This document shows positions 1-64,000 of a stretch of DNA of 64,000 bases, piece by piece. The DNA lies in the IMG/VR virus record IMGVR_UViG_3300033182_000678, positions 1 to 64,000 of that record; one strand, written 5' to 3'. Under the pieces are notes generated by a model. It saw only the letters and a list, made by a program, of their open reading frames with translations, searched no databases and had not been told where the DNA came from. Numbering within the stretch: position 1 is the first letter of the stretch; the number at the start of each line of letters is the position of its first letter. The translations under genes and the position numbers were made by a program. The stretch is from a virus.

Positions 1-290
1 CTAAGAACGAGGAGGTCAAATGGAACATCGTGTTTCTTGAGCCATTGTTTAGTAGCAAAGAAAGACCTATCGTTCCTACCTGAAAAGATTACAATCTTGA
101 AACCATCAGCCTTAAAGAGTTGAGCCAACTTGATTACAGGATGATTCGGTTTATCCCAATCCATAATAGAATCGGGAGAAGCAAAGATATCCCAATCTAA
201 CTTACCATTTGGTTTCATAGACTTATCTCTCCTAACATCAATATTAGCGAGAGTACCATCTAAGTCAAATATAACCGTTTTCTTGTTCAT
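1..290 (-). CDS. HAD phosphatase (T4 polynucleotide kinase 3'-phosphatase-like), runs off the window edge
   Basis: Not in ORF track; own translation MNKKTVIFDLDGTLANID...IVIFSGR...WLKKHDVPFDLLVLR shows DxDGT and SGR motifs; AGGAG SD upstream. Confidence 0.85.
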   Translation of the reverse strand, partial: MNKKTVIFDLDGTLANIDVRRDKSMKPNGKLDWDIFASPDSIMDWDKPNHPVIKLAQLFKADGFKIVIFSGRNDRSFFATKQWLKKHDVPFDLLVL

Positions 291-313
291 AATATCTCCT
301 TTTAACATACCTA

Positions 314-343
314 AAGGTACAAATAAAATACTATGTAAGTCAA
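314..343 (-). promoter_or_regulatory. sigma70-type promoter TTGACT-N18-TACCTT
   Basis: Same GCTTGAC-N18 layout as at 4236-4265 and 21319-21348; upstream of the HAD gene. Confidence 0.6.
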
Positions 344-346
344 GCT

Positions 347-625
347 TTATTTTCGTTTTTTCTTATTTTTTTTCATTGATTTTCTGTAGTATAGATACTT
401 GAGTATCTCATACTTTGTCTCGGAACCACGAACACCTGCGACTGGTGTGATTTGTTCTACTTCAAAATAGACCTCTGTAACTTCTTCTATTTCTTCCCAT
501 TCATAATTATCCCAAAGGTTATTAAGGTCAAGAGACAAAGTATCCTCTACCTCTTGACCCATTAAACTACTGAGTGAGAAGAGTAGGTAACTCAGCCAAA
601 TAAAATGTCGTTGAATCATATTCAT
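347..625 (-). CDS. secreted hypothetical protein of the pilin cassette
   Basis: MNMIQRHFIWLSYLLFSLSSLMG|Q looks like a signal peptide; start more likely 625/619 than 724. Confidence 0.55.
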   Translation of the reverse strand: MNMIQRHFIWLSYLLFSLSSLMGQEVEDTLSLDLNNLWDNYEWEEIEEVTEVYFEVEQITPVAGVRGSETKYEILKYLYYRKSMKKNKKKRK

Positions 626-1007
626 AAAAGTAGATATCATCATTTTTTCTGTGATGATACACTCTTCCATTACCATCATTATCATAATCAAACTGCCACT
701 CATCATCTTCATCAGGTATACCATACTCTAAGTTGACTTTTACATTACGACTCCTACCAATAATAGTTAGTGGATTTGTAGGCCAACTCTCAATACCAGT
801 TGCAAGTAATCTTTCATATGCCTCTTGTTCCAATCCCGCCCATATCCTATCAACGAATGCCTTTTCTGCTGCATTCTCTGCATTATTTAATGTATCGGCG
901 TATCTTGGTATTGCGACTGCTGCGAGTATCCCTAAGATTATTGTTACCATTACTAACTCTATTAGTGTGAACCCTTTACTTACTTTCTTCATGATTTTCC
1001 CTTTCAT
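567..1007 (-). CDS. type IV pilin / pseudopilin-like protein
   Basis: Class III signal peptide SKG|FTLIELVMVTIILGILAAVAIPRY; start may be 992. Confidence 0.9.
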   Translation of the reverse strand: MKGKIMKKVSKGFTLIELVMVTIILGILAAVAIPRYADTLNNAENAAEKAFVDRIWAGLEQEAYERLLATGIESWPTNPLTIIGRSRNVKVNLEYGIPDEDDEWQFDYDNDGNGRVYHHRKNDDIYFYEYDSTTFYLAELPTLLTQ

Positions 1008-1008
1008 G

Positions 1009-1638
1009 TTATGGTTGAAGTTTTTTGTGTAATCCTGCTGGATTTTCTAAATCTGCCACATATAAGATTGGTGAATATGATGCAGTTCCTGCACCACCAC
1101 CTGGTATCACTATGTAAATGTAGTGTCCATCTTGAAATGGTGATTTAATTGCGTTTCTACCGAATTGGTCTAAAAACTCTTCTGCTCCTACTGATACATC
1201 GTAGTAATCATCAAAGTTATCATCTTCTGATGTAGAGATATTGTGTCCACTTGGTGCACTTGCCTGTGGATGATTGGTACTAAATACTGATACCCAGTTA
1301 CTACCCTCAATATCATCATACGAACCAAATGTTGAGATACCCTCTAATAATAACTCCTCTGTTTCATATCCACCAACTACCTCATCATACTTTACTTGAC
1401 CTGGAAATCTACCTCTACCCTCACGAACCACCATATCATTATAGAAGTTCATAGCAGATTGAGTTATCTTATCTATATCGGCTTCTGTTTTTCTTTCCTT
1501 CGCTGCCTCACCCACTCCACTAAATCTTGGAGCTGCGGTAGTTGCCAAGGTTGCCATCATCGCAGTAGTGACTGCGAACTCTGCGAGAGAATTACCTCTC
1601 TTACTTTTTATTTTTTTAATTAAGTTTTCAAACATCAT
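1009..1638 (-). CDS. type IV pilin-like protein with atypical +1 Asn
   Basis: KRG|NSLAEFAVTTAMMATLATTAAPRF: basic leader, G-1, E+5, hydrophobic helix, P22. Confidence 0.75.
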   Translation of the reverse strand: MMFENLIKKIKSKRGNSLAEFAVTTAMMATLATTAAPRFSGVGEAAKERKTEADIDKITQSAMNFYNDMVVREGRGRFPGQVKYDEVVGGYETEELLLEGISTFGSYDDIEGSNWVSVFSTNHPQASAPSGHNISTSEDDNFDDYYDVSVGAEEFLDQFGRNAIKSPFQDGHYIYIVIPGGGAGTASYSPILYVADLENPAGLHKKLQP

Positions 1639-1667
1639 TCTTCTCCTCTGTTTGTTACCTATATGTT

Positions 1668-1682
1668 ACAAAAAGCATACCA
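1668..1682 (-). promoter_or_regulatory. sigma54-like -24/-12 promoter TGGTATG-CTTT-TTGT
   Basis: GG-N10-GT, close to TGGCACG-N4-TTGC, 30 nt upstream of the pilin genes. Confidence 0.55.
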
Positions 1683-1743
1683 AACCTCGTCATTTTTGAA
1701 AAATAATTTTATATTATTGTATATGTGGATTTAGAGCAGGCAC

Positions 1744-1774
1744 AAAAAAACCACTCGTGTTTAAGTGGTTTTTT
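1744..1774. terminator. intrinsic terminator, bidirectional-looking
   Basis: AAAAAAACCACT-8nt-AGTGGTTTTTT. Confidence 0.75.
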
Positions 1775-1821
1775 CTAATGTATTATTTCGTTACAAGAGT
1801 GTAACATTTTGTTTTGTGATG

Positions 1822-2118
1822 TTACACTTTGAACATATCCCACATATGTTTAAAGAATAATCCTAAGAAACCTGTTCCTATAACACCTCTCCACTTTTTA
1901 GTATCTTGTCGGAATTGTGAGTTCAGTTTTGTTTCTGCCCATAATCCCTCGTGTGGATTAAATAAGTTTTCTTTAATAAATCTAATATCTTCATGAACTT
2001 CTGAATGTTGTTTATCATTTAATTTTTTCATCTCATCAATACTTTGTGTGATGTTATCAATTTTATTATGAATCAAATCAAACTCTTTTCTATCTTGTGC
2101 ATTCATGGGGTTCTCCAT
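1822..2118 (-). CDS. hypothetical coiled-coil protein with C-terminal hydrophobic helix
   Basis: ORF; start may be 2106 after GGAG. Confidence 0.6.
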   Translation of the reverse strand: MENPMNAQDRKEFDLIHNKIDNITQSIDEMKKLNDKQHSEVHEDIRFIKENLFNPHEGLWAETKLNSQFRQDTKKWRGVIGTGFLGLFFKHMWDMFKV

Positions 2119-2157
2119 TGTTTGTATTCTACTATAAATATCAAACTTCTAAAAAAC

Positions 2158-2889
2158 TTATATGAAAAATAACTCGTTAAAAAAATTATTTTTTCTACTG
2201 ATTTTTGTAATTCTCTTTGTGATAAATCTATTTTTATTATTGTGTTCAATGTAGTTAAAAACTTCCATAGATTTGTTCATATCTTCAATATATTTTTCAG
2301 TAACTATGTTGTCCATAAAATCTATTTTTTTAAATCGTTCATCATGTATTAAAAGAGTTTTTAATACACTTACTTCATCTGTGTGACTTGTGACCTCTTC
2401 TCTATCCCAATTAAAGTTTTTAATTTGTTTAAATAAAAACCATTCTATATAATAACTCCAATGTCGTTTTAGATTAATAAAATGAACTTTATTTAAATCT
2501 TTAAATCCACCAAGTACATATATTCTATTGTGTAAGTCTATAATTGAATGATGATAGAAAATAACTTCATCTTTTTTCTCTGTATAAACTTGATATAATC
2601 TATCAACTAAATCTGGTCTATTTTCAAATATATTATCATGCCACACATGACCCTCAAAATATCCTCTCAAATCTTGAACTTGACCAGATAAAAACCTTTC
2701 CATTGGATTTCTATATATAAATACTTTTAAATAATCTTCATATTTTTCATAATCAGTTTCATCACTCGGAAAGTGTTCATAATTGACATTTTTTAAATAA
2801 ATGTTTCTTATATGACTTGAACCAAGTTTGGCACCAGTATATATCATTACTTTACTTTTAGGTATTGTAAATACTGATGCCTGACTCAT
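2158..2889 (-). CDS. putative sulfotransferase (Sulfotransfer_2-like)
   Basis: AKLGSSHIR resembles the 5'-PSB loop; YRNPMERFLS resembles the 3'-PB motif. Confidence 0.6.
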   Translation of the reverse strand: MSQASVFTIPKSKVMIYTGAKLGSSHIRNIYLKNVNYEHFPSDETDYEKYEDYLKVFIYRNPMERFLSGQVQDLRGYFEGHVWHDNIFENRPDLVDRLYQVYTEKKDEVIFYHHSIIDLHNRIYVLGGFKDLNKVHFINLKRHWSYYIEWFLFKQIKNFNWDREEVTSHTDEVSVLKTLLIHDERFKKIDFMDNIVTEKYIEDMNKSMEVFNYIEHNNKNRFITKRITKISRKNNFFNELFFI

Positions 2890-3137
2890 TATTTTTTATA
2901 ATTTTTCTTATAAGGTCTTTTTTTTCTTGGTTGTGGTTTACCGCTTTTGGTTATCCTAAAGATTTCTTTTTTCAATAACTCTCTTTGAGTTCTTAAATCC
3001 TCTACTTCACCATTTAGGTCACTAATATCATCTCTTAGTTTGTTATTTCTATTGATACTAACTAATCCTAATATTAATATACCTAATACTATACCTAAAA
3101 ATATTCCACAACTAAATGCAATCCATACTGCTTCCAT
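2889..3137 (-). CDS. small membrane-anchored coiled-coil protein
   Basis: N-terminal TM helix, coiled coil, basic tail. Confidence 0.65.
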   Translation of the reverse strand: MEAVWIAFSCGIFLGIVLGILILGLVSINRNNKLRDDISDLNGEVEDLRTQRELLKKEIFRITKSGKPQPRKKRPYKKNYKK

Positions 3138-3247
3138 TATCTTATATCCCTTTTAACATCTCTGTATTGTTCAAAAATATCTCTATCTAATTCTACATTC
3201 AATCTGTAAAATACAATACAAAAGACTATTGTTATTATTAATTCCAT
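3137..3247 (-). CDS. 36-aa hydrophobic small protein
   Basis: MELIITIVFCIVFYRLNVELDRDIFEQYRDVKRDIR; TGATG and TAATG overlaps with both neighbours. Confidence 0.55.
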   Translation of the reverse strand: MELIITIVFCIVFYRLNVELDRDIFEQYRDVKRDIR

Positions 3248-3528
3248 CATCCTAATCCATCCTTACCACTTAAGGAGTCATCTGTTTCAACTTTATCTTC
3301 TTCCCACCATTGATATGGTGTTACTGATGATGGTTTTTTATTTGTCGCCTGAAACTGAGTATCATACTCGTCCCTTCTCATCACTTTCCATAACCTATTG
3401 AATGCCTCTCTATCTGACATTTTCTTTACACCTTGAAAGAATGTGGTTGCTCCACTTACACCTACATCACTATCCAAGTCTGCTGATGTTACTATCTCAT
3501 CATATTTGTTTACTAATACATACTGCAA
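3247..3528 (-). CDS. hypothetical protein
   Basis: ORF with GGAG SD and TTG start. Confidence 0.6.
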   Translation of the reverse strand: MQYVLVNKYDEIVTSADLDSDVGVSGATTFFQGVKKMSDREAFNRLWKVMRRDEYDTQFQATNKKPSSVTPYQWWEEDKVETDDSLSGKDGLG

Positions 3529-3538
3529 CTCTCATCTC

Positions 3539-4123
3539 CTAATTTAATATTATCCCAAATGTCCTATCTTTATATTCTCCATACCAATCAGTAAAGGACA
3601 CATTTACATGAACGGTATCACCAACCATTGTTTTTACTGGCCCAAACATAGTGTTTACTTCACCATATGTATCTGGTTGTGTTGATGGATAAGAAGAACC
3701 ATTTACGGTAGGTACTTCAAATCCATAGAATTGTGTTACATATGTCGTATCGTAATTGACATACATTAAATCTTCTGTGAGTCCTCTCTTTACTATGTAT
3801 CCAAGTGTATCACCTATAGTCCAATAATGTGTGGAACGCCATTTAACTCCTAACCATTCCATATCATCTCTTTCCCACCATTCATAATCTTTACCTTCAC
3901 TTGTGATATGAGCAGTTAATCGTTTTACTGATTGCCATTTATTCATATCAAGATTCATATGGTAGTATCCATTTTCATCTTGTGGTAGGTCAACACTTAA
4001 TTCAATATTGAAATTAGGATAATTATATTTTGTATCCTCACATCCAATAAATATTAATAAACTAATTCCTATTAGGATGTTTTTTGTTAAACTTATTATT
4101 TTGTTTTTTATTGAGTTCATCAT
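3539..4123 (-). CDS. putative lipoprotein
   Basis: Lipobox-like LLIFIG|CED after a basic/hydrophobic leader. Confidence 0.6.
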   Translation of the reverse strand: MMNSIKNKIISLTKNILIGISLLIFIGCEDTKYNYPNFNIELSVDLPQDENGYYHMNLDMNKWQSVKRLTAHITSEGKDYEWWERDDMEWLGVKWRSTHYWTIGDTLGYIVKRGLTEDLMYVNYDTTYVTQFYGFEVPTVNGSSYPSTQPDTYGEVNTMFGPVKTMVGDTVHVNVSFTDWYGEYKDRTFGIILN

Positions 4124-4223
4124 AACTTTTTTTCTTCCTTTTTGGTTTTATTTTTGATTGTATTCTTTCACGAAAAGTCTCTTCTTCAAGTTCTTCCCAT
4201 CCATTCCAATCATACTTTGGCAT
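4062..4223 (-). CDS. 53-aa basic hypothetical protein
   Basis: MPKYDWNGWEELEEETFRER...; GGAG SD and sigma70-type promoter directly upstream. Confidence 0.55.
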   Translation of the reverse strand: MPKYDWNGWEELEEETFRERIQSKIKPKRKKKSYDELNKKQNNKFNKKHPNRN

Positions 4224-4235
4224 TTATAACTCCCT

Positions 4236-4265
4236 AATATACTAATTTATTATGATACGAGTCAA
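4236..4265 (-). promoter_or_regulatory. sigma70-type promoter TTGACT-N18-TATATT
   Basis: Hexamers read directly; matches the other two copies. Confidence 0.6.
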
Positions 4266-4504
4266 GCTCTTTTTATCTTTAATTTCTCTACCTTGTCAAG
4301 AAATTCTGTTAGTGTGTACTTACCACCCTTTTCATCAAGAATAGTATAGTTCTCTAATGATTCAGGACTCGTGTTTATCATATTTATAAGTGCAACCCAT
4401 CCTTGTTCAGGATAAAAACTACCCAAACTTTCTTCACCCAATATATTACTACTGAACATTAGATTTTCTTTTGATTCTTTTTTATTGAGTATGAAATATG
4501 TCAT
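4262..4504 (-). CDS. hypothetical protein
   Basis: ORF overlapping the upstream gene. Confidence 0.6.
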   Translation of the reverse strand: MTYFILNKKESKENLMFSSNILGEESLGSFYPEQGWVALINMINTSPESLENYTILDEKGGKYTLTEFLDKVEKLKIKRA

Positions 4505-5156
4505 GTATATCCTCTGATACTATTTTATATCCTTTTGTTGATGGATGTGCTCTTCCTTTTACAAATGGATTGGTTTCATCCAATCCTTTTTCAAATAACT
4601 CTGAATCTTTTTTGTTTAATAACATATCAGTAATAGAACTATCTGTATATAAATAGTTTTCTTTTTTTACAAAATCAGGTTTTTTATAACTTTCTACCGT
4701 ATTTACAAATACATAACCTTTTACATTTGGTGTATTGTCAAGTATATGTTTTACTTTTAACACCCACATTTTATATAGTGTATTGAAATACTCATCATCA
4801 TGACAATAAATTAAATAATCTTCCCATAGTTTGTTATTCTGTGGTTCTATAAGATTAGGATGGTCGTATTTATCCACTTGAAGAATATTTCTTCCCCATG
4901 AAGATGCAAAATCTAACCATGGTAAATTTTCTCTCAAGAATGATGTTACACCCACTACACAAAAACACTCATGAACAAATGAATTTTCTTTTATAGAAGA
5001 TAACACTTCAGTATTGTTTGAACCTGCATACCCATAATTATTAACACTCCAACCCTCTTCACTTAACCAATAATCAATATTCATTTTTCTACCATTTTTA
5101 TGATGGTCTGCACAAGAACCATAGATAAAACTATCTCCAAATAAGTTAATTATCAT
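4482..5156 (-). CDS. SGNH/GDSL-like hydrolase or acyltransferase
   Basis: FGDSF, NYGYAGSNN, C-terminal HP...GY. Confidence 0.7.
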   Translation of the reverse strand: MIINLFGDSFIYGSCADHHKNGRKMNIDYWLSEEGWSVNNYGYAGSNNTEVLSSIKENSFVHECFCVVGVTSFLRENLPWLDFASSWGRNILQVDKYDHPNLIEPQNNKLWEDYLIYCHDDEYFNTLYKMWVLKVKHILDNTPNVKGYVFVNTVESYKKPDFVKKENYLYTDSSITDMLLNKKDSELFEKGLDETNPFVKGRAHPSTKGYKIVSEDIHDIFHTQ

Positions 5157-6330
5157 TTTTGATTAGTGTCTCCTCGGATGTCTGTAGATTAGTAATTCTA
5201 ATTTTCAATATACCTAATTCAAATGAACCAAAGTCACCACTATCTTGTATTATATCAGGTAACTTTGTAATGTATTGGAAATTCTCATTGTTTAATCTTT
5301 CACCATCAACCCTAACCACAATACCATTTTTAGGATACGCTCTATCACGATGAACTCTTCTTCTCAATGGATAATCAGTTCTTGGTTGTTCATTCTTAAT
5401 ATACTCTTGTATGTAACCACCATCTGGTACAAAAATATTACTACACCATGGTTCACAATTAGATAAGATATTGTAATCACAATAATTCTCAATCACAATA
5501 CCAATATCATATTTAGGCGAGACTATTGGTTTCATGTGTTCATCATGTTGAACTGCAGTTCCCCACTTTCTTATGAAATTTCTCATGTTTTTAGTTGTTG
5601 TCTCAATCCATTCAGGACTATCTTTACCTGGTGCACCACCTGCAGATGGATTAAATCTTGAACCTCTACAAGTCATATGATAAACATAACCTTGCCAAGT
5701 CTGTATAAACCTAACACCATTTAAATGTAGTCTATTGAATATATCTGAGTCTTCTTTACTTTGTGGTCTGAATAATTTGTCATGTCCACCAATTGATTGA
5801 AAGTCTTCCTTATATATTGCCCAAGGTGCGAATATTCCTTCTGTTGGTTCTTTGTTCGGTGATAATTGTGAATATTCTCTTAAAAATCTTTCTTCTTGAA
5901 ATTCTTCCGGTTCTATTCCATAATCAGCTATTATTTTCTCTGGCCCAGCAGGATGTAGTGGTGGTTCTATTCTTGTGAGTGATACTACTTTACCTTTTTC
6001 TAATAATCTATCTATTTCTTTATCTGCATTTGGACACAAATACATATCGGAATGAAAGAACACAACTCTATCATTTGTTGCATACTCATTCACTAACTTA
6101 TCATATAGTATTGTAAGTCCTTCTCTTTCGGGGCCTTTGTTTACATAAAGTTTGATATTTTTATCTCTCTTCATCCAAACTAATATCTGTTCTAAGGTTC
6201 CATCTGTTGAGGCATCATCTGCGAAACATATCTCATGTTCTACTGATGAGTTCTTACGAATACTCTCATAACACCACTTCAGATATTTTAAGTTATTTCG
6301 GGATGGTACAATAAAACTAATCGGCTTCAT
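5146..6330 (-). CDS. glycosyltransferase family 2
   Basis: ISFIVPSRN, DDASTDGT, HSD, IGGHD, EDSD. Confidence 0.9.
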   Translation of the reverse strand: MKPISFIVPSRNNLKYLKWCYESIRKNSSVEHEICFADDASTDGTLEQILVWMKRDKNIKLYVNKGPEREGLTILYDKLVNEYATNDRVVFFHSDMYLCPNADKEIDRLLEKGKVVSLTRIEPPLHPAGPEKIIADYGIEPEEFQEERFLREYSQLSPNKEPTEGIFAPWAIYKEDFQSIGGHDKLFRPQSKEDSDIFNRLHLNGVRFIQTWQGYVYHMTCRGSRFNPSAGGAPGKDSPEWIETTTKNMRNFIRKWGTAVQHDEHMKPIVSPKYDIGIVIENYCDYNILSNCEPWCSNIFVPDGGYIQEYIKNEQPRTDYPLRRRVHRDRAYPKNGIVVRVDGERLNNENFQYITKLPDIIQDSGDFGSFELGILKIRITNLQTSEETLIKNDN

Positions 6331-7330
6331 TTTCTTTTAACCACTCTCTTAAATGTTCTAATCGTTTCTCTTCACTTGGAAATGCACCTTTGTTACATTT
6401 TCTACACATTCTAAGTTTATCTCTCTGTCCTTTTTTTAGTGTCTCTCTGTAATGAGTATATGAATCATTAATCCATACATCTTCAATTCTTTCATTCAAT
6501 ACATTACCATGTATCACTTTATATTCCCAATCACAACAACATAACAATGCATCTCCATTCCATTTGATATACATTTGTGAACTTGGGAAATGACAATCTT
6601 TTTGTGGAACTGGCATATCAGGATTCACATTTGTTAAACCACCACGATTCCAAAATGTAAATGGGCCGAAGTGACTATCCTTTGACATACTCTTTTTCAT
6701 TTGTGTCACATTGTAATTTGATGACAATGTAATAAAACATTTACCATTAACACCTTGAAATGATTCTAATTGTTTTAGTAATTTAGTTGCATATTTATCA
6801 TCAAAATAATCATCTATTTGTATTGAAGTTAGTCCTGCATCAATCATATCACTAAGAAGTTCTGTAGTTAATCCTGTTCCATTTGTATTAATTTTGATTG
6901 GATTTTTTGGTAAATATTTTCTTGTTATTCCAATTATCTCTACCATTCTATCTTTATCCATCAATGGTTCATTCATAAGATAAGGTGAAACTCTACCAGT
7001 AAAATTTAAGTCTGCCAAGTTCTTTACTATTTTAGTATAGTTTTCAATAGACATTATATTATAAGGAATACCTTTTTTCTTTCCTTCTAACCTATCCCAT
7101 ATCATATAGTGATTAGGACAAAAGTCACATTTCAAATTACAAAATTCTATTGTTTGAATTTGTATCTGACCAAATAATGGAAATCCTTCTATTTTTGGTG
7201 GTTCATAACCTAATGATAAGTGTGGATTAACTGGGTCATGTGTTGCAACATCTTCTGATGGAACACCAATTAGTATATCTCTAATTGGATAAAATTCTAT
7301 GTGTTTGTCTTGTTCCAATGTTGTACCCAC
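6317..7330 (-). CDS. radical SAM protein with SPASM/twitch domain
   Basis: CNLKCDFC, NEPL, INTNG, C-terminal C...G...CC...CxxC. Confidence 0.9.
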   Translation of the reverse strand: MGTTLEQDKHIEFYPIRDILIGVPSEDVATHDPVNPHLSLGYEPPKIEGFPLFGQIQIQTIEFCNLKCDFCPNHYMIWDRLEGKKKGIPYNIMSIENYTKIVKNLADLNFTGRVSPYLMNEPLMDKDRMVEIIGITRKYLPKNPIKINTNGTGLTTELLSDMIDAGLTSIQIDDYFDDKYATKLLKQLESFQGVNGKCFITLSSNYNVTQMKKSMSKDSHFGPFTFWNRGGLTNVNPDMPVPQKDCHFPSSQMYIKWNGDALLCCCDWEYKVIHGNVLNERIEDVWINDSYTHYRETLKKGQRDKLRMCRKCNKGAFPSEEKRLEHLREWLKENEAD

Positions 7331-8229
7331 GCCTTTTCTGAATAATATTTATTAAATCTTTTTACTGTCGTTTCACTACATAATTTATAAAATTTCTCGT
7401 CTTCTTTTAGTCTTCTACCTAATTCTTTTGCTCTTTGTAAATCACCAACTTCAACTGTGGTTAATGGATGTAGTATTTCTTGAGTATCTAATCCGCGGTA
7501 ACCTATACAAGGCAAATTATGAAATGCACAATTAAGAGCAAATGTTCCAGCAGCATGAGTTCGCATCAAGTGAACTCCTATATTATATTCACCAAGAGTA
7601 TTTATCCATTCTCTCCAACTCATGTAAGGTAAATAATTTATATCCTCAATCATATCTTCTTGGTTTTGTTTTCTACCCATTGATGGTGCAGATATAGGAT
7701 TACCTATTTCCCTCGCCACTATATAAGAATCAAATCCACCATACCAACTCACAAAGTTACCACCAATCATTGTACCTTTTACATTATTTTTAAAATAATC
7801 ACTCTCTGTAGTTCTTGATTGTAATCCTGCTGGTATCATCAAACTTCTCATGACTCTGACATCTTTACAACCTAATCCAAGATAGTAATTCACATCACTT
7901 TCATTATGACAATAAACCCAATCTGCACCCATCAATGTATTATAATAATGGAATTGTTCTTCTATTGTGTAATCTTGAAAGTACCAATGTGGGCCTTCTT
8001 GCATTACTGCAACCCTATCACAAGATTTTCTCATAAAATCCAAATTGACTTTTGGATTTTCTTTTGGTATGATTACTATACCTAAATCAAAGTATTCATC
8101 TGGTTTTACATTCAAACTACACATTGGAGCATCTAATGCTAAACACCAACTTACCTCTGTGCGAGCGTTTGGAAAATCTCTTGGATATCTTTGATTATTA
8201 CCTGTTTCTGAAAAGAATGCTATCTTCAT
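7297..8229 (-). CDS. putative GT-B glycosyltransferase
   Basis: MKIAFF N-terminus, HAAGTFALNCAFHNLPCIG segment; glycan island context. Confidence 0.6.
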   Translation of the reverse strand: MKIAFFSETGNNQRYPRDFPNARTEVSWCLALDAPMCSLNVKPDEYFDLGIVIIPKENPKVNLDFMRKSCDRVAVMQEGPHWYFQDYTIEEQFHYYNTLMGADWVYCHNESDVNYYLGLGCKDVRVMRSLMIPAGLQSRTTESDYFKNNVKGTMIGGNFVSWYGGFDSYIVAREIGNPISAPSMGRKQNQEDMIEDINYLPYMSWREWINTLGEYNIGVHLMRTHAAGTFALNCAFHNLPCIGYRGLDTQEILHPLTTVEVGDLQRAKELGRRLKEDEKFYKLCSETTVKRFNKYYSEKAWVQHWNKTNT

Positions 8230-8900
8230 AACTCTGAAATTGTTTTAAATTCTATTGTGAATTGTGATAATAAATAGTCTAAGATTCTCTGAAAGTAATT
8301 AAAATTTTCTTCATTCCATGTATTATCATTCCAATCTCCTTGAATATGTGATTGGAACATAAATGTGTTTCCATATAACTTTACATCATCACTTTGATGA
8401 ATACCATCTGCACCCCAAAATAACTTAGTGTCAAATCGTATACCTTGATTGATTTGTTCATGTTGTGCAACCCATTCAAAGTTTTCACTAACTACCTCTG
8501 CTGCCTCTTGTGAGATACCCCATCCTGGTGCTCTGAATCCTTTGGGTTTGTGTCCACATTGTTCCCATAAATTTAAACTATCTTTAACTCTATCTATCGC
8601 ATCATCTTTATTTAATTCTAAGAACTCTTGTTCACCTATTTCTTCTTTAGTATATTTTTCAACATGGTGGTAATGTCCATGGTTACTTAACTCTATCCAA
8701 TCAAATTGTTTCCAATATGACACCCAATCTTTTGTTAATGGAAATTCATTATGATAATAACTTGGACAAAATAAATTGAATTTAACTCCATATTTTTTAT
8801 TGAGTTCTTTTAGATACTCTACTTGGATATCACCCTCACAACCCCAACCTTTCTGTGGATGTAAATCATCTATCGCAACTATTAAATTAGTGTTTACCAT
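8226..8900 (-). CDS. polysaccharide deacetylase (NodB/DUF2334-like)
   Basis: IDD, HGHYH, GFRAPGW. Confidence 0.8.
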   Translation of the reverse strand: MVNTNLIVAIDDLHPQKGWGCEGDIQVEYLKELNKKYGVKFNLFCPSYYHNEFPLTKDWVSYWKQFDWIELSNHGHYHHVEKYTKEEIGEQEFLELNKDDAIDRVKDSLNLWEQCGHKPKGFRAPGWGISQEAAEVVSENFEWVAQHEQINQGIRFDTKLFWGADGIHQSDDVKLYGNTFMFQSHIQGDWNDNTWNEENFNYFQRILDYLLSQFTIEFKTISEL

Positions 8901-9087
8901 ATCTTATCCTATTCCAAACTCTTTCATGGAAATAAAACATTATCATTCCTGTTACATTCATAATCACTGCATTCCAAAATGGTATCTCATTTAATCCTAA
9001 TGCCAATATTATCCATGAATTACTAAATGCAATCAATCTCCATGTGATTGATTTTTGTGTTGACCTACTTCTTGTTTCTTGGAACAT
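8887..9087 (-). CDS. DUF2061-like membrane protein
   Basis: ETRSRSTQKSITWR...YFHERVWNRIRYG. Confidence 0.8.
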   Translation of the reverse strand: MFQETRSRSTQKSITWRLIAFSNSWIILALGLNEIPFWNAVIMNVTGMIMFYFHERVWNRIRYGKH

Positions 9088-9496
9088 CCCAACTCACTTC
9101 CCAATCTTTAAATTCAGATGCAATACAATCTACCTTATAATCTTTTCTACCACCAACCACTTCCATGATTTTATTTACGGCAGTATTTCTAATTCCATTT
9201 AATCCATGAGTTAACATAAGATTATCACTACCCTTTTCACCTTTACGAACTTGTGATTCATTATACCAAATGTGTGCGTTCATTTGTGATAATACTACAA
9301 TGGCTCTAATTACTTCACCTGTAATCTCACCTTTGTGTTCTTTTAGTATTAGATTTATATCGTGAACCATATCTTGCATTTCACTTGCATAATTCTTTTT
9401 ATTTTCAGGTATAAAAACCTCTTTTAATTGATGAATACTTAATCTATCAATTAATTCACCTAATGTTGGTAACCATTTTCTATTTTTTGATTTCAT
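9065..9496 (-). CDS. hypothetical helical protein (DUF4254/DUF6165-like)
   Basis: LGELIDRLSI...N..IW..E..R...N..R pattern; start taken at MKSKN. Confidence 0.55.
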   Translation of the reverse strand: MKSKNRKWLPTLGELIDRLSIHQLKEVFIPENKKNYASEMQDMVHDINLILKEHKGEITGEVIRAIVVLSQMNAHIWYNESQVRKGEKGSDNLMLTHGLNGIRNTAVNKIMEVVGGRKDYKVDCIASEFKDWEVSWDVPRNKK

Positions 9497-10505
9497 CTTT
9501 AAACTCCTCATATGTATTAAATTTAACTTGACCTTGATTCATAAACTTTGTTATGTTCTCACGACTCATTTTTGTAATAACTTGATACCAATTATTATCT
9601 CTTCTTTTCTCGTGAGTCATTTTATCTTGGTCTTCATCCAAAACATAAAATCTTTTCTTAGGATGATTTCTGTTATGAACTTTTAATATATTTTTGATTA
9701 CAAATTGTCTATAATCACTACCCATCATTTTTTTACACGCAAATATAAAACTTGTATCATCTCCCACCATACTTACTGCAGGTGGTAAATTAACACCACC
9801 TCTAACTAATTGAGAACTTATGACTAAACAACTACCATCAAATTTAGGTTCTGTAATTAATTGAACATCAAGTTCTTTTGTCTTGTCATTAACTTCTTCC
9901 ATTTCCTCTTGTGACATAGTATATCTAATACTCCAAGGTGATGTTAATGCCAACCTTGTGTCCTCTTCAGTATCCATGTCGTAATATGGTTTATTAGTAA
10001 ACTCAGGATGTTCTAATACTCTCCAACTCTCATCCCACATTTTTCTCAATGCAAATGTTAATGCATATCTGTATATTTCTTGTGAATCAGCATATTCTCT
10101 TACAACCTCTAACACATGAAAGAATTCTCTTGGTAATAAACAATCACTTTCACCCCATACTAAATAATCAACTACATTACACCACTTATAGTTAAAGTCT
10201 CTTCTGTAGTCTGCAATACAATATGGTTTATATTGTTGGTAAATTTGACTCTTCACTAACACACCCAATTTACTAACTTCTGAACATTTTTCATTGAACC
10301 TTCTAATTAATTCTTTTTTAGTTACTTGATTTTTATCTACCGACTCAAAAAATTCAGAAATATTAAAAAACATATCCACTATGACATTTTTAGGATTTTC
10401 AACTATTTCAAGTGCTCGTTTTATTGAGTTTAAATATTCATCTAACATTTCTATTTCATAGAACATTACATGACAACCTATTGCATATTTATTTTTTAAG
10501 TTCAT
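9480..10505 (-). CDS. putative GT-A glycosyltransferase
   Basis: ESD (DxD-like), GDDT, HNR; island context. Confidence 0.5.
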   Translation of the reverse strand: MNLKNKYAIGCHVMFYEIEMLDEYLNSIKRALEIVENPKNVIVDMFFNISEFFESVDKNQVTKKELIRRFNEKCSEVSKLGVLVKSQIYQQYKPYCIADYRRDFNYKWCNVVDYLVWGESDCLLPREFFHVLEVVREYADSQEIYRYALTFALRKMWDESWRVLEHPEFTNKPYYDMDTEEDTRLALTSPWSIRYTMSQEEMEEVNDKTKELDVQLITEPKFDGSCLVISSQLVRGGVNLPPAVSMVGDDTSFIFACKKMMGSDYRQFVIKNILKVHNRNHPKKRFYVLDEDQDKMTHEKRRDNNWYQVITKMSRENITKFMNQGQVKFNTYEEFKDEIKK

Positions 10506-11244
10506 AATTCTCCTTGACTTGATTCCATACTCCCATCATTAATTGATTCCTTTGTGTCTTTTCAAAACCATTGAAGTGCCACACATGACCAACTTCCCAC
10601 ATAGGACATAATCCACCCAAAACACCTCTCAAGTGTAATTGTGATAAGTTAAACCTTTCATCAAGATATTTTAGTTCATGTTCACTCGCACGAATCATGT
10701 AGTTGACTGGTGTTTGGTCTGACCCTTTCTTAAGTGTTTCATGTTGTCTCTTTCTAAGTTCATCTTCATTCTCAAGATAAAAGTCTATAATTTCTTTACA
10801 TAAATCTTTGTGTTTCCTACTCATCACAATGAATCCACAATTAAAATAACTTGTCCAATCAAACTTAACATCAGGCCAGAAATCTTGATACCCTTTAATA
10901 CTATTATGTGTCCATTCAATATTAAACTTATCCATGACTGCACTGAACTCACCATCTGTTTGTTCAAAGAAGTTAGGACAATCCCAATGAACCATTGTGT
11001 CCACATCCACTAATGCAACTTGGTCATACTCTATCTCATTGGATTCAAGTATTTCATGTACCCACCATCTTTGCCATGTTGGTTTCATGATTGACTTGTC
11101 TCTTATTTCTTGGTCAAGTACAAACAACTCTACATTATTTTTCTTACACCAGTAGTCCCATGATTTGAAACACCATTCTTTATAATCTAATATATCAGGT
11201 GCACCATCCATACATGTCATAAATACTACATTTTTTCTGTCCAT
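10489..11244 (-). CDS. glycosyltransferase (GT8/GT34-like)
   Basis: DVDT, FNCGF, DQ, HFNG. Confidence 0.8.
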   Translation of the reverse strand: MDRKNVVFMTCMDGAPDILDYKEWCFKSWDYWCKKNNVELFVLDQEIRDKSIMKPTWQRWWVHEILESNEIEYDQVALVDVDTMVHWDCPNFFEQTDGEFSAVMDKFNIEWTHNSIKGYQDFWPDVKFDWTSYFNCGFIVMSRKHKDLCKEIIDFYLENEDELRKRQHETLKKGSDQTPVNYMIRASEHELKYLDERFNLSQLHLRGVLGGLCPMWEVGHVWHFNGFEKTQRNQLMMGVWNQVKENYELKK

Positions 11245-12125
11245 AAGACTCTTACTCCTTCAATGTAATCTAATAAATCAACACCAGGTTTCCAACCCAA
11301 TAACTCTTGTGCCTTTGTATCTGTACAAAGTGTTTCTTGAACTTCACCTGGTCTCTTTGGTATGTAAGTGTATCCCCAATCAAATGATTGTGCAACCACA
11401 TTGATTGAATAATTTTCACCTCTACCTAATTCAAATATTTCTCCATTCACTTTATCTTTAATTGTATCTAATACCAAGGCGTCTCCACACTTTACAATTC
11501 CATCCACGATATCAAATACATGTGTGAAATCTCTTCTCTGTTCACCATCACCTGTAATGGTTAATTCTTTACCCTCTTTGAATTGTTTCTCAAAGATACC
11601 AATTACCGTACAATATTCACCATCGGTTAATTGATGTGGGCCGTATACATTATAAAACCTACATATACTCATTGGTATATCATATGTTTTATGATACATC
11701 TGAATCACCTCTTCACCTTGCCACTTTGTAAAGGTATATGGGTTTTTATATACTCCACCATGAAAACTACTTGACCCTGCATATATTATTGGTATCTTTT
11801 CTTCTTTATTTCTAATCCATTCTAATAAGTTTAGTGTTCCAAGTACATTTGCCTCAAATGTTATTGCAGGAAACTCAAATGATGGTTGGATTCTTGGAAG
11901 TGCTGCAAGATGATAAATTATATCAGGTTTCTCCATGAAGAAATCAAAGTCAATTGCATCTCTTAAATCTACATTATAATATTTAACATTTTTATTGTCT
12001 ATTTCATTCTCTTCTTTACCTGTAGAATAGTTATCCAAACTAACAACCTTATGACCATCATCCAATAATCTTTCAATCAAGTTAGTTCCTATGAAACCTG
12101 CTCCACCTGTTACTAATACATTCAT
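11226..12125 (-). CDS. NAD-dependent nucleotide-sugar epimerase/dehydratase
   Basis: TGGAGFIG, YTFTK, RFYNVYGP, RDFTHV. Confidence 0.92.
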   Translation of the reverse strand: MNVLVTGGAGFIGTNLIERLLDDGHKVVSLDNYSTGKEENEIDNKNVKYYNVDLRDAIDFDFFMEKPDIIYHLAALPRIQPSFEFPAITFEANVLGTLNLLEWIRNKEEKIPIIYAGSSSFHGGVYKNPYTFTKWQGEEVIQMYHKTYDIPMSICRFYNVYGPHQLTDGEYCTVIGIFEKQFKEGKELTITGDGEQRRDFTHVFDIVDGIVKCGDALVLDTIKDKVNGEIFELGRGENYSINVVAQSFDWGYTYIPKRPGEVQETLCTDTKAQELLGWKPGVDLLDYIEGVRVLWTEKM

Positions 12126-12134
12126 CTTTTTCTC

Positions 12135-12824
12135 CTATATTTTATAAGTCTCAAATTTAGCTCCCTCTAATCTCAAGTTTATAAATGGATTGAGAGAACA
12201 AATATTCACATCATTAAAATTTAATAATTGTTTTAGTGCAATTGTTTCTTTTTCCATGTTGTTTAGAAATCCTTTTATACCATCCCAATTACTTGCAGAC
12301 TTCCAATCTTTTTCCACATACTCGTGGTAGTACATCTGACCATCAATCTCACCACCATCATGTCCACATAGTATGATGTTCTTTGCACCCATATAATATG
12401 CGATATGGATTGCAGTGGTTACGGTTGAACGACTAACAATAATTTCCTCATCAATATCAAGTTCCATCAACTCCATGTCAAAATCTTTTTTTCTTGGATT
12501 GTGTTTAAACATATAAGAATTAGGATTGTCACAATTGTTTAATCCCTTTTCTTCATAACCTTTATAGTACTGACTATAGATTAATGGTATGTCTTTTTCT
12601 TTAAGTTCTTGTACTAACCTTGGAAATCTTGGTTCTTCGTTACAATCTTTTACAACTACATAATCACAATCAAAGTATCTGAATATATCATTTACTCCAA
12701 GTACTATTTTGTTTTCAAAAAAACTCTTATCTATGTGATTAAGTGAAGGGCCTCCACTAACAATCCATATATCTTTATCTTTGTGTATATTCTGTAATGA
12801 TTTAAAGTCTTTCATAATTCTCAA
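12135..12824 (-). CDS. Maf/DUF115-like (sialyltransferase-fold) glycosyltransferase
   Basis: IVSGGPSL, GVN, AYYMGAKNIILCGHD. Confidence 0.7.
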   Translation of the reverse strand: MRIMKDFKSLQNIHKDKDIWIVSGGPSLNHIDKSFFENKIVLGVNDIFRYFDCDYVVVKDCNEEPRFPRLVQELKEKDIPLIYSQYYKGYEEKGLNNCDNPNSYMFKHNPRKKDFDMELMELDIDEEIIVSRSTVTTAIHIAYYMGAKNIILCGHDGGEIDGQMYYHEYVEKDWKSASNWDGIKGFLNNMEKETIALKQLLNFNDVNICSLNPFINLRLEGAKFETYKI

Positions 12825-13200
12825 TGTCTTCTAATGTTTGTTTCCAATTTGTAAATCTAATACCTTTATCATCAATATAAAACTTTGCATTAGGTTTTCC
12901 CCAAACAACCCTATCTACAAATTTATACATATCGTGTTCTCTTAACCACTCTTCAACTAACTCAACACCTGTCTTTTCATTAACCTTTGGTCTGTTAGGA
13001 TTTGCCTTACAAGTAAAAAGAACTATTTTGTATTTCTTACTTATCTCTTCTAATGATTCATAACTTCCTTCAATGACATCATCATAAATTGTACCATCAT
13101 GAAAACCTTTACTATTTCTATGAATCACTCCATCAAAATCAATCGCGATGGTATTTTTTTCATCTTGATTAATTCTTTCTATTTCTTTATTAATGTCCAT
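12802..13200 (-). CDS. HAD-superfamily phosphatase
   Basis: IDFDGVI, FT, KP, YIDDK. Confidence 0.85.
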   Translation of the reverse strand: MDINKEIERINQDEKNTIAIDFDGVIHRNSKGFHDGTIYDDVIEGSYESLEEISKKYKIVLFTCKANPNRPKVNEKTGVELVEEWLREHDMYKFVDRVVWGKPNAKFYIDDKGIRFTNWKQTLEDIENYERL

Positions 13201-13861
13201 TGTTTAATCTCTTGTATAAAAACTCTGCAAAGTCAAAGTCAATCGGTGTATCAATATCAACTGATTCTAAATCATCCATTACATAAAATAGTGGATTCTT
13301 TCCTACTACATTTTTATATTTTAACATGTTTTCTTTACTGATGATTGATATTCCAAAAGTTAAGTTATAAATCTCTGGTAAATCTTGTGAGTTAGGAACA
13401 TTATCCAAATCATAATTCAATGGTTTATTATCCAACCACAAATATTCTTTAACCCTTGATACTGAATTGTAACTATCGTGTCCCAAATCTAAACAATTAT
13501 TAAATCTGTTAATAAAATCATAATAAGTTTCAACCTTTACCAATGGTGCAGTACATGGTGTGTGCATTATATAATCTGTATCTGTAGTGAATGCTAAGTT
13601 TTCCCAATGTTCTGTATTGGTACATTCATTACTTGCATAATACTCTTCTCTTTTGAAGTAACTAACACCATACTCTTTTGATATTTCAATCGCCTCATCT
13701 GAATTAGTATTAACAACTATATCATCTATAGTATCAACTTGTTTTAGTGTTTCTAATTTTAGTTTTAGTAATGTAGTGTCACCAAAAGGTCGGAAGTTTT
13801 TGTCTTTAACTCTTTGAGAACCAACTCTTATTGGAACTACTGCTGTAATTTTCTTTCTCAT
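13190..13861 (-). CDS. CMP-ulosonate synthetase (NeuA-like cytidylyltransferase)
   Basis: PIRVGSQRVKDKN, TAPL, SQDL, DIDT. Confidence 0.88.
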   Translation of the reverse strand: MRKKITAVVPIRVGSQRVKDKNFRPFGDTTLLKLKLETLKQVDTIDDIVVNTNSDEAIEISKEYGVSYFKREEYYASNECTNTEHWENLAFTTDTDYIMHTPCTAPLVKVETYYDFINRFNNCLDLGHDSYNSVSRVKEYLWLDNKPLNYDLDNVPNSQDLPEIYNLTFGISIISKENMLKYKNVVGKNPLFYVMDDLESVDIDTPIDFDFAEFLYKRLNNGH

Positions 13862-14610
13862 AGTCTATCTTTTATTTCCTTTGCTCTTGTATTGTACTCT
13901 TTAGAAAATCTTTTATAATGTGATGCCTTACTCTCTAACCATAAGGATTCCCATTCCAACATCAATGAAATTATCGTACCCAACTTATTAATATTATTTT
14001 TATTCAATCCTAAAATTACATTTCGTGTCTCAATACAATCTAAGAATCCCTTATCAAATAAGTCTTGGATGAACTCTATACTCTTAGTACCAATATTACC
14101 ACCCATATAGGTTTTCATTCCTAATTTTTTTGATTCTTGTAGGATATAAGTTACTACTCTACAAATCTCATCTGACATTACATCTTGTTTTCCATACCCA
14201 AATGACTTTGTTAAATCTGAACGACCTACCACAACACCACTTAACATTTTACTTGTAGGTGAATCTAATATATAGTCTAAGTTTTTATATGCCTGTACAC
14301 TTTCAATGTTGATAAACTTATTACCATCATAAGGTAGTTTAGTAATAGACTCTGAAAACTTTTGTAATGCAAACCTTGATTCAATCATTGGTGCAACTAT
14401 ACCATCAACTTCTAAATCAATACAACGATTTATATCAGAAATAGCTTCACACCCACCAATCTTTACACTCAAATTTAAATCCAAGTCTCTACATATTTTA
14501 GATATTTTCCAAAGGTCTGAATCCAATACTCCTTCATCTTCAAAAGATTGTTTTATACCTATGACACCTTGGTCTTTAAGTTCATCTAATAATTTTACTA
14601 TATAACTCAT
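13858..14610 (-). CDS. HpcH/HpaI aldolase/citrate lyase family protein
   Basis: KIGGCEA, IVAPMIES, NIES, GRSDL. Confidence 0.8.
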   Translation of the reverse strand: MSYIVKLLDELKDQGVIGIKQSFEDEGVLDSDLWKISKICRDLDLNLSVKIGGCEAISDINRCIDLEVDGIVAPMIESRFALQKFSESITKLPYDGNKFINIESVQAYKNLDYILDSPTSKMLSGVVVGRSDLTKSFGYGKQDVMSDEICRVVTYILQESKKLGMKTYMGGNIGTKSIEFIQDLFDKGFLDCIETRNVILGLNKNNINKLGTIISLMLEWESLWLESKASHYKRFSKEYNTRAKEIKDRL

Positions 14611-15208
14611 TTTGTTTTTCTTGTTTCTCTATTGTCTTTGGATGATATATACATAATTCTTCATGTGGTGGTAGATGTGAGTATGTTTTACAACCTGTAA
14701 TTCTTTCATGTACAGGACTTTCCCATCTTATATCATCTCTGTTTCTAAAAGCCCTACTTTGATAGTCGGGGAAATTAATCCACCCTTGTTCTGTTACTGC
14801 CCAACCCCATTTTTTAATATGGTCTTGTGTGATTCCATCTACGGTATTGATTCTTGGAACATATATTAAATCCACATCATTTATTTCTAATATTTGTTTT
14901 AATTGTGACATCAGAACTTTATGTGGTATCTCATCTGCATCTAAATGAAATATGTAGTCACCTGTTGATTTCTCTATAACTGAATTCTTTTTTCTTGCAA
15001 AGTCATTATTTAACTCTTGTTCATAAAAAACTATATCAGGATATTGTCCATGTATGTATTCATCAAACACTCTCCAACATTGATAATCAGAATAATCATC
15101 ACATATAACAATTTCATCACCCTCATCACGATGTTCTACAAGAAACTCAAGTAGTTTCTTTATCTCTTCGTGTTCATTATGAACGGTTATCCCATAAGTA
15201 ATTTTCAT
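14582..15208 (-). CDS. glycosyltransferase family 2
   Basis: ITVHNE, DDYS, LDADE, VHE. Confidence 0.88.
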   Translation of the reverse strand: MKITYGITVHNEHEEIKKLLEFLVEHRDEGDEIVICDDYSDYQCWRVFDEYIHGQYPDIVFYEQELNNDFARKKNSVIEKSTGDYIFHLDADEIPHKVLMSQLKQILEINDVDLIYVPRINTVDGITQDHIKKWGWAVTEQGWINFPDYQSRAFRNRDDIRWESPVHERITGCKTYSHLPPHEELCIYHPKTIEKQEKQNELYSKIIR

Positions 15209-15693
15209 AATTCAAAATTTTCAATATCTGTTACTTGTTGTTCTAATAATAAATCATCCATAGATTCTTTTGGTAAGTAACGATATTCATCCTCAAGATA
15301 AACTCTTCGTTTTCTACACTCTCTTAGATTATAAGTTCTGAATATGTTGTACTTTTCTATGAAGTCTTTTAGTGTCTTGTATAATTGTCTAATATCTGAT
15401 GATGACATAGTATCTTCAAAATTACCAACTTCTGTGATTCTCTTATCTTTACTTAGTCCACCAAATTGTTCAATCAATGCCTGAAACTTTGATGCAGTTA
15501 TTGGTCTTGATACGGCAGTATCTAATTGTAGTCCTACGAAAAAATATGTAAGTCTACCATTCTTTTTTCTATATGGATGTCTTTTACTCAAACACAATAC
15601 GGTTCTTCTAATTCCTTTTGTTTCATTTTTATTCTTATAAACAAAAGAAACTATTTGACCTGGTTGAACTCTTTCCCAAGATGTGTTTTTCAT
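15205..15693 (-). CDS. hypothetical protein
   Basis: ORF with ATGA overlaps on both sides. Confidence 0.6.
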   Translation of the reverse strand: MKNTSWERVQPGQIVSFVYKNKNETKGIRRTVLCLSKRHPYRKKNGRLTYFFVGLQLDTAVSRPITASKFQALIEQFGGLSKDKRITEVGNFEDTMSSSDIRQLYKTLKDFIEKYNIFRTYNLRECRKRRVYLEDEYRYLPKESMDDLLLEQQVTDIENFEL

Positions 15694-16133
15694 TCTTTAA
15701 TGATTCCCATTTCTTTACATGCATCCATAAATTCATGTTGTCCAAATGCCAATGCATTATCAACATCTAATTTTTCTGTATGTCCCTCATATTGTGGGTC
15801 TTTTAATTCTTCAGGTGTTAATTTAGTTACTTGTGCAAACTTCCACATCCAATTATTCTTAGTTCCATCTGGATAAATAATTCCAAACTTACCCATGTTT
15901 AATACTGATGGAAACCAAGTAATCTTTCTATCATAATCAAATATTGATATCTCATTCATCAATTGTGTTGATGACTCTACTGCCTTCTCAAGTTCCTCTG
16001 TACCATTCTTATAGTATGAATTACTTGTGAATCCACATTGAAAACAAATATAGGAAGTGAAATGTTCAGTAGATTCCTCAAAACATTGTTCTTTAGTGAA
16101 ACAATTTGGACAATTTGTCTTTACTTCTGCCAT
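15690..16133 (-). CDS. hypothetical protein with N-terminal Zn ribbon
   Basis: CPNC...CFQC. Confidence 0.65.
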   Translation of the reverse strand: MAEVKTNCPNCFTKEQCFEESTEHFTSYICFQCGFTSNSYYKNGTEELEKAVESSTQLMNEISIFDYDRKITWFPSVLNMGKFGIIYPDGTKNNWMWKFAQVTKLTPEELKDPQYEGHTEKLDVDNALAFGQHEFMDACKEMGIIKE

Positions 16134-17455
16134 TATATTTTCCTCAACTTCGGTAAACCTTTTTCTACTTTCTTCTCTTCTTTTTTCATATTAGGTAATT
16201 TAATATCAACTTGTTTTGGAAGTGTATCTAATTGTTGGTCAATAATCTGTTCTAACCTATCTCTCATTTTATCATGAGTGAATGTTTTTCTATTGATTAA
16301 CATTAGTTTCTTTCCTTTAACTGCATACTTAGTATAGTTTTTATATACATCTCTAAGTATTTGAGATGCAAGTCCATAATTTACACTAAACCATTCACAT
16401 GTTTCAATAAAGAATTCTTTTGGAAATGACCTTTCAGGTACCTTTACATACTGACCATTTAATTTTACGGTGTTATTCTCATCAAGAAAATCTTGTTGAC
16501 CTGTAGCGACAGGTGCAATAATTGGTTTACCACTAAATGATGCCTCTAATAAAGGTCTACCAAATCCCTCACCATGTGTGAATGATAAATGTGCCTTTAC
16601 CTTTGGATGATTATATAGTCCATTCATCTCATCATCAGTTAGGTCACCATGTAGTAACCAAATTTTTGGAAGTATTTTTGCCTTAACGTCTGATTTAATA
16701 TAATCAACTTTTTTTCTAATCTCTTCTCTATCAACAACTGAGAATCCTGCACTACTTGTTTTTAAAATAAGTCCTGGTGCATCTTTTCTGTTTTTGAATG
16801 ATTCTAAAAATACTTTAATCATCATACCAACATCTTTTCTATCTTCACCAAGACCACCTTGTAACCAATGTCCTGTATATAAGAAGTTCCAATCAGTTGT
16901 TATCTTATTAAATTCATCAACAAGTTGTTTTGAAAATTCATTTGTTTCTTTATAAATATCTGGGTCTGCACCTTCAAATAATGTAGTTAGTTGACTATTA
17001 ACTTTTAATTGACCTATGACATTACCACCTTGGTCTTTTTTGTCATATGATACATTTTTAAAATTAACTGCACTCCACTCTGATGTTATGATATTAACAT
17101 CCATACGATTTAAACCCTCAACCCATGGTGCAGGTGGTATTGTGTGTTCAATACCTGCAGTTACTCCGATGTTCTTTTTTGCAAGTGGTTGAAATTCATT
17201 CGGTACACTAATCTGAAGATGTACTTCAGGTTGTCTTTCAATATTTGGTTGTCTTAAAATTCTTTTGTGAATCTCTTTGTGTATTGGATTATGTTCTTCC
17301 AATGCATTCATTGGTGTATTACCCCATCTCATTGATTGTATTCTAACATCATATTTATCTATCTCAATCAATGCTCTACAAATATCTCTTGTGTGATTAC
17401 CATATCCACTTCTTGTGGCAACTGGTCCTGTAACTAATACTATTGGTTTACTCAT
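16133..17455 (-). CDS. glycosyltransferase family 4
   Basis: SGYG, EGFGRPLLEA. Confidence 0.88.
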   Translation of the reverse strand: MSKPIVLVTGPVATRSGYGNHTRDICRALIEIDKYDVRIQSMRWGNTPMNALEEHNPIHKEIHKRILRQPNIERQPEVHLQISVPNEFQPLAKKNIGVTAGIEHTIPPAPWVEGLNRMDVNIITSEWSAVNFKNVSYDKKDQGGNVIGQLKVNSQLTTLFEGADPDIYKETNEFSKQLVDEFNKITTDWNFLYTGHWLQGGLGEDRKDVGMMIKVFLESFKNRKDAPGLILKTSSAGFSVVDREEIRKKVDYIKSDVKAKILPKIWLLHGDLTDDEMNGLYNHPKVKAHLSFTHGEGFGRPLLEASFSGKPIIAPVATGQQDFLDENNTVKLNGQYVKVPERSFPKEFFIETCEWFSVNYGLASQILRDVYKNYTKYAVKGKKLMLINRKTFTHDKMRDRLEQIIDQQLDTLPKQVDIKLPNMKKEEKKVEKGLPKLRKI

Positions 17456-18876
17456 ACTTCATGTACCTCATAACTTTTTCTTGGTGTCCATTTTTCCCAT
17501 GCAGTTTCCATGTGGTCTTTAAATAACTGACACATATGTCTTGTACTCATCATCCCATCATCACTTGTTACAAATTCGTGTCCAAGTCTACCTGCTTCAG
17601 TTCTCTCTTCAGGTGTCTTATCATACCAATATCTTAATGCATCTGCAACATCAACCCAGTCAACTCTATCATCCATAATAAATGGTGTTGGTACTGAACC
17701 TTGAACTGAACGAGTTCTCGGCCATACTGGTTTTACCCATTCACCATGAGTTAAGTCTTTGTTGTTCTCCCACTTTCTCCAATCGTGTAGTGAGTGGATT
17801 TCTGAATAATCTTGATAAGTTAGATATTCTCCATTAAGTTTGAATCCACATTGGTCTTGTAATCCACCTGTAACATTTACAATGATTGGTGTTCCACACA
17901 TTAATGATTCACAAGTTCCTAATCCGAATCCTTCGTTGGATGCAATATTTACGGTAAGGTCAACTGCATTATATAAATGTCTCATTCCATCATTGTTTAG
18001 TTTTTCCCTTGAGAACACTATATTTAAATCAGGACATAACTCTTCAACAACTGCAGGTAAATCAGTACCATTATTATCAACTGGTTCAGTATGTAGGACA
18101 AATCCTATCTTCTGTTTTTGTTCTTCAGTTAATCCATCTGCGAATGTTTTGAATGCCATAATTAAATCTGAAGTCATTTTTCTTCTGATATTTCTATTGA
18201 TAAAGAGAATAGTAAAGTCTACTTCTTTACCTTTGAATAACTCATTTCTAACTTTGTTTACCTTAAATGTTTCATCTTCATCTACAACAGGATAAAAATA
18301 TTTTTCATTGATTCCATGTGGAACATAAGTAGAATCCCAATCTGTTCTTGGTTTTTTCTGACATACATTTTGAACTATGTTGTGTGTTTGTTTAGAAATG
18401 TTCATAATCAAATCACAACTTTCATAATAAGGTTCGTTCCACCTTGGATAAGGTAAGTTATCCCAAATATTATAATAAAAGATAGGAATCTGTTGTCTTA
18501 TCTCGTGTTCCATTTGATATAACCAAATCCAAAATCTTGGGTCTGTGTAGTGTAGGATTGCATCTGGTTTTTCAATCGCCAGTAACTCTCTCACTAACTC
18601 TTGACTTCCATAACCATCAACTGGATATATTTTTAAACTGGCATCCTCAACACCTGTATTTTCTCTCACTGCCTGATTCATATCTACGATTTTACCTGTA
18701 TCTGGATGTTTGATTGCTCCACCGACTTGAATCCAATCATATTTATCTATAGTCCCAAAGACTATTTCTCTTGACATAGTACCGACACCACTATGCATTC
18801 TTAAATCATCTGACAACAATAAGATTTTCTTCTTTTTTGGTTTTGAAGAAACCTTCTGTAGTTTTGGTAATTGCAT
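17452..18876 (-). CDS. glycosyltransferase family 4
   Basis: PHGI, NRNIRRK, EGFGLGTCESLMCGTP. Confidence 0.9.
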   Translation of the reverse strand: MQLPKLQKVSSKPKKKKILLLSDDLRMHSGVGTMSREIVFGTIDKYDWIQVGGAIKHPDTGKIVDMNQAVRENTGVEDASLKIYPVDGYGSQELVRELLAIEKPDAILHYTDPRFWIWLYQMEHEIRQQIPIFYYNIWDNLPYPRWNEPYYESCDLIMNISKQTHNIVQNVCQKKPRTDWDSTYVPHGINEKYFYPVVDEDETFKVNKVRNELFKGKEVDFTILFINRNIRRKMTSDLIMAFKTFADGLTEEQKQKIGFVLHTEPVDNNGTDLPAVVEELCPDLNIVFSREKLNNDGMRHLYNAVDLTVNIASNEGFGLGTCESLMCGTPIIVNVTGGLQDQCGFKLNGEYLTYQDYSEIHSLHDWRKWENNKDLTHGEWVKPVWPRTRSVQGSVPTPFIMDDRVDWVDVADALRYWYDKTPEERTEAGRLGHEFVTSDDGMMSTRHMCQLFKDHMETAWEKWTPRKSYEVHEV

Positions 18877-18886
18877 CTATAACCTC

Positions 18887-19081
18887 TTAATATTTAGAAC
18901 CACTTGTTTCTAAGTCACTATTCTTTAGAACTTTTTCCTTAAAATCTTCATCATACACAAATAAATGTAAACTACGATTTACTAATTTTTGTAACGAAAA
19001 GTCCTCAGAGATAGATTTCTCCTTGAACTTACGATATAACTCATCAATAACTTTTACCGATGTTAATTTGTCTTCACTCAT
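18887..19081 (-). CDS. small putative DNA-binding (ribbon-helix-helix-like) protein
   Basis: LTSVKV strand followed by two helices. Confidence 0.5.
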   Translation of the reverse strand: MSEDKLTSVKVIDELYRKFKEKSISEDFSLQKLVNRSLHLFVYDEDFKEKVLKNSDLETSGSKY

Positions 19082-19144
19082 AATAATCTCTTTTGTTAGT
19101 TATCTATATATATCCCGAATATATATGTATATATAAATAGTTTA

Positions 19145-19549
19145 TTAATCAAAAATAATAACCTTTTTATCAATTTTTTTAGAATACTTTAGTGCAGAAC
19201 CTGTACCATTTGTCACCTTTCCATCAGTGCAAAATGCAACTACTTTATCACTATACTCAACTAAATCTTTATTTCGTTTATGGTAATTACCAACACTATA
19301 TGGTTTACCATATCTAAATGCACCATATACACAATGTATATTATGTGGTTCATGATATGGTGGAAACTCTGAATAATTTATATCAAAGTCAAGTGAGAAT
19401 TGTTTTGCATATTTATCAGCTCCCTCTCTTGCACCACCACTTACTATTTCTAAATCACTACCAACCTTTTCTTTTAATTTGAAAATAAAGTCTTTTATTT
19501 TTCGTTTGTTGGTGTAAGTTCTACTACCTATGATTGCTACTTTCATCAT
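19145..19549 (-). CDS. SLOG family (YspA/DUF2493-like) protein
   Basis: IIGSR, VSGGAREGAD, RN, GT. Confidence 0.8.
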   Translation of the reverse strand: MMKVAIIGSRTYTNKRKIKDFIFKLKEKVGSDLEIVSGGAREGADKYAKQFSLDFDINYSEFPPYHEPHNIHCVYGAFRYGKPYSVGNYHKRNKDLVEYSDKVVAFCTDGKVTNGTGSALKYSKKIDKKVIIFD

Positions 19550-19988
19550 CGTTTCTTTTTTGTTTCCTTGGTTTTTTATCTGGGTCTCTTGATACAAAGT
19601 CCCATGTCTTTTTGAAATTTTTTATACCCTCAACTATACCTGTACTTGGGTCACTGTATGTCCAACTGAATCTTGAGTATTGAATAAAGTTATTTTCATA
19701 TACATTTCTTGGTATCACATCGTACCAAATAAAAAATACTTGTTTATCAAAAAACTCTGGTCTAATAATTGTCTTCTGTGGTTTCTTAGTTTCAGTTTCT
19801 CTTTGTTTTAAAAACTGACTCAACCTACTTAAATCTATTTTCTCAGTATCTCTATCGTACCAAAAATAAATTGTGAATTGGTTTTGAACTACTTCATTTC
19901 CTACATTGGACAACTCATCTAATACTTCTTGTTCCCATGGTTTGTCAATAAAGTCTGATAACTTTAATCTTAATGTTGGTGTAATCAT
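19524..19988 (-). CDS. hypothetical protein
   Basis: ORF, TAATG-coupled to upstream gene. Confidence 0.6.
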   Translation of the reverse strand: MITPTLRLKLSDFIDKPWEQEVLDELSNVGNEVVQNQFTIYFWYDRDTEKIDLSRLSQFLKQRETETKKPQKTIIRPEFFDKQVFFIWYDVIPRNVYENNFIQYSRFSWTYSDPSTGIVEGIKNFKKTWDFVSRDPDKKPRKQKRNDDESSNHR

Positions 19989-20821
19989 TATAAATCCTTA
20001 CATAATCTACATTTTTTGTGTTTCTCACACTTTTGATAATCTTTGTCAATAATATTACCATTTTCATCATAACACTCAGACATAAATTCATCAAATCTTG
20101 TCATAACCTTATTTATACTTGGTTTTCCACTTGCAGGTGTGAATACTTGGATTCTCTTTTGTGGATATGCGATATTCTCGTATAATCTTCTCTTTAATAT
20201 TAAATATTCAACATCTATTTTATCCATTGGAATTTCTGTTTGGTCTGAGAAATATTTCTTGTATAATAATAATTGATTAGTTTTGTTCTTGTCTGCCTTT
20301 TGGTATTTATTCCAACCCATTGTAGCAGTTTTGATATCAATAATCTTCACACGACCTGTAACTTTATTATGTATAACCACATCCATGTATCCAATGAAAG
20401 TTAGTTTATTATCTAACTTCTGATTTAAGTCTAACTCAATACCAACTAATTCTGTATTCTTCTTAGGAAAGTAACTACTCTTTCTTTTTAAGAACTCATC
20501 AATGATATTAATACCATCTTGAAAAAATTCTTTCATTTCTTCTAATGAAACATCAAAGTCATCACCATGTTGTTCCTTAGATTTCTTATAGTTCTCTTCC
20601 ATTCTGTATTGTAGTATGTCATGTAGTGGTAGAGAATCTGCATATTTGATTGTCTTATTGTAGTAGGCAACTAAGTATGCCTGTATGGTTTCATGTATGG
20701 CAGAACCAAATAAGGTATAAATATTACCATAAAATGTTGTTTGTTTATCTACATAATCAAGTTTCCATGTGTATGGACATTTGTCCCACTTGGCGAACTG
20801 ACTATAACTTATTCTACTCAT
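19988..20821 (-). CDS. PD-(D/E)XK exonuclease (RecB/Cas4-like)
   Basis: SYSQ..C, GSAIH, GYMD, IIDIKT, QLLLY, terminal Cys cluster. Confidence 0.85.
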   Translation of the reverse strand: MSRISYSQFAKWDKCPYTWKLDYVDKQTTFYGNIYTLFGSAIHETIQAYLVAYYNKTIKYADSLPLHDILQYRMEENYKKSKEQHGDDFDVSLEEMKEFFQDGINIIDEFLKRKSSYFPKKNTELVGIELDLNQKLDNKLTFIGYMDVVIHNKVTGRVKIIDIKTATMGWNKYQKADKNKTNQLLLYKKYFSDQTEIPMDKIDVEYLILKRRLYENIAYPQKRIQVFTPASGKPSINKVMTRFDEFMSECYDENGNIIDKDYQKCEKHKKCRLCKDL

Positions 20822-20925
20822 CTATAATAGCTCTTCCTTTCATTTCTTCCGTTCATACTACACCTAACAATGTATAAATTCTTTCCCCGAAGTTCTTCCT
20901 GAATACGATTGATTATTTTGCCCAT
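20818..20925 (-). CDS. possible 35-aa small protein
   Basis: MGKIINRIQEELRGKNLYIVRCSMNGRNERKSYYR fills the gap with an ATGA overlap. Confidence 0.35.
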   Translation of the reverse strand: MGKIINRIQEELRGKNLYIVRCSMNGRNERKSYYR

Positions 20926-21293
20926 TTCCCTCTTTGAACTACTTGTGCCATTACACCATAATTGGAAATATCACTATAACTATCAATCAATGGTTCACCC
21001 TCTACGGCATTTTCAGTATTCCTCATCAATAGAGTTTTAATTCTCTCTACCTTGTCATTTATGCGGAAAAACAATCCCAATAATGATAATCTTATGTCTT
21101 CTTTAGTTTTGAGTATCGTTCCTACTGCGACATTGGAAGGCCCATAATCAAACTGCTTCTTACAAAATAATTCATATTGTTCTCGTTGTATTGCTTTGAA
21201 CTCACCTGTCATTTCAGGATAAGTTTCTTCCATATACTCTATGACATCCACACTCTTTTTGTTACCCTTAGGCGTATCCTTGATAACTTTCAT
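20913..21293 (-). CDS. DUF1599 / nucleotide-modification-associated domain protein
   Basis: KQFDYG, RINDK..R, DSYSDISNYG. Confidence 0.75.
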   Translation of the reverse strand: MKVIKDTPKGNKKSVDVIEYMEETYPEMTGEFKAIQREQYELFCKKQFDYGPSNVAVGTILKTKEDIRLSLLGLFFRINDKVERIKTLLMRNTENAVEGEPLIDSYSDISNYGVMAQVVQRGKWAK

Positions 21294-21318
21294 ATTATTC
21301 TCCAATTTATCGTATGTT

Positions 21319-21348
21319 AATATACAAAACTTTTACTATATTTGTCAA
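21319..21348 (-). promoter_or_regulatory. sigma70-type promoter TTGACA-N18-TATATT
   Basis: Perfect -35 hexamer. Confidence 0.65.
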
Positions 21349-21353
21349 GCACT

Positions 21354-21914
21354 TTATACAATTTTATCAACAATCCCATATTCTAAACATTGTTCTGAGT
21401 CAAAGTAGGAATCATTTCTTCCTGATAACTCCCAAAACCTTGCATCTTTTTTTGTAACTTCACCAAGTAACTCATTGATATCTTTTTGTAAATCTTTTAA
21501 ATGGTCAACACCTTTCATCACATCTGTAGTTTTACCCGCCTCAAATGCTGAACCCTCATGAACCATTACGGTTCCATGTTTTGTCATTGTTCTTAAACCT
21601 GTACCACATGATAATAATACTGATGCAGCACTCATACAAGTTCCAACACAATGTGTATTTACCTTTACATCTAATCCTCTAATATAATCCACTAACCCTA
21701 ACATTGCATAAACATCACCACCATATGAAGAAATGTTCAAATTGATTGGTGTATTTGGATTAACTCTTTGTAGGTAATCAAGTTTGATAATTGTTGAATA
21801 TAGTGAATCAATATCAAACTCATAGTTCATGTAGGTGGTATTGGTTTTTGAATTAACACCCCACTCCATTTCCTTAATATAAAATGATTCTTCATCTCTA
21901 AAATTGTTTCCCAT
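21354..21914 (-). CDS. clpP: ClpP-like protease
   Basis: ISSYGGDV, CMSAAS (Ser), MVHE (His), YGIVD. Confidence 0.85.
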   Translation of the reverse strand: MGNNFRDEESFYIKEMEWGVNSKTNTTYMNYEFDIDSLYSTIIKLDYLQRVNPNTPINLNISSYGGDVYAMLGLVDYIRGLDVKVNTHCVGTCMSAASVLLSCGTGLRTMTKHGTVMVHEGSAFEAGKTTDVMKGVDHLKDLQKDINELLGEVTKKDARFWELSGRNDSYFDSEQCLEYGIVDKIV

Positions 21915-22345
21915 TATTTACTCCATATTGTTTTTAGTTGTTTGTCTTCTACACCAAATTTCATTATGATTGTTTCTACTTGTTGTGGTGTTAATATTTC
22001 CAAGTACTCATCTACTTCCTTTGAACTACATTCAAAATATTCACACAAATATTCCATAACCCAAGTGTTCACTTTAGACTTATGTTTTGATTTTGTGTAT
22101 TTAAGAAATGTTCTACCCTTTGGTAATATATCAATATAAAACTGATACACATTCTTAGGAGCCAACTCCCAATACTTTTGTATCTCATTCACTACTTGAA
22201 TCCACTCTGGTTTCATTGATAGAAATCTATGCACCATATAGTTTGAGAATGTTTTTTTATCACCCTCACTTAATGTATCCCAATATGTAGGACTCTGTAC
22301 ATTTGTGATTTGTTTTACATGGTCAAATAAAGATTTAGTCTTCAT
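21914..22345 (-). CDS. clamp loader small subunit (T4 gp62-like)
   Basis: LFD..., YMVHRFLSM, LPKGRTFLKY, YFECS..E..EY. Confidence 0.7.
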   Translation of the reverse strand: MKTKSLFDHVKQITNVQSPTYWDTLSEGDKKTFSNYMVHRFLSMKPEWIQVVNEIQKYWELAPKNVYQFYIDILPKGRTFLKYTKSKHKSKVNTWVMEYLCEYFECSSKEVDEYLEILTPQQVETIIMKFGVEDKQLKTIWSK

Positions 22346-23024
22346 TTTTTACTACTTTCCAACCTGACTTTTTAATAATATTATCACTTCTACCTTTCCA
22401 ATAAAAGAACTCACCATCAAATGTAAAAATATCTTTTGTATCATAATAATCTTTATCATGATTTGATAACATAGACTCACCTCTTAAATGTAAAGTTTTA
22501 TCCAACATGATATCCCAACCACTAATAAGTCTCATTCCAAGATGTATATCATCACCATCAGTAAAGTTAGTTCCCATAACTACTGGTATACATTCTGTAG
22601 AACCATAACCATGCATTACTTTTTGTACACCCAACTCTAACATAAACTCTATATCATCTATTGATGTTTCTTCTGCACCTATCAACAAGTGTTCTATAGA
22701 ACTACAATTCGGTCTTAGTCCACTTTCTTTTAACATTCTTACCATTGTAGGTATTAATATTAATTTTGTAGGTTTTAAATTTATCATTTGTTCAAACACA
22801 TCAGTTGAAAACTTATCACTATATATAGTTCCACCAATTTGTTCCATAGGTCTTGCCATAATATATGACCCAATTGTATGTCTTGGTATAAAATCTAATA
22901 GTACATCTGATTTATTCAAGTTAAATACTTCTATATTTGAATTGATTGAATGTTGTAAAGATTCTTCACTATGTAAAACTTCTTTTGGTTTTCCTGTAGA
23001 ACCTGTTGTATTAAATTTGTTCAT
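22335..23024 (-). CDS. minimal ANL-superfamily adenylation (AMP-binding) enzyme
   Basis: TTGSTGKPK (A3), GYGSTE (A5), YDTKD (A7), GRSDNIIKKSG (A8). Confidence 0.8.
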   Translation of the reverse strand: MNKFNTTGSTGKPKEVLHSEESLQHSINSNIEVFNLNKSDVLLDFIPRHTIGSYIMARPMEQIGGTIYSDKFSTDVFEQMINLKPTKLILIPTMVRMLKESGLRPNCSSIEHLLIGAEETSIDDIEFMLELGVQKVMHGYGSTECIPVVMGTNFTDGDDIHLGMRLISGWDIMLDKTLHLRGESMLSNHDKDYYDTKDIFTFDGEFFYWKGRSDNIIKKSGWKVVKNED

Positions 23025-23463
23025 TTATAACTCTCCCTATTAATTTATTAAAATCTGACCAAAATAGATAACATGGTGCATCATCTCTGAAACCAAATCT
23101 ATTTGGATTATTTTTTTCTATAACTTTATTTTCATGTAACATTTCTGAAATTTTTATTGTTGGTGAATCAAAAGTGGTTGACCACCAAAGTGTTTTTGTA
23201 TTTGGATGTAACCTCTTTGTTAACAATAATATTTCTTTTAGTAGAACTTTAGTGAGATTTTTTTTTCTCTCTTGTTTATAAATATAAAAGTTTCTTGTGT
23301 TAATGACATTTTTTTTACACCAAATATTAACTAATCCAAGTGGTCTATCTTCAGTACTAAATTTAAAAAATCTCATCCCTTTTTCATAAAAAACTTCAGG
23401 ATTATCTTCTTGTATCTCTTTAAATTCAGTATACTTTATTTCCTCTACCAATATGCATCGCAT
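23011..23463 (-). CDS. putative GNAT acyltransferase
   Basis: FYIYKQERKKNLTKVLL resembles GNAT motif A. Confidence 0.55.
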   Translation of the reverse strand: MRCILVEEIKYTEFKEIQEDNPEVFYEKGMRFFKFSTEDRPLGLVNIWCKKNVINTRNFYIYKQERKKNLTKVLLKEILLLTKRLHPNTKTLWWSTTFDSPTIKISEMLHENKVIEKNNPNRFGFRDDAPCYLFWSDFNKLIGRVINEQI

Positions 23464-24866
23464 GTTATAACCGAATTATTACTTTCACCTGCGTGATATC
23501 TATCTTCTGTCTCTAAGTCTAATGAATAATATAAAGACTCTGAAGTTGTTAATGATATTGATGATACTGATTGTGTTGTGAACCCATTCACTACAAATGT
23601 ATCATTAACTTTGACATCTCTTATAGGTTTAAATTGATATTTTGAACCACTATAGACCATAATTTGGTCTTCAGGATTCACTCTTGTTGAATTATTTAAT
23701 TCATAATAACCCCAACTTGGTGTTACAACCAAACTATTTACTGAACTTGTTGATTCACTAAAGTCACTTATAGAACCTGTCCAATTACCTTTATCAATAA
23801 TAAATTGAGGCCAAGTCAACTTAGCTACTGATGACTGAAATGCAGTGTCTCTTTTTGGATAATTGTTAATCACTACACTCTTAACTACATCACCTGAACT
23901 AACATCACTAATTCTTTTCACCGAACCATCTGACATTGATACTGGAGTGTTACCCTCAAAATGTCCTGTTTGCCATATCCTTACATTATTAGAATCATAA
24001 ATATTAGTATTTTGTGAACCAATAGTAGTTGAACCACTTGGTTGACCAAACTTTCTGTAGTTGGTTACATAAGTTTCGTTTCTTGTAAGGTATTTGACAC
24101 TACCACTTCCAATCAATATAACACTCCTAAAAGCTCTGTACCTATCGTTATCTATTTCAGGTTCAATATATTGTTCTACATAATCAAAGTTATTGTAAAC
24201 TTGATTCCTATCTTCTGTAAAATCTGCAAAAGATACACCTACTCCCATATCTTCAGTTGGGTCTTTGATAACAACATCAGGTACATTTGTTGGATTACTA
24301 AATGATGATGAAATATCCCTACCGAATGCAGGAAAGAAATCTTCACCTAAACTACCTGTTATAAAATTACGAAAGTTAGTCTTGTTCTCACATAATACAT
24401 CAACATTATGATAATTTAAATGTCCTTGTCTTAATACATAATGTGTTGAAGATGGTGTTGGGATAATCTCATCCCATAAATTATACTCATGAGTAAATGT
24501 ACATCCTGAAGATGACAAACTTGAACTTAGGTGTTGTCTAAAAATATCTAAAGTATCTTCAACTCTTTGTGGTTCTATATTGAAGTTCAAATAGTCTTCA
24601 TAAAAAGTACATGTAGTGTGGCCAGAACTTGTAATATGACTGACTAACTCAGGAACATCAAACATTACTTTCATTCTACCACTTAACCCAACATTAGTGT
24701 TCATCTCTAATAGTTTTATTGAGCCACTTTGTGGTATCCAATCCATTGCATATAACATACCCTCATGTTCACTATCCCAATAGGCACTACCAGTAAACAG
24801 ATTTCCTATCTGTAAACTTTTTTCTTTTAATAAATTTGCGTAATTTTGTCTTTGTGAATCATTCAT
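23445..24866 (-). CDS. circularly permuted ATP-grasp ligase fused to a degenerate C-terminal Hint domain
   Basis: D...LLEMNTN near N-terminus, VIK...DMGVGVSF, EQYI; Hint-like FEGNTPVSMSDGSVKRISDVSSGDVV...YSLDLETEDRYHAG. Confidence 0.7.
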   Translation of the reverse strand: MNDSQRQNYANLLKEKSLQIGNLFTGSAYWDSEHEGMLYAMDWIPQSGSIKLLEMNTNVGLSGRMKVMFDVPELVSHITSSGHTTCTFYEDYLNFNIEPQRVEDTLDIFRQHLSSSLSSSGCTFTHEYNLWDEIIPTPSSTHYVLRQGHLNYHNVDVLCENKTNFRNFITGSLGEDFFPAFGRDISSSFSNPTNVPDVVIKDPTEDMGVGVSFADFTEDRNQVYNNFDYVEQYIEPEIDNDRYRAFRSVILIGSGSVKYLTRNETYVTNYRKFGQPSGSTTIGSQNTNIYDSNNVRIWQTGHFEGNTPVSMSDGSVKRISDVSSGDVVKSVVINNYPKRDTAFQSSVAKLTWPQFIIDKGNWTGSISDFSESTSSVNSLVVTPSWGYYELNNSTRVNPEDQIMVYSGSKYQFKPIRDVKVNDTFVVNGFTTQSVSSISLTTSESLYYSLDLETEDRYHAGESNNSVITCDAYW

Positions 24867-24881
24867 ATCTATAAATATTGA

Positions 24882-26294
24882 TTATTTAAGAAAGTTTTCA
24901 TTTCTTATCCAATCGTAACCCACATATCCCATTTTCTTATGTATATTGATTACTTTGTTACTCCAACCATCAACATATGCTAAATCATATTTTATGTTTT
25001 TTTTAATGAGATAATTAGTAATGTAAGTGAACCAGTGTTCTATTAACTTACCATGTTTCCTTGAAGTTCTATATTTAGGTAAACATACCCAATACGCACT
25101 ATAAGAATGGTCTTTAGGTAAGTCCATATCAATGTTCCAACCATGGTCATAAAAAGTAAACTCTCCCATAAACCACCAACTCCATTGTATCAATTTACCA
25201 TCATGAAACATTGCACATAAACTATGTCCATCTTGTATTCTTTTCTTTGCAGTTTCTAAATCCCATAACCAAGTTTTTCTTGTCTCTTCATTAATCCATT
25301 CCATGTTCATTCTATCCCACTCCTTGAGTCCTTGTAGAATTTCCCATGTCCATTTATCAAGTTTCTCAATAGTATCAATATCTTCATAAACAACATCACC
25401 AATATCTGGTTTTTGAATTTTATGCTGATGTATAGGTCTTATACTAAACCAATAATTCTGATGGTTATCACATAACCAACCATTAGATTCATCAATTATA
25501 CTTTTTCTAAGTTCAGTTTTAAACTTATCATCATTAGAATAATTAAAGTTAATTGAATCAAAGTCAACTTTCTTATTATATTTACTCAACACATCTACAA
25601 ATCTTTCTAATCCCCAACCAAAACATGCAGTCATTTCAGATTCATGTATGTTAAACTTATCAATAAACTTTCTACCATGTAGATTAAATGAACCTATCGC
25701 TACATGTCTATCCTCATTAGGAATCCATGCTCTAATCTCAATCTTAGAACCACTTTTGATTTGTACTTTTCTTTTTAACTCTGATTTATCTCCGAAGAAT
25801 GGGTCTGATGCCACCTCATAAAAATAATCAATACCAAAGTGTTCCAACATTTGTGATGTCAAATGCATTGCCTTGTTTAAGTTATCCTCACAATATTTCT
25901 CAGTACCAACAAACACTATCTCTGATATAGTGAAGTTAAACATTCTTTCTAAATCAGTACATTCCTCTTCTATTCGTGTACATTTACTTGTCATCACATA
26001 TGATTTATTCAATATACTTTTACCTTGTAGAAAACTATAACAATGATAACATCCTGTAGGTGAGCATATTCCTTTTTCTTCACCATGATATGAATTAATT
26101 ATAGATACTTGATTTGAGAATGATTCCATGTAACCTGTTTTATAGGCATTATCCATTGATAAATGTGATGGTGTCCATAGTCTTTCAGAATTGAATTCTT
26201 CTGACATTTTGTATGTTAGATTCTCTAAACCAACTAAACTCTTAACTATGTCACCACTTATTACTTGTAGTCCATCTCCAACTTTAGTATACAT
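24882..26294 (-). CDS. SerRS-like amino acid:[carrier protein] ligase fused to a C-terminal GNAT-like domain
   Basis: SPTGCYHCY, KCTRIE, ERMFNFTISEIVFVG, ASDPFFG, GSFNLH, TACFGWGLERF; C-terminal VCLPKYR...N...IHKKMGY. Confidence 0.8.
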   Translation of the reverse strand: MYTKVGDGLQVISGDIVKSLVGLENLTYKMSEEFNSERLWTPSHLSMDNAYKTGYMESFSNQVSIINSYHGEEKGICSPTGCYHCYSFLQGKSILNKSYVMTSKCTRIEEECTDLERMFNFTISEIVFVGTEKYCEDNLNKAMHLTSQMLEHFGIDYFYEVASDPFFGDKSELKRKVQIKSGSKIEIRAWIPNEDRHVAIGSFNLHGRKFIDKFNIHESEMTACFGWGLERFVDVLSKYNKKVDFDSINFNYSNDDKFKTELRKSIIDESNGWLCDNHQNYWFSIRPIHQHKIQKPDIGDVVYEDIDTIEKLDKWTWEILQGLKEWDRMNMEWINEETRKTWLWDLETAKKRIQDGHSLCAMFHDGKLIQWSWWFMGEFTFYDHGWNIDMDLPKDHSYSAYWVCLPKYRTSRKHGKLIEHWFTYITNYLIKKNIKYDLAYVDGWSNKVINIHKKMGYVGYDWIRNENFLK

Positions 26295-26533
26295 TACTCA
26301 CTCGGTTGAATTTGACTCATCATCTTTGATGGAATACTTCCACAATTACCACATGCAAATACTTGAATCGGAACTATTGCCTCTTTACCATTTGGACTCA
26401 TCAATGCAGATATTCTTTTCAAAAAGAACGATTGTATGAAAGATGCATTATTACATTCTTCACATAATATTGTTTCAGTATCACTAATATCTATTGGTTG
26501 TGGTGGGTCTTGGTATTTTCTATCTTTACTCAT
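26294..26533 (-). CDS. small Zn-ribbon protein
   Basis: CEEC...CGNCG. Confidence 0.7.
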   Translation of the reverse strand: MSKDRKYQDPPQPIDISDTETILCEECNNASFIQSFFLKRISALMSPNGKEAIVPIQVFACGNCGSIPSKMMSQIQPSE

Positions 26534-27453
26534 TTTACTACTCCTATTAGTTCAGTAAACATCGCCATAATATTTATCTCTTTATCCACAACCACTGCAT
26601 CACTTTGTTGATATTGAGCTAATAATAAAATACACTCCGCCACATGTCCTCTACCCCAATCATCTACGGTATCAAATAATAATCTGAATAAATCAGAGAA
26701 ATCTGTTACTTTTGAATCTGCCAATAGTTGTCTTATATTTTTAAACGAATTCTTTTTATCTTGTGTTTTTAGTATCTCTAACACTTTAACTTTGTAGTCA
26801 TTCTGAATACTCATACCCTCATCAATAACTAACTCACCATTCACCACTTGTCTCTGTGCACCATTAATTACTCTTCTTAAATCAGGAAAACCACTATTAA
26901 CTATAGTTACAATATCATTAACATCTGCCTTAACTCCCTCTTTAGTTAATATATCAGATAAGTGAACTGCAACTTGTTTTCTATCTGGTGGTATAATCTG
27001 AAATGATTGACACCTTGATTGTATTGGGTCAATGATTCTCTCAACATAATTACAAGTTAAAATAAACCTACAATGTTTTGAGAATGTTTCCATTAGATTA
27101 CGAAGTGCGGCCTGTGATGCAGGTGTAATGTAATCTGCCTCATCAAGTATTACAACTTTCATATTGGAAAACCCAATAGTAGATGCAAAGTTCTTTACTT
27201 TGTCTCTGACCATTTCAAGTTTCCTTTCATCAGATGCATTGATATATAGATAATCACATTCTATATTATTAACGAGTAGTTTTGCCAAGGTTGTTTTTCC
27301 ACCTCCTGCACGCCCATATAATAATAAATGTGGTATATCGCCTGATTCAAGATACACTTTCACTTTTGATTTTAAGTGTTCGTTTCCTATAAATTCATCT
27401 AATGTTCGTGGACGATACGATTCCACCCATAAACTATTTTTTATACTATCCAT
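26530..27453 (-). CDS. clamp loader AAA+ subunit (gp44/RFC-like)
   Basis: WVESYRP, GRAGGGKTT, NASD, DEAD, SRC. Confidence 0.95.
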   Translation of the reverse strand: MDSIKNSLWVESYRPRTLDEFIGNEHLKSKVKVYLESGDIPHLLLYGRAGGGKTTLAKLLVNNIECDYLYINASDERKLEMVRDKVKNFASTIGFSNMKVVILDEADYITPASQAALRNLMETFSKHCRFILTCNYVERIIDPIQSRCQSFQIIPPDRKQVAVHLSDILTKEGVKADVNDIVTIVNSGFPDLRRVINGAQRQVVNGELVIDEGMSIQNDYKVKVLEILKTQDKKNSFKNIRQLLADSKVTDFSDLFRLLFDTVDDWGRGHVAECILLLAQYQQSDAVVVDKEINIMAMFTELIGVVK

Positions 27454-27521
27454 CTATTTTATTACCCTTTTTAATATTATCTATTGCTGGTATAAATTGT
27501 AGGTTTTATTTCATCCATTAT

Positions 27522-27964
27522 AACTTTCTCCAAATCCAAATTGGTTCACAAAACTTTTTCCCATTTGTCGTTGGAGGTCAATTTAAAGGCCCCTATAAAT
27601 ATCTGTGACCATTGGTCGGGCTCTATTAAACTCAACCATAAATGTCCTTCTTCATGTTGATATAAATAATAAGTGTGTCCTAAGATTGGTGTAAAATTAT
27701 ATTTAGCCTCATAAACTAATTTATTCCACTCATATTCTTTCATCAACTTGATATATTCTTCTTTTATCTCATTATATCGGGTTTCAAAATAATGATTAGT
27801 TGATACCATATGTTCTTGTTTCCAAGAACTAATATTAGTCGGTTTTATCGCTGGAGCACCAACATTGCTCCCATAAGGTAAAATACCAGGATTATCAACT
27901 ACATTGTCTGATTTCTCCTTTTTTTTATTCACAACTTTTTCCAAATCCAAATTGGTTCACAAAA
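27522..27964. repeat. 32-bp direct repeat (27522-27553 and 27933-27964, 1 mismatch) flanking the DUF2452 gene
   Basis: aacttt(c/t)tccaaatccaaattggttcacaaaa read at both sites. Confidence 0.85.
27546..27950 (-). CDS. DUF2452-like protein
   Basis: LPYGSNVGAPAI, F.PILGHTYYLY, LSLIEP.QW; start may be GTG at 27932. Confidence 0.75.
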   Translation of the reverse strand: MDLEKVVNKKKEKSDNVVDNPGILPYGSNVGAPAIKPTNISSWKQEHMVSTNHYFETRYNEIKEEYIKLMKEYEWNKLVYEAKYNFTPILGHTYYLYQHEEGHLWLSLIEPDQWSQIFIGAFKLTSNDKWEKVL

Positions 27965-29158
27965 TCTTTTATCTTTAGTCTCTTCTGCCTTTTGTATTGT
28001 TGATTCTTGAAACCTCTCATCAGATGCTCGTGCCATTCCTGCACCACCACTATTTGGTCTCTTTGCCATCTCCATTCCAATACAACCTTGATATTCTGAA
28101 TCACTAAAGGTACTTATGAAATCATTCATAGGATTACAAATCTCTACCATATTTTTTTCACCTGCAGTTCGTGCAAATACATCCGCAATATTCACTAATA
28201 GATATCCACCACTCTTGATAGAAGGCCATATTTTTTTTATTGATTTCTGTAGAAAATTTTTATTCCAACTATCAATGTCTTTATACCTAACCCAACTTTG
28301 TGTATCATCATAACTATATCTCTCAACACTAAAGTAAGGTGGTGATGTGAATACGGTATCAAACATATCTTCATATTCTTTATAATCAACATCTTCGGCA
28401 GGTGATTCCAAGAACTGACAATCCTTATCAACCTCAAAGAACATATTTCTATGTGTATTATAGAAATCTTTTTGTTCCTTGTATATCGGATGGTTTTCTT
28501 TTCTTGGGTCTATTCCAAGATAAAATGCTCCTGTCTCACTTGCATAGAATCCTGCAAGTCTATCACCCCAACCCGCAGAGAAATCTAATATATTTCTACT
28601 CTGTAGTTTATCATATAATACTTTTGCAACATTTGGTTTGAATTGAGAACAAATATACTTTCTCAATCCAATCATTACACGAAATGCACTCTTATCAATC
28701 TTAGGTAACTTCAGAGAGTACGCAGACCCAATCAAGGTAGTCATAAACTTATGACTTTCCCATGTTCTCTGTGGGCCTGGTGCAATAGTTCCATCAACAC
28801 TCCACCTATTCTTTTGTTGGAAGTAATTACTTGCGTCATTACCTGTATTGTTTCTTTTGAAGTATTGTTGTTTACCTTCAAAAGTTAAATCATATCTATA
28901 CTTTGTACCCTCACGAGCAAACCATTCTCCTTCAACTAAAATTTCATTATGTCTCATACCTTTTAGTTTCTGAAGTTGTTTCAATGCGTCATTCTCGGTG
29001 ATATCCATGTATGGTGGTGGGTAAGACATCGCAACCTTTGCAAGACTTTCTCTTACATCTTGTTTATCAAAGGTTTTTTTGATGTAGTCCCACTCTTCCT
29101 CATCTATGAAGAGATAAGGTTCCATATCATAGAATTTGTCAAAGTACGATAGATACAT
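27929..29158 (-). CDS. SAM-dependent DNA amino-methyltransferase
   Basis: DFSAGWGDRL (motif I), FTSPPYF (motif IV). Confidence 0.8.
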   Translation of the reverse strand: MYLSYFDKFYDMEPYLFIDEEEWDYIKKTFDKQDVRESLAKVAMSYPPPYMDITENDALKQLQKLKGMRHNEILVEGEWFAREGTKYRYDLTFEGKQQYFKRNNTGNDASNYFQQKNRWSVDGTIAPGPQRTWESHKFMTTLIGSAYSLKLPKIDKSAFRVMIGLRKYICSQFKPNVAKVLYDKLQSRNILDFSAGWGDRLAGFYASETGAFYLGIDPRKENHPIYKEQKDFYNTHRNMFFEVDKDCQFLESPAEDVDYKEYEDMFDTVFTSPPYFSVERYSYDDTQSWVRYKDIDSWNKNFLQKSIKKIWPSIKSGGYLLVNIADVFARTAGEKNMVEICNPMNDFISTFSDSEYQGCIGMEMAKRPNSGGAGMARASDERFQESTIQKAEETKDKRFCEPIWIWKKL

Positions 29159-29889
29159 TATGGATTAGTTTGTGTTGATACTAAATAATACTCGGACTCA
29201 TAATCATCTATTGAGAAGTTAATCTTAGATATTCCCGCAGATGATACTTTCATAGTTGCATTTTGACACTCTTTATTAGCACTTAATATTTTTGAGAACA
29301 TTTCAGCACTGAATGAAATAGGTTCAATGTCTGAATAGTTATCTACACTAACAGGTATTGTAACTCTATTTGATGCAATGTTTGAGAATCCAATTACGAT
29401 ATTTACTTTATCATTGTCTGCAATGATTGTAAATGTTTCAGTTTCAGGTAGTGCACCTTTACCATTAATAAATGTACTGATGAAATATGAATCTAATTTT
29501 AACTCTAATTCAAATTCACTTGGTAAGTTTTTCAATGGTGGTGGTGTTGGTATAACACTTAAGTCACTCAACATATATTTTGATGTTGTTCCATAACTTG
29601 AGTCTTTCATCTGTAATGATACAAATTTTCCACCCATATTATCTATAGTGAAATCTACATCGTTACCAACTACTGAAAGTAGTGATAATAATTGTGAAGT
29701 GTTATACACTCCAATTTCACTTGGGTCAAATGCATCAAACTTTTCCATTTTAACACTACCAACAAGTTGTTTGTCACCTGATATGAATCGTGTTAATAGT
29801 GATTTACCATCTGATACAATCTTAGTAGACTTGATTTCTCCACCAAGATGATACTTGTTAATAAATCCAACTAATTTACTTTTATCCAT
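29158..29889 (-). CDS. sliding clamp (gp45/PCNA-like)
   Basis: Size, IGVYNT..LL..L, C-terminal SEYYLV, position between PolB and clamp loader. Confidence 0.75.
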   Translation of the reverse strand: MDKSKLVGFINKYHLGGEIKSTKIVSDGKSLLTRFISGDKQLVGSVKMEKFDAFDPSEIGVYNTSQLLSLLSVVGNDVDFTIDNMGGKFVSLQMKDSSYGTTSKYMLSDLSVIPTPPPLKNLPSEFELELKLDSYFISTFINGKGALPETETFTIIADNDKVNIVIGFSNIASNRVTIPVSVDNYSDIEPISFSAEMFSKILSANKECQNATMKVSSAGISKINFSIDDYESEYYLVSTQTNP

Positions 29890-29947
29890 TTGTTATTCTC
29901 CTATTGTTAATAATCTCTATAATACATATATACAAGAAAGTTCAAAA

Positions 29948-32455
29948 TCAAAAAAATCTTTCAATACTTTTTGTTTTATCTACTACATTGTCCCATGACA
30001 TTGCCTTGTAGAACATACCAATTTTCTTTGTCATTGCCTGTTCAAACATTCTATCATGGTCAATGTGAGTCTTAATTAATTCTAAAATCTGTGGTGGGTC
30101 TTCATAACCTTTATATGCAATTGTATCAAACCCAAACTCATTGTTCTTTAGATACACCCATTTAATCTTACTACCATTTATAATCTTTTCGTATTTCCTA
30201 CCCTCATACCAATATTCTAATAATGAATTATAATTGATAGCGGCCTTAACATGAACAGGTGTTCCTTTTTTATATGTACTGAATGGTGAATCATCATCTT
30301 TCACTTCATACTTTCCAATACCCTTTACACCAATTGGATTCGCCATAACATCATAATGTAAGTTAACCATGTTTCTTTTAAACAATGATATTCTTTCATC
30401 AATCTTTTCCTTTGGAACATCTGCCAATATATCTTCCAATACCTTACTTAATAATTCTTTCATAGCAACTGCAAAGTTACTACGAACCGTATCCAATCCT
30501 TTAACATGAATCTTATTTACCTTACGACCTGCATCATTGATAATTCTTAATCCATATCTTTTCTTTGTAATGAACAACCCACTCTTTGCAACTACCTCTT
30601 GTTTAATATCAAACACATGGTTTTCTTTCTCTACATTACAGAACTTCTTACCAAAGAAATTATAACTTTCATTTAGATAATCTTGTACCTCACTACAAAT
30701 CTCCATAATCCTTTGTGTCATCATTGTATCACTTAGTTTTTGATTAGGAAATCTCTTCTCAACCAATGGAATAGCAGAGGCAAAAATAGAATCAGTATCT
30801 ATGTATATCACATAATCATCATCAGTACCGAGTTCTTTATTATAAAAGTGATTCGTTATCTTCTTACTGAACTTAATTAAGGCTTGACCAGTGAGAGTTG
30901 TTGCCTCTGCATTATCCAAATCATAAAATCTAAATACAGGTAATCCCAATACACCATACATGGAATTCAAAATAATCTTTTGTATGTATTGTCTTCTATC
31001 AAAGTAATCTTCTAATTCTTTATTACCCTCATCATGATACTTCTTAACAAGTTTTCTCATCTCAACTCTTTCGTTGAACCACTTAGTTAGAAGTGCAGGA
31101 ATCAATCCTTGTTTATCTGTACGATATAAAACACCATTAGATGCAATACTAATCTCATTGGTTAATAGATAGTTTTCTAATTCACCATTTGTAAACTTAC
31201 CAATTTCTTTTTCTTTCTTATCTATCATGGTATATGTTTTTACCAAGTCCTTTTTTAAGAACTCCTCTGCATCCCAACCCTCAACCTTACCTAACTTAGT
31301 CTCAGGTGATATATTTAGACTACGAATCACACTTGGATACATAGATGTAATGTCCAAGTCATAAACCCAATCATGTTTACCTGCCTGTGGTTTCTGTACA
31401 TATGCACCTGCAAACTTATCATCATCAAATGTTTTTGGTCTTGGTGGTTTGTTTGGTGCAACAATACCAAGTTTTTTCAGATAAACTAATATTGCACCCT
31501 CAAGATATCTTGAACTCATAAACACTTCTTCATAAGGTATGTGTCCAAGGTGTGCAATACCTCGTGATATCTCAATCAAATTTAATTTCTTATCCAACTC
31601 AACTAATATTTTTACATCTCGGATGTTGTAATCAATGAATGTCTGTAAGTCATTTTCATACAAGTCATTAAGTGTTCCCTCATAATCAACCTTTTTTATA
31701 CCGACCTCTACTTCACCAATATAATCTAATCTATAACTTGATTGTTGAGAGAATGAAAACTTTCTATATAAAGATAGATAGTCTAAACAACTAACTCCTG
31801 CAATAACATATCTCTTTTTAACTTCATTGTAATATACTTCTGAGATAGGTGATAACAAGTTTGCCACACTAACACCCAATACATTTACTGCCCTATTATA
31901 TAGATAAGGAATATCAAAGAAGTCTGAGTTCCAACCACTTAATATTGTTGGTTTGATTTCTAAATACTTTTGGAAAAACTTGTTTAACATTTCGTATTCT
32001 GTATCATATACCTCTACAACTTTATTATCTTTTGTATATGATTGAAGTCTTTTCTTTGCATCAAACACATATGTAAAATATGTTTCTGTCATGAAATCAT
32101 ATAGTGCAATAGAAGTGATTACATTGTTTGCCTTCATCACATCAGGAAAACCATATGTAACCTCTACCTCAATATCAAAGAATACTTTTCTATGTCCATC
32201 TGAAACTTCATCTGAATCTGTATATTGGTCAACTAAAAATCTTGTTGTTGGTGGGACATCTGATTCATGTAGTGTTGGGTCATCTTTATCATAATTAAAT
32301 ACTTTCTTTACTCTATCACCATATAGTGAAACATGTTGACCATTTGAATTTTTTACATAGGCATATTTTTTGTAAGGAACAATAAGATAACCTCTTTTGT
32401 CATCAAATACATGCATTCTTTGTTTACGCACATCATACCAAATATTCTGATACAA
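29948..32455 (-). CDS. DNA polymerase family B
   Basis: DIE exonuclease I, DITSMYPS, KIILNSMYG, YIDTDS, KKRY. Confidence 0.97.
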   Translation of the reverse strand: MYQNIWYDVRKQRMHVFDDKRGYLIVPYKKYAYVKNSNGQHVSLYGDRVKKVFNYDKDDPTLHESDVPPTTRFLVDQYTDSDEVSDGHRKVFFDIEVEVTYGFPDVMKANNVITSIALYDFMTETYFTYVFDAKKRLQSYTKDNKVVEVYDTEYEMLNKFFQKYLEIKPTILSGWNSDFFDIPYLYNRAVNVLGVSVANLLSPISEVYYNEVKKRYVIAGVSCLDYLSLYRKFSFSQQSSYRLDYIGEVEVGIKKVDYEGTLNDLYENDLQTFIDYNIRDVKILVELDKKLNLIEISRGIAHLGHIPYEEVFMSSRYLEGAILVYLKKLGIVAPNKPPRPKTFDDDKFAGAYVQKPQAGKHDWVYDLDITSMYPSVIRSLNISPETKLGKVEGWDAEEFLKKDLVKTYTMIDKKEKEIGKFTNGELENYLLTNEISIASNGVLYRTDKQGLIPALLTKWFNERVEMRKLVKKYHDEGNKELEDYFDRRQYIQKIILNSMYGVLGLPVFRFYDLDNAEATTLTGQALIKFSKKITNHFYNKELGTDDDYVIYIDTDSIFASAIPLVEKRFPNQKLSDTMMTQRIMEICSEVQDYLNESYNFFGKKFCNVEKENHVFDIKQEVVAKSGLFITKKRYGLRIINDAGRKVNKIHVKGLDTVRSNFAVAMKELLSKVLEDILADVPKEKIDERISLFKRNMVNLHYDVMANPIGVKGIGKYEVKDDDSPFSTYKKGTPVHVKAAINYNSLLEYWYEGRKYEKIINGSKIKWVYLKNNEFGFDTIAYKGYEDPPQILELIKTHIDHDRMFEQAMTKKIGMFYKAMSWDNVVDKTKSIERFF

Positions 32456-32578
32456 TCTTAGCCTCTCTCTCGTCTTTTAATCCAAGACTTTTTAACTTTC
32501 TCAGATAAATTTTAGAACCTCTTTTGTTTAGTAATAAATAGTATTATTTTTTTTCAATCTTTAAATTATTTTTGTAAG

Positions 32579-32607
32579 TGGGGGGAAATAAATGATATTC
32601 CCCCCAT
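32579..32607 (-). terminator. GC-rich hairpin after the TonB receptor gene
   Basis: G6/C6 stem just after the stop; lacks a clean U-tract. Confidence 0.5.
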
Positions 32608-32615
32608 AATTACAA

Positions 32616-35351
32616 TTAGAAGTTAATACTCACTCCAATATTTGCATATCTTGGTGTTCCTAAGAATACCTCAGCGTTATGTGGAGCGTGTACTTTATCA
32701 CCCCAACTATTGTATTGTGAATTATCAACTGCATCTTGTACAAATACTTCATCAAGAGCATTGAAGATATGACCTGTTAAGGAAATATCATATCCCTTGA
32801 TTGGAAGTTTGTATGATGCGTGTAAATCAAGTTTTGAGTAGCCTGGTGCTTCCCAAACTTGAGCTCTGTCTGCATCTGAATCACTACCATCGTATTCACG
32901 AGCTGATGGTGACCAATCTGCATAGTTTTTGTCGTATGTCTTGTATAGTGCCTGTAGTCTTAGACCTTTTAATGGTTTAAGAGTAACACCTAAAATATAA
33001 GATGTTTGTGGCATATCACCAACATATAGACCATCAAGAGCATATTGATACTCTGTAGTTGTTAATCCAACTACTTGACCTTCTTCATTATACTCATTCT
33101 CTTGATAAGTACCCTCTGCATCTCCATCAAATTTCCAATTACCAAATGATGCAATTAAATCAAGTTCAACTAAATCATTAGGTTTTACTTTGGTTTCAAT
33201 TTCAATACCTGAGTGTTTTTGATTTACACCTCTTAGGAAGATAATATCAGTATCACCTGATGAACCTTGACCTGTTGTTACAGATTTTGTAAGGTTTCTA
33301 TCTTGCCAATCAGTATCATAGGCACTTACTCTAACTCCAAGTTTTTGTGTACCGAAGTTTGCACCAATCTCATTATGTAGGAACTTTTCGTTCGCTGGGT
33401 CTGATGCTACGGTTCCATCAAAGTAGATAACATTATCTAAGATAGGAGCTTTTTCTACAAGTCCTGTATTTACGAATAATCCAAGATTATCGTTTACATT
33501 AAATAATGCACCACCTTTAACTTGGTAAGTAGTGATTGGGTCTGCAGTTATTACTGCATCCTCAATAGTGAAGTGGTCTTGATAAGAGTATTCAATACTT
33601 GATACTCCACCCATACCATATAGGTTTAGTTTTTCTGTAGTGTAATTACCTTGTACAAATCCACCAATCCAATCTACGGTTGTTTCATTGAAGTATGCAA
33701 TCTCGTCACCGAGTCTTACGACTTTACCTTCTTCAAAGTTGTCGTCTGCATAATCAACATAGTAATCACCACCCAATAAATCACGAACTTCACGAGCGTG
33801 TTCTATACGAGCAGTTCTCCAATCAATACCTGTTTGTAATTCTAAATTATCACTAACTACATAGTTTAGTTTAGAAATCAAACCATAGGTATTTTGACGA
33901 TTAATAGAGTTTCTTAAGATACCTGTTGAACGATTTTCAGTAATTGAGAAGTTCTCATCAATGTTATCAGAATTTTGTGCAATCTCAGCATCCCAATCCC
34001 ATGTCCAAGGTGAACTTGCATACCAAGCATTTCCTTCAATGGCTGGTTTTCTACTGACACTACCATAAGTTCCAGTACCACCACCAGAACCACCACTCCA
34101 ATACAATACTGAACTTAGTCTTGTCTTGTCATTGATGGTTAAGAAGTGATTTAAATTCACTAATGGTTTGTGAAAGAAGTTTTCTCTTTCGTTCAAGAAG
34201 TTCTTGTTGAATCTACTTGTTGTGTTCGCTCCATACATATACCAGTATTGTTTACCTGTATATGATGGGTCAATAGGTGCGACATTCTGATTGAACAATC
34301 TACCAGCTTCAGTAGAGAATTTGTTACCTTCTGCAAATGCATCAGTATCATATCCATCAATACTACCTGCTAACTCTTGTGAGTAAGTTGCAATATTCTG
34401 TTTGTATAGATTTTGTCCATGTCGTTGTGGAGCACCGATGGCGTATAATTCAAATCGTTGGTCTTCACTTACTGCATAACTACCACCAAAGTAGTATGCC
34501 CAAGCATCAGTCCATGTACCATCTATAATTCCATCACCAGTTTTACGAACAATAGTTCCACTTAAAGCCAACTTGTCATTTAATAATAGACCAGTATTGT
34601 AGTTGAAAGTAGTTTTAAGAAAACCACCATCTCCAGCTTCTTGTTTGAACTTCCCACCTTTTTCAAAAGATGTAGGGTCGGTTATGATGTTCATAGTTCC
34701 ACCAATAGAAGGTGTTGCCAAATTAACAGCTGATAGACCTCTCTGAACCTGAATTGAAGATGTAGCATCACCTACTCCATCCCAATTAGACCAGTAAACC
34801 CATCCGTTCTCCATATCATTTTGGGGAACACCATTTATCATCACTGCAACATTTCTTTGATTAAAACCACGAATGTTGATACGAGCATCACCCGCACCAC
34901 CACCTTGTTGTGTTGCATATACACTTGGTGTAGTGTTAAGAATCATTGGAATGTCTTGTGAACCAAGTCTTACTTCCATTTCTTCTTTACTAACATTAGT
35001 ATAGGCCACAGGTGTTGTTTCAGATGCACGAGATGCTAACACCTCAACATCTGATAAGGAAACTACATCAAAATCCAATACGAAGTTTAATGTAGTGATA
35101 CCCTCAACAACTACTGATTTAGTTATTGAAGAGTAACCAATGAAAGAAGCCACTACATCATAGGTTCCATTAGAAACATCAATAGAAAAAGCACCATCTT
35201 TATCTGATACTCCACCTAAATCTGTTCCAAGAACTACAACATTAGCTCCCTCAAGTGGTTTTGAGTCAACATCAACAATAGTTCCAACAATAGATTGTGC
35301 GAACAATCCTGTCATCAATACCATTGATGCTAATAGATTACGATATTTCAT
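32616..35351 (-). CDS. TonB-dependent outer-membrane receptor with N-terminal carboxypeptidase-regulatory-like domain
   Basis: Signal peptide, PLEGANV/ASFIGY domain, plug INIRGF...INGVP, C-terminal Phe. Confidence 0.93.
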   Translation of the reverse strand: MKYRNLLASMVLMTGLFAQSIVGTIVDVDSKPLEGANVVVLGTDLGGVSDKDGAFSIDVSNGTYDVVASFIGYSSITKSVVVEGITTLNFVLDFDVVSLSDVEVLASRASETTPVAYTNVSKEEMEVRLGSQDIPMILNTTPSVYATQQGGGAGDARINIRGFNQRNVAVMINGVPQNDMENGWVYWSNWDGVGDATSSIQVQRGLSAVNLATPSIGGTMNIITDPTSFEKGGKFKQEAGDGGFLKTTFNYNTGLLLNDKLALSGTIVRKTGDGIIDGTWTDAWAYYFGGSYAVSEDQRFELYAIGAPQRHGQNLYKQNIATYSQELAGSIDGYDTDAFAEGNKFSTEAGRLFNQNVAPIDPSYTGKQYWYMYGANTTSRFNKNFLNERENFFHKPLVNLNHFLTINDKTRLSSVLYWSGGSGGGTGTYGSVSRKPAIEGNAWYASSPWTWDWDAEIAQNSDNIDENFSITENRSTGILRNSINRQNTYGLISKLNYVVSDNLELQTGIDWRTARIEHAREVRDLLGGDYYVDYADDNFEEGKVVRLGDEIAYFNETTVDWIGGFVQGNYTTEKLNLYGMGGVSSIEYSYQDHFTIEDAVITADPITTYQVKGGALFNVNDNLGLFVNTGLVEKAPILDNVIYFDGTVASDPANEKFLHNEIGANFGTQKLGVRVSAYDTDWQDRNLTKSVTTGQGSSGDTDIIFLRGVNQKHSGIEIETKVKPNDLVELDLIASFGNWKFDGDAEGTYQENEYNEEGQVVGLTTTEYQYALDGLYVGDMPQTSYILGVTLKPLKGLRLQALYKTYDKNYADWSPSAREYDGSDSDADRAQVWEAPGYSKLDLHASYKLPIKGYDISLTGHIFNALDEVFVQDAVDNSQYNSWGDKVHAPHNAEVFLGTPRYANIGVSINF

Positions 35352-35381
35352 AATCATCTCCTTGTTTGTTTACTTGTGAAC

Positions 35382-35414
35382 AGCACATTTTTATTCTGGT
35401 GTGCTTTCTGCCAG
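35382..35414 (-). promoter_or_regulatory. candidate H-type pseudoknot in the receptor mRNA leader
   Basis: CUGG-CAGAA-AGCACA-CCAG-AAUAAAAA-UGUGCU. Confidence 0.45.
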
Positions 35415-35428
35415 GGTATGTGAAATTT

Positions 35429-37843
35429 TTAACCATTTGCATATTCTTGGTCATCATTATCACCTGCGGTTGGTGTGATTTCTTCTATATCACAAAAATC
35501 ACCATCACAGAATTTCTCAACATTTGCCTCTTCTGCTTTAATTACACCGAATGATAACTTACCTAATTTTTTAATTTGTTTATTGTATTCTTTTTCATCT
35601 ATTGCCTCATATGGCATTTGTGGATATGCACCCCAATCATGTCTTGGTAATAGTGATATACCCTTTAGATGATATTGGAAATAATTCAATACATTTGGTA
35701 TTTCATCTCCCTCTGTTTCAGGATTGAATGTTACGGTACAACTTACTTGGTTATCCGCCCAATGTCTTTGTAGGAATGCTGCTAATGAGAATTGTTCCCA
35801 TATACTTAAATCTTTAGCAGTTCTAATTCCCTCACCTACATCAACTGGTATCTCAACAACTAATGTGGAATCTTCTGAACCAAAAGCAGGTTCAATTTTG
35901 TAACCTGCTTTTTTCAATGGTTCTACTAAATCCGAATTAATTGATAACCTAATTCTTCTAATGTAAAATCTTGATTCAGGATAATGTAAACCTGGTGTTG
36001 AACCTGCTAATAATGATACGGTTCCACTTGGTTTTACACTTGTGGTTTTGATTGATTTTGGAATTGCAAACCAATCTGAATACATCTTATCCCACTCTTG
36101 TATTGTATCATATCCATTCTCCAACCAATTTTTAAACTCATCTAATCCACGATTAGTTACAAACTGAGCTACACCACTAACACTACATCCAATTCTTCTG
36201 TTTCTCAACATCACTCTGTTTGTGTCAGCCCAATGTGTTCTACCAAGTGTTACAGTCTTGGCATATAGATAAGCATATTTAAGTGTTCTCTGATAATCCT
36301 CTAACGAATCATGATTACTTGGAAATGTTTCCACTAAACAACATAACTCATATGATTCAAGTGATTGTTCAAGACAATTATGGATAAACAAACCAGATGA
36401 ACACAAATACTTATCATCCAAAGTAGATGTTATCACACCAAAATTATGTGTATCTTCAACGGTCATATCATAAACATCTTCATATCCATAAAACTCAACT
36501 GATGCAATTTTATGATTCCAAATACCCTGATTGACCATTCCTCTTTTAACATTGGAACAAGAATAACTACAAGTTTTTCTTTTGGATGCTTGATATTCTG
36601 TAAGTGTTTTATGTTCGTTACACACAGGACAATTCCAATTTACCCAAATTGTTCTTTCTTTTCTTTTATCTGATATATGCTTTCTAACACTTTTAGTCAT
36701 TCCATTTTTAATTGATTCAATCATAAAATCTCTTTGATTATTCCAATTTTCTTTTGATTTTTTACCAATCTTTTTTAATGTAGATTTTTTATGATGTTTA
36801 CCATACATACTATTTCTTTCACCAAAATGACCACCATTTTCAAGAGTAGTTTTTTTCATCTTTTCTACATTTACAGGGTCATGCATTGGATTTTTATCTA
36901 ATCTATGTAATCTACTATGTTCCGATTGAGTTATTACATCTAAATTATCCCACCTGTCATTTGTCTTATCAAAATCTTTATGATGAATAGCATATTCTTT
37001 AGCATCAGGTATGTAACCAAGTTCATATTCTGTAATCAATCTATATTGTCTTATACCACTTGCTCTTTTACCAGTTCCTCTTATGTTCCTATAACCTTTG
37101 TTGTCAAAACTATTAAATGGAAATACCGATTCACCTTCTTGTAAATCTTTAAGTTCTTTATATTCACCATTTCTCAACATAATTTTATGGTCAGGTGTAG
37201 CTAACAAATTAGAACCGTCATCTAATGTTAGTTTCCATATTTCAGTATTTTCTTTTGTTTTCCAAGTTTTAGTTGATTGTTTAATAACTACTTTACCATT
37301 TTTATCAACAGAATAAACTGGATATTGAGTACCAACCAAATCTTTAATTGGAACTGCGTTTCTACCATCAGCTACTGCCACTAATGTATCACCAACTACA
37401 CAAGGATTACCACCAGCTACTCTATGGTCTTTATCATCCCCACCATTCTTCATTCTTGAATAGTGTCTCATGTTATCTAACCAAGCCAAACCTGGTTCTC
37501 CGTTATCTACGATTCTTTTTGCGATTTCTGTATAATCCATACCGAGTTCTGCAAATACTGAATTGTTTGATGTCCAACCATATTGGTCTCTATGTGGATT
37601 GACTTTGTAATTTTTCAAGTCTAAATACTCTTCTGAGTCAGGGTCACCAAATACAATTTCTGCAGTATTGTGTGATACAATAGTTTCATCAATATCATTT
37701 TTTGGATTTTTAACAAAGAAGTGATGTTTATCTTCTACTTCAATATCCCACGTCTTTTCTATTTTTCCTTCATCTATTATATCCATAATAGTAACAAGCT
37801 CAAAATCTTCTAAATTAAAATCATTTATACCATATTGATTCAT
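35429..37843 (-). CDS. nrdJ: class II ribonucleotide reductase C-terminal part; begins with split-intein IntC and contains a cis intein
   Basis: IVSHN|TAEIVFG; GGNP|intein|CLEQ..ELCCLVE; TSVKPSGTVS; C-terminal FCDGDFC. Confidence 0.93.
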   Translation of the reverse strand: MNQYGINDFNLEDFELVTIMDIIDEGKIEKTWDIEVEDKHHFFVKNPKNDIDETIVSHNTAEIVFGDPDSEEYLDLKNYKVNPHRDQYGWTSNNSVFAELGMDYTEIAKRIVDNGEPGLAWLDNMRHYSRMKNGGDDKDHRVAGGNPCVVGDTLVAVADGRNAVPIKDLVGTQYPVYSVDKNGKVVIKQSTKTWKTKENTEIWKLTLDDGSNLLATPDHKIMLRNGEYKELKDLQEGESVFPFNSFDNKGYRNIRGTGKRASGIRQYRLITEYELGYIPDAKEYAIHHKDFDKTNDRWDNLDVITQSEHSRLHRLDKNPMHDPVNVEKMKKTTLENGGHFGERNSMYGKHHKKSTLKKIGKKSKENWNNQRDFMIESIKNGMTKSVRKHISDKRKERTIWVNWNCPVCNEHKTLTEYQASKRKTCSYSCSNVKRGMVNQGIWNHKIASVEFYGYEDVYDMTVEDTHNFGVITSTLDDKYLCSSGLFIHNCLEQSLESYELCCLVETFPSNHDSLEDYQRTLKYAYLYAKTVTLGRTHWADTNRVMLRNRRIGCSVSGVAQFVTNRGLDEFKNWLENGYDTIQEWDKMYSDWFAIPKSIKTTSVKPSGTVSLLAGSTPGLHYPESRFYIRRIRLSINSDLVEPLKKAGYKIEPAFGSEDSTLVVEIPVDVGEGIRTAKDLSIWEQFSLAAFLQRHWADNQVSCTVTFNPETEGDEIPNVLNYFQYHLKGISLLPRHDWGAYPQMPYEAIDEKEYNKQIKKLGKLSFGVIKAEEANVEKFCDGDFCDIEEITPTAGDNDDQEYANG
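36377..37402 (-). mobile_element. contiguous 342-aa intein with HNH endonuclease, NUMOD3-like and Zn-finger segments
   Basis: CVVGDT start, TPDH block B, HHKDFDKTNDRWDNL, NSMYGKHH, IHN|C end. Confidence 0.92.
37667..37843 (-). mobile_element. split intein C-fragment (59 aa) of nrdJ
   Basis: WDIEVEDKHHFFV...SHN followed by Thr+1. Confidence 0.9.
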
Positions 37844-37854
37844 AATTTTATCTC

Positions 37855-38805
37855 CTAATAAACGTCTAACTTGAAATCAAATCCAAGTGATTTCACAGCG
37901 TTAAATTTTAACTTATTTTTTTCTTTGTCAAATTCAAGTGTATAAGTACTTTTTGTTTCAACAATTAGATTATCTTTGGGTATATAAAAATCTGGATAAT
38001 ATCGTCTTTTTTTACCATCATAATTATACCATATTTCTGGCATATCTCTCTTTCTATATAAAATATCATTTTCTTTAAATCCTAATTCAAATAACCTATC
38101 TAATGTTTTATTTTCATACCCTTGAATTTTAATTTTCTTTCCCGATGGCATTATATAAAATTTATTAGTGTTATAATATCCACGATACCCACTCAATGCC
38201 TTTTCTGCAAACTCTGGATTATGCATTGCATTTTCTACACCATACAATTCTAACATTCTGTCTCTAAATTCTTTAGTTCCAAATTTGAAATAATCTTTTC
38301 TACCGTACCTTTCAATAATTGTTTCTTTAACCTTCTTCTTAAACTCATCTGTCTGTGTATAATAATCAACGCCATATTCTTTATTTATAAAATCTTTTCT
38401 AATTTGTTTATACTCATCAGAATTCACATACGCTGTAGCACCGTATTTTTCTAAATTAGTTTTCATTGTCTTATGTTTAATTTCCGGAATTTGTTGTGCA
38501 TTATTCACACCGTATCTTCTTTGGAAAGTTTTTATCTTCTTCTCCATTATTTCAGTTTCATTACGCTTTTCTTGTATTTTTTTAATAGAATCTGGAAATT
38601 GAAAGGTGTTTTCATATCCATATTTTTCCTTCATCAATTTAGATTGGTGTTTATATCTCATTTTTTTTGCTTTATTACTCCACGTACATTTCTTACTACA
38701 ATAAAATAAACCACTTTCAAGTCTTAGCCTATAATCTCTATTCTTTTTTGTTTCATACTCTACTCCACAAATCCTACATTTTATTTTTACAATTTCAAGT
38801 GCCAT
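37855..38805 (-). CDS. free-standing putative homing endonuclease between the nrdJ halves
   Basis: Zn finger, repeated (E/R)KYG units, C-terminal YYPDFY...IVETKS PD-(D/E)XK. Confidence 0.8.
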   Translation of the reverse strand: MALEIVKIKCRICGVEYETKKNRDYRLRLESGLFYCSKKCTWSNKAKKMRYKHQSKLMKEKYGYENTFQFPDSIKKIQEKRNETEIMEKKIKTFQRRYGVNNAQQIPEIKHKTMKTNLEKYGATAYVNSDEYKQIRKDFINKEYGVDYYTQTDEFKKKVKETIIERYGRKDYFKFGTKEFRDRMLELYGVENAMHNPEFAEKALSGYRGYYNTNKFYIMPSGKKIKIQGYENKTLDRLFELGFKENDILYRKRDMPEIWYNYDGKKRRYYPDFYIPKDNLIVETKSTYTLEFDKEKNKLKFNAVKSLGFDFKLDVY

Positions 38806-38867
38806 TTTATTTCTCCTACATTCAATAATAAATATAAGAAAAGATAAAAAACATACGTTCCCTGATA

Positions 38868-39968
38868 CTATTTTTTTGGTTTTACAAGAAAATCTTTATC
38901 TCTATTTATATCCTTTACCATCTTCCATTCAAATCCAGTATCTTGATTATACACTAATAAAGTGTGTTTTTCTGTAGCTTCATATTCTGTACCATTAAGA
39001 GTTTTTATTTTAAGAACTTTTTGCTCTCCACTATCAAACGTATTCAATACTCGTTTATAACCATCAGCAGTTAAAACTTTATCATCCCTCGTTATTTTTT
39101 CCATTTGTTTGAAACCATCTTCAGTAAGCACTTCATACCATTTAGGTAAGCATCTTCTTACATTACCTGCCACAACACATTTACCGATTAAATTCATAAT
39201 ATCTACGATGGTTGTGATTGTGATTGGTTCACCACTATTTTTTTCTAATACTTTTCTAATATCATTATGAACTTCTTCTAAAGGGTCTGGCCCACTTGAT
39301 ACTCCACCAAAACCTTTGATAGGTTCTCCTGCTAATCTGATTTTACTATAATCAAATTCAACTGGTGCCTGACCATGAAAATAACTCTCTAATAATAACC
39401 TTAAAGATTCTACCCAACCCTCACGAGTATCAGGTATTTCAAACACTTGTGATGTTCTATCTTTATCAATACCCTTAACTATTATTTCTCCAGCACCTTT
39501 TGTATCAAAACCAACACCAACACCTAACATACTTGCATCCATTAAGAAACAAAATGGTTTTGAATAATCTTCTTTAATGGTTTTTGTTGATACAAATGCA
39601 CAATTATTTAGTGCTGCATATAAACCTTTTTCTTCGGTGATTGGTGTTCCCATAGCCCACAATCCACGACCTGGTGGTAAGAATTTCATATTGAAAATTC
39701 TATCATACATTTCTTGAGCAGATTTTTGAGCTTGCCAAGGATTCCAACCTAATTGATGTGATTCAATCCAATTCATTTGCATTGTATAAGTTCCCTCTAC
39801 AACTCGTTGTACGGTTTCCCACCAACGCTCATTTTTTCCGTCTTCTTTAATTCTTGAGTATGTTCGCATATAAACTAATTCACCTAATCCGTTAAAACCG
39901 AATGGTGCTTTTTTTCTTTTGTACTTACTTACAAAATTTTCTGATAACTTAAACTTATGTTCTCCCAT
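38868..39968 (-). CDS. nrdJ: class II ribonucleotide reductase N-terminal part ending in split-intein IntN
   Basis: RTYSR, PPGRGLW, LNNC, GVGVGFD, VVAGNVRR|CLPK. Confidence 0.93.
   Translation of the reverse strand: MGEHKFKLSENFVSKYKRKKAPFGFNGLGELVYMRTYSRIKEDGKNERWWETVQRVVEGTYTMQMNWIESHQLGWNPWQAQKSAQEMYDRIFNMKFLPPGRGLWAMGTPITEEKGLYAALNNCAFVSTKTIKEDYSKPFCFLMDASMLGVGVGFDTKGAGEIIVKGIDKDRTSQVFEIPDTREGWVESLRLLLESYFHGQAPVEFDYSKIRLAGEPIKGFGGVSSGPDPLEEVHNDIRKVLEKNSGEPITITTIVDIMNLIGKCVVAGNVRRCLPKWYEVLTEDGFKQMEKITRDDKVLTADGYKRVLNTFDSGEQKVLKIKTLNGTEYEATEKHTLLVYNQDTGFEWKMVKDINRDKDFLVKPKK
38871..39152 (-). mobile_element. split intein N-fragment (94 aa) of nrdJ
   Basis: CLPKWYEVLTEDG, block B ATEKH, ends at a stop codon. 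Confidence 0.9.
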
Positions 39969-40096
39969 TGTAACAAACTCCTTATTGTAAACTTACTTTT
40001 TAATTGTCTTCACTATATATGTATTATATATATGGTGGAATACTCCTGAATATATATAAATTTTTTTAATTTTTTATTAAAAGTTTTTTAGAAGTT

Positions 40097-40567
40097 TTAT
40101 TCAAACCCATCTGAATCAAAATCCTTCTTCTTTTGAGCCAAGGTTTTTCTAATATACTCATCTGCATTATTCATTTTACCTTGTGCATCTCTTCCACCTT
40201 GAGTGCTACTTTCATAAATCATAATGTAACCTGTATTGGTATTTATGGTTGCTGGAAAGGTTATTCCATCTGGCCCAAATCTATTTTTAATAACATGAAA
40301 ACGACCTGTATTAGCAATCTTATCTTCCACTTTTCTACTCATACTCATAACAAAATCAGCTGTCATAACTTTACTATAATCTTCACTAACCTTTTCAGCA
40401 CCAATCACATCTTCTTCAAGAGCAGAATTGTGTGAATACACATCATTAACGAAAAACATATGCGTATCTACAACTGTAATATCAACAGTATATTCTTCAC
40501 CCACCAATTCAATCAAAACGATTTCATCCATTACAAAATCTTCTGGATTTAAGTTATGCATTTTCAT
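40097..40567 (-). CDS. replicative helicase C-terminal part beginning with split-intein IntC (40427-40567)
   Basis: VDITVVDTHMFFVNDVYSHN|SALEED; KVMTADF, IKNRFG. Confidence 0.92.
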   Translation of the reverse strand: MKMHNLNPEDFVMDEIVLIELVGEEYTVDITVVDTHMFFVNDVYSHNSALEEDVIGAEKVSEDYSKVMTADFVMSMSRKVEDKIANTGRFHVIKNRFGPDGITFPATINTNTGYIMIYESSTQGGRDAQGKMNNADEYIRKTLAQKKKDFDSDGFE

Positions 40568-41534
40568 TTACAAACTCCTTACATTTTTTAATCACACCAA
40601 CCATATCATTTTTATATTCATTATCATTTATCCGCAAAATTTTATATCCTTTACTTTCTAAAATAATATCTCTTTTAACATCAAGATTTTTATCGTGCCA
40701 ATACTCACAATCAAATTCAATTATAGAATTTCCACACTTAAAATCCGGCATTATTATTTTATTCGGATAATTACTCTCGTGATTTACAAAAAACTGATAT
40801 TCTTTATTTAATTCAGCAAAATAAGATTTCTTCTTTAACTCATCTTCAAGCTTTTCGTATACTCCCCAAAATAATTCTTGTGATATCTTACTATATCCTT
40901 TATTAAATAATTTTGATGATGTTTGAGTAATAGCTAATAACCATTCTTTATACTTTTCTTTTCCAGCTTCATATCCATACTTTTCAATCATTGTTTCTTC
41001 TGTTATTGCCTTTTTCTTGTTGCTTTCTTTATATCTTTCTAAACCTAGCTTTTCACCATACTTTTTTACATAATATTCCAATGAAGAATTATCTTTTATA
41101 TTTCTACAAATTTCTAACCCTCTTTCTTCACCAAATTCATCAATGTATCTTTGTTTAGATACCAAATAACCATGACGGCTATTCCTTTTTTTCCACCTAC
41201 TATATCCATCTTCTATACCATACCGTTTTTGGTATTCTTCAAGTGATAATCCATTATTCCACTTTTTATTCTTAAAATTTTCCCTTTGAGTTTTAAGTTT
41301 CTTATCTAATCTTTCTTGCCATTTTATTTTACCCAATTCTTCACCATATTTTTCTACACAGGCTTTTAATGAAAATGTATTTTTCTTTTTAATCATTTCA
41401 TTATACCAATCTTTACCATGTTTTTTTATCAATTCTTCTTTTGTTTTACCAAAATTCTTTTTATGATTTTTCCACTTACGAAGTCCTTCTTCTTCGCCAT
41501 ACTTTTTTATCCATGCTTGTTTAACTGATGCCAT
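40554..41534 (-). CDS. free-standing putative homing endonuclease (Vsr/DUF559-like) between the helicase halves
   Basis: Repeated KYGEE.G units; PDF..IIEFDCEYWH...RD..L..KGYKILRI. Confidence 0.8.
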   Translation of the reverse strand: MASVKQAWIKKYGEEEGLRKWKNHKKNFGKTKEELIKKHGKDWYNEMIKKKNTFSLKACVEKYGEELGKIKWQERLDKKLKTQRENFKNKKWNNGLSLEEYQKRYGIEDGYSRWKKRNSRHGYLVSKQRYIDEFGEERGLEICRNIKDNSSLEYYVKKYGEKLGLERYKESNKKKAITEETMIEKYGYEAGKEKYKEWLLAITQTSSKLFNKGYSKISQELFWGVYEKLEDELKKKSYFAELNKEYQFFVNHESNYPNKIIMPDFKCGNSIIEFDCEYWHDKNLDVKRDIILESKGYKILRINDNEYKNDMVGVIKKCKEFVNENA

Positions 41535-41588
41535 TATTGTTCTCCAATATCTTACTCATATATAAATATAACAACATCACAAAAATTT

Positions 41589-42908
41589 TCACTTTTTATT
41601 CACTTTTTTTGTAAATAATTTATCACCCACTTTCAATCCAGTTGCAATTGATTTCAATTTACCGTACATAACAGGTAAATCGTGATTAGATGAGATAGTT
41701 ATTTCTTTACCAGACTTTAATTTAACTTTATATACTGGTTGCTTCTCAACTGGAAAAACTTTTGTTACTTTTTTATATCCATCGTGAGTTAAAATTTCAT
41801 CACCCTCTTTTATTTTTCCAATTTCCATTTTACCATTTTCAGTTTCCACTTTATCAGTTAAAATGTGGCAACGATTTGCCTGAGATGCAGTCCATACTGG
41901 TATGTTGAACTCTCCTGCCATACCTCTCAACTCTTCATAGATATGTCCTAACTGATGTCTTTTTTCACTAAAATGTTGTGTGGATTTCATGATGTCTGCA
42001 TAATCCACAATCACTAAATCTGGTTTGAGTCCCTGCATTTCACATTGTTGTAAATGTGCAGTAAGTGTATTAACACTTGCAGTTCTTGTTGGATAATATT
42101 TTATTATCAACTCACCCTTTAACTTTGAAATCTTGTTTTGTACTTCATCTTTATAATATTGTAAGTTACCTGTTGGTTGTCCACTTACAATTGTATCATA
42201 TCTTAACCCTACATATTGTGCATTTAACTCTAATGTATAATGAATTACGGTTTTACCTTGTTTGACTGCATGTGCACCTAATGCCTGAAGAGTCCATGAC
42301 TTACCAATACCTGCTGGAGCAACAATAACACCAAGTTCACCACCTGCCAAACCACCATCCATCAAATCATTTACACTATCCCATTGTGTTGGTAAACATT
42401 CTCTTGTTTGTTTAGTTAATCTCTCTTCCAAACCTGTAATATAATCATGACCAATGTCTCTTTCTACACCTGCCTTCATTGCATTATCTATAACACCTTT
42501 TATCTCATCATACTTTTGATTATCTAATAACTCAACTGATTCCATGATGGCACTTTTGATAACTTGGTTCTTACAGAACTCAAGTGATTTTTCTTTTACA
42601 AATTCTAAATCAGGTGATTCACGATGTTGCCATGCACTTCGTAATGAATCAACAATACTCGTCTTTAGTACATCATTTTCCACATCATCAATGACAACTT
42701 TTAATGCTTCCATTGTCGGTGGGGATTTATACTTTTTAAAATAATCTATTATTGATTTTACAAGAAACTTGTTTGAATCAGAATCAAAATAACTTACTTC
42801 TAAAATGTCACCGATAGTTTTTATAAACTTCGTATCAACTATTAAAGATGTAATAATTTTACTCTGAAAAGATGTTCCATATTTAATTAAAGATTCACTC
42901 ATAACCAT
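41589..42908 (-). CDS. replicative helicase (gp41/DnaB-like) N-terminal part ending in split-intein IntN (41592-41870)
   Basis: APAGIGKS, VDYAD, WTASQANR|CHILTDKVET...SSNH. Confidence 0.93.
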   Translation of the reverse strand: MVMSESLIKYGTSFQSKIITSLIVDTKFIKTIGDILEVSYFDSDSNKFLVKSIIDYFKKYKSPPTMEALKVVIDDVENDVLKTSIVDSLRSAWQHRESPDLEFVKEKSLEFCKNQVIKSAIMESVELLDNQKYDEIKGVIDNAMKAGVERDIGHDYITGLEERLTKQTRECLPTQWDSVNDLMDGGLAGGELGVIVAPAGIGKSWTLQALGAHAVKQGKTVIHYTLELNAQYVGLRYDTIVSGQPTGNLQYYKDEVQNKISKLKGELIIKYYPTRTASVNTLTAHLQQCEMQGLKPDLVIVDYADIMKSTQHFSEKRHQLGHIYEELRGMAGEFNIPVWTASQANRCHILTDKVETENGKMEIGKIKEGDEILTHDGYKKVTKVFPVEKQPVYKVKLKSGKEITISSNHDLPVMYGKLKSIATGLKVGDKLFTKKVNKK

Positions 42909-42917
42909 TTATAATTA

Positions 42918-44048
42918 TCATTTAGTTTTCGGAAATACACGATTTATTTTATCATTATAGTTTTTTATTTCCTCGTAGTCTCCACTTTCTGTTCCCATAA
43001 ATTTTAAAATATTTTCTAAGTCAATTTTTGTTTTGTTTGATACACCATCCATGTACTTTTCAAATAAACTAATAACTTTAAACTTATCTTTTTCATGTAG
43101 GTTCTTTATACATACTCCATCAGGTGCCCACGCATAGTGAAATGAAATGTCATCAGTATTAGTTATAATACCTAAGTTTATAAATTGTTCAATGGATTCA
43201 AATATGTGAAATATATTATATGTAGATACGGTATATTGTATTCCATAATCTATATTATATTCTTTTAGTTTATTTATATTCTTTACAAAGTTATCATGTT
43301 TAAAACCAACTCTGATATACTCACCTAAATCATATAACCCATCACAAGATACTGCAATGTAAATCGTACCTTTTTCTTTTATCTTATTCCAATACTCAAG
43401 TAATGATTCTTCTTGATATTTTAATGTAGATAAGTTTGTATTGTAATGTAGGTGTAGTTTTAATTCTTTATCAGTAACAAACTTTAGGATGTCCATGTGT
43501 TCAGGCATTATCAAAGGTTCACCACCCGCAAAATATATCTTCTTAAGTTTACCTAAGTGTTTCTTTAGATTCTCCATAAAGTTATTCTCTACTTTAATAA
43601 CTTTATTTACATCAGGTGATAATCCACCCAATAACATTTCAGGTTCATACCAAGATGATGAGAAGTCATGACAACATGTTCTACATTTAAAATTACATTG
43701 ATTTGAAAATCTAATATCAATATACTGAAACTCTAATGGAACTTCACCATCAGTAGTTTTTGGTATTTCAAACTCATTATTACTTGGTTCTAAAAATCCT
43801 TGTCGTGCACTATACTCTCCTCTATCTTCTGCTAAATAACAAATATCACATAATTTATTTCTTTCTCCATTCAACATATCCATACGAAGTTTTTTCATTT
43901 CTTCTGAATTAAATACTTCACCTATGGATTCTCTGTTTAAATTATGTGAGTATATGGTTTCTGCAATACAACAAGGTTTCACATGACCTGATGGTTGTGC
44001 ATATAAATGTACAAATGGTAAGGGACAAAATGTTTTACTATTACTCAC
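42918..44048 (-). CDS. radical SAM protein with N-terminal twitch/SPASM domain
   Basis: CPLPF...PCC, CDIC, CNFKCRTC, FAGGEP, YNTN. Confidence 0.88.
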   Translation of the reverse strand: MSNSKTFCPLPFVHLYAQPSGHVKPCCIAETIYSHNLNRESIGEVFNSEEMKKLRMDMLNGERNKLCDICYLAEDRGEYSARQGFLEPSNNEFEIPKTTDGEVPLEFQYIDIRFSNQCNFKCRTCCHDFSSSWYEPEMLLGGLSPDVNKVIKVENNFMENLKKHLGKLKKIYFAGGEPLIMPEHMDILKFVTDKELKLHLHYNTNLSTLKYQEESLLEYWNKIKEKGTIYIAVSCDGLYDLGEYIRVGFKHDNFVKNINKLKEYNIDYGIQYTVSTYNIFHIFESIEQFINLGIITNTDDISFHYAWAPDGVCIKNLHEKDKFKVISLFEKYMDGVSNKTKIDLENILKFMGTESGDYEEIKNYNDKINRVFPKTK

Positions 44049-44230
44049 TCAATGTTCCCATACATATCTTGTACTTTCTTATCATAAAATTCTTTTCTCT
44101 TTTTCTCACGATATTTTTGACGAGCCTTTGCTCTTATCTCTTCTGCATTTCTTTTGTAATGTTCCATCTGCCATCTTCTTTGGGCTTCTCTCTTCTCTTT
44201 TGCAGTATGATATTTTCGTTTTCTACCCAT
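44045..44230 (-). CDS. small basic protein
   Basis: MGRKRKY..., overlap-coupled on both sides. Confidence 0.6.
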   Translation of the reverse strand: MGRKRKYHTAKEKREAQRRWQMEHYKRNAEEIRAKARQKYREKKRKEFYDKKVQDMYGNIE

Positions 44231-44688
44231 TACTCAAACCTTTGTATAGTCCCTTGTATCATTTCAGGTGGCATATTTATTTTTATATCAAATATTTTTT
44301 CTAAAAGTAATATCATTTCATTTCTTGTGATAAAGATGGTTTCAAATCGTCCTCCATACTCCTCTTGACAATGTTTTACAACTGATGGATTTTTTGTTGG
44401 TATGTCGTATTTACCCATTAGTATGTGAACTTTTTTATAATCATATAATTTATAATATTTCCAAACCTTGTGTGGAATTTTTTCACCTATACTCCCTTTT
44501 CCATTTTGATTTGTCGGGTCTACATAAAGTATATCACCATTAGGACATTTTATTTCAAAATCAATCTGACTTTTGTTACCACCACTTTCTTCAATAAAAT
44601 CTTTTATACCATTATAGTTTAAAATATTACGAAGCCAAGTTTGACCATCTACACCTGATTTGTTTGGTTGATTTTGTTTATCACCCAT
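44230..44688 (-). CDS. hypothetical protein, possibly PD-(D/E)XK-fold nuclease
   Basis: IDF...YVD..NQN..GS..EK pattern. Confidence 0.4.
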   Translation of the reverse strand: MGDKQNQPNKSGVDGQTWLRNILNYNGIKDFIEESGGNKSQIDFEIKCPNGDILYVDPTNQNGKGSIGEKIPHKVWKYYKLYDYKKVHILMGKYDIPTKNPSVVKHCQEEYGGRFETIFITRNEMILLLEKIFDIKINMPPEMIQGTIQRFE

Positions 44689-45733
44689 GTGTTTTCTCCG
44701 CCATAAAATTTAATCTATTAAATGTATTTGCTAACCAACTCGTCAAGTTTGGTAAGGCAGTATACATTTTATCTTCAAGAAACATTTTTTGAAATTTATG
44801 TTTAATCATTCTTTGGATTGGTTGTGATGTGATATTCTGTACTTTTAGTTTACTACTACCACCCATAATACCATCATCCAAATCCATTAGTCTTCTGTTC
44901 ATCAACATTTGTTCTTCTGAATTACAAATGTTTTCACATAACTTTACTTGTTTTCGTTTTTTAGATGCACTCTTTAATAAATCATTGATGGTATACTTAA
45001 CATCTTCACTTAACCATGGAAAGTTTTTGAGTAATGTTTTTAACCCTACTCCATGGACACCAGGTATACCATCTGATTTATCTCCATCTAAAACTCTATA
45101 CAATAAAAAGTTTTTAGGACTGATACCAAATTCTTCTTTGATTCGTTCTTCATCGTACATCTTCTTTTTTGTAGGTGAGTAAACTTGAATCCTTTCATCT
45201 ACTAATTGTAAGAAATCTTTATCAGTAGACATAATAGTAACTTTGTCTTTGAAGACATGTTTACTACAATAACCAATGACATCATCTGCCTCAATATTAT
45301 CTATATTGATTATGGTTAAAGGTAGACATTCAAGATACTCAACAACACGATTCAACTGATGAATCATCATCTTTTGTTCGTCTTCGCGAGTCAAAAAATC
45401 ATTTGCTCTATTCAAACGATGAGACATTTTTCTTCCCATTTTATATTCAGGAAAGATTTTCCTACGGCGGTTAGACCCACCCTTACCATCAAACACGATA
45501 ATGGTTCGGGTAGGTCTTACCATATTTATAGTGTAACCAATTGACCTTAAAAAACCAACTATTCCACCAATGTGAACCCCATCATCATTAGTAGTTGGTA
45601 TTGCTGAAAACACTCTAATAAAAGTGTTCAGACCATCTATTAGTAAAACCGAGTCGTTTGGTTCACCACTATCTATTTTACCGCCAGATTTTTTAATCTC
45701 CTCAAGTATTGATATGTATTTCTTCTTAATCAC
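44681..45733 (-). CDS. 5'-3' flap exonuclease (T4 RNase H / PolI N-terminal-like)
   Basis: LIDGLN, VFDG, YK..R, EADD, DKDFLQL, GDKSDGIPGV; GTG start inferred. Confidence 0.92.
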   Translation of the reverse strand: MIKKKYISILEEIKKSGGKIDSGEPNDSVLLIDGLNTFIRVFSAIPTTNDDGVHIGGIVGFLRSIGYTINMVRPTRTIIVFDGKGGSNRRRKIFPEYKMGRKMSHRLNRANDFLTREDEQKMMIHQLNRVVEYLECLPLTIINIDNIEADDVIGYCSKHVFKDKVTIMSTDKDFLQLVDERIQVYSPTKKKMYDEERIKEEFGISPKNFLLYRVLDGDKSDGIPGVHGVGLKTLLKNFPWLSEDVKYTINDLLKSASKKRKQVKLCENICNSEEQMLMNRRLMDLDDGIMGGSSKLKVQNITSQPIQRMIKHKFQKMFLEDKMYTALPNLTSWLANTFNRLNFMAEKTHG

Positions 45734-46823
45734 CAAGAACCTCATCTGTGAAGGTAACATCATCAATACCAAGTTTCTCTTTGTATCTTAATATAACCTT
45801 ATCACAAATGATTTGATATACATACTCTCGTAGTTCATCATTTTCGGTGATTAAATCTTCCCAATCTTTTGATTGGAATTTATGTTCTTCACCATTTTGG
45901 TCTACTAAAGTATACCATGCTCCACCAGTTTTGACTAACTTGTGTTCTTTCAGTACGGTTAACCATGCACCATAATTATCTATACCTCTATCAAAGTACA
46001 TATCATAATCTGCATGTCTCAAAGGTGGGCCTAAACGATTCTTAATAATCTGTGCCCTACACTTCATACCTAATACATTCTTACCTGTATCTTTGATTTG
46101 TCCCATATTCTTCAATCTAATTCTTGTAGATGAATGGAATGGTAATGCCTTACCACCACTTGTTGTCCAAGGGTCTCCAAACATTACTCCGAGTTTTTGT
46201 CTTAATTGATTTGTGAATACGAGTGCAATCTTTTCTCTACCAATAAGTTGAGTGATTTTTCTCATCGCCTTACTGATAATGATTGCCTTGGCAGTTGCCC
46301 AACCATCTTTATCAAAGTCTGCCTCTAATTCTACTTTAGTAGATGCGGCGGCGAGTGAGTCAACCAAGATAGTTACTAATCTATCTTTGTCACTTTCTCT
46401 AACTTTTGTTACTATTTCTTCAATTGCCTCAAAGATATCTTCTACGGTTTCTAAATGTAGATATAACATTTTATTTAAATCTAAACCAATAACTTCCATG
46501 AACTCTTGAGAAACTGAAGTTTCAGTATCTATATAGACTGCAACTCCACCTTTCTTCTGAGTCTCTGCAAGTATGTGTGCACCAAGTAGTGATTTACCAC
46601 TTGATTCTAATCCATTGATTTCTGTAATTCTACCAACTGCAATACCACCATTAGGTCTGTTGGATATTGCCAAGTCTAACATTGAAGAACCTGTAGAAAT
46701 AAATTCTCTAATGTCTGTTGGTGTGGAATCACTTCCATCTAAAAAGTATGCAACTTTATTGTCTTTAAACTTTTTATTCAGACTACTTGCCAAAGTATCG
46801 GCCAATACATCATTTACTGACAT
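45726..46823 (-). CDS. recA: RecA/UvsX recombinase
   Basis: GLESSGKS, YIDTE, VDS, FTNQLR, GGKALPFHSSTR. Confidence 0.95.
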   Translation of the reverse strand: MSVNDVLADTLASSLNKKFKDNKVAYFLDGSDSTPTDIREFISTGSSMLDLAISNRPNGGIAVGRITEINGLESSGKSLLGAHILAETQKKGGVAVYIDTETSVSQEFMEVIGLDLNKMLYLHLETVEDIFEAIEEIVTKVRESDKDRLVTILVDSLAAASTKVELEADFDKDGWATAKAIIISKAMRKITQLIGREKIALVFTNQLRQKLGVMFGDPWTTSGGKALPFHSSTRIRLKNMGQIKDTGKNVLGMKCRAQIIKNRLGPPLRHADYDMYFDRGIDNYGAWLTVLKEHKLVKTGGAWYTLVDQNGEEHKFQSKDWEDLITENDELREYVYQIICDKVILRYKEKLGIDDVTFTDEVLGD

Positions 46824-46843
46824 TCATTTTCTCCTAAGTTAAT

Positions 46844-46873
46844 AATGGGAGCCACAATATATGACTCCCATAT
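46844..46873 (-). terminator. hairpin between ssb and recA
   Basis: ATGGGAG...CTCCCAT inverted repeat. Confidence 0.5.
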
Positions 46874-46884
46874 CTTGTTATAAT

Positions 46885-47640
46885 TTACGAATTAAATAAT
46901 TCATCAAAAGCTTCTGAAGTGTCTTTCACTTTAGAAGACTCTAATTCAGAACTTGTTACGGTATCTTGAGTATCTGATTCACCATCTGATTCCTCTGATG
47001 GGTTCAACCATTCATCCAATACACCTGACAAGTCGTCATAAGATAACTCTTGATAAATCTCACGAATGTCTTGTTGTTCTTTGACTTTCTCTAAGATTTC
47101 AGGTTCGTCTGAAATTGGTGTTTGATTAGGTTTTACTCTAATCTTTGTTGTAGGGAAACTAGCTCCTGTTTCCTCTGCGGATATGAACTCAACTACAACA
47201 TCACGACCATTAACTGGGTCTGTAATATCACCATAATCAGGGTCAGCGATTACAGAAAGTAATTCTTGGTATACGGTTTTACCGAATCCCCAAAATTTTA
47301 CTCCTTGTTTCTCTTCACCTCTTACGATAACAGGTGCAAAAGTTCTCATTTTTGCCTCTAATTTACGAGCCAACTGATAGTCTTCTTTGTTACCACTTCC
47401 ACGAAGTTTCTGTGCAAACTCTTCAATCGGGTCAGGTCTTCCAAAGGATATTGGTGAAAGATATGAACGATTATTGAGATTGTAGTGGAAAAATAACTCA
47501 ATGAAAGGATTGTCTTTATTGAATGAATAAGGAACGATTCTGATTTGAGTTTTACCAGGTTGTGGTTTCCAAAGACTTGATGTTCTGTTGTTTGTTGTTT
47601 GAAGTTGATTTAACCTCTTACGAATAGCATTTAAGTCCAT
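46885..47640 (-). CDS. single-stranded DNA-binding protein (gp32-like)
   Basis: WKP..G...IRIVP, FWGFGKTVY, DITDP..GRD, acidic tail ending FDELFNS. Confidence 0.85.
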   Translation of the reverse strand: MDLNAIRKRLNQLQTTNNRTSSLWKPQPGKTQIRIVPYSFNKDNPFIELFFHYNLNNRSYLSPISFGRPDPIEEFAQKLRGSGNKEDYQLARKLEAKMRTFAPVIVRGEEKQGVKFWGFGKTVYQELLSVIADPDYGDITDPVNGRDVVVEFISAEETGASFPTTKIRVKPNQTPISDEPEILEKVKEQQDIREIYQELSYDDLSGVLDEWLNPSEESDGESDTQDTVTSSELESSKVKDTSEAFDELFNS

Positions 47641-47755
47641 TGTTTATCTCCTATTTGTTAATTTATTAATTGTTAATTAGTATTCAAGTATAACCTTGAT
47701 ACAATAATATATATCATATATATTTGTAAAAAACGGATTTATTTTCATTATTTGC

Positions 47756-47827
47756 AAAAAAAATGGTCATCTTGTTTTTAAGTTTGTAAATAAGGTGGAA
47801 ACTAAAAATCGTGTGACCATTTTTTTT
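47756..47827 (-). terminator. long hairpin terminator after the candidate ncRNA
   Basis: 14-bp perfect inverted repeat AAAAAAAATGGTCA / TGACCATTTTTTTT with additional internal pairing. Confidence 0.7.
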
Positions 47828-47840
47828 AAGTTTATGAAAT

Positions 47841-48240
47841 CTATGGGGATGTAGGACTAACGATTACCTACAACTTGAAGCTTGGATTTTTTATACCTTG
47901 TACCTAACACCCATCAGTTACGATGATTCTTCTCAAGATGGTTAATCTCATTGAAGTGAGTACAACCTCTGTGTTATTACCTTATCTCTCCAAGATTAGA
48001 TTATTCGGTCATAAAGTGGGATTTCAGTTTTACCCTTACCCACAACAAGGTCAATAGAATCGTTTCTATTATAGTTTTATCTTCAAGTACATTAAATGAT
48101 TGATGTCTCAACTACCGAAATTATTTTAACCTCAGTAGGTTCACCACAAACTCATTTCAGATTACCTTATGGGCTTCTAAAGTCTACCCATTATTCGGTC
48201 AATCCCATACAGAGTTAATTACTCTCTGTACTTTCTGATT
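47841..48240 (-). ncRNA. candidate large structured ncRNA (about 400 nt, family unassigned)
   Basis: No ORF of 60 aa or more; many hairpins, one with G-U pairs that only work on the minus strand; long-range helices; duplicated motifs; terminator downstream. Confidence 0.7.
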
Positions 48241-48358
48241 TCAAATTTTCAAAAAACTAATTTACTTAAGACCAATTAAGTAAGTTATGTTTATATATAT
48301 ATTGGAAAAATCCCAAACCGTATTTTTTTTTAATTTTTTTTTATTTTTTTTTATTTTT

Positions 48359-48766
48359 TTATTTTAACCATTCATTAACATCAATAATAGAATGAATCTT
48401 TGTAGGAATCTTTGTTAATCCATTTTCATTTGTTAATAATAGTGTGTTCTGAAACTCATCCCAATCAACCATAAACTTCTTATCTAAGATTCCATTATTC
48501 TTTGAACGAATAACTTCATTCAATGCATTGATTGTGTAGAGTGTATTTGATTGTTTCTTTCTATGAAGAGATATAGTATCTATTGTTGGTTCTTGAAAGT
48601 CTTCATTGAATTCCACATTGTAAGTGCATAACAATTGTGATGGGTCATTTACATCTGTAAAGACATAAACCTTATCATATAAAATTTTATTACAAGAAAC
48701 TATGATATCAATGGATTCATTTAGTTTGTCTTGTTTAGTGAATGTACATAGTAATTGAGTCCTCAT
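48359..48766 (-). CDS. hypothetical phage protein
   Basis: MRTQLLCTF...HRKKQSNTLYTINALN; start inferred at 48766. Confidence 0.7.
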   Translation of the reverse strand: MRTQLLCTFTKQDKLNESIDIIVSCNKILYDKVYVFTDVNDPSQLLCTYNVEFNEDFQEPTIDTISLHRKKQSNTLYTINALNEVIRSKNNGILDKKFMVDWDEFQNTLLLTNENGLTKIPTKIHSIIDVNEWLK

Positions 48767-48767
48767 A

Positions 48768-50819
48768 TTATACATCACACTTATATTTTTTATCGTATTG
48801 TTCGGCCTCTGGTACATCTCTACCGATTTTCTTATTGGCACAATATAACTTTTCTTTCATTACAGGATGTAGATTCATTTCCAAGTTAACCACAGGTTCA
48901 TATCCCAATCCTCTTTGTCTTGGTGCAATAGTAGAAATAGGAACTACATCACCACCTACTTCCGCCTGAAATACTAATTGATATTCATCATTATCATCTG
49001 GCCCTTGTATAGTTAATTTTTCTTGAACCTCATCATAATCAGTAGTTCCAAATACCTCTTTCATAACTTCTGGGTCTGCATTAACACCACCCAATGACAT
49101 TTTTTCCTCACCATCCATAAGGGATTTCAATGGAAACTTTTCTCTAATCGTATTCATTACACCTGATTTATATGGTTCTTTTACCATGTTCTCTACAAAT
49201 GATTTATTAAAATCTTTTCCTATTTGTAAATGTTTATCAAGTTCTTCTTTTGCAGATTCATCGTTAATTGGTTCACCACCTAAAGTTCTCATCATCATTA
49301 CTGAGAATTTATCTTGATACTTACCTGTAGTTTTCTTCGCATTGAATCCATTATCAATCATTGCCTGTCTTAATTCTTCTTTACTATATGGATGTTTTAA
49401 ACTCTTCATTGTTTTAACTAATACTTTACAATAATCTTTTGCCTGACCAGTTATCTTAGATAACTTAGCAATATACTCATCATCATTTTCATCTAAATCT
49501 TGTATCTTACCATGTTGTTCTTCAGATACATTCTCAAAGAACTTAGATGCATTTTGTGTTGTTTTTTCATTAAACTTTTTAGGATTTGCCTCTTCAGGTA
49601 TATTATCATTTGATTTCTCTAATATTTCTTTCTGTCTCTTTGTTAGTTCTTTATATTCATTACCTTTATCTTTTCCTGCACTTTTTAATTCTTGTTTCTT
49701 TCTTACAATCTCATCATATTCTTTTTTATCTTCAACAACACCCCACTCATCAACTGCATTTACTGATGGTTGTGATAAAAATATATCCAAATTCTTTTTC
49801 AAACTAACTTCATCTAATACACTACCATCTGGTGTTTTAACTCTCAAATACATATCAGTAGAGAATCCTTTGTTTCTACCATAGTCTGATAGTCCCATCG
49901 CCTCTACATCTCCTTTTAAATCCCATGCACCATTTTCAACTTCCCAATTACCCTCACCATATGTTGCATCTAATCTTGATTTTATACCACCACGAACACT
50001 TTCAACTGATTGTAACCAATCCTCTGATAATATAGGTTCACTACCCTTTTCATATCTTGGTGGTTTATATGGAACTAAAGTTCCATCTTTTAGTTTTTTC
50101 ATTTGTTGTGGTAATTTTTCATTATGTTTTCTGATTGTGTCCATAAGATTTTTCATCTCATCATCAGTAAGTGTTGGGCCAATCATAGATAATACCTCTG
50201 CAGCTTGTGCCTGTATCTTACCTGCACCTGATGCATTAATCATTGATGTGATAGGTGGTGTAGTTTGATTTACATATCTTGAATTAATTAATCTTTCTAC
50301 AAGTTTAATATATTTCTTTGGAACTTTAGATGGTGAACCAAATATATCATCTGGTAACTTTGTTGGACTCTCACCCTCTTTTAATTTTTGTTGTTCAGGT
50401 TTAGACTTTTCATATTCCTCATCACTTGGTTCTACATCTTTTTGATAATAATCATTATCAACATCACTTAATGACTTATCTTTTTCACTTTTTGGTTGTT
50501 CTTTTTCACCTTTTTCGCTATCATCGCCCCCACTTCCACCGACAGGAACTAATTCACCATCTTTTGAAGTGTGAGTTACTTTATCATCTTTACCATAATT
50601 ACCAAATCCCATATGTGTTAATCCAAGTTTCTTTGCTTGGTCACTTGTTTTGGATTCAGTAAGATTGTGTATGAGTTCTATGCGTGCTTCTATGGGCCAG
50701 TTAAACTCTTTCAACACATCAAACAATTTAATTAAGTGTTGTTCGTTGTTTAAATTAGGCACCCCATCTCTAACACGATAGGATAATTCGGTTAGTATTT
50801 TACTTAGTTCGTTTTTCAT
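48768..50819 (-). CDS. large hypothetical protein, possibly with a nuclease-like domain
   Basis: Long ORF; TDMY...EVSLKK resembles a PD-(D/E)XK variant (weak). Confidence 0.55.
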   Translation of the reverse strand: MKNELSKILTELSYRVRDGVPNLNNEQHLIKLFDVLKEFNWPIEARIELIHNLTESKTSDQAKKLGLTHMGFGNYGKDDKVTHTSKDGELVPVGGSGGDDSEKGEKEQPKSEKDKSLSDVDNDYYQKDVEPSDEEYEKSKPEQQKLKEGESPTKLPDDIFGSPSKVPKKYIKLVERLINSRYVNQTTPPITSMINASGAGKIQAQAAEVLSMIGPTLTDDEMKNLMDTIRKHNEKLPQQMKKLKDGTLVPYKPPRYEKGSEPILSEDWLQSVESVRGGIKSRLDATYGEGNWEVENGAWDLKGDVEAMGLSDYGRNKGFSTDMYLRVKTPDGSVLDEVSLKKNLDIFLSQPSVNAVDEWGVVEDKKEYDEIVRKKQELKSAGKDKGNEYKELTKRQKEILEKSNDNIPEEANPKKFNEKTTQNASKFFENVSEEQHGKIQDLDENDDEYIAKLSKITGQAKDYCKVLVKTMKSLKHPYSKEELRQAMIDNGFNAKKTTGKYQDKFSVMMMRTLGGEPINDESAKEELDKHLQIGKDFNKSFVENMVKEPYKSGVMNTIREKFPLKSLMDGEEKMSLGGVNADPEVMKEVFGTTDYDEVQEKLTIQGPDDNDEYQLVFQAEVGGDVVPISTIAPRQRGLGYEPVVNLEMNLHPVMKEKLYCANKKIGRDVPEAEQYDKKYKCDV

Positions 50820-51045
50820 CACCAAATATTATTGTGATTCCATCCTTTTCTAATCTTCTGTCTTGATGTAGTAATTCCATCTCTTCATCTGAGATATGTA
50901 TTACGGTTGGTTTATTGAAATCAACTTTCTTAATCATTGGATTTGTAACTGCTTCGTTTTCAATCTGCTGTTGTGTTTTAAAAGGTGGTTTGTCCTTTGC
51001 AGTTTGAACTTTACCCAACTCTTGAACTATGTCTGATAGTTTCAT
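50800..51045 (-). CDS. hypothetical protein
   Basis: MKLSDIVQE N-terminus, ATGA overlap. Confidence 0.6.
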   Translation of the reverse strand: MKLSDIVQELGKVQTAKDKPPFKTQQQIENEAVTNPMIKKVDFNKPTVIHISDEEMELLHQDRRLEKDGITIIFGDEKRTK

Positions 51046-52313
51046 TTAAATTTCTCCGTTATATCTTTCATTTCATGGTAATTACTACCCATTGAAACTC
51101 TTGTAGGATACTTTCCATTTTGTTCAAGTATCTTTTTTATTTTGTTTAAGTAATTTAATCCATCTGATAAATCAAAGTCAAATAAGAATGCATCGTAATT
51201 ATAAAGAACTAATTTACTTTTATCATCTTGAATCTCAGGTAAAAGTTCTTCCAATATCAACATATTGTTTTCTGTCTCCATCAATTGAATCATATAATTA
51301 AATAATTTATTAGGATTCATATCAGATAGATTCTTCCTACTTATTTCTCTACTATAAATATCAGATTTTATGATTTTATTCCCTTTCCAACGACTCCAAA
51401 GGTCTTGAACATACTTATCTACTTTACTGAAAAATGGATTATCTTTTATTTCATTTGTGATACCACCATACAAATACTTAAATGTTAATGCCTTACCATC
51501 ATCGTAACTTAATCCATAGGTGTCTGCCAAGTGTTGGTGAACACTACCATTTGGAAACTCATAACCTATTTTATCACCAATCAATCTTGGATGATAGGCA
51601 TCGTAATCAAACTCCACCAATACCCCATTTTTAAATCTACTTACAAACTTCTTTCTACTACCATCTTTTTTATTTAGTGCTGCAAAGTTCATACCACCAA
51701 ATCTATTACTTGGACGACCTGTTGAAGTATAGGGATTATATTCTGAATAAACCAATCCATTTGTAGTTTGGATTCCATTATCCTCTACCTTAGATAAAAC
51801 TTCTAAGATACTTTGGTCATAATAATCTTTGTCTTCCATGTATCCTAATAAATCCATAGATACCTTTGAGAAATACTCACCATGTTTCACCAATGGAATC
51901 ACATCATTGATATTCTCTTTATCATAATGTGTTCTGTAATACCAATGGTGTGCATTGGTTAGGTGTTTATCCATGTCGTATGGTTCATTTGTTTTCATGT
52001 AGTGACGCCAATTCATATCCACTAACCCAAATACCTTATCACATTCAATCATTGAGTTATGTAGGAATGACTTCATATCACTCACACATACTTTACTATC
52101 CTCAACATCAAGTGTTTCTATAGTTCCGAACTTCTCATTATGATTAACAGGCACAATGTATTCTCGTAGTATTGTTCTGATATAGAAACAAGATACACGA
52201 TTCTCTTTAGGATGTTTATTCACATCCGATAACATTTGTAAGTAGATGAAGTTTTGGGTCTTCAATTTATTTTTTAAAGACTCCCACTTCTCCTTAGAAT
52301 TTATTATAACCAT
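51042..52313 (-). CDS. truncated family A DNA polymerase-like protein
   Basis: TSTGRPS, EFDYDAYHPR (motif A), K..TF..LYG (motif B), YNYDAF (motif C). Confidence 0.8.
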   Translation of the reverse strand: MVIINSKEKWESLKNKLKTQNFIYLQMLSDVNKHPKENRVSCFYIRTILREYIVPVNHNEKFGTIETLDVEDSKVCVSDMKSFLHNSMIECDKVFGLVDMNWRHYMKTNEPYDMDKHLTNAHHWYYRTHYDKENINDVIPLVKHGEYFSKVSMDLLGYMEDKDYYDQSILEVLSKVEDNGIQTTNGLVYSEYNPYTSTGRPSNRFGGMNFAALNKKDGSRKKFVSRFKNGVLVEFDYDAYHPRLIGDKIGYEFPNGSVHQHLADTYGLSYDDGKALTFKYLYGGITNEIKDNPFFSKVDKYVQDLWSRWKGNKIIKSDIYSREISRKNLSDMNPNKLFNYMIQLMETENNMLILEELLPEIQDDKSKLVLYNYDAFLFDFDLSDGLNYLNKIKKILEQNGKYPTRVSMGSNYHEMKDITEKFK

Positions 52314-53201
52314 TTAACCTATTTTGTATTTCACATAAGTAACTATCTGTTCTGCAATGTTTGTTTTACAATATTTATCCATACCCTCAAAACCAGGTGA
52401 TGAGTTTACTTCACAGATTTTGTATCCACCATTATCAAATAATAAATCAACACCTGCGATATCTAAATCTAACAACCTTGATGATTCACCTGCAATCCAT
52501 TCTATATCTTCTGATATCTGAAATGGAATACCCTCACCACCACGAGTGATGTTTGCTCTAAAATCATCATCAGTAGATTGCCTCATCATACAACCCACTA
52601 CTTTACCATTAATTACTAATACTCTTAAATCTTTTCCATAACTATCTTTCACATATTCTTGAATGATAATATCATAATTCTCATTGGTGATTTCTGCCAT
52701 TTTTAATAATTGTTTTAATTGTGTTTTGTTATCTGCCATAAACACACCTGCACCAAATGAACCACTTAATGTTTTGATAATACAAGGATACCCAATACTC
52801 TGTTGAATAAAATCTACATCAATTGGATGTTTCACCAACATAGTTTTAGGAACAGGTAGATTTGATTGTCCAAGTATTTGTTGAGTGTATAACTTATCTT
52901 TAACATTATCTATTGCATAACTTCCATTAATAAGTATCACACCGATTCTCTCTAAATGACGAATAATTGCCTTAATGTAATAAGTTGTTCCACTACCTGT
53001 TCTTGGAATTACGAAATCTGGTAATTGTCTTGACTTACCTTTTACTCTGATACTCTTTCTATCTTCTCTATCCACCAATATATCTACATCTTGTGGATTC
53101 ACAACATGAATCTTGATATCTTGTTTCTCAAACTCCTCTACTAATCTCTGAGTCTCGTATGACTCATTGATGTCCTTTTTATATAATATCCATCCCGTCA
53201 T
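52314..53201 (-). CDS. rimK: RimK-family ATP-grasp alpha-L-glutamate ligase
   Basis: DK, PVPKT, GSFGAGV, QEYV, DLRV, FRANITRGG, GVDLL, EVNSSPGFEG. Confidence 0.9.
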   Translation of the reverse strand: MTGWILYKKDINESYETQRLVEEFEKQDIKIHVVNPQDVDILVDREDRKSIRVKGKSRQLPDFVIPRTGSGTTYYIKAIIRHLERIGVILINGSYAIDNVKDKLYTQQILGQSNLPVPKTMLVKHPIDVDFIQQSIGYPCIIKTLSGSFGAGVFMADNKTQLKQLLKMAEITNENYDIIIQEYVKDSYGKDLRVLVINGKVVGCMMRQSTDDDFRANITRGGEGIPFQISEDIEWIAGESSRLLDLDIAGVDLLFDNGGYKICEVNSSPGFEGMDKYCKTNIAEQIVTYVKYKIG

Positions 53202-53902
53202 TAATCTAAATAAATTTCACTCCATAGTTTTGTGGTTTCAGGAAATGTTTTCAACATAATCTCTTTTAATCCTCTGGCATATTCTTGTATCTCTACTTGT
53301 GATGTTGCCTCATCTCGTAGTTCAATAAAATTCATAATACTTTGAAATGATGCTGTCCACCAAACTTTTGTATAGACTGTTAATGGTAATATACTTCTGG
53401 CTTGTTCTTTTGCCATTCCCATATCTAATAGTTGTCTGTAACAAGAGATTGCAACATTCTGTCCCATTTCCCAAACTTTTTTTGCATTCTTTTGATTCTC
53501 CACTAACCCATCACTTGCCTGTTTGTTATCTTCTGATTGTTTTCTAAATTCTGTTGGTTCATAAAATTCATCATAAGGAACATACCTACCACTAATCTCA
53601 TTCCATGCATGGTCTTTAGTAGGATGATTACTTGTGGTTTCAATACCTACGACATGTTTGTATGCTTGTCTCATAACAAATTCAGGTGCCTTAATTATAA
53701 ACATACAATGTTGATGTCTAAAAGGACTGAAATGTTTATGTTTAATCAAATACTTGGATAGTTTCCTATCTTTCTCCGTAAATGTTTCACTAAACCCATC
53801 AAACGAAACTCTCGCCGCATTTACTGGTGTTAAATCATCACCAAGTGTATCCACTAATTCAATATATCCTTTATCCAATATATCAATTTTCATTTTGTTC
53901 AC
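53201..53902 (-). CDS. thyX: flavin-dependent thymidylate synthase
   Basis: AARVS, HFSPF, NEISGRY, EQARSILP, LR...Q.EI. Confidence 0.93.
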   Translation of the reverse strand: MNKMKIDILDKGYIELVDTLGDDLTPVNAARVSFDGFSETFTEKDRKLSKYLIKHKHFSPFRHQHCMFIIKAPEFVMRQAYKHVVGIETTSNHPTKDHAWNEISGRYVPYDEFYEPTEFRKQSEDNKQASDGLVENQKNAKKVWEMGQNVAISCYRQLLDMGMAKEQARSILPLTVYTKVWWTASFQSIMNFIELRDEATSQVEIQEYARGLKEIMLKTFPETTKLWSEIYLD

Positions 53903-54224
53903 TCCTAATTTTAGTTGCAGATATTTCTCCTATTTCTTTAGGTGGTTCATGTTCAATTATATCATAACCCACTCCTCTACCATAATTTACAGATTCAATA
54001 TCTGGTATTATCATAACCTTTACTTGTCCAACTCTTATATAGTCTTGTAATTCTAAACTTATATTATCAAATACTTCTTCACTCGTATATGGATTATTTT
54101 CGTCTGGTATCATATCACGAATACACACCAAAACATTTTTACCAAGTTTTAATCTTTGTTCAATCAACCATTGATGACCTTTATGCCATGGTTGCCATCT
54201 ACCTATAAACATTGAGTATTTCAT
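53883..54224 (-). CDS. HIGH-motif nucleotidyltransferase (cytidylyltransferase-like)
   Basis: GRWQPWHKGH, ISATKIR. Confidence 0.85.
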   Translation of the reverse strand: MKYSMFIGRWQPWHKGHQWLIEQRLKLGKNVLVCIRDMIPDENNPYTSEEVFDNISLELQDYIRVGQVKVMIIPDIESVNYGRGVGYDIIEHEPPKEIGEISATKIRSEQNEN

Positions 54225-54615
54225 CAATACACTCCTCAATTGGTTTGTCTGTATTTATTTCTGTAAAATTTTCTGTTGGTGGTTCAAAAGTATCAACATG
54301 ATATTCCTCTCGTAATGTTCTTGTTGAATTAAGATAAAATACATCTCCAAATCTCAAATCACGATAAGGTGAAACTAACGATACCAATACACAATAACCC
54401 TTACTCTCCATGACCTTTGCCATATTAATTGCAAACTTAATGTTCTTTCTACGACCTTTTTCTGAATAATCTTTATTATCTAAAATATCTCTTAAATCAT
54501 CACCATCAATTTGAAATGTCTTTTCACAATACCCCATTGAAACAAGAGTTTCTGAAAGTTCGTTACTTAGTGTTGTTTTACCAGAACCTGGTTGACCTGT
54601 AAACCATAGAATCAT
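54199..54615 (-). CDS. cysC: adenylyl-sulfate kinase-like protein
   Basis: WFTGQPGSGKTT, IDGDDLR, YS..GR..N, VSPY, FEPP. Confidence 0.8.
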   Translation of the reverse strand: MILWFTGQPGSGKTTLSNELSETLVSMGYCEKTFQIDGDDLRDILDNKDYSEKGRRKNIKFAINMAKVMESKGYCVLVSLVSPYRDLRFGDVFYLNSTRTLREEYHVDTFEPPTENFTEINTDKPIEECIDEILNVYR

Positions 54616-54670
54616 TATAACCTCATTAATTTACTAATAAATATATTAATTATTTCTCAAAATAGATTTT

Positions 54671-57481
54671 TTATGATTTATATTTGATTATTCCAGAACT
54701 ATTAGTATATGTTCTACCAGTTTGCATTGCTTTTAATACATTGTCTTCATATTCTTTACCAGGATTAGTAACGGTAGTGTTTCCCTTTACAGATTTTGCA
54801 GAGTACTCATTGTTTTTACTCTTTAATTTTTTTGCAAGGTCTTTATATGCGTCATCTATACTACCAAAACCATCGTAATTTTTAATTTCAATTGATTCGT
54901 CATTATTATATTTTCTTCTTTGTCTTAATGCTTGAATATTAACTTGCATAATTGCCTCAAGTTTTGTGAACCAACCACCAGGTGTAATATCATGTCCGAT
55001 TTTTGTTATCATGAAGTGAGTTGCCTGACGATATATTTTTGGTAAATAATCCACTACAAATAAGTTACCTATTCTTAAACCACCAGTACCATCAATCGTT
55101 AAACTTAATCTTATTGGTATAGGTATTGTTGAAGAATAATATTTACCTGCCTCACGAACTGAACCTTGTGCCTCATTAATTTTAAATAGAAAAACTTTTT
55201 CAAAGTATTCATCCATCTCACCACCTGTATCATATAATTTACTGATTTCTAAAGTTGGCCAATATAAGTATTTACCTTCTTCTTTTAACTCTTTTGCAAT
55301 CTCTTCTATCTCACCTGAATACTTATCATTTACTTTTTGAATCTTTTTTATTTTTTTTCTTGTAGATTTATCCACTTCATCTACTAATCTAAAGTTAAAA
55401 CCTTGTCCTGAAGTACTCATAAGTGGGTTAGGTTCAGATGTTGGTTTTATATTACCAGATTCACCATATTTGCTAATTGTTGAACCAGGTGTTAAGTTTT
55501 GTTCAATTGCAAAAACAATTTCTTTCATAACTTCGTCAGGTGTTGATTTTTTTTGAAGATTTTTAGTTCCTGTTGTATTAAATAATAATCCAAGTGCACG
55601 AACACCCAAATCATCCATACCATGTGGTGGTGAACCACTATTGTTTTCAATATTTGCCTGACCACCATAAACCGCCTGAACTGCCATTTGTGAATTCATC
55701 TTTACATCTAAACTAAAATCTTTCACTATTGACTTATCACTATAGAGTGGCATTAAGAACATTTTATTAGGATTTGTCTTACCTTTTTCATAGTTTAAGT
55801 AATCACCTATATTTTGTGAAGAATTACTAACTAAGTCTCTGTATCCTGTATCATAATCCAAATCAGTTGGTACTCCTGTAGACCCATGATACTCAACCAT
55901 TCCAATTCTACCAGTATCAAAGTCATCATTAACCACATCAAATGACCAAAAGTTTCCATATAATGATGAGACTGCACTCCAAAAACTTTTCAGTCCTTGT
56001 TCTATACTTGTGATACCTGTAAAATGTTGTGTAAGAAATCCTGTAGGGAAAACCATATTTCTAATAACACCCGCACCTGTTAGTGAATGGATTTTTAGGT
56101 GTTCTGATTGTTTTTTAAGCTCTTCATCTATTTTATACTCAAATGATGGAAAGTGTTTATCTATAGTTTTAAATAATCCTATCACTTCTTTTTTACTGTC
56201 TGGTGGGTCTTGTTCAAATGTATTTTTACCAGGTAGAATACAGGTTGTTAATCCATGTGATACTAAAAATGGATGTGATTTACAAAGATTATTATACTCT
56301 TTATATGTTCCATCACCATCCTCATCAAGAAAAGAAGTACTTCTAATTGATGTTCTAAATTTATCATCATATGGTTGGTCAACATCTTTACCAAATGAGT
56401 TTGCAGGTGTTTGTTTACTCATGAGTGAAAAATAATGATTCAAAACAATATCTTCAAACCAACCCCAACTCACATATCCTCTTACAGGGCCACCCCATCT
56501 AAGTAAATCAATACCACTCCAATTAGTTACATGAAGTGCACCATTTTTATATTTGTAAGAAAATTCATCCTTAACTGCCTTTTGTGAAGTATTTACGGTA
56601 TAATCTTCAACTACCTTATCTAAATTTTCTATTACGGATTCAAATGCACTAAAGTTTCTTTCAAATCTTGTTATTGTTTCTTTACTTACATTTTCACTCT
56701 TTGATGTAGATTCTGCGATTCTTCCTATAATATCATCAACACCACCTTTTTGTATGTGTTGACCTAATACATTAATACCTTGAGATGCAATATCAAAACT
56801 ACACTCATATATACCTGATGAATTTATATTGAATGAAAAGTTAACTATAACACCCAACATTCCATTATAATTACCACTTGAAGTTTCATTAATTCTTGTT
56901 AATTGAGATTGCATATTAACAAATGAACTGAAATCTGTTTTTTCATATGATACACCAGTATCTATTTCTTCTGTTGAGTATCCAAATTCTAAAAATATTA
57001 AATTACCATGTTTTAAAAAACCCTCTTGTAATACTTCAAATTCTCTTGGGTTAGGAACTTGAAAACTTACGGTAGCTTTATTCATAAAAAAGTTTTTTGT
57101 ATCAACACTAATATTTGTAATACCAGAAGCACCTCTAAATATTTCGTTTTTATCAAGTGTATAGATATTTCCTTTATTACTTCGTGATTTTAATGGATTT
57201 TGTGTTGAGATATTTTCTTGTATTATGGTTCCATCTTTATATGCAGAACTTAATCTCATCAAACCTAATTCTTCTAATGCCTTACCTTGGTCATCCAATA
57301 CGAATCTTGGTGTAGTACATCTTGCCCACACTCCTTTTGTAATCATTGTTCCCCATGGTGAATCATTACTATTATAGTCTGTGGTTTCAAGCATACCATT
57401 GACTTTGTTTTTTGATATGCGTTCCATTTTTTTTAAAAGGTTTTTTTGGACGAAGGGTGCTATGTTGGTTCTAAATCTCAT
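54671..57481 (-). CDS. putative baseplate hub / tail-associated protein
   Basis: Follows the LysM wedge gene; LEFGY, LTIDG.GG...G..F, F.I.KI.H.I...GW.T.L. Confidence 0.6.
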   Translation of the reverse strand: MRFRTNIAPFVQKNLLKKMERISKNKVNGMLETTDYNSNDSPWGTMITKGVWARCTTPRFVLDDQGKALEELGLMRLSSAYKDGTIIQENISTQNPLKSRSNKGNIYTLDKNEIFRGASGITNISVDTKNFFMNKATVSFQVPNPREFEVLQEGFLKHGNLIFLEFGYSTEEIDTGVSYEKTDFSSFVNMQSQLTRINETSSGNYNGMLGVIVNFSFNINSSGIYECSFDIASQGINVLGQHIQKGGVDDIIGRIAESTSKSENVSKETITRFERNFSAFESVIENLDKVVEDYTVNTSQKAVKDEFSYKYKNGALHVTNWSGIDLLRWGGPVRGYVSWGWFEDIVLNHYFSLMSKQTPANSFGKDVDQPYDDKFRTSIRSTSFLDEDGDGTYKEYNNLCKSHPFLVSHGLTTCILPGKNTFEQDPPDSKKEVIGLFKTIDKHFPSFEYKIDEELKKQSEHLKIHSLTGAGVIRNMVFPTGFLTQHFTGITSIEQGLKSFWSAVSSLYGNFWSFDVVNDDFDTGRIGMVEYHGSTGVPTDLDYDTGYRDLVSNSSQNIGDYLNYEKGKTNPNKMFLMPLYSDKSIVKDFSLDVKMNSQMAVQAVYGGQANIENNSGSPPHGMDDLGVRALGLLFNTTGTKNLQKKSTPDEVMKEIVFAIEQNLTPGSTISKYGESGNIKPTSEPNPLMSTSGQGFNFRLVDEVDKSTRKKIKKIQKVNDKYSGEIEEIAKELKEEGKYLYWPTLEISKLYDTGGEMDEYFEKVFLFKINEAQGSVREAGKYYSSTIPIPIRLSLTIDGTGGLRIGNLFVVDYLPKIYRQATHFMITKIGHDITPGGWFTKLEAIMQVNIQALRQRRKYNNDESIEIKNYDGFGSIDDAYKDLAKKLKSKNNEYSAKSVKGNTTVTNPGKEYEDNVLKAMQTGRTYTNSSGIIKYKS

Positions 57482-57773
57482 TTAATCTATTTAATTCACT
57501 TATTAGTTCATCTATTTCAGTAGGAATAAATAGTTCTTGACCAGCGATGGGATAAATACTATCAGTAAATTTATTTCTTCTTGCAATAATCCAATATTTG
57601 TCCACATCACCATAATAATCAAATGCAAGTTTAGTTAAGTTATCACCATACTTTGCGATAATTCTAATATCGGAATCTTGTTCCTCAACTATTGGATACT
57701 TAGTTCTACTTAAATACCGAACTCCTGTATCTTTATCTTTTCTGATTGTTTGAAATCTATATCTTCTCATCAC
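57471..57773 (-). CDS. LysM-type baseplate wedge / tail-X-like protein
   Basis: GDNLTKLAFDYYGD...YWIIARRN...GQELFIP. Confidence 0.8.
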   Translation of the reverse strand: MMRRYRFQTIRKDKDTGVRYLSRTKYPIVEEQDSDIRIIAKYGDNLTKLAFDYYGDVDKYWIIARRNKFTDSIYPIAGQELFIPTEIDELISELNRLNEI

Positions 57774-57779
57774 TTAATC

Positions 57780-60161
57780 CTAAAATGGTAAATCTTCTAA
57801 TGGTAAATCTGCAGCAATATCTTCATCATCTGATGGAATTGGAATAGTAGGTCTTGGTGGTGGAGGCGGTGGCCCTGCTTTAGATTTTCCTTGTCCTAAC
57901 CAAGTACCATAACTTACTTTACTACCATCAATATCTATTCCTTGTCTATCTGGATATTTTACTGAAGAGTTTTTAGGGTCTTCACTTCCAAATATACCAA
58001 ACTTGTCTGAACCTACTCCACTATCTTTTAACCATGGAATATCATAATGTTTACCAAGTGTTTGTGGTATCTTCTTACCAAGATAAACAAACTCAAGTGA
58101 TACATCTGCAACATGTGGATATTGAACTCCATCAGATATCTCCCATGACATTGTGTTATTGATTTGTACATTTACACTACTGAAGTAACCAGGTGTATTG
58201 TTAAATAAATCACCAATGGTTAAATAAACATATGGTGCAACTGGTCTAACTTCTTTATCATCTGTTAAAAATTGTTTGAATGATGGTGTGGTTAATCCCT
58301 TGAGTGCATTTAACTTTTCCCATATAATAGGTACATCATTTCTTTTTAGTGCTGCGACTTTGAAGTTAAAAGATATGTTTCTTGTGTATCCTTGATAAAT
58401 ATGAACTTGGTCTGGTCTACCAATATATCTTTCTTGTGAATATTCTGCACTTGAGTTATCTGCAATATCTTCAATGTATGCAGGGAATATAATCCACTTA
58501 CCATTAACTGCATCTCTAATTCTAAATTTAATTAAATCTTTTGGAAAATCTTTATCATTTAATACTTTTTTAATCTGTCCAAACTGACCTTGATATGGAA
58601 CTTGTAAATCACCATCATCATGAATACTAACACCTAATTTACTAACACCGATTGCACCATCACTATTTTTGATATATTTCCTAAGTTCTAATGTTCCTTT
58701 ACTACCACCATTTTCTCTTGATGATAGATAATCAACACCACTCTTTACAGCCTTTGATGTTTCCTTATCTGTTTTAGTTGTGTCTTCAAGTGGTCTTGAA
58801 TTAGATTTAAACTTTTTCTCATTTACTACCTTTTCATATCTTGGTGCATCACCCAATGGGTTTGCAAATAAACTACCAAGAAAACCATCACCTAAAGGTT
58901 CATTATGTCTTGGTTCATGGAATATTCCTGTTGAACTTAAAGGTGTTGATAATGGATTGAAATTCTTTGTTTCTTTTCTTGGATTTAATCTTTGTAGTAC
59001 GAATTGTTTTACATTCCAAACTAATCCTTGTGGTGATAATAAAAATTTACCAATTCTTTCCGCATCAGTTATCATTCTATTGGTATAAGTAATAACTCCA
59101 CCTCTGAATAATCCCTCATCAAATGCTGCACTACTTTCACCAGCACCAAAATCTCTTTCACCAATCTCTCTAATCACAAATGGTTGTTGGAATGAAAATC
59201 CACTTTCGTCTCTCAATCCTTTGTTACCATTGAACTTATCATACATCTTTGTTAAAAATGTTTGAGATGCAATAGTTTCACCAACATATTGTCCAAATGG
59301 TAATTCAATATTACTTTTTACTCCTGAGACTGCAGAAACGGTTCCAATTTGTATTTGTTGTCCTTGACCAACTTTAATTGAACCTGCATTACCTTGGTCT
59401 ATACTTGTTAAATTTACATCTAACATATTTCCAAGTTTTGTTTCTGAGGCTATTGTAAAATATGTTTCATTATGACCATCGTGTGCCAATGGTGGTTCCG
59501 AATCTCTTCTTGGCCCATGAACTCCACCGAAATTAGTATCATAATTTTTAACACCTGCATTACTAAAAATTTTTATTTCTTCATGATTTTGTGGATTATT
59601 CTTTGACCCAACTTTATCATCAAAAATACTTGAACCTTCAATATATTCTGTTGGGTCTTTCTCTTTTCTATTTAGAGTAAATCCTGTTGCATGAGTATCT
59701 TTAAAGAAGTTAACAGGACCAGGAAAGTTAACACCAATACTATATTTTGTACCAGTATTTGTAAACTCGGTTCCATCTTTACTGATACCAATAAATTCTG
59801 TTGGGTCTTTCTCTTTTCTATATAGAGTAAATCCTGTTGCATTGTTATTATGAAAATAATCAACTGGTCCTGGAAATCCATCCAACTTAATACTTGATTG
59901 TGTGAAAAATTCTGTTGGGTCTTGTTCTTGTCTACCGATTGTGAATCCTGTTGCATTGGTATCTTTCATAAAGTTAACAGGACCTGGCCACCCATCAAGT
60001 CCAACTGAAGACTCCACTACATATTCTGTTGGGTCTCCAAAGTTTCTATTAGGTGTGAATCCTGTTGCATTATCCTCTCCAAAGTATTCACCATGTTTTG
60101 TTCCTATCTTTGAATAATCAAAAGAACTTAAATCTGTTTTTAATTTATCTAATAAACTCAT
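57780..60161 (-). CDS. baseplate / tail-tube-initiator-like protein with N-terminal repeats
   Basis: C-terminal FPAYI..I.D, YIGR....Y.GYTR.ISF.F, P...LTIGD; follows tape measure. Confidence 0.65.
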   Translation of the reverse strand: MSLLDKLKTDLSSFDYSKIGTKHGEYFGEDNATGFTPNRNFGDPTEYVVESSVGLDGWPGPVNFMKDTNATGFTIGRQEQDPTEFFTQSSIKLDGFPGPVDYFHNNNATGFTLYRKEKDPTEFIGISKDGTEFTNTGTKYSIGVNFPGPVNFFKDTHATGFTLNRKEKDPTEYIEGSSIFDDKVGSKNNPQNHEEIKIFSNAGVKNYDTNFGGVHGPRRDSEPPLAHDGHNETYFTIASETKLGNMLDVNLTSIDQGNAGSIKVGQGQQIQIGTVSAVSGVKSNIELPFGQYVGETIASQTFLTKMYDKFNGNKGLRDESGFSFQQPFVIREIGERDFGAGESSAAFDEGLFRGGVITYTNRMITDAERIGKFLLSPQGLVWNVKQFVLQRLNPRKETKNFNPLSTPLSSTGIFHEPRHNEPLGDGFLGSLFANPLGDAPRYEKVVNEKKFKSNSRPLEDTTKTDKETSKAVKSGVDYLSSRENGGSKGTLELRKYIKNSDGAIGVSKLGVSIHDDGDLQVPYQGQFGQIKKVLNDKDFPKDLIKFRIRDAVNGKWIIFPAYIEDIADNSSAEYSQERYIGRPDQVHIYQGYTRNISFNFKVAALKRNDVPIIWEKLNALKGLTTPSFKQFLTDDKEVRPVAPYVYLTIGDLFNNTPGYFSSVNVQINNTMSWEISDGVQYPHVADVSLEFVYLGKKIPQTLGKHYDIPWLKDSGVGSDKFGIFGSEDPKNSSVKYPDRQGIDIDGSKVSYGTWLGQGKSKAGPPPPPPRPTIPIPSDDEDIAADLPLEDLPF
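59640..60090 (-). repeat. four intragenic repeats, (PGPV)..F..xNATGFT..R...DPTE(F/Y)
   Basis: aatcctgttgcat and ttctgttgggtc each occur four times; boundaries approximate. Confidence 0.8.
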
Positions 60162-62530
60162 TATAAATTCCCACCAAGGTCATTAATTGCCATTGTTTGT
60201 TTTTCTAACTTTCTATCTATTTGTTCCAATACACCTAACATTCCTTTTTGTGTTTCTGTACTTTCTGAAGTTACACCTTCTGCAACTTTTCTTCCTGCCA
60301 TCTCACCTAATAAACCACCAACCATACCACCGATTGCAGTTCCGATACCTGGTACTATAGAACCAATTGCTGCACCTGCTGCGGCTCCTGCGATAGCTCC
60401 ACTTGTACTTCCAACTGCAGACGCTTTTTCTCTTGTGGTTTGTGCATTTGCAAATTCCATCATACCTAATCCAAGTGCAAGTGGTGCAAATCTTCTCATT
60501 CCTGTTTTCATTCCACTTTTTGCAAGTCTACCTAATCTTGAACTATTATTAGTAATACCATACATTTTGTTTCTTTGTGCAACATTACCAAAAATTTGTC
60601 TATTAACAGGGTCTCTCATATCAGGTAAACCACCTTTAGTTAATCTACCTACACCACCTGGTAATGCAGCTCCACCCATTTTACCACCACCCATTGGTAA
60701 CATCATACCTTGTTGACCTGATGGTAAACTACCCATATTACCTGATATTCTACCACCATAAAGAGCTCTCGTGTTTAGATTTGTCGCAATCGTGTTGCCT
60801 TTTGTTGCAGCTGCTCCTCCAAATAATGCTCTGATAAATCTAACTCCGAATATTGTACCTAAAGTACCTAATATATATGGAAGTATCTTTGCTAATTTAT
60901 CCATTGCATCGTTCTTAAAACTAAGACTACCACCTTGAGTTAATTTTTGTAATTCTGATACCTCTACTCCAATGGCTGCTGCAAGTTTCTGTCTTTGAAT
61001 AACATTCATTTGTTGAATTTGTTGTTCACTTCCAACTTGTCTTATGATTTCTTTTTGTAAGGCCTCCATATCACCCATGAGTGCAAGTTCACGAGCTTTG
61101 TTAAGATTTAATTGTCTACCGATTAATAATGAGGCTTCTAATTCACTCTCAATACTACTTTCAAAATCTAATAATGAGTCTGCAATCTTTGCAGTAGTAC
61201 TTAAACTTAATCCAAGTTTACGAGCTTCTATCGCAGCTCTTGCCATGTTCATTCCACCATCTTGTGAGAACTTTGCAATCAACTCATGGTTGTCTGCCAT
61301 ATCCTTAATAACATCTTGTGGTACGACACCTGCCATTCTAGCTTGAGATGCTATTGATTGTTGTTGTGCAAGTGCACTCTCTACAGATAGTCCTGATATT
61401 ATGGACATTTGTTTTGCAAGTGTTATGGAATCTTCTGCTGCGACTCCAAAGAAGACTTTCATTTTAAATGTATTTAATGCACTTTCTAAACTAAACTTAG
61501 TTACATCACCAAAATTATTTCTAAATGCTTCAAATCCTGGTAGAAAACTTTTAAGGAACTCAGGACCTGTTAATGCAAAAAGTCCTTGTTGAATTTTTTT
61601 CATAAATAGTACTGCCGCTCCAGCGATTATACCACCACCAACAACTTTACCTAATAAACCACCACCTTTAAACCCAACGGCTTTCATTGCAGGTTCTGTA
61701 AATACTCTTGATAATGCCTTACGAATATCTCTTGTACCTCTACCACTTTTGAATGAATCTGCTAATTGTTGTGCGGGTGATAATTTACTTAAATCTTTTT
61801 TGTAAGCACTTTGGAAATTTTTGAAAGCGTCTGGGTCCATAAATGCAGCCTCCTGCATTTCTTGTGGTAAGCTTCTCACAAACATTTTAAATCTATCTAA
61901 ATCTAATATATCACTTGGGCTAAGTTCACCCTTTCTAAATGTATCGGTAAAGAAACTACCTACTGCCTCACCACCTGCACCTGCAATTGAAAATATAGAT
62001 TGTGATGCATTACCAAATCCTTTTCGTAAACTATCACTAATCTCTTGACCTAAGTTATCCAATCCAAGTGCAGTAGATAAAAAGTTACCAAAGAGTGGTA
62101 TTGATTGTACACCAGTTGTAATACTATCACCAAATTTCTTTGCAGCGTTTGCCGATGCATTGATTGAATTATTTATGGATTTTTGGATTCTTTGTTCTTG
62201 TTTTAAGACTTGAAGGATTTTCTTTCTATTACCTAATCCTTCTTTTGCATATTGTGCAGATAATTCATCTAAGTCTTTTGTTTCAAAACTTTCTTTGTGT
62301 ATATTTTTACGATTACCTAATATTTCTCTTGTGATATCATTGGTTTTCTTTAAGGTGTCAAGTTGACCATCCGACATCTTTTTTGCATCTGAGAAAGTTG
62401 CTGCAAGTCTTTTGGCGTAGTTAATTATATCAGGAAATTCTTTGGACATTTCCTTGATGAAATCTTGAGTTTCTTTTACCGAACTCTTTATGTCTTCAAA
62501 GTTCTTTTTCTCTTTGTCTGAATTTGCCAT
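60161..62530 (-). CDS. tail tape measure protein
   Basis: Helical Ala/Gly-rich; LLDFESSIESELEASLLIGRQLNL; GAAIGS..PGIGTAIG. Confidence 0.85.
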   Translation of the reverse strand: MANSDKEKKNFEDIKSSVKETQDFIKEMSKEFPDIINYAKRLAATFSDAKKMSDGQLDTLKKTNDITREILGNRKNIHKESFETKDLDELSAQYAKEGLGNRKKILQVLKQEQRIQKSINNSINASANAAKKFGDSITTGVQSIPLFGNFLSTALGLDNLGQEISDSLRKGFGNASQSIFSIAGAGGEAVGSFFTDTFRKGELSPSDILDLDRFKMFVRSLPQEMQEAAFMDPDAFKNFQSAYKKDLSKLSPAQQLADSFKSGRGTRDIRKALSRVFTEPAMKAVGFKGGGLLGKVVGGGIIAGAAVLFMKKIQQGLFALTGPEFLKSFLPGFEAFRNNFGDVTKFSLESALNTFKMKVFFGVAAEDSITLAKQMSIISGLSVESALAQQQSIASQARMAGVVPQDVIKDMADNHELIAKFSQDGGMNMARAAIEARKLGLSLSTTAKIADSLLDFESSIESELEASLLIGRQLNLNKARELALMGDMEALQKEIIRQVGSEQQIQQMNVIQRQKLAAAIGVEVSELQKLTQGGSLSFKNDAMDKLAKILPYILGTLGTIFGVRFIRALFGGAAATKGNTIATNLNTRALYGGRISGNMGSLPSGQQGMMLPMGGGKMGGAALPGGVGRLTKGGLPDMRDPVNRQIFGNVAQRNKMYGITNNSSRLGRLAKSGMKTGMRRFAPLALGLGMMEFANAQTTREKASAVGSTSGAIAGAAAGAAIGSIVPGIGTAIGGMVGGLLGEMAGRKVAEGVTSESTETQKGMLGVLEQIDRKLEKQTMAINDLGGNL

Positions 62531-62572
62531 AGGTTCTCAGTTTAAATTAGTATAACCGATTATTTATTTAAA

Positions 62573-62827
62573 TTATTTTAATAAGTCTGTATCAAATCCT
62601 AAATCTTCCATATCTGATACCCAATTTGGGTCTTCCATCTTCTTATCAAGATACTTCTCTAATTGTTGGTCAATTTTGTTTATTTGGATTAGACTCTTTT
62701 TGATTACAGGGTCTTTTGAAATCTTTTTGATAACATCCTTCGTGGCTCTCTTCGTTCCAATCGCTTTGAACAACGACCCAATAAATTCTCTTATCACTTT
62801 TTTTTCTTTGATTACTATTTTAGACAT
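62573..62827 (-). CDS. hypothetical protein
   Basis: ORF with SD and TATTTAT motif upstream. Confidence 0.6.
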   Translation of the reverse strand: MSKIVIKEKKVIREFIGSLFKAIGTKRATKDVIKKISKDPVIKKSLIQINKIDQQLEKYLDKKMEDPNWVSDMEDLGFDTDLLK

Positions 62828-62900
62828 TTTGACTCCTGTTTAATCATTAATAAATATCAAGAATCATTATTTTTTGAACTGAGGCATCTGAACTCCACCA

Positions 62901-63096
62901 TCACCCTTTTTGAGCCTTTTCTATTTCTTTTTTCTGTTCATCTACAGCCTTAACGATTTGTTGAATGTAGAATCTTCGGAGCGGAATGGGCATATTATAG
63001 ACTTCTTGGTGGGTAAAACCACCTTGACCATAGTATGATAGGCTGAAGACTTCTTCGTGGATTGCCGGCCTGTTACTCGCCGGCTGGCCAAAAAAA
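62901..63096 (-). CDS. tail assembly chaperone frameshift extension (gpGT-like)
   Basis: IHEEVF.L.YYG.GGF...EVYNMPI.LRRFY; no good own start; entered via the T7 run. Confidence 0.65.
63064..63096 (-). promoter_or_regulatory. candidate programmed frameshift signal
   Basis: GAC TTT TTT TGG then GCCGGC-GAGTAACAG-GCCGGC hairpin. Confidence 0.6.
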
Positions 63097-63843
63097 GTCA
63101 ATCCCAAGAGAGAGTGGTATTCTATGTGTTTTACCAACTTTACTCTTGTAGTTAATACTGATATCTACATCAGGTTGAATTGACTTGACATACTTTCTCC
63201 ATTCACGAGTATCTAATGATAAGAATTGATTATCAACAAAGTTATCAATTTCCTTTTGGTCTGTATTACCATCAACTGAAACGATTTGGTGTTTCATACG
63301 AAGAGATAACTCATTACTTACACCTGTAAGATTAGTTGCCTTTTCATATCCTTGTAGTAACAAATCAATTTCAACTTCATCTTTATGAGTTAGTAATTTA
63401 AACTCAATAGTTCTATTTGAGTTTGGTAGAGTATATGAAAATTTATTCTCACCTTTAAATACTGACTCATCAAACTTTACATTTTCAAGTTTTGTTAAAT
63501 CTATTTCAGTTTCAACTTGTTCACCTGTGTCTGGGTCTGTTAATGTTACAGGATAGTCTTTACCATATCCTAAAACACGAGTCCCAACCATTATTGCATT
63601 TTTATCACCAAGTAATAAATCATCTAATTTAACTCCTGGTGTTGCAATAACACTTTCTAATAATCTATCAATCACAACACCTTGTTGTATAAGATTCTGT
63701 GATGTTAAGATGTCTTCTTCTTTTGCTGTCATGTATTTTACATCAACCACTCCCTTACTTAATGGACTATCTTTGGGATACAATAATCCCTTGGATGGTA
63801 AAGATAGAACCTCAGTAGGAAATGCGTACTGATTTTCTGCCAT
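63073..63843 (-). CDS. tail assembly chaperone / baseplate hub assembly protein (T4 gp26-like)
   Basis: LPSKGLLYP, MTAKEEDIL, R..GYG..Y, FKLLT..DE, FFWP. Confidence 0.75.
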   Translation of the reverse strand: MAENQYAFPTEVLSLPSKGLLYPKDSPLSKGVVDVKYMTAKEEDILTSQNLIQQGVVIDRLLESVIATPGVKLDDLLLGDKNAIMVGTRVLGYGKDYPVTLTDPDTGEQVETEIDLTKLENVKFDESVFKGENKFSYTLPNSNRTIEFKLLTHKDEVEIDLLLQGYEKATNLTGVSNELSLRMKHQIVSVDGNTDQKEIDNFVDNQFLSLDTREWRKYVKSIQPDVDISINYKSKVGKTHRIPLSLGIDFFWPAGE

Positions 63844-63905
63844 GTTTATCTCCTATGAATTGAATTTAAAACCATATATTTATAACTATTTTTGGAATTT
63901 AAAAT

Positions 63906-64000
63906 CTAATTTATTTTTTTATTTCCAAGAACTTTTTCTGCTCCTGCGATTCCGAAACTACCTAAAGTAGTGAATAGGAATGAGTTATACACAACATCAT
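63906..64000 (-). CDS. 3' end of a small membrane protein (possibly holin-like), partial
   Basis: ...DVVYNSFLFTTLGSFGIAGAEKVLGNKKIN*. Confidence 0.5.
   Translation of the reverse strand, partial: DVVYNSFLFTTLGSFGIAGAEKVLGNKKIN

Follow-up and report, generated by a model that had tools for sequence, protein, structure and literature searches.

In the uncultured marine T4-like phage IMGVR_UViG_3300033182_000678, four ligase and acyltransferase genes (p1–p4) lie between two clamp-loader genes, and the question is what they make there. The window is the whole stretch of DNA analysed, the first 64,000 nucleotides of this record (Table 1). NRPS-independent amide-bond formation, as part of a mobile island, is the favoured reading and is given roughly even probability. 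It agrees with the compact non-ribosomal pathway named in the original prediction and is the most reasonable interpretation.

Table 1. Features of the clamp-loader locus and of the proteins encoded in it
Feature	Coordinates	Strand	Assignment and evidence
gp44-like clamp-loader large subunit	26530-27453	-	phrog_168 E 2.5e-83; Pfam AAA, DNA_pol3_delta2, Gp44_lid; backbone, left side
Zn-ribbon ORF, 79 aa	26294-26533	-	conserved backbone; left border of island
p1, 470 aa	24882-26294	-	class II aaRS-like amino-acid ligase core and GNAT-like domain
p1 catalytic core, residues ~30-247	25554-26207	-	invariant residues in p1-family alignment; aligned with Bll0957
p1 GNAT-like region, residues ~337-454	24933-25286	-	homologous to stand-alone GNAT (c2) of sister islands
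p2, 473 aa	23445-24866	-	ATP-grasp ligase and Hint domain
p2 ATP-grasp ligase domain, residues 1-298	23973-24866	-	predicted GspS / eukaryotic glutathione-synthetase type
p2 Hint/BIL domain, residues 299-470	23457-23972	-	VIA Z 17.0 (2lwy), 16.9 (6tmm); profile vs PDB E 8e-11
p2 C-terminal tripeptide tail, Ala-Tyr-Trp	23448-23456	-	comes after the terminal Hint Asp
p3, 150 aa	23011-23463	-	probably GNAT fold
p4, 229 aa	22335-23024	-	mini-ANL
gp62-like clamp-loader small subunit	21914-22345	-	phrog_225 E 4e-20; Pfam Phage_clamp_A E 1e-4; backbone, right border of island

The four genes are contiguous and mostly overlapping on the minus strand, between the gp44-like and Zn-ribbon genes and the gp62-like gene, which confirms the layout first described. 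From the Zn-ribbon ORF to the gp62-like gene, the junctions are a 1-nt overlap, a 15-nt gap and overlaps of 19, 14 and 11 nt, and p1–p4 are co-transcribed. The order p409-gp44-Zn-p1-p2-p3(-p4)-gp62 is present in six independent IMG/VR contigs with no frameshifts, so the genes also co-occur elsewhere. In moderately diverged pairs, the dN/dS of the four genes is 0.15–0.39 (p1, 0.15–0.24; p4, 0.21–0.22), and each gene is under purifying selection. Because the order recurs and the ratios are low, the cassette is not a chance arrangement.

Far from being a one-off, the cassette represents a rare variant of an island that is widespread and hypervariable. Among 41 related marine viral loci, collected with gp62 as the seed, 36 have an island in the exact slot between the Zn-ribbon ORF and gp62. 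The other five have an empty site, where the Zn-ribbon ORF runs directly into gp62 and overlaps it. The cassette is thus literally inserted between the clamp-loader subunits, as had been proposed. The Zn-ribbon ORF adjoins gp44 in 54 related loci. The hosts of the island are a large group of uncultured marine T4-like phages, and the constant part of the island is an ATP-grasp-Hint gene (36/36 islands), usually preceded by a GNAT gene, which most islands contain. All of the other island variants have tailoring-type enzymes. Most have 2OG oxygenases, which are P4H-like and occur in two to five copies in sister islands; subsets contain a SAM methyltransferase, sulfotransferases, an MDR dehydrogenase or a B12-radical SAM enzyme. 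Loci L162 and L163 hold a remnant ATP-grasp-Hint fragment. The island is mobile and swappable, and this cassette is a lineage-specific version of it, in which the island GNAT appears to have been joined to an amino-acid-activating domain of aaRS origin (p1) and is followed by p3 and p4.

The N-terminal part of p1 matches the amino acid--[ACP] ligase family NCBIfam NF005479 (E 1.2e-26), although its 93.5 bits are far under the curated cut-off of 357 bits. The core aligns with Bll0957 of Bradyrhizobium (PDB 3MEY; E 1e-26 over ~215 residues). The amino acid:[carrier-protein] ligases are truncated homologs of methanogen-type SerRS; p1 resembles them in lacking a tRNA-binding domain and in having class II motifs 2 (R107/E109) and 3 (G228-L-E-R231). 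These residues are invariant in the alignment of the p1 family (eight relatives), as are the candidate zinc ligands C82, E125 and C224, which correspond to the Cys/Glu/Cys set that coordinates zinc in the active site of these ligases. The C-terminal part of p1 is indirectly identified as GNAT-like, through hhalign matches to the c2 family (E 3.5e-5, prob 72%, and E 1.7e-4). In turn, c2 matches Pfam Acetyltransf_1 (E 1e-7 in 9 of its 13 members) and PDB diamine acetyltransferase 2 (E 3e-5); the best solved relatives of the island GNAT are diamine/thialysine acetyltransferases. The ligase-GNAT fusion proposed for p1 therefore stands, with its core placed by 3MEY and its GNAT-like part by c2 only. 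No solved amino acid:[carrier-protein] ligase has such a fused domain. A further difference is that the 80-kb record (~42% complete) yielded neither a carrier protein nor a phosphopantetheinyl transferase.

In the AlphaFold (AF2) model of p2 (pLDDT 87), residues 1–298 are most similar to 5oeu (eukaryotic glutathione synthetase, VIA Z 12.0), 7uka (YgiC, 11.7) and 2io7 (GspS, 11.7), and reach Z 9.6 against the fungal E-64 ligase Cp1B. The Foldseek match to 7uk6 has E 4e-6. In the sequence-level Pfam search, this domain matches no family. Across 35 homologs, D42, E54 and N56 are invariant and P196 and K201 are nearly so. The model indicates a permuted ATP-grasp of the GspS / eukaryotic glutathione synthetase type, because E54-x-N56 precedes K201 and the best folds belong to the eukaryotic-GS/GspS branch. 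This agrees with the permuted ATP-grasp-Hint fusion originally proposed. The fold shared with glutathionylspermidine synthetase, E. coli YgiC/YjfC, eukaryotic (homo)glutathione synthetases and Cp1B covers ~230–245 residues (Z 9.6–12.0), and the Mg-binding E-x-N ahead of the ATP-binding Lys is common to p2 and its GspS, glutathione-synthetase and Cp1B relatives. Unlike these relatives, the p2 domain is much smaller (~300 residues), and p2 alone is Hint-fused.

The Hint domain of p2 (fold comparison over model residues 299–473) has the same fold as BIL/Hint domains, including the Tetrahymena BIL-Ubl-BIL proteins (6TMM) and pretoxin-HINT (Z 17). Unlike those systems, it has neither a position-1 nucleophile (the residue is His302) nor the block-B His, and its last two residues are Cys-Asp rather than His-Asn. 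On residue inspection, these three features rule out a splicing intein. The domain cannot splice, yet it has a terminal residue competent for putative cleavage. Across the family, the first Hint domain (Hint1) likewise has no position-1 nucleophile and no block-B His, and at least 19 of the 35 homologs end it in His-Asn (alignment read by hand), whereas the window clade ends it in Asp. The terminal residue is followed by a conserved tail of three to five residues. In most relatives the tail pattern is Ile/Leu-Pro-Pro/Lys-Lys/Arg (IPKR, LPKR, LPPK, IPKKF and IPPK); in the window clade it is x-Y-W, and the D-x-Y-W ending is maintained among relatives at 48–89% identity. Many homologs are longer and have an arrangement similar to BIL-Ubl-BIL, in which a tetrapeptide sits between the terminal His-Asn of Hint1 and Cys1 of a second Hint domain. 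The cleavage-competent end and conserved tail may mark a self-encoded peptide substrate.

The assignments of the last two proteins are less complete than originally proposed. The protein p3, described as a GNAT, probably has this fold. Its match to Pfam GNAT is weak (E 0.07; E 0.04 for a 163-aa homolog, in the same region), and in language-model comparisons it lies nearest to viral GNAT clusters (score 0.95–0.96). It is present in all six contigs with this cassette, and at locus L003 p3 and p4 are read in one frame. The protein p4, described as an ANL adenylation enzyme, has an ANL core and is not the full enzyme. It matches Pfam AMP-binding (E 9e-20) at profile positions 170–336 of 384 only, and also NCBIfam ANL families. 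Its first motif is the A3 P-loop, and A5 (YGSTE), the A7 Asp and the A8 hinge are all retained. Missing are the N-terminal subdomain (~170 residues) and, at the C-terminal end, the A9/A10 domain, whose lysine is required for adenylation by canonical ANL enzymes. The ends of p4 are identical in relatives at 72% and 52% identity. Because it is missing from three of the six cassette contigs and found in other island types, p4 is accessory. Of the three unrelated carboxylate-activating folds claimed for the cassette, those of p1 and p2 hold; without the lysine domain, a third independent activity is therefore uncertain, and p4 may activate nothing alone.

In the favoured reading, amide-bond formation, the p1 core would make an aminoacyl-adenylate, as its carrier-protein-ligase relatives do. 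It would then hand the aminoacyl group to an amine bound by its own GNAT-like domain, since p1 lacks a tRNA-binding domain and no carrier protein turned up in the record. The expected chemistry of p2, by analogy with GspS-type enzymes, is conversion of a carboxylate to an acyl-phosphate followed by amine attack; its fold relatives perform this reaction on short peptides, at their C-terminal carboxylate, and with amino acids or polyamines. Further acyl groups would be attached or capped by p3 and p4. The product would be a small aminoacyl or peptidyl amide, perhaps attached to a short peptide, a diamine or a polyamine, and the island probably makes or decorates such a peptide-like amide.

The GNAT and ATP-grasp fold matches leave the substrate class unfixed, and a plain small-molecule pathway leaves the constant Hint fusion unexplained. 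A possible though less probable alternative is that the ATP-grasp-Hint tail, Ala-Tyr-Trp here, is itself the substrate. The ATP-grasp domain would activate the free C-terminal carboxylate of the tail, neighbouring enzymes would decorate it, and the Hint domain, having lost its N-terminal cleavage machinery and kept a terminal Asn, Asp or Gln, would free the product by cyclisation of that residue. The persistent His-Asn endings, the short conserved tails, the peptide C-termini used by the ATP-grasp relatives, and the BIL-like layout of the long forms, with a BIL domain (6tmm) as best structural match, are consistent with this. In addition, P4H-like oxygenases occur beside Pro/Lys tails and none beside the aromatic tail, but this match comes from very few independent lineages. 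At best, the Cys-Asp of the window clade would be a weak site for cleavage. The p2 model is of low confidence at its C-terminal end (pLDDT 47), and the tails are possibly just structural. Somewhat less likely again is that the enzymes modify a macromolecule of the host or the phage, or a metabolite pool. They might, for example, aminoacylate a protein C-terminus or conjugate it to a polyamine, or rewire the polyamine or thiol pools of the host during infection. This would fit the protein and peptide C-termini and polyamines modified by ATP-grasp relatives, the similarity of the island GNAT to diamine acetyltransferases, the bona fide GspS gene of Aeromonas phage 44RR2.8t (PMC1524935) and the Hint-like domains of jumbo-phage virion proteins. 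However, no target is identifiable, and hypervariability with tailoring enzymes is more in keeping with a small product that varies than with a fixed housekeeping target.

Phage thymidine modifications that bear amino acids or polyamines are known, and the ligases could place an amino acid or acyl group on a modified base. The island is within the replication module, near two genes that encode, respectively, a DUF1599 / 'nucleotide modification associated domain 1' protein (20913-21305) and a product whose matches to DNA methylases are weak (27929-29158), with glycosyltransferases downstream. These neighbours are conserved backbone, present at full and empty sites, and are therefore not linked to the island. 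Domain-family searches of p1–p4 show no DNA-binding, base-flipping, kinase or pyrophosphorylase domain, and the sister-island oxygenases are P4H-like, not TET/JBP-type. DNA or nucleotide hypermodification is accordingly unlikely, and no result points specifically to DNA or glycan, both suggested as targets in the original prediction. Decay into non-functional enzyme remnants in a recombination hot spot is very improbable. The shortening of p4 at both ends, the lost splicing residues and the L162 and L163 fragments would agree with it, but the dN/dS ratios, the invariant catalytic motifs, the truncated p4 ends maintained down to 52% identity and the intact frames in six contigs do not.

Parts of the cassette have counterparts in known systems. 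In the mycobacterial LysRS-MprF protein LysX, an amino-acid-activating module is fused to a GNAT-fold aminoacyl transferase, and in PEARL/pearlin systems amino acids are added stepwise onto the C-terminus of a carrier peptide and released later. Both run on aminoacyl-tRNA, whereas p1 has no domain for binding tRNA. The T4-like phage 44RR2.8t also has a GspS-family gene, ORF093c (Pfam E 8e-109), but its product is a canonical GspS that Pfam clearly recognises and that has no Hint fusion, and the gene is not reported in this slot (PMC1524935). In agreement with the original prediction, neither the deposited phage genomes nor the literature searched yielded a matching system. The closest folds of Cp1B are homoglutathione synthetase and the YgiC/YjfC peptide-spermidine ligases, and E-64 and dapdiamide are built without an NRPS by an ATP-grasp acting with an ANL amide-bond synthetase and sometimes also a 2OG oxygenase (PMC12568646). 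As in this phage, a stand-alone ATP-grasp is found beside an ANL enzyme in the E-64 cp1 cluster, dapdiamide DdaF/DdaG and cystargolide CysC/CysD, and the 2OG oxygenase counterpart is found in sister islands. Those clusters are cellular and have full-length ANL enzymes, whereas the phage-borne cassette has a mini-ANL and adds an aaRS-like ligase-GNAT and a Hint-bearing ATP-grasp.

The four-gene cassette (p1 to p4) is one form of an island that is hypervariable and biosynthesis-like and lies between a Zn-ribbon ORF and the gp62-like clamp-loader gene. The invariant part of the island is a gene for an ATP-grasp-Hint fusion, usually with a GNAT gene adjoining. In the window variant, the island GNAT appears to be fused to an aaRS-derived activating domain. 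The gene layout between the clamp-loader subunits described in the original prediction is borne out by the coordinates and junctions. From the Zn-ribbon ORF/p1 junction onward, neighbouring genes first overlap by 1 nt, are then 15 nt apart, and overlap by 19, 14 and 11 nt at the last three junctions. Plus-strand ORFs within the cassette are set aside as antisense noise.

The window is AT-rich (GC ~31%) and nearly all of its genes lie on the minus strand. The parent viral record is 79,974 bp long, with an estimated completeness of 42%. The clamp-loader large subunit is 41-45% identical to its cyanomyophage counterparts and no higher, so the source is a marine T4-like phage that is uncultured and has no close relative in culture. 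In the sequencing-run listing, parts of the stretch are found in marine DNA metagenomes only and no RNA dataset is listed. There is no PHROGs family match for p1, p2 or p3.

Coordinates of features in the window and in related viral loci (L followed by a number)
Feature	Location	Strand	Length	Remark
gp44-like gene to gp62-like gene	27453 down to 21914	minus		order: gp44-like, Zn-ribbon ORF (79 aa), p1, p2, p3, p4, gp62-like
p1	24882-26294	minus	470 aa	aaRS-like ligase + GNAT-like
p2	23445-24866	minus	473 aa	ATP-grasp + Hint
p3	23011-23463	minus	150 aa	probably GNAT-like
p4	22335-23024	minus	229 aa	mini-ANL
Antisense ORF (example)	24042-24305	plus		within cassette
p409	27929-29158		409 aa	
ClpP-like protease gene	21354-21914			
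PD-(D/E)XK nuclease	19988-20821			
YspA/SLOG-like protein	19145-19597			
Glycosyltransferase cluster	13858-18876			GT1 x2, GT2
Long ATP-grasp-Hint gene	L053:1918-4182			tandem Hint/BIL modules
ORF between p2 and p3 homologs	L004:7426-7713		95 aa	
Stretch between gp44 and Zn-ribbon ORF	L003:3091-4346			
Same	L145:2740-3873			
Same	L147:8591-9724			
Same	L019:~3600-4764			
ATP-grasp-Hint gene remnant	L162:9432-9944		~170 aa	

The order p409-gp44-Zn-ribbon-p1-p2-p3-gp62-ClpP-like-DUF1599 recurs in six independent IMG/VR contigs, three of which also contain p4. This gene-neighbourhood survey establishes that the cassette genes co-occur outside the window. A search seeded with a distant p2 homolog returns 104 viral loci. 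In all newly fetched loci with both flanks (46/46), the p2 homolog lies between the Zn-ribbon ORF and gp62; counting 11 window-type loci fetched earlier, this analysis comprises 57 loci. In the unbiased sample, which was seeded with gp62 and contains 41 loci having both flanks, 36 loci have an island with an ATP-grasp-Hint gene and five have an empty site where the Zn-ribbon ORF overlaps gp62. The window-type cassette is present in 5 of the 41. The other islands are 3.3-8.2 kb long and typically consist of a stand-alone GNAT gene (family c2), the ATP-grasp-Hint gene (family c1) and two to five paralogous P4H-like 2OG-Fe(II) oxygenases, in that order. Their variable extras include a SAM methyltransferase, sulfotransferases, an MDR-type dehydrogenase, a B12-radical SAM enzyme and further families. 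The same mini-ANL appears in four loci of other island types. The nearby DUF1599 and methylase-like genes are retained at empty sites and belong to the backbone. The hypervariable regions described in the pelagimyophage paper (PMC7029224) lie elsewhere in the genome, and the paper contains no mention of a clamp loader, oxygenase, intein, ATP-grasp or glutathionylspermidine.

Several further features accompany the locus. The islands of L162 and L163 are just 1.9-2.6 kb long, contain a remnant of the ATP-grasp-Hint gene and look like decaying islands. In several loci, including those with an empty site, gp44 and the Zn-ribbon ORF, which overlap in the window, are separated by about 1.1-1.25 kb of sequence (more in some loci), possibly an insertion of the homing-endonuclease type. 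A ClpP-like protease (Pfam CLP_protease E 4.5e-28) is encoded between gp62 and the DUF1599 gene; its gene is found in part of the related loci only and is missing from empty-site loci. The p409 protein has weak DNA-methylase/methyltransferase matches (phrog_12517, E 1.7e-13), and its gene is directly upstream of gp44 in most related loci, irrespective of island content. The glycosyltransferase cluster, which includes an HpcH/HpaI aldolase-like gene, lies downstream of the replication genes.

The original prediction described p2 as a permuted ATP-grasp-Hint fusion. Single-sequence searches with p2 return few close relatives and a weak Hint match only. Residues 1-298 have no Pfam match, including to GSP_synth and GSH_synth_ATP, and the same is true of distant homologs. 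An exhaustive profile search returns 503 proteins, among them ~30 full-length homologs at 17-27% identity. Deposited phage genomes contain no full-length homolog of p2 or of the type represented by the homolog P0036. The AlphaFold model of p2, built from a 35-sequence alignment, has a pLDDT of 87 and a pTM of 0.87. In this model, residues 1-298 are similar to 5oeu, a eukaryotic glutathione-synthetase-type structure (Z 12.0 over 238 residues), YgiC (7uka, Z 11.7), glutathionylspermidine synthetase (2io7, Z 11.7), trypanothione synthetase (Z 9.9) and the E-64 ligase Cp1B (Z 9.6). The classical ATP-grasps LysX/RimK reach only Z ~5, and the Foldseek search is concordant. D42, E54 and N56 are invariant in the 35 sequences, and P196 and K201 are nearly so. 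Relative to the bacterial ATP-grasp fold, the eukaryotic-GS branch is circularly permuted. As in this permuted branch, the Mg-binding E-x-N of p2 precedes the ATP-binding Lys. An E-Q-Y-I stretch follows the Lys and may be the adenine-binding hinge, by analogy with other ATP-grasp enzymes. The GS/GspS-type folds, the Hint domain and the position of E-x-N ahead of the Lys together confirm the predicted fusion.

Residues 299-473 of the p2 model form a Hint/BIL domain (Z 17.0 to 2lwy with rmsd 1.7 over 133 residues, Z 16.9 to 6tmm and Z 16.0 to hedgehog 1at0), and the p2 Hint profile matches the PDB with E 8e-11. A BFVD fold search with the model returns Hint-domain matches only. One of them, A0A218MKA3, is a 1016-aa 'Putative gp62' from an uncultured marine virus that matches the Hint part; this protein may be a long ATP-grasp-Hint fusion encoded in the island slot, and its name an error. 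The p2 Hint domain has His302 at position 1, an Asn in place of the block-B His and a terminal Cys-Asp with Ala at +1. The protein ends in Cys-Asp-Ala-Tyr-Trp, whereas inteins end in His-Asn followed by a nucleophile. Because of these departures, the p2 Hint domain cannot splice. The loss of the position-1 nucleophile and the block-B His extends to the whole ATP-grasp-Hint family.

By hand reading of the alignment, the first Hint domain (Hint1) ends in His-Asn in at least 19 of 35 homologs and is followed by a short conserved peptide. The short forms have the endings IPKR, LPKR, LPPK, IPGK and IPKKF. The long forms (621-907 aa) have IPPK, then a second, canonical Hint domain with an initial Cys and, in many cases, a third one. 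The window clade retains the D-x-Y-W ending from 89% down to 48% identity. A terminal Asn, Asp or Gln supports C-terminal cleavage in atypical inteins, so a dead Hint domain is not the sole reading. By analogy with those inteins, the domain is possibly a module that cleaves solely at its C-terminus. The long genes (L035, L053, L058, L068 and others) encode two or three tandem Hint/BIL modules with very short linkers (IPPK, K-F, K-G-S-F) and the protein tails SP, ESDTE and EFGRK. This tandem array is unusual.

Residues ~30-247 of p1 are a class II aaRS catalytic core, which begins ~30 residues from the N-terminus. p1 matches NCBIfam NF005479 (amino acid--[ACP] ligase) with E 1.2e-26 and 93.5 bits, which does not reach the curated equivalog cut-off of 357; p1 is therefore a relative and not an equivalog of these ligases. 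The p1 family profile matches the solved ligase Bll0957 (PDB 3MEY) with E 1e-26 and also matches methanogen-type SerRS. All nine family members (alignment A2) share motif 2 (R107, E109), motif 3 (G-L-E-R, 228-231) and C82/E125/C224 without change. In the profile alignment, C82/E125/C224 line up with Cys, Glu and Cys residues taken to be the zinc ligands of Bll0957. p1 has no tRNA-binding domain. The 79,974-bp record, a ~42% complete genome, contains no match to the PP-binding carrier protein (PF00550) at E <= 1. Deposited phage genomes contain a single weak match to p1. The sister-island families c3, c6, c17 and c18, considered as candidates for an aaRS-like gene there, are not related to the p1 core.

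The C-terminal 225 residues of p1 have no direct Pfam match and no significant PDB match (2jlm, E 0.65). In hhalign, they match the 150-aa c2 family with E 3.5e-5 (probability 72%) and E 1.7e-4, and the motif D-[DG]-W-N is common to both. The c2 family is clearly GNAT: 9 of its 13 members match Pfam Acetyltransf_1 (E 1e-7 at best), and the solved structures that it matches best are those of diamine acetyltransferase 2 (E 3e-5) and N-terminal acetyltransferases. In sister islands, the c2 gene is directly upstream of the p2 homolog. For the predicted fusion of an amino acid:carrier-protein ligase to a GNAT, the ligase half is strongly supported by NF005479 and 3MEY, and the hhalign matches to c2 moderately support a GNAT-like C-terminal part.

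The Pfam GNAT matches of p3 (E 0.07) and of its 163-aa homolog (E 0.04) are both sub-threshold and cover the same region, at 34% identity between the two versions. Viral GNAT clusters are the language-model neighbours of p3. There is no PDB match, and hhalign comparisons with c2 and with the p1 C-terminal domain are not significant. p3, predicted to be a GNAT, is probably GNAT-like.

For p4, the predicted ANL adenylation enzyme stands as to kinship and fails as to a full enzyme. p4 matches Pfam AMP-binding with E 9e-20 at profile positions 170-336 of 384, and the A3 P-loop (TTGSTGKPKE), A5 (YGSTE), A7 (YDTKD, with its Asp) and A8 hinge (GRSDNIIKKSG) are readable. The protein starts at the A3 P-loop and stops within A8, without a full N-terminal domain and without the C-terminal domain bearing the A10 Lys. 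Its adenylating ability is uncertain because this lysine is missing. The truncation is not decay, since relatives at 72% (L088) and 52% (P0166) identity end at the same residue and dN/dS is 0.21-0.22. In L003, p3 and p4 share a single reading frame, which gave the idea that p3 is the missing N-terminal subdomain of the ANL. This is rejected as the main reading because p3 homologs occur without p4 (L004-L006), p4 occurs without p3 (L088) and the AMP-binding profile does not reach into p3. A p3 match is likewise not found in the mini-ANL loci L124, L129 and L146. In variants without the mini-ANL (L004, L005, L008 and L012), a small ORF lies between p2 and a divergent 163-aa p3 homolog.

NRPS-independent assembly of a small amide product is the favoured reading of the cassette, with about an even chance of being right, because the closest known logic is that of pathways with a stand-alone ATP-grasp enzyme and an ANL amide-bond synthetase. 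In such an assembly, p1 would adenylate an amino acid and pass the aminoacyl group to an amine in its own GNAT-like domain. p2 would activate a carboxylate, probably the C-terminal one of an amino acid or short peptide, as an acyl-phosphate and couple it to an amine, and p3 and p4 would extend or cap the product. The relatives of the GNAT and ATP-grasp domains give a di- or polyamine as a lead, and only a lead, for the acceptor.

A more novel and rather unlikely reading is prompted by the Hint fusion, which is constant, and by the short, conserved tails: the ATP-grasp-Hint protein would serve as enzyme and precursor at once. The C-terminal tail of 3-5 residues would be the substrate, built upon and tailored by the island enzymes and then cut off by the Hint domain, which would act solely as a C-terminal cleavage module. 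Lower in probability is that the cassette enzymes act on a macromolecule of host or phage, or on a metabolite pool, and lower again, and doubtful, is hypermodification of DNA. That the cassette is simply decaying is very improbable, given the shared p4 ends and the dN/dS values.

Deposited phage genomes and literature searches contain no counterpart of the ATP-grasp-Hint fusion, the aaRS-like-GNAT fusion or the conserved mini-ANL, and no swappable island of such enzymes between clamp-loader genes. The claim that no phage system of this composition has been described is upheld in both. The folds of the cassette are all known; it is the fusions, the mini-ANL and the swappable arrangement for which no counterpart was found. 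To our knowledge, there are few descriptions of biosynthetic-type gene clusters in phages. In the present case, an abundant marine T4-like phage group keeps a swappable enzyme island amid its replication genes, a pattern suggestive of a product that is made during infection as part of an arms race. The identity of this product would reveal small molecules or peptide modifications used by ocean phages, and compact amide-forming enzymes could come from the cassette. If the ATP-grasp-Hint protein is its own precursor, the island would be a new, phage-encoded route to short modified peptides. It would follow a new RiPP-like logic that diversifies by tailoring-gene swaps in a fixed genomic slot, which would be a categorically new finding.

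The only phage precedent met is the canonical GspS gene of Aeromonas phage 44RR2.8t (PMC1524935). The closest logic is found in E-64, dapdiamide and cystargolide, which are NRPS-independent amides made via a stand-alone ATP-grasp enzyme and an ANL amide-bond synthetase; in E-64, a 2OG oxygenase makes the warhead (PMC12568646). The nearest folds to Cp1B, the E-64 ATP-grasp, are homoglutathione synthetase and the YgiC/YjfC peptide-spermidine ligases (PMC12568646). The cassette is like these ATP-grasp and ANL pathways in gene content; its ANL is truncated and optional.

Follow-up and report, generated by a model that had tools for sequence, protein, structure and literature searches.

A class II aminoacyl-tRNA synthetase-like domain fused to a predicted GNAT domain in the replication module of a marine T4-like phage

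The fusion gene and its insertion slot

The window analysed here is the whole 64 000-nucleotide stretch at positions 1 to 64,000 of the IMG/VR record IMGVR_UViG_3300033182_000678; the full record has 79,974 bases and a completeness of about 42% by CheckV. Its host element is an uncultured marine T4-like phage. G+C content of the window is about 31%, and the minus strand encodes almost all of its genes. A T4-type replication module contains the region of interest, and its gene order is as follows.

29948-32455: family B polymerase, first in the module order
After the polymerase: gp45-like clamp (phrog_223)
Between the clamp and the clamp-loader ATPase: methylase-like (DNA-methylase-like) gene of 409 aa
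26530..27453 (-): gp44-like clamp-loader ATPase, a backbone gene (phrog_168, E 2.5e-83)
26294..26533 (-): 79-aa zinc-ribbon gene (zn79), a backbone gene by the arrangement in phage Mel-JY01, and the upstream edge of the slot
22335-26294 (-): four cassette genes, between zn79 and the gp62-like gene
24882..26294 (-): first of these, the aminoacyl-tRNA synthetase (aaRS)-like/GNAT fusion gene, 470 aa (ORF; 12 syntenic IMG/VR homologues; AlphaFold2 model)
25575..26294 (-): its N-domain, residues 1-240, a zinc-type class II core of the amino acid:[carrier protein] ligase/atypical SerRS lineage
25485..25574 (-): its variable linker, residues ~241-270 (low pLDDT; a 17-residue insert in homologue L002)
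24885..25484 (-): its C-domain, residues ~271-470, a GNAT fold in the predicted structure
23445..24866 (-): constant companion gene, 473 aa, in 11 of the 11 related loci that extend far enough (alignment; PDB profile match)
23011..23463 (-): probable small GNAT, 150 aa, at lead level (Pfam Acetyltransf_10, E 0.07; Atlas viral GNAT clusters, 0.95-0.96)
22335..23024 (-): truncated ANL (AMP-binding) core, 229 aa (Pfam AMP-binding, E 9e-20)
21914..22345 (-): gp62-like clamp-loader A subunit, the downstream edge of the slot (Pfam Phage_clamp_A, E 1e-4; syntenic in all loci)
After the gp62-like gene: ClpP-like protease and PD-(D/E)XK-like nuclease

The ATG of the fusion gene shares one base with the TAA stop of the zinc-ribbon gene upstream (TAATG). 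The fusion was found in 12 IMG/VR loci at 39-93% identity, always between the zinc-ribbon gene and gp62. In Microcystis phage Mel-JY01 the clamp-loader ATPase, the zinc-ribbon gene and the clamp-loader A subunit adjoin directly and the cassette is absent; because nothing lies there between the zinc-ribbon gene and the A subunit, we treat the former as backbone and the slot as an insertion hot spot. The zinc-ribbon product had been considered as a carrier or substrate for the fusion protein and was rejected, being a backbone gene present in the cassette-free phage.

The 473-aa gene is the only constant companion of the fusion, with two other genes intervening in each of two loci (L010 and L011). 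In the alignment of its family, the N-terminal half carries motifs of ATP-grasp type that are invariant but permuted in their order: D-x4-SGS-x3-L-E-x-N-T near residue 50, with ExN at 54-56 (Mg-binding type), P-D-x-v-x-K (PDvviK) at 196-201 (ATP-binding-lysine type) and a hinge E-x-Y-I at 231-234. An Atlas match to ATP-grasp scored 0.77, which we take as a lead only, and Pfam searches of nine family members gave no ATP-grasp match and only weak Hint matches. The C-terminal half is a degenerate Hint domain (profile match to PDB 6tmm/6y75, E 3e-6). Its Cys1 position is occupied by His in the window's protein and is not conserved in the family, so the domain is probably non-splicing. A complex prediction for the fusion protein with this companion gave a score of 0.00 and a mark of 0.32.

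The remaining two cassette genes occur in the closest relatives only. The truncated ANL core covers positions 170-336 of the 384 in the AMP-binding profile, the first ~170 being absent and no AMP-binding_C subdomain being detected; the 150-aa protein had no significant profile match in the PDB. In one relative (L005) a one-base difference joins the two genes into a single ORF of 375 aa. They form a second pair of GNAT-like plus adenylating proteins within the same cassette.

More distant relatives carry other cargo in the slot: radical SAM/SPASM enzymes, sulfotransferases, a PIG-L deacetylase, an MFS transporter, 2OG oxygenases, GT25 and DXD glycosyltransferases, a DegT fragment, methyltransferases and a Vut_1 transporter. 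Elsewhere in the window, a sugar-nucleotide module at 11226-15208 comprises genes for an epimerase/dehydratase, a cytidylyltransferase, an HpcH aldolase, an MptE-like protein and a GT2 glycosyltransferase.

Domains of the fusion protein

By sequence and by fold alike, the best match of the N-domain is to Bll0957-type amino acid:[carrier protein] ligases. Among profile models, NCBIfam NF005479 ('amino acid--[acyl-carrier-protein] ligase') matched at E 1.2e-26 with 93.5 bits, far below its equivalog cut-off of 357 bits; two atypical SerRS models matched at E 1e-18 and 2e-16, and Pfam tRNA-synt_2b at E 2e-6. A phmmer search of the PDB placed Bll0957 first (3mey and seven more entries, E 2.3e-13), with the Methanopyrus type-2 SerRS next. 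With the full-length AlphaFold2 model (pLDDT 76.5, pTM 0.75) as query, Foldseek also returned Bll0957 structures first (3pzc/3mf1, E ~1e-13), then methanogen SerRS, ThrRS and other SerRS.

In the alignment to 3mey, C82 (in GCY) falls on chain residue Cys151, E125 (in SE) on Glu196 and C224 (in TAC) on Cys299, which we take to be the native zinc ligands Cys131, Glu176 and Cys279 of Bll0957, allowing for a tag offset of 20 residues. The same alignment places R107 and E109 on motif 2 and R231 on motif 3, and all six residues are invariant in the 12-sequence family alignment, down to 39% identity. The Cys/Glu/Cys ligand positions and class II motifs 2 and 3 named in the original prediction therefore land on the Bll0957 columns and hold in all 12 members. 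The adenylate-forming site of this thiol-acylating lineage is intact, judged from these aligned residues. A basic helix at 168-186 is also conserved, with K170, K174 and K184 invariant; it aligns with the segment altered in an engineered carrier-specificity variant of Bll0957.

The core begins near residue 30, and since only about 30 residues precede it the protein has no tRNA-binding domain, as the original prediction had it; neither a coiled coil nor a methanogen-type N-domain was found in the alignment or the model. With Bll0957 of Bradyrhizobium (3mey, 3mf1, 3pzc, 4h2s; NF005479) the phage protein thus shares a truncated class II core, the Cys/Glu/Cys zinc site, motifs 2 and 3 and the missing tRNA-binding domain. 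It differs in being only about 20% identical, in its still shorter N-terminus, in having no adjacent carrier and in its fused C-terminal GNAT.

That second domain, also part of the original prediction, is borne out by the structure model and not by any sequence model: residues 241-470 are named by none of the libraries, with no GNAT match among Pfam, NCBIfam or PHROG models. Modelled alone from a 16-row alignment, the C-domain reached a pLDDT of 82.3. VIA-align matched this model to glucosamine N-acetyltransferase 5kf1 (Z 12.8), VipF (6wqb; Z 12.0) and the tandem GNAT MAB_4324 (7q3a; Z 11.5), with 144-162 residues aligned in these top three, and further to MprF (Z 11.3), MshD (11.2), FemX (10.2) and Sbb17 (9.5). 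Foldseek E values to GNAT enzymes reached 6e-7. At the level of the predicted structure the GNAT fold is established; as fold matches, CoA-using GNATs and the tRNA-using Fem/MprF/Sbb17 enzymes score alike (Z 9.5-12.8).

Residues invariant in the C-domain family are H384, W386, W402, R409, D437, D442, W444, K454 and W462. After strand beta4 the sequence reads P-K-Y-R-x-x-[RK], followed by G, N or a three-residue insert, so that a basic beta4-alpha3 loop with invariant R409 replaces the canonical R/Q-x-x-G-x-G/A. The pyrophosphate loop thus departs from the canonical form, with glycines that vary within the family, so that CoA binding by the domain is only presumed. The beta5-alpha4 stretch, D-G-W-N-x-K-A-I ... 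K-x-G-Y, has a GNAT-like look, and the helix alpha4 tyrosine usual in acetyl-CoA GNATs is not conserved in the family.

A HMMER search of 1.84 billion representatives (E ≤ 0.001) recovered only eight clusters for the C-domain family, the weakest hits being a fragment of 52 aa and brief segments of a 2848-aa repeat protein. Family members are always joined to an adenylating domain. Of the four other full-length proteins, all searched with Pfam, three have the class II core; the exception among all full-length members is P0011 (635 aa), in which an ANL AMP-binding domain with its AMP-binding_C subdomain stands ahead of the same GNAT family domain. P0011 was found in metagenome contigs and not among viral contigs. 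It occupies the same slot, between zn79 and gp62, in a different T4-like lineage (G+C about 29%), where it has three radical SAM/SPASM genes as neighbours, together with genes for a FabH-like ketosynthase and a tryptophan-halogenase-family enzyme; the family of the FabH-like enzyme uses CoA thioesters. In one chain, P0011 has the order of acyl-CoA ligase plus glycine N-acyltransferase conjugation, ANL then GNAT, from which the window's fusion differs by carrying an unrelated class II aaRS-like activator in place of the ANL domain.

Carrier proteins in the phage and in a non-fused relative

The original prediction reported no carrier protein near the fusion gene and proposed to look through the rest of the genome for an ACP or a PPTase. 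PF00550 (PP-binding) and PF01648 (PPTase) found nothing in the 79,974-base record, which at ~42% completeness covers less than half of the genome. PF00550 likewise found nothing in four related phage records of 30-48 kb, and no carrier-like ORF was present in the 12 related islands scanned, which agrees with what had been reported.

Only one INPHARED record, MT835751, has a homologue, non-fused and 25% identical. Next to its ligase-like gene comes a PP-binding-like ORF of 86 aa (E 7e-4; 20.3 bits, marginally below the cut-off of 20.8), and the third gene in the row resembles BtrH_N only weakly (E 0.003; 18.2 bits, cut-off 29.7). This contig, which also carries IS66 and ABC-transporter genes, looks bacterial. 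Since a carrier-like ORF was found there beside the ligase, the classical three-part arrangement appears detectable by sequence where it exists, and MT835751 serves as a positive control, albeit one with two weak side matches. In the marine phages, carrier and separate transferase are replaced by the fused GNAT.

Proposed reaction and competing readings

The reading we favour, if tentatively and at a little under an even chance, is that the fusion is a carrier-protein-free, two-step aminoacyl transferase within a phage accessory cassette, in which an adenylate would give a thioester, probably of free CoA, and the GNAT domain would transfer the aminoacyl group to an amine. The intact motifs suggest that the class II zinc domain forms an aminoacyl-adenylate from bound ATP and a small amino acid. 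The aminoacyl group would then pass to a pantetheine-type thiol, as in the closest relatives; in the absence of a carrier protein, this thiol is most likely that of CoA, either free or bound to the GNAT domain. The GNAT domain would next move the aminoacyl group from the labile thioester to the amine of an acceptor, and the fusion would keep the unstable intermediate from escaping. The ATP-grasp-like/Hint neighbour, joined here by the small GNAT and the truncated ANL protein, might add or prepare further amide-linked pieces of the product. What is formed during infection would probably be a small metabolite or a molecule of sugar type.

CoA thioesters are the normal substrates of GNATs, and an ANL enzyme followed by a GNAT is the usual pair of acyl-CoA ligase and acyl-CoA:amine N-acyltransferase. 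The preferred reading gains indirect support because the sister-phage GNAT of the same family is fused to an ANL enzyme with its thioester-forming subdomain. The CoA step is further supported because Bll0957 has been crystallised with CoA (3pzc), and because amino acid:[carrier protein] ligases are reported to aminoacylate free CoA as well as the phosphopantetheine thiol (PMC5370406, citing Mocibob 2010, 2013). For the transfer step there is precedent in SbzI and SbzC, GNATs that pass on thioester-bound aminoacyl groups (PMC13518217). The reading is weakened by the N-domain's score far below the equivalog cut-off (93.5 against 357 bits), by the non-canonical pyrophosphate loop of the GNAT domain, by the completeness of only about 42% of the record in which no carrier was found, and by the equally good fit of CoA-using and tRNA-using GNAT-fold enzymes to the C-domain. 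It may extend to a minimal carrier-free peptide-bond module, in which CoA or pantetheine held by the GNAT domain would act as a non-covalent swinging arm between the synthetase-like and GNAT sites, and phages would mix class II and ANL activators on one GNAT, together with the permuted ATP-grasp protein, to aminoacylate a metabolite or glycan in infection; this extension we regard as speculative and rather unlikely.

The main rival, possible though on the unlikely side, borrows its logic from mycothiol synthesis. The aaRS-like domain would itself ligate the activated amino acid to an amine, such as that of an amino sugar, in the manner of the CysRS homologue MshC, and the GNAT domain, like MshD, would use acetyl-CoA to N-acetylate the alpha-amino group so introduced. 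MshD (Z 11.2) and a glucosamine N-acetyltransferase (Z 12.8) rank high among the fold matches, and in relative L010 a PIG-L deacetylase, of the MshB family, and a sulfotransferase directly follow the fusion gene. Glycosyltransferases and a DegT aminotransferase in relatives' islands, and the window's module at 11226-15208, would also suit a sugar substrate. These sugar genes, however, are variable or distant island content rather than constant partners, known relatives of the N-domain transfer to thiols and not to amines, and the unconserved alpha4 tyrosine speaks against an acetyl-CoA enzyme. The ANL-GNAT variant is more naturally an acyl-CoA ligase with an N-acyltransferase. MshC is moreover a class I enzyme and a separate protein, and MshD a tandem GNAT, so that the likeness to the phage fusion is one of logic only.

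Very unlikely, in our estimate, is a classical amino acid:[carrier protein] ligase that loads host ACP, or a carrier encoded in the missing ~58% of the genome, with the GNAT domain taking the aminoacyl group from that carrier. A carrier protein is the family's known acceptor, the conserved helix at 168-186 coincides with the Bll0957 carrier-specificity segment, and the record is incomplete, so a carrier gene could lie elsewhere and host ACP could also serve. GNATs that read carriers exist: SbzI and SbzC, of altemicidin and SB-203208 biosynthesis, share the GNAT fold and transfer a thioester-bound acyl or aminoacyl group to an acceptor, although separate genes encode the dedicated carrier proteins and the ANL enzymes on which they depend (PMC13518217). 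Against this reading, characterised systems have the carrier gene next to that of the ligase, as does MT835751, and none is adjacent in the 12 phage loci across 39-93% identity. Also against it, Mocibob reportedly found in 2010 that such ligases act specifically on their cognate carriers.

We give still less weight, as highly improbable, to a macromolecular acceptor, either a DNA base or, in a PoxA-like reaction, a lysine residue in a protein of phage or host, with the cassette acting as a modification system. The cassette does sit in the replication module beside a DNA-methylase-like gene, and its companion has a Hint domain, a type often seen in surface and toxin proteins of phages. The location, however, is explained by a hypervariable slot with unrelated cargo in relatives, and no target can be named. 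A ThyA-type hydroxymethylase was looked for throughout the 80 kb and only ThyX was found, which leaves DNA hypermodification unsupported.

Least probable of all is a tRNA route. Fusions of a class II amino-acid activator with a GNAT-fold aminoacyl transferase are known in ErdS, the fungal AspRS-DUF2156 (AspRS-MprF-like) protein, and LysX (PMC2922099, PMC9437257), but those retain full tRNA-binding aaRS modules and use aminoacyl-tRNA, whereas the phage fusion has no tRNA-binding part and its GNAT can have an ANL partner instead. That the N-domain charges tRNA, or the host supplies aminoacyl-tRNA, to a Fem/MprF/ErdS-type transferase would fit the matches to MprF, FemX and Sbb17 (Z 11.3, 10.2 and 9.5), yet we hardly credit it, given an N-terminus even shorter than that of Bll0957, a lineage reported not to charge tRNA (PMC5370406), the replacement of the class II core by an ANL domain, a class of enzymes that does not charge tRNA, and a window in which no tRNA genes were found.

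A literature search found no published description of an aaRS-like/GNAT fusion, and reviews of aaRS paralogues mention amino acid:[carrier protein] ligases solely in combination with carrier proteins (PMC9437257, PMC5370406). The fusion is a new arrangement of two known parts. New as well are the exchange of an ANL for an aaRS-like domain on the same GNAT, the shared slot with its backbone edges, the constant ATP-grasp-like/Hint partner, the GNAT/truncated-ANL pair that is either split or fused, and the MT835751 control.

To our knowledge, amino acid:[carrier protein] ligases, discovered some 15 years ago, still have no known physiological role. A natural fusion to a transferase, free of any carrier, names a next step for them, acyl transfer to an amine, and a single protein would allow the whole reaction to be assayed. 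If the carrier-free transferase reading is true, a tRNA-synthetase core can feed a GNAT with neither tRNA nor carrier protein, which would bear on ideas tying thioester chemistry to coded protein synthesis and would add a compact amide-forming catalyst to the known auxiliary metabolism genes of phages.

No RNA runs were among those listed as carrying parts of the window; DNA runs of marine and seawater metagenomes, from about eight studies, contain 0.19-0.36 of the window's sampled words.

Genes that travel with the fusion gene

The gene for the aminoacyl-tRNA synthetase-like core fused to a GNAT domain is always accompanied by a gene for a 473-aa protein, beside which, in the window, lies a smaller gene pair:

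22335-23463, 150-aa GNAT-like gene and 229-aa truncated ANL gene
23445-24866, 473-aa companion, ATP-grasp-type motifs and C-terminal Hint domain

In sequence, the companion has its ATP-grasp-type motifs in permuted order, with ExN near the N-terminus, and its Hint domain lacks a conserved Cys1. The two smaller genes share 14 nt at their junction, both in the window and in the related loci L001 and L003. L005 is one base shorter near GTTAT(A)AATG than these three, and the two genes therefore become a single 375-aa ORF (L005:10832-11959); the pair exists in nature both split and fused. About 170 N-terminal positions of the profile are absent from the ANL part, in which no AMP-binding_C subdomain was detected either.

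Variable cargo of the clamp-loader slot, and a non-fused ligase elsewhere

In the related loci L008-L011 the clamp-loader slot is hypervariable, an island that reaches ~14 kb (e.g. L009:1718-15423, L010:6574-16290). Its enzyme cargo includes radical SAM/SPASM, sulfotransferase, PIG-L, 2OG oxygenase, methyltransferase, Asp/Asn hydroxylase-like and GT25/DXD glycosyltransferase genes, and its transporters are MFS and Vut_1. The same slot, between the zinc-ribbon gene zn79 and gp62, was found in another T4-like lineage of ~29% G+C (L016:305-9723, also L015 and L018), where its genes encode P0011, which is an ANL-GNAT fusion, together with a member of the tryptophan-halogenase family (E 3.5e-84), a FabH-like ketosynthase III and radical SAM/SPASM proteins; this set looks like a phage-borne natural-product cluster.

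The aaRS-like ligase of MT835751.1 (9488-18273; titled 'UNVERIFIED bacteriophage') is non-fused and adjoins an 86-aa PP-binding-like ORF. A gene with weak BtrH_N likeness lies there too, as do genes for an ABC-2 transporter and an IS66 transposase. This contig looks bacterial rather than phage.

Other genes of the window

11226-15208, sugar module
21354-21914, ClpP-like protease (E 4.5e-28)
27929-29158, 409-aa gene with weak DNA-methylase matches
53237-53860, ThyX-type thymidylate synthase (E 1.3e-37)

The sugar module (NAD-dependent epimerase/dehydratase, MptE/Maf-like, cytidylyltransferase, HpcH/HpaI aldolase and GT2 glycosyltransferase genes) could conceivably be a source of an acceptor for the aminoacyl group. 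A ThyA-type enzyme was not found across the 80-kb record. The 409-aa gene (N6_N4_Mtase, E 3.5e-4; phrog_12517, E 1.7e-13) sits between the clamp and clamp-loader genes and is kept in most related loci. The ClpP-like gene directly follows gp62; L009 and L011 each have a second one within the island.

Follow-up and report, generated by a model that had tools for sequence, protein, structure and literature searches.

How does an uncultured marine T4-like phage obtain a single ribonucleotide reductase (RNR) chain from a class II (vitamin-B12-dependent) nrdJ that is encoded in two genes? The locus lies within a window of 64,000 nucleotides (positions 1 to 64,000 of IMG/VR record IMGVR_UViG_3300033182_000678), which is the whole stretch of DNA analysed here; the record itself is 80 kb long and about 42% complete. 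Three open reading frames (ORFs) of 366, 316 and 804 amino acids (aa) in the ORF list run in the same direction on the minus strand at this locus and divide into the following features, in which a slash marks an insertion point.

38868–39968, minus strand: ORF for the N-terminal part of NrdJ plus IntN, 366 aa (PF17975, 1e-43; PF21995, 2e-15)
39153–39968, minus strand: nrdJ N-extein, 272 aa, ending in VVAGNVRR (PF17975 and PF21995)
38871–39152, minus strand: IntN, 94 aa: Cys1 in CLPKWY, T-E-K-H in block B, tail DFLVKPKK
38868–38870, minus strand: stop codon of the N-half ORF
38806–38867, minus strand: spacer of 62 nt from the IntN stop to the nuclease, with GTAGGAGA, which resembles a Shine-Dalgarno motif, 7 nt ahead of the nuclease ATG
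37855–38805, minus strand: DUF7487 nuclease ORF, a free-standing homing-endonuclease-like gene, 316 aa (PF24308, 8e-46)
35429–37843, minus strand: ORF for IntC plus the rest of NrdJ, 804 aa, opening with a 59-aa Hint C-half
37667–37843, minus strand: IntC, 59 aa: N-end DFNLEDFEL (acidic), DIEVEDKHHFFV as block F, IVSHN as block G
37403–37666, minus strand: middle extein, 88 aa, TAEIVFGD... (Thr+1 first) through ...HRVAGGNP
36377–37402, minus strand: one-piece intein with nested HNH endonuclease, 342 aa
35429–36376, minus strand: C-extein (315 aa, starting CLEQSLES) and stop codon

Among the best 80 IMG/VR relatives of the gene, 75 are uninterrupted, 4 have only the split cassette and 2 have only the HNH intein. 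The 75 uninterrupted relatives set the boundaries of both inteins because they read straight through as ...GNVRR-TAEIV... and ...GGNP-CLEQ(S/T)..., with the middle extein joined to both flanking exteins. GNVRRTAEIV occurs in all uninterrupted relatives among the matches listed (116/116), so Thr+1 is an invariant native extein residue of this NrdJ clade. The N-extein is 88–94% identical to uninterrupted relatives and the C-extein 82–95% identical to relatives. An uninterrupted relative aligns with Lactobacillus leichmannii RTPR (PDB 1L1L) at E 4.5e-100, which places the split-intein site at R319/S320 and the HNH-intein site at P407/C408 in RTPR numbering. RTPR C408 is the thiyl-radical cysteine. 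The original prediction, made from the sequence of this locus, placed a split intein with a 94-aa IntN and a 59-aa IntC at GNVRR/TAEIV, an endonuclease gene between the halves, and a 342-aa HNH intein at NP/CLEQ with the thiyl-radical cysteine as its +1 residue; all of these claims hold. Nothing specific to insertion site GNVRR/T was found in the literature searched. Cr-LKS4 and Pavo, whose matches past residue 272 stem from RNR genes of ordinary length, were set aside as intein carriers.

The split intein has the class 1 blocks, with Cys1, block B T-E-K-H, block F DIEVEDKHHFFV and SHN/T. Cys directly follows GNVRR here and in 10 further N-halves, and IntN identity across split-intein alleles falls from 93% to 49%; in alignments, C1, TxxH, block F, HN and T/S+1 are conserved down to 49% identity. 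The split-intein family is old and diverse. Its +1 residue is Thr or Ser depending on the allele, with Ser+1 in sister alleles P0020 and P0010, which suggests that the family works beside either residue. IntN gives weak Pfam Hint and Intein_splicing matches, and among solved structures it comes closest to the gp41-1 intein (6qaz, E 6e-5); a PDB sequence search with IntC alone returned nothing meaningful. IntC has 5 K/R against 15 D/E residues, is lengthened by an acidic extension that is conserved and carries 8 inserted aa ahead of block G; its acidic N-end is kept in P0019, P0020, P0021 and P0010. The nuclease ORF and the IntC ORF each follow a strong ribosome-binding site; that of IntC, AGGAGA, lies 7 nt before its ATG and overlaps the nuclease stop codon. 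A single-sequence AF2 model of the one-piece mini-intein of P0010 had a pLDDT of 34 and was unusable, so the case for an assembled Hint fold is one of sequence homology.

The second intein spans residues 148–489 of the 804-aa ORF (CVVGDTL...GLFIHN/CLEQS) and has intact splicing blocks, including Cys1 in CVVGDTL, T-P-D-H in block B and GLFIHN at its end. It matches PF14890 at 6e-19 and PF13392 (HNH_3) at 5.5e-10, DnaE inteins match it at E 5e-13, and L060 and L062, both of which lack the split intein, carry an intein 86% identical to it. All parts of the locus are under purifying selection (dN/dS 0.04–0.16), with values of 0.043 for IntN (vs L001), 0.060 for IntC, 0.124 for the nuclease, 0.157 for the HNH intein and 0.06–0.10 for the exteins.

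The gene between the split-intein halves encodes a protein whose N-end is rich in Cys; it also has about six helical repeats of the KYG type and, at the C-terminus, a PD-(D/E)XK nuclease domain. Residues D272, E283, K285 and E231 are invariant in 40 homologues; the protein falls in PHROG ‘homing endonuclease’ families, and annotations among its tblastn relatives read Hef, homing endonuclease or HJR-family nuclease. No meaningful match came from a PDB sequence search with this protein, and a Foldseek PDB search with its AF2 model (pLDDT 92.6) gave no match at E<=0.001. A wide VIA-align search, the only one with usable matches, superposed the C-terminal domain on TnsA at Z 7.9, on Vsr at Z 6.3 and on I-Bth0305I at Z 5.8; the top fold matches are all PD-(D/E)XK nucleases, all with Z < 8. 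Alignment and model together give a D272/E283/K285 PD-(D/E)XK triad on a restriction-endonuclease-like fold. The nuclease core is 99–100% identical in nucleotides to that of L086, the exteins of which are only 71–87% identical to those here. Such a near-identical core in a host with diverged exteins marks a recent transfer of the nuclease, which is evidence that it moves independently of its intein.

Each element also occurs alone in relatives: the split cassette without the HNH intein in L001–L004, L086 and L091, which share the layout of N-extein-IntN, nuclease ORF and IntC-C-extein, and the HNH intein without the split cassette in L060 and L062. They are therefore two independent mobile elements. 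A split intein and a second intein for cis-splicing are combined again in the metagenomic relatives P0020, P0021 and P0010; members of the split-intein family are accompanied by an HNH intein in at least two further lineages. Synonymous divergence is lower in the elements than in their hosts, with dS of 0.74–1.39 for the split cassette against about 2.1 for host exteins, and 0.53 for the HNH intein against 1.1–1.3. Empty and occupied nrdJ alleles co-occur in the same marine samples; these mixed alleles and the near-identical nuclease core in a diverged host are indirect signs of a putative homing activity, with site-specific cleavage of the cognate empty allele and gene conversion. No co-conversion tract was found in the extein sequence flanking occupied alleles (48 nt), which means either that whole-cassette homing into this lineage is not recent or that recombination ends inside the intein.

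The answer that we consider very probable is that nrdJ hosts two independent selfish elements and that NrdJ is matured by trans-splicing of the split intein and cis-splicing of the HNH intein; it is splicing, its order and speed, and the nuclease target that we infer. The first element would be a fractured-gene cassette at GNVRR/T, with IntN on the N-extein, a DUF7487/Hef-like nuclease, and IntC on the remainder of the protein. Its three ORFs would be co-transcribed and translated separately, after which acidic IntC and basic-tailed IntN would associate into a gp41-1-like Hint fold. Class 1 splicing would then proceed through a Cys1 thioester and attack by the Thr+1 hydroxyl to a branched oxyester, with cyclisation of the terminal Asn and an O-to-N shift restoring ...GNVRR-TAEIV.... 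The second element would be an ordinary one-piece HNH intein at NP/C that cuts itself out of the C-half in cis, using the thiyl-radical Cys as +1 nucleophile. The gene layout agrees with the original prediction that a one-chain RNR would need one trans- and one cis-splicing event, both of them for a mature NrdJ of about 675 aa. By cleaving naive alleles when phages co-infect a cell, the nuclease may spread either the cassette or just its own gene.

This two-element reading draws on the exact boundaries given by 75 empty alleles, the conserved catalytic positions, Hint homology and low dN/dS, on dS values of the elements below those of the exteins, and on the presence of each element alone in relatives. 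It draws equally on the ribosome-binding sites before the nuclease and IntC ORFs, the lack of an Rfam intron match, the invariant nuclease triad and the predicted nuclease fold, the L086-like nuclease core, mixed alleles within samples and the sole RNR large-subunit match. The fold with pLDDT 34 and the missing co-conversion tract count against it, as does the completeness of the record of only about 42%, because another RNR could make nrdJ dispensable.

Three other explanations bear on the same observations. The intein halves could be splicing-dead and only clasp the two RNR fragments to each other non-covalently, by comparison with Aeromonas phage Aeh1, whose fragmented NrdA has no intein. 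Assembly of RNR fragments with no splicing step is on record (PMC3045599), and phiYS40 nrdJ-a/b is a precedent for a fragmented RNR. However, Cys1, the block B Thr/His, the penultimate His, the terminal Asn and Thr/Ser+1 are kept across alleles that are 49–70% identical, and dN/dS for the intein halves is 0.04–0.06. A clasp would not need conserved catalytic residues, so this explanation is disfavoured and we regard it as very unlikely. We attach hardly any probability to a decaying pseudogene, disabled by its insertions in a phage that uses another or a host RNR, although the fragmentary record leaves room for a second enzyme and some intein-invaded RNR genes of Campylobacter phages are reported to be degenerating. 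The nrdJ parts contain neither frameshifts nor internal stops, their exteins are strongly purified, and split alleles persist in several diverged lineages; moreover, the C-extein alone matches PF02867 in the 80-kb record, with no second RNR large subunit there. Removal of the intervening region as RNA, by a group I intron or similar with coincidental Hint-like ends, has a next to negligible chance even though phage RNR genes often contain group I introns that carry homing endonucleases, because excising exactly 37667–39152 would need a ribozyme, a permissive Rfam scan (E<=1) of 35000–43200 gave no match and no intron signal, both flanks encode Hint halves in frame whose homology to solved inteins is significant, and a ribosome-binding site of its own serves each of the nuclease and IntC ORFs. 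A promoter/terminator scan gave nothing above shuffled expectation. None of the sequencing runs holds more than 27% of the words of the window, and among RNA runs X20 alone has a share, which is confined to extein pieces of relatives; parts without coverage carry no meaning.

The two-element nrdJ locus is a real, well-preserved example of a ‘fractured gene’, the layout described in 2009, at a different site and with a different selfish nuclease. It can be compared with gp41-1, gp41-8, IMPDH-1 and NrdA-2 as well as NrdJ-1 (Dassa 2009, PMC2677866), with which it shares the order of N-extein-IntN, short spacer, free-standing endonuclease gene and IntC-C-extein on one strand, DNA-metabolism hosts in marine phages, and a Cys1 class 1 intein broken at the endonuclease-insertion position. 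The DnaE-1 locus in that study has an additional in-frame intein and is a precedent for the trans-plus-cis combination. Differences concern the site (GNVRR/T, R319/S320 of RTPR, rather than NPC/S in NrdJ-1 or NP/C in NrdA), the +1 residue (Thr rather than Ser), the nuclease (DUF7487 PD-(D/E)XK, Hef-like, rather than GIY-YIG or Vsr-like), IntC length (59 aa vs a reported 33–54 aa) and spacer length (62 nt vs a reported 27–51 nt). A GIY-YIG or Vsr-like nuclease is descriptive of the 2009 set and does not define the fractured-gene layout. The expectation that NrdJ-1 is inserted elsewhere was correct, since it lies one residue C-terminal of NP/C (Dassa 2009) and the insertion point here is 88 residues upstream. 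The HNH intein shares NP/C, the most frequent RNR intein site (Dassa 2009, PMC2677866). Several inteins per RNR gene are known, with four in Trichodesmium erythraeum, whereas one of the two inteins here is split.

Comparison with gp41-1 (PDB 6QAZ/6RIZ) reveals the same charge polarity, with a basic-tailed IntN and an acidic IntC, but a different host protein and site; gp41-1 is Ser+1 and its IntC has 37 aa. A PDB search with IntN at E<=10 returned gp41-1 and no NrdJ-1 chain, although the searched copy may contain no NrdJ-1 entry. A neighbouring gp41 split intein in the window is closer to gp41-1 (E 8e-14) and is 37–39% identical to the nrdJ intein. The original view that a naturally split Thr+1 intein is unusual was overstated: Neq Pol (Nanoarchaeum equitans PolB) is a precedent as a naturally split class 1 intein with Thr+1, but no characterised mesophilic Cys1/Thr+1 natural split intein was found in the literature searched. 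Neq Pol is Ser1 (cysteine-less), thermophilic and archaeal, with unlinked halves and no endonuclease, whereas the nrdJ intein is Cys1, from a cold or temperate marine phage, with linked halves and a nuclease gene. Cys1/Thr+1 inteins make up about 12% of all inteins. Hef and other free-standing PD-(D/E)XK homing endonucleases of T4-like phages, together with I-Bth0305I/Vsr-like nucleases, are linked to the nuclease here by related annotations and by superposition of its C-terminal domain on TnsA/Vsr/I-Bth0305I (Z 5.8–7.9); it differs in its classical D...ExK triad, not the Vsr/EDxHD set, and in the position of its gene inside an intein-coding region.

The fastest protein-ligation tools are marine phage fractured-gene split inteins (gp41-1, NrdJ-1 and IMPDH-1), all of which are Ser+1. 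If the proposed mechanism is true, a gp41-1 relative that natively takes Thr+1, with Ser+1 in sister alleles, would widen the choice of junction residues. More tentatively, and as a joint claim that falls somewhat short of an even chance, the family may be an undescribed, diversified group of natural split inteins, mesophilic and with Cys1, that belong to the gp41-1 lineage and sit at an RNR site without reported split inteins (R319/S320), with native Thr+1/Ser+1 splicing, mobilisation by a third endonuclease family (DUF7487, PD-(D/E)XK), and surviving one-piece large, one-piece ‘healed’ mini and split forms, so that the split-to-contiguous transitions proposed in 2009 would be traceable within one allele. 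At one insertion site the locus and its relatives offer a natural series of empty alleles, a large intein in one piece, a split one with a free nuclease and a re-fused mini-intein with a nuclease relic, which bears on how inteins acquire and lose endonucleases and are broken by them.

The nrdJ locus is a well-preserved fractured gene of a type already known. It shares its layout with the fractured genes described by Dassa et al. 2009 (PMC2677866), from which it differs in insertion point, +1 residue, nuclease family, and a longer IntC. Every gene in the 64-kb window is encoded on the minus strand, and the parent IMG/VR virus record (79,974 bases, an estimated ~42% complete) includes a gene for a family B DNA polymerase of T4 type (phrog_262, E 3.5e-180). 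The coordinates, lengths, and junctions originally assigned to the ribonucleotide reductase (RNR) ORFs and their inteins are all correct:

38868-39968, minus strand: class II RNR N-terminal part plus IntN, 366 aa (PF17975, 1.3e-43; PF21995, 1.7e-15)
37855-38805, minus strand: DUF7487 nuclease ORF, 316 aa (PF24308, 8e-46)
35429-37843, minus strand: IntC plus NrdJ C-part, 804 aa; 59-aa Hint C-half ending IVSHN, then TAEIVFGD...
Within the 804-aa ORF, after 88 extein residues (...GGNP): 342-aa HNH intein, CVVGDTL...GLFIHN, with nested HNH_3, then CLEQS...

The RNR portion of the N-half ends ...VVAGNVRR and runs into a 94-aa Hint N-half (CLPKWY...DFLVKPKK). The start codons of the nuclease and IntC ORFs are each preceded, at a distance of 7 nt, by a ribosome-binding site of the AGGAG type; the site at IntC supports the long 59-aa form. 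No Rfam family matches across the nrdJ region even at E<=1, and we infer nrdJ splicing from sequence.

An IMG/VR scan with the nrdJ N-half returned at least 597 related loci, and among the best 80, which were examined, 75 carry an uninterrupted NrdJ with exteins 88-94% identical. Both junctions are read through in these 75 relatives (...GNVRR-TAEIV... at site 1 and ...GGNP-CLEQ(S/T)... at site 2), by which the predicted intein boundaries are exact at both sites. The predicted mature NrdJ (272+88+315 = 675 aa) compares with uninterrupted relatives whose median length is 663 aa and whose longest member has 674 aa. One such relative aligns with Lactobacillus leichmannii RTPR (PDB 1L1L) at E 4.5e-100, which places site 1 at R319|S320 and site 2 at P407|C408. 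C408 is the thiyl-radical cysteine of RTPR.

Several NrdJ subfamilies contain N-halves of 353-382 aa that end in tails resembling DFLVKPKK, and IntN identity ranges from 49% to 93%. The alignments show Cys1 (CLP), block B T-x-x-H, block F DIEVxxKHxF, block G SHN, and the acidic DFNLEDFEL head of IntC to be conserved throughout. Among solved proteins, the gp41-1 intein is the nearest to IntN (E 6e-5), and the charge polarity that Dassa describes for gp41-1, with a basic IntN tail and an acidic IntC, is shared by the nrdJ split intein, whose IntN tail is basic and whose IntC is strongly acidic, with 5 K/R against 15 D/E. Between the window and the related locus L001, dN/dS is 0.043 for IntN, 0.060 for IntC, 0.124 for the nuclease, and 0.06-0.08 for the exteins.

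One-piece inteins also occupy site 1. Thermus phage phiLo NrdJ (L081:2974-5823, MH673673) has a 269-aa intein at GGTRR|C...VHN|S, with an N-part 41% identical to IntN; MH673673 annotates a 950-aa 'ribonucleoside-triphosphate reductase' without mention of an intein. A related protein (P0015) has a 299-aa, Thr+1 intein. Metagenome proteins P0010/P0011 have a contiguous 164-aa mini-intein at GNVRR| composed of IntN, a nuclease relic, and IntC, and a second intein at GVNP|C. The P0010 linker retains 18 aa of the DUF7487 core in frame, LVIETKSKYTYEIKKEKN, a relic that matches window nuclease residues 272-302 with 17/31 identities (E 7e-6). This mini-intein looks like a fractured locus healed into one piece, re-fused by deletions.

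Thr follows GNVRR in 79/79 loci readable at the junction (codons ACT, ACA, ACG, and ACC) and in 116/116 listed uninterrupted proteins; thus, Thr+1 is native to this NrdJ clade rather than an adaptation. The matching residue is Ser in L. leichmannii RTPR, and Ser+1 stands beside the same intein family in other NrdJ subfamilies (P0020, IISHN|SAEIAIG; P0010, IVSHN|SAQIAIG). Published split inteins gp41-1, gp41-8, NrdJ-1, and IMPDH-1 are Cys1/Ser+1. Thr+1 is found in Neq Pol, which is naturally split and has Ser1, and in Mxe GyrA, which has Cys1 and was split artificially; ~12% of inteins overall are Cys1/Thr+1. A natural Thr+1 split intein, which had been called unusual, is therefore uncommon among characterised tools and not unprecedented; its rarity was overstated, given Neq Pol and the native Thr here.

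The split cassette and HNH intein are, from their distribution, two independent mobile elements. The split intein and DUF7487 gene occur without the HNH intein in L001-L004, L086, and L091, and the HNH intein (86% identical) occurs without the split intein in L060 and L062; among IMG/VR L001-L080 and L086-L091, no locus has both as the window does. Protein searches yielded two more C-halves with IntC and an HNH intein at NP|C (P0020, Ser+1; P0021, Thr+1), and P0010 pairs a one-piece site 1 intein with another at NP|C, so the arrangement first noted, one RNR needing trans- plus cis-splicing, stands but is recurrent, not unique. RNR genes with multiple inteins are known, NP|C is the most frequent intein site in RNRs, and the DnaE-1 locus already combined a split intein with an additional in-frame intein (Dassa 2009, PMC2677866). 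NrdJ-1 inserts one residue C-terminal of NP|C (same study), a different site from GNVRR|T, as first noted.

Cassette dS between the window and L001 is 0.74-1.39, with flanking exteins saturated (~2.1); against L060, HNH intein dS is 0.53 and that of the exteins 1.1-1.3. Nucleotide identity between the window (37403-39968) and L086 (1850-5336) is 0.71-0.87 in exteins, 0.82-0.92 in IntN, ~0.90 in IntC, and 0.96-1.00 (mostly 0.99-1.00) over ~800 nt of the nuclease gene, falling off through the flanking intein halves. This pattern indicates very recent nuclease transfer between intein-bearing alleles, among which the nuclease apparently moves independently, and fits the Dassa model of a nuclease integration point inside the intein. 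No co-conversion appears in the 48-nt extein flanks. Contigs from marine metagenomes span the cassette and HNH intein at ~94-95% identity, and other contigs from the same samples run from VAGNVRR straight into TAEIVFGDPH; empty and occupied alleles therefore coexist.

The nuclease family is very large (12,213 representative clusters at E<=1e-3, 418 at 1e-30). E231, D272, E283, and K285, invariant in 40 homologues, form a PD-(D/E)XK signature. In the AF2 model (pLDDT 92.6), a small beta element forms the N-terminal end, helical KYG repeats number about six, and the C-terminal domain is alpha/beta. This last domain can be superposed on TnsA (Z 7.9), Vsr (Z 6.3), the homing endonuclease I-Bth0305I (Z 5.8), VRR-NUC, and Hjc. 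These Z scores are modest, yet point uniformly to PD-(D/E)XK nucleases. Relatives in cultured phages carry the annotation Hef, homing endonuclease, or HJR-family nuclease. Only GIY-YIG and Vsr-like nucleases were found in the fractured genes of Dassa 2009 (PMC2677866), so DUF7487 is a further family in this layout.

A second fractured gene, a gp41/DnaB-type helicase (40097-42908, minus strand), lies directly upstream of nrdJ:

41589-42908, minus strand: helicase N-half plus IntN after SQANR|C
40554-41534, minus strand: DUF559/Vsr-like ORF between the halves
40097-40567, minus strand: helicase IntC (...YSHN|S) plus C-half

Comparison of its IntN with the gp41-1 intein (6qaz) gives E 8e-14. The helicase and nrdJ split inteins are 39% (IntN) and 37% (IntC) identical with the same charge polarity, so the phage would have to keep the two from cross-reacting. 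Immediately upstream of the fractured helicase is a radical-SAM-domain ORF (42918-44048, minus strand; phrog_14086, E 5e-20). Between DNA polymerase and nrdJ is a 913-aa TonB-dependent-receptor-like ORF (32616-35357, minus strand; CarboxypepD_reg and Plug), an unusual cargo in a phage replication module. NrdJ requires adenosylcobalamin, and a link between this ORF and cofactor uptake is conceivable.

The original prediction was largely right in its interpretation, with rarity claims overstated. The nrdJ split intein has some potential as a gp41-1-like Cys1/Thr+1 tool. Some evolutionary interest lies in nuclease mobility that appears independent of the intein and in the apparently healed mini-intein.

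What the first reader, a model, noticed from the sequence alone, without database searches (positions are those of the whole stretch)
47841..48240. Large structured ncRNA candidate beside ssb
Seen on the minus strand: hairpins UACAGAG/CUCUGUA, AUGGG/CCCAU, CUACUGAGGUUA/UAAUUUCGGUAG (3 G-U), AAUAGAA/UUCUAUU, GUGGG/CCCAC, GUAGG/CCUAC; nested long-range helices 48081-88/47873-80 and 48045-51/47895-901; a 5'/3' closing helix 48202-09/47841-50; a long U-tailed hairpin downstream. It fills the only large gap in a densely packed genome and does not match tRNA, tmRNA or RNase P signatures. It may belong with large ornate phage RNAs (ROOL/GOLLD class) or be new.
Basis: partly seen in the sequence, partly recalled or inferred. 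Interest (0 to 1): 0.88.

Follow-up and report, generated by a model that had tools for sequence, protein, structure and literature searches.

The report
Nested two-core manA phage RNA
The gene-free stretch before the phage's single-strand DNA-binding protein gene encodes a real, elaborately folded RNA of about 410 bases that belongs to the known marine-phage "manA" RNA family but carries a second manA-like core built into the first, a layout not described in the papers I could read.

Summary
It is not a new class. Rfam's manA model (RF01745) scores 70.3 bits (threshold 55.2) on 47846-48044, and the 5' half matches model positions 1-151. The outer domain is a complete manA scaffold. Its penultimate helix (P8) has become a three-way junction that carries a second manA-like core. 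The two loops I equate with a reported manA loop-loop contact (L8 and L9) covary here. The RNA is preceded by a boxA-like motif and followed by a conserved, covarying terminator hairpin. I found no covarying antiterminator. RNA-library contigs from four studies hold it. My reading is a stand-alone phage RNA gene, probably self-associating like the manA RNAs that a 2026 preprint shows forming RNA-only cages in vitro, rather than a riboswitch for ssb. Its function in infection is unknown. This scan has already reported the same kind of two-core manA RNA on other genomes.

The parts
48245..48258 (-). boxA-like motif AGUUUUUUGAAAAU (AGUUCUUUGACAAU in some relatives), immediately 5' of the folded RNA
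   Evidence: Conserved as AGTTYTTTGAMAAT in all 21 aligned relatives. Also present as GTTCTTTGAAA before the distant element in L085. The exact 14-mer of relatives L026/L035 lies 226 and 51 nt upstream of a 16S gene in 2 of 121 bacterial genome hits. The resemblance to rRNA-leader boxA is otherwise from memory.
48237..48243 (-). P0 5' strand UGAAAUC, pairs with 47835-47841
   Evidence: Each relative's own 5' and 3' flanks form a 5-10 bp A/U-rich duplex: -8.0 kcal/mol against -6.4 for flanks taken from different relatives, permutation p < 0.0002. Relatedness of the sequences inflates this test.
48207..48231 (-). P1 hairpin (GUACAGA/UCUGUAU), equals the first hairpin of the manA model
   Evidence: Three pairs with changes on both sides (helix 1). 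Aligned to model positions 1-26.
48202..48206 (-). P2 5' strand GGGAU, pairs with AUCCC at 47846-47850 and closes the whole outer domain
   Evidence: 100% paired. GGAAU/AUUCC in three relatives (helix 2). Equals the model's GGGaG/CuCCC helix.
48161..48200 (-). Outer P3 with the manA signature internal loop GACCGAAUAA ... AUAAGGUAAU
   Evidence: (helices 3, 4).
48094..48157 (-). Outer P4 junction. It holds P5 (loop GUGGUG, 48142-48147), the variable P6 arm (48112-48138) and P7 (GUUGA/UCAAU, loop GACA).
   Evidence: helices 5-7 (all pairs of helices 5 and 7, 3 of 4 in helix 6, change on both sides). The P6 arm folds in every relative. GUGGUG is identical to the model consensus.
48081..48088 (-). 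Base of outer P8, 5' strand ACUUGAAG, pairs with CUUCAAGU at 47873-47880
   Evidence: Six of 8 pairs change on both sides (helix 8). Aligned to the 5' and 3' strands of the model's 'agcgacg/cgucgcu' helix.
48053..48070 (-). Apical hairpin of P8 (AAUAGAA/UUCUAUU). Its loop L8, AACGAUU at 48058-48064, is complementary to L9.
   Evidence: Forms in every relative with covarying stems. Aligned to the model's inner P8 hairpin. L8-L9 covariation.
47896..48050 (-). Inner manA-like core. It comprises the closing helix CCUUG/CAAGG, the hairpin GUGGG/CCCAC (48016-48043), a second GACCGAAUAA...AUAAGGUAAU helix (47976-48010) and a junction UAACAC/GUGUUA with three hairpins (loops GGUUGUA, UUAACCAUC, GUAACU).
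   Evidence: helices 9-16. This core plus the outer 3' end is what Rfam's manA model hits.
47846..48044 (-). Rfam manA (RF01745) hit
   Evidence: 70.3 bits against a gathering score of 55.2, E = 7.5e-16, model positions 1-192.
47851..47871 (-). Outer P9 hairpin GUAGG/CCUAC, with loop L9 (AAUCGUU, 47859-47865)
   Evidence: helix 17. L8-L9 loop-loop helix: 88% paired against 17-60% when slid; 17 cells with changes on both sides against 0-5.
47835..47841 (-). P0 3' strand GAUUUCA
47756..47827 (-). Two-tier terminator hairpin. The basal stem is AAAAAAAAUGGUCA/UGACCAUUUUUUUU, the upper stem UUUUUAGUUU/AAACUUAAAAA, and the apical loop contains CCAC. A run of U follows.
   Evidence: The same fold followed by a run of 5-10 U appears in all 19 sequences. 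Basal arms covary: own arms -9.1 kcal/mol against -4.2 for arms from different relatives, p < 0.0002. The motif TTTAGTYTCCAC occurs only in loci that carry the RNA.
46885..47640 (-). Downstream gene: T4 gp32-type single-strand DNA-binding protein (context, not part of the RNA)
   Evidence: PHROG 1192, E = 2.3e-18.

Best explanation
The stretch is a gene for a non-coding RNA of the manA family in a two-core form. It runs from at or before 48243 to 47835, about 410 nt, and reaches about 490 nt if the terminator hairpin stays attached.

Shown:
- The outer domain carries every element of the 192-position manA model.
- Helix P8 of that domain is opened into a three-way junction. One arm keeps the usual P8 loop (L8). 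The other arm is a second manA-like core.
- L8 and L9 are complementary, and the complementarity is kept by compensatory changes.
- The RNA is followed by a conserved, covarying intrinsic terminator.
- A boxA-like motif precedes it.

Inferred:
- It is transcribed as its own unit, with Nus-factor type antitermination carrying the polymerase through the untranslated, highly folded RNA, and it ends at the terminator.
- It acts as a folded RNA particle whose conserved loops (L8-L9; GUGGUG with an ACCA or CCAC loop) bind each other, within one chain or between chains. A 2026 preprint shows loop-loop contacts of this kind in the 8-, 10- and 60-subunit assemblies that single-core manA RNAs form in vitro.
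- On this reading the two-core form is a covalent pair of subunits in which each core keeps one partner of a loop-loop contact.

What the particle does in infection is not known.
For: - Family: manA hit of 70.3 bits against a threshold of 55.2. The 5' half alone matches model positions 1-151 at 22.2 bits, E = 5e-4, with hairpin, GGGAU, GACCGAAUAA/UAAGGUAAU, the GUGGUG loop, the P8 base and the P8 apical hairpin in model order.
- Structure: 59 of 89 pairs have compensatory changes; 98.5% paired against about 40% when slid.
- L8-L9: AACGAUU/AAUCGUU, GAUGAUU/AAUCAUU, GCGAUU/AAUCGC, GCA/UGC. 88% paired against 17-60% when slid. By eye, ACCGAUU/AAUUGGU in the distant L085.
- Rfam's consensus itself shows aCUgu/acAgu and UGGU/ACCA loop complementarity. 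[quoted passage not shown]
- Own unit: the terminator is present in all 19 sequences and covaries. There is no covarying antiterminator (p = 0.16). A conserved promoter-like A/T block lies between the terminator and the ssb start. The same two-core RNA with a boxA-like motif follows an array of 8 tRNA genes and precedes an unrelated 84-aa ORF in L085.
- Expression: contigs of four RNA libraries from four studies hold parts of 47813-48204, at word depths up to 825 and 568.
Against: - No experiment or raw-read evidence here defines the RNA's ends, so a leader transcript of ssb is not excluded.
- In this clade the element always sits directly upstream of ssb on the same strand, which is what a cis-regulator would show.
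- Self-assembly is known only in vitro, for single-core manA RNAs, from one preprint. My mapping of helices to its L5-L9 names is inferred by counting helices, not read from its figures.
- The GUGGUG/ACCA and GUGG/CCAC partners are invariant, so they cannot be tested by covariation.
- boxA identity rests on resemblance and on 2 of 121 genome hits.
- In relative L002 the base helix of P8 is broken.
Confidence: 0.55

Rival explanations
1. A cis-regulatory riboswitch with two cooperating manA aptamers controls ssb transcription. Ligand binding decides whether the polymerase stops at the terminator hairpin at 47827-47756.
For: - manA was proposed as a riboswitch candidate located in 5' UTRs of varied genes (PMC2864571).
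- The element is always upstream of ssb on the same strand in this clade.
- An intrinsic terminator follows within about 10 nt of the folded RNA's 3' end (P0 3' strand; ~20 nt after P2).
- Terminated riboswitch leaders are typically abundant, which would fit.
Against: - No covarying alternative pairing links the RNA's 3' end to the terminator's 5' arm: own pairs -2.9 kcal/mol against -2.7 for pairs from different relatives, p = 0.16. The terminator's own arms give p < 0.0002.
- A conserved promoter-like block lies between the terminator and the ssb start.
- The same RNA sits behind tRNA genes and before an unrelated ORF in L085.
- No ligand is reported in the papers I searched, 16 years after the motif's description.
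- The family forms RNA-only cages in vitro.
Confidence: 0.2
2. The RNA is a processed 5' leader of the ssb mRNA. It stabilises the message or serves as an operator for the ssb protein, by analogy with the structured leader through which T4 gp32 represses its own translation (textbook knowledge).
For: Its position directly before a gp32-type gene. The leader between the terminator and the ATG is A/U-rich and partly conserved.
Against: - A terminator with a U-run separates the RNA from the leader.
- manA-type RNAs occur before many unrelated genes and among tRNA genes (L085).
- ssb relatives at 76% identity or less, and one at 83%, lack the element.
Confidence: 0.1
3. It is a member of the ROOL or GOLLD families, or a wholly new RNA class.
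For: Size, ornate nested fold and phage origin.
Against: No ROOL or GOLLD model matches, even at E up to 10 in the local search. manA matches above threshold, and its model accounts for all of the outer domain.
Confidence: 0.02

Closest known systems
manA RNA motif (Rfam RF01745; Weinberg et al. 2010, PMC2864571)
   Same: - Signature internal loop UGAAUAA/UAAGG.
- GGGaG/CuCCC closing helix.
- Junction of three hairpins, one with the GUGGUG loop.
- P8 and P9 hairpins with complementary loops.
- Marine phage origin.
- Scores above the family threshold.
   Different: - About 410 nt instead of about 190.
- P8 is a three-way junction that carries a second manA-like core (48050-47896).
- The outer L7 loop is GACA rather than ACCA. 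An ACCA loop sits instead on the inner core, whose L5 is GGUUGUA rather than GUGGUG.
- An extra outermost helix P0, a boxA-like motif and a conserved terminator hairpin accompany it.
- Divergent relatives (L084, L085, L087) fall below Rfam's threshold.
[quoted passage not shown]
Single-core manA RNAs that form RNA-only assemblies of 8, 10 and 60 subunits in vitro (Ren et al. 2026, bioRxiv 10.64898/2026.07.01.735769)
   Same: Same family. By my helix count, the loops named there as contacts between subunits (L5-L7', L8-L9') correspond to complementary loops here, and L8-L9 covaries in nature.
   Different: - Those RNAs are under 200 nt and have one core.
- No tandem, nested or fused form is mentioned.
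- Assembly of the two-core RNA is untested.
- Here one chain holds two cores, and the loop partners are divided between them.
Tandem-aptamer riboswitches such as the glycine riboswitch (review PMC9481103)
   Same: Two homologous ligand-binding-type folds in one transcript.
   Different: The cores here are nested, not side by side. No expression platform was found. manA is not among the tandem architectures reviewed.
ROOL, GOLLD and OLE RNAs (Nature 2025, PMC12286853)
   Same: Large ornate RNAs, ROOL and GOLLD being often phage-borne and found near tRNA genes (from memory), that form RNA-only homo-oligomers.
   Different: No sequence or structure-model match. This RNA is much smaller and belongs to a different family.

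Membership tests
manA RNA (RF01745) | Covariance-model score at or above Rfam's gathering score (55.2 bits) | tested here: met
   70.3 bits, E = 7.5e-16, at 47846-48044. Relative L092 scores 73.4 bits.
manA RNA (RF01745) | One contiguous domain collinear with the whole 192-position model | tested here: not met
   The outer domain matches positions 1-151 (48230-48052, 22.2 bits), and its 3' end supplies about positions 152-192 (47880-47846). The 155-nt inner core plus linkers (~170 nt) separates the two pieces. The above-threshold hit is a composite of the inner core and the outer 3' end.
manA RNA (RF01745) | Conserved internal loop (G)aCUGAAUAA ... UAAgGu in P3 | tested here: met
   GACCGAAUAA ... 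AUAAGGUAAU is present twice, at 48200-48161 and 48010-47976, and is nearly invariant in relatives.
manA RNA (RF01745) | Junction of three hairpins with a GUGGUG loop and a uaACCA loop | tested here: inconclusive
   The outer junction has GUGGUG, but its third loop is GACA. The inner junction has GGUUGUA, UUAACCAUC and GUAACU. Each core therefore holds part of the pair.
manA RNA (RF01745) | Complementary loops of the last two hairpins (consensus aCUgu / acAgu) | tested here: met
   AACGAUU (48064-48058) pairs with AAUCGUU (47865-47859). Compensatory variants occur in relatives.
Self-assembling manA particles (Ren et al. 2026 preprint) | Formation of discrete RNA-only oligomers | not testable with these tools
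   Only loop complementarity could be examined. Testing assembly needs SEC, mass photometry or cryo-EM.
Riboswitch (cis-regulatory, transcription-terminating) | Expression platform: pairing of the aptamer's 3' part with the terminator that excludes the terminator stem | tested here: not met
   No advantage of each relative's own pairing for the RNA's 3' end against the terminator's 5' arm (p = 0.16). The positive control gives p < 0.0002.
Riboswitch (cis-regulatory, transcription-terminating) | Consistent position in the 5' UTR of the regulated gene | tested here: inconclusive
   It lies upstream of ssb in about 40 loci. It is separated from ssb by a terminator and a promoter-like block. In L085 it is not before ssb.
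Riboswitch (cis-regulatory, transcription-terminating) | Specific ligand binding | not testable with these tools
   No ligand for manA is reported in the papers searched.
ROOL / GOLLD | Match to the Rfam models of these families | tested here: not met
   No match at the gathering threshold in the window, nor at E up to 10 in 47400-48700.
Intrinsic (Rho-independent) terminator | Stable hairpin followed directly by a run of U | tested here: met
   A two-tier hairpin of -14 to -24 kcal/mol followed by a run of 5-10 U in all 19 sequences. The basal stem covaries. The simple scanner missed it because its loop and G+C rules do not fit.
rRNA-type boxA antitermination site | boxA consensus placed shortly after the promoter of an untranslated transcript | tested here: inconclusive
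   AGTTYTTTGAMAAT is conserved 5' of the RNA and is also present in L085. The exact 14-mer lies upstream of 16S in 2 of 121 bacterial hits, where about 0.05 would be expected by chance. The host and its boxA are unknown.

The most novel reading that the evidence does not exclude
The two-core RNA is a natural single-chain pair of manA subunits whose loop partners have been divided between the cores. The outer GUGGUG would pair with the inner ACCA or with the terminator-loop CCAC, and L8 with L9. It would then assemble in infected marine bacteria into RNA-only particles of a geometry different from the single-core cages. It would be made in large amounts behind a borrowed rRNA-type antitermination signal. 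That would be the first evidence from natural sequence variation that manA's assembly contacts are under selection in vivo.
Probability: 0.3. Interest if true: 0.8.

Novelty: new variant of a known kind. Interest (0 to 1): 0.58.

Why it matters
manA has been an orphan RNA since 2010. In 2026 a preprint reported that it builds capsid-like RNA-only cages in vitro, but its biological role is unknown. This clade offers three things:

- A natural two-core variant with clean covariation for every helix.
- Covariation for a loop-loop contact that, by my helix mapping, matches one the cryo-EM work describes between subunits. This suggests the contact is selected in nature.
- Context that argues for a stand-alone, strongly made RNA rather than a riboswitch: a boxA-like signal, its own terminator with a conserved loop, presence among tRNA genes elsewhere, and presence in RNA-library contigs.

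It gives structural biologists a defined construct, and compensatory L8/L9 mutants, to test whether the contact forms within one chain or between chains. It also shows that Rfam's manA model misses or only half-covers such forms.

Tried and rejected
- blastn of the intergenic region against 50,697 phage records found no match. The phage is far from isolates: the best UvsX match is 56%, to Microcystis phage Mel-JY01.
- No tRNA or tmRNA gene in the window.
- The sigma-70 promoter scan was not above shuffles, and the terminator scanner found nothing because of its loop and G+C rules. I could not place the promoter. TTGACA within the boxA-like motif cannot be a -35 element for this RNA, because the covarying P1 and P0 would then lie upstream of the start.
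- The pattern GACCGAATAA-N170-200-GACCGAATAA also pulled in three chance loci in coding repeats (L083, L088, L089).
- ssb relatives at 76% identity or less carry no manA upstream (nhmmer; Rfam).
- Read laying: no contig covered the flanking ORFs between 47394 and 47812 or above 48204. Contig ends (47844, 47813, 48204) do not define RNA ends.
- A literature search for boxA strings returned only primers.
- A search of the 2010 supplement for 'modular' or SUBFAM annotation of manA gave nothing usable. The stored alignment file is cut, so I could not check whether two-core forms were already in it.
- The weak Rfam match to DUF2693 RNA (E = 0.74) is shared only through the boxA-like start, so I did not pursue it.
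- The GUGGUG/ACCA and GUGG/CCAC pairings are invariant and therefore untestable by covariation.

Full report
**What is there.**
A single-sequence fold recovers the nested layout, but only modestly better than shuffles (-94.8 kcal/mol, z = -2.16). The case therefore rests on comparison with relatives.

**Relatives.**
- The window is part of an 80-kb IMG/VR record, estimated 42% complete.
- The phage is a distant T4-like virus of about 33% G+C. Its UvsX is at best 56% identical to that of an isolate, Microcystis phage Mel-JY01.
- The ssb protein has more than 595 relatives in IMG/VR.
- Nearly all loci with about 78% or more ssb identity and enough upstream DNA carry the whole roughly 500-nt element, at 70-97% nucleotide identity. 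So do L077 (68% ssb identity) and, in diverged form, L087/L091 (found by the repeat pattern search).
- Relatives at 76% identity or less, and L027, do not carry it.

**Structure and covariation.**
On alignment A1 (window plus 24 distinct sequences), RNAalifold returns the nested structure: 93 pairs, 59 of them with compensatory changes. For the 89 pairs I retained:
- 98.5% of cells pair, against 37-43% when the 3' partners are slid by 1-3 columns.
- 59 pairs change on both sides, against 8-20 in the slid controls.
- 0 of 500 column shuffles reach the observed covariation score.

The two arms that align poorly (P6 and the apical part of P8) fold as hairpins of different sequence in every relative. 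Invariant G-U pairs show that the minus strand is the RNA strand. An additional outermost helix, P0 (UGAAAUC at 48243-37 with GAUUUCA at 47841-35), is supported by each relative's own flanks pairing better than flanks from different relatives (-8.0 against -6.4 kcal/mol, p < 0.0002). Relatedness of the sequences inflates that test.

**Identity.**
- Rfam's manA model (RF01745) matches 47846-48044 at 70.3 bits, above the gathering score of 55.2, with E = 7.5e-16. In that alignment the model's outer helix and the 5' strand of its penultimate helix are missing.
- Searching the 5' half alone gives a 3'-truncated manA match to model positions 1-151 (22.2 bits, E = 5e-4). It aligns, in model order: the first hairpin, GGGAU, GACCGAAUAA/UAAGGUAAU, the GUGGUG loop, the variable arm, the third hairpin, the junction's closing strand, ACUUGAAG (5' strand of P8) and the hairpin AAUAGAA-ACGA-UUCUAUU (apical P8).
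- Together, which places CUUCAAGU, the GUAGG...CCUAC hairpin and the 3' tail at positions about 152-192 (AUCCC, which I read as the 3' strand of the model's outer helix, is left unaligned there), this shows that the outer domain is a complete manA.
- The inner core (48050-47896) is an insertion on the 3' side of the apical P8 hairpin, so P8 becomes a three-way junction. The inner core consists of the closing helix CCUUG/CAAGG, the hairpin GUGGG/CCCAC, a second signature helix and a three-hairpin junction.
- The above-threshold Rfam hit is therefore a composite of the inner core and the outer 3' end.
- No ROOL, GOLLD, tRNA, tmRNA or RNase P model matches.

**Loop-loop contacts.**
- Rfam's consensus already shows two complementary loop pairs: UGGU/ACCA in the first and third junction hairpins, and aCUgu/acAgu in the last two hairpins.
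- A 2026 preprint (Ren et al., bioRxiv 10.64898/2026.07.01.735769) reports that single-core manA RNAs form assemblies of 8, 10 and 60 subunits in vitro. These are held by kissing loops L5-L7', L8-L9' and L3-L8' and a GNRA contact L6-P6'.
- Counting helices, with the GNRA loop on the middle junction hairpin, makes those loop names fit the consensus. This mapping is my inference.
- In this RNA, L8 (AACGAUU, 48064-58) and L9 (AAUCGUU, 47865-59) are complementary, and relatives keep the pairing with GAUGAUU/AAUCAUU, GCGAUU/AAUCGC, GCGA/UCGC and GCA/UGC (own loops -5.5 against -3.7 kcal/mol for loops from different relatives, p < 0.0002).
- On A1 the seven-pair loop-loop helix is 88% paired, against 17-60% when slid, with 17 cells changed on both sides against 0-5.
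- The distant L085 has ACCGAUU/AAUUGGU at the same places (by eye).
- The other pair is divided between the cores. The outer core keeps GUGGUG but has GACA where ACCA would be. The inner core has UUAACCAUC and its own GGUU/AACU pair. These loops are invariant, so covariation cannot test them.
- Sequence alone cannot say whether any of these contacts forms within one chain or between chains.

**Flanks.**
- 5' of P0 lies a conserved AGTTYTTTGAMAAT. It also precedes the divergent element in L085 (GTTCTTTGAAA).
The exact 14-mer of L026/L035 lies 226 and 51 nt upstream of a 16S gene in 2 of 121 bacterial genome hits, where chance would give about 0.05. This is weak support only.
- 3' of the RNA, all 19 aligned sequences fold into the same two-tier hairpin followed by a run of 5-10 U. 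Its basal arms covary (own arms -9.1 against -4.2 kcal/mol, p < 0.0002).
- The upper part of that hairpin (UUUAGUYUCCAC) is conserved and occurs only where the RNA occurs.
- The same test finds no covarying pairing between the RNA's 3' end and the terminator's 5' arm (p = 0.16). There is thus no sign of an antiterminator.
- A conserved promoter-like A/T block and a small hairpin lie between the terminator and the ssb start.

**Expression.**
Contigs of four RNA libraries from four studies (marine, aquatic, salt marsh and seawater) hold parts of 47813-48204. Most come from relatives 88-95% alike, at word depths up to 825 and 568. One 346-nt contig spans most of the RNA. Contigs cannot give ends, strand or level, and the missing cover on the flanks is not evidence.

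**Interpretation.**
I read this as a stand-alone gene for a two-core manA RNA that probably acts through the self-association typical of the family (confidence 0.55).

| Reading | Confidence |
|---|---|
| Stand-alone two-core manA RNA gene | 0.55 |
| Two-aptamer riboswitch for ssb | 0.2 |
| ssb leader or operator | 0.1 |
| ROOL/GOLLD member or new class | 0.02 |

- That it is a manA-family structured RNA is near certain.
- That it is not a classical terminator riboswitch is favoured by four things: the negative antiterminator test, the promoter-like block before ssb, the tRNA-array context of L085, and the absence of a ligand after 16 years.
- The biological role is unknown.

**Novelty.**
None of the papers I could search describes a nested or fused double manA. 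These are the 2010 description, the tandem-riboswitch review, the 2026 preprint and the few others that mention manA. [quoted passage not shown] I could not read the whole 2010 alignment. This scan has already reported the same kind of two-core manA RNA, also upstream of ssb, on other genomes. I class it as a new variant of a known kind.

Noticed in passing
L002:818-1317 (relative with 98% ssb identity): The base helix of P8 is broken. The 5' strand AUCUUCUG is the L015 type, while the 3' strand CUUCAAGU is the window type. This looks like a recombinant or a chimeric assembly of two strains on a 4.9-kb contig.
   Followed up: no
L087:6478-6975 (-), also L091: This is a divergent two-core element upstream of an ssb gene. 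The first junction loop AUAGUGG is complementary over 7 nt to the terminator's apical loop CCACUAU, and the inner core has no ACCA loop. In the window, only GUGG/CCAC (4 nt) can pair in this way. This hints that the conserved terminator loop is a binding partner of L5. The minimum-free-energy fold, however, puts GUGG in a stem.
   Followed up: partly
L085:3320-3700: A two-core manA-like RNA with a boxA-like GTTCTTTGAAA sits directly after an array of 8 tRNA genes and before an unrelated 84-aa ORF. It scores below Rfam's manA threshold.
   Followed up: partly
window 47641-47755 (-): The ssb leader after the terminator holds a conserved block (GATATATATTATTGT) and a hairpin, AUCAAG-GUUAUA-CUUGA(A/U), kept in most relatives. 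It may be the ssb promoter or an operator.
   Followed up: no
window 48262-48360 (-): After the stop of the upstream ORF come a long A-rich tract, a conserved TTTTGGGATTTT...TATATATATAAA block, and a hairpin of variable sequence followed by the U-run that opens the boxA-like motif. This may be the upstream gene's terminator, the RNA's promoter, or both. I could not place the start site.
   Followed up: partly
window 48167-48257 (-): A weak Rfam match to DUF2693 RNA (14.9 bits, E = 0.74). Its consensus begins with the same boxA-like GaUCUUUGACA. Other phage-associated RNAs may share this 5' signal.
   Followed up: no
window 41589-47640 (-): A T4-type replication and recombination block lies downstream: ssb, a UvsX-like recombinase, an exonuclease and a DnaB-like helicase. 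The nearest isolate by UvsX is only 56% identical, so the phage lineage is uncultured.
   Followed up: partly
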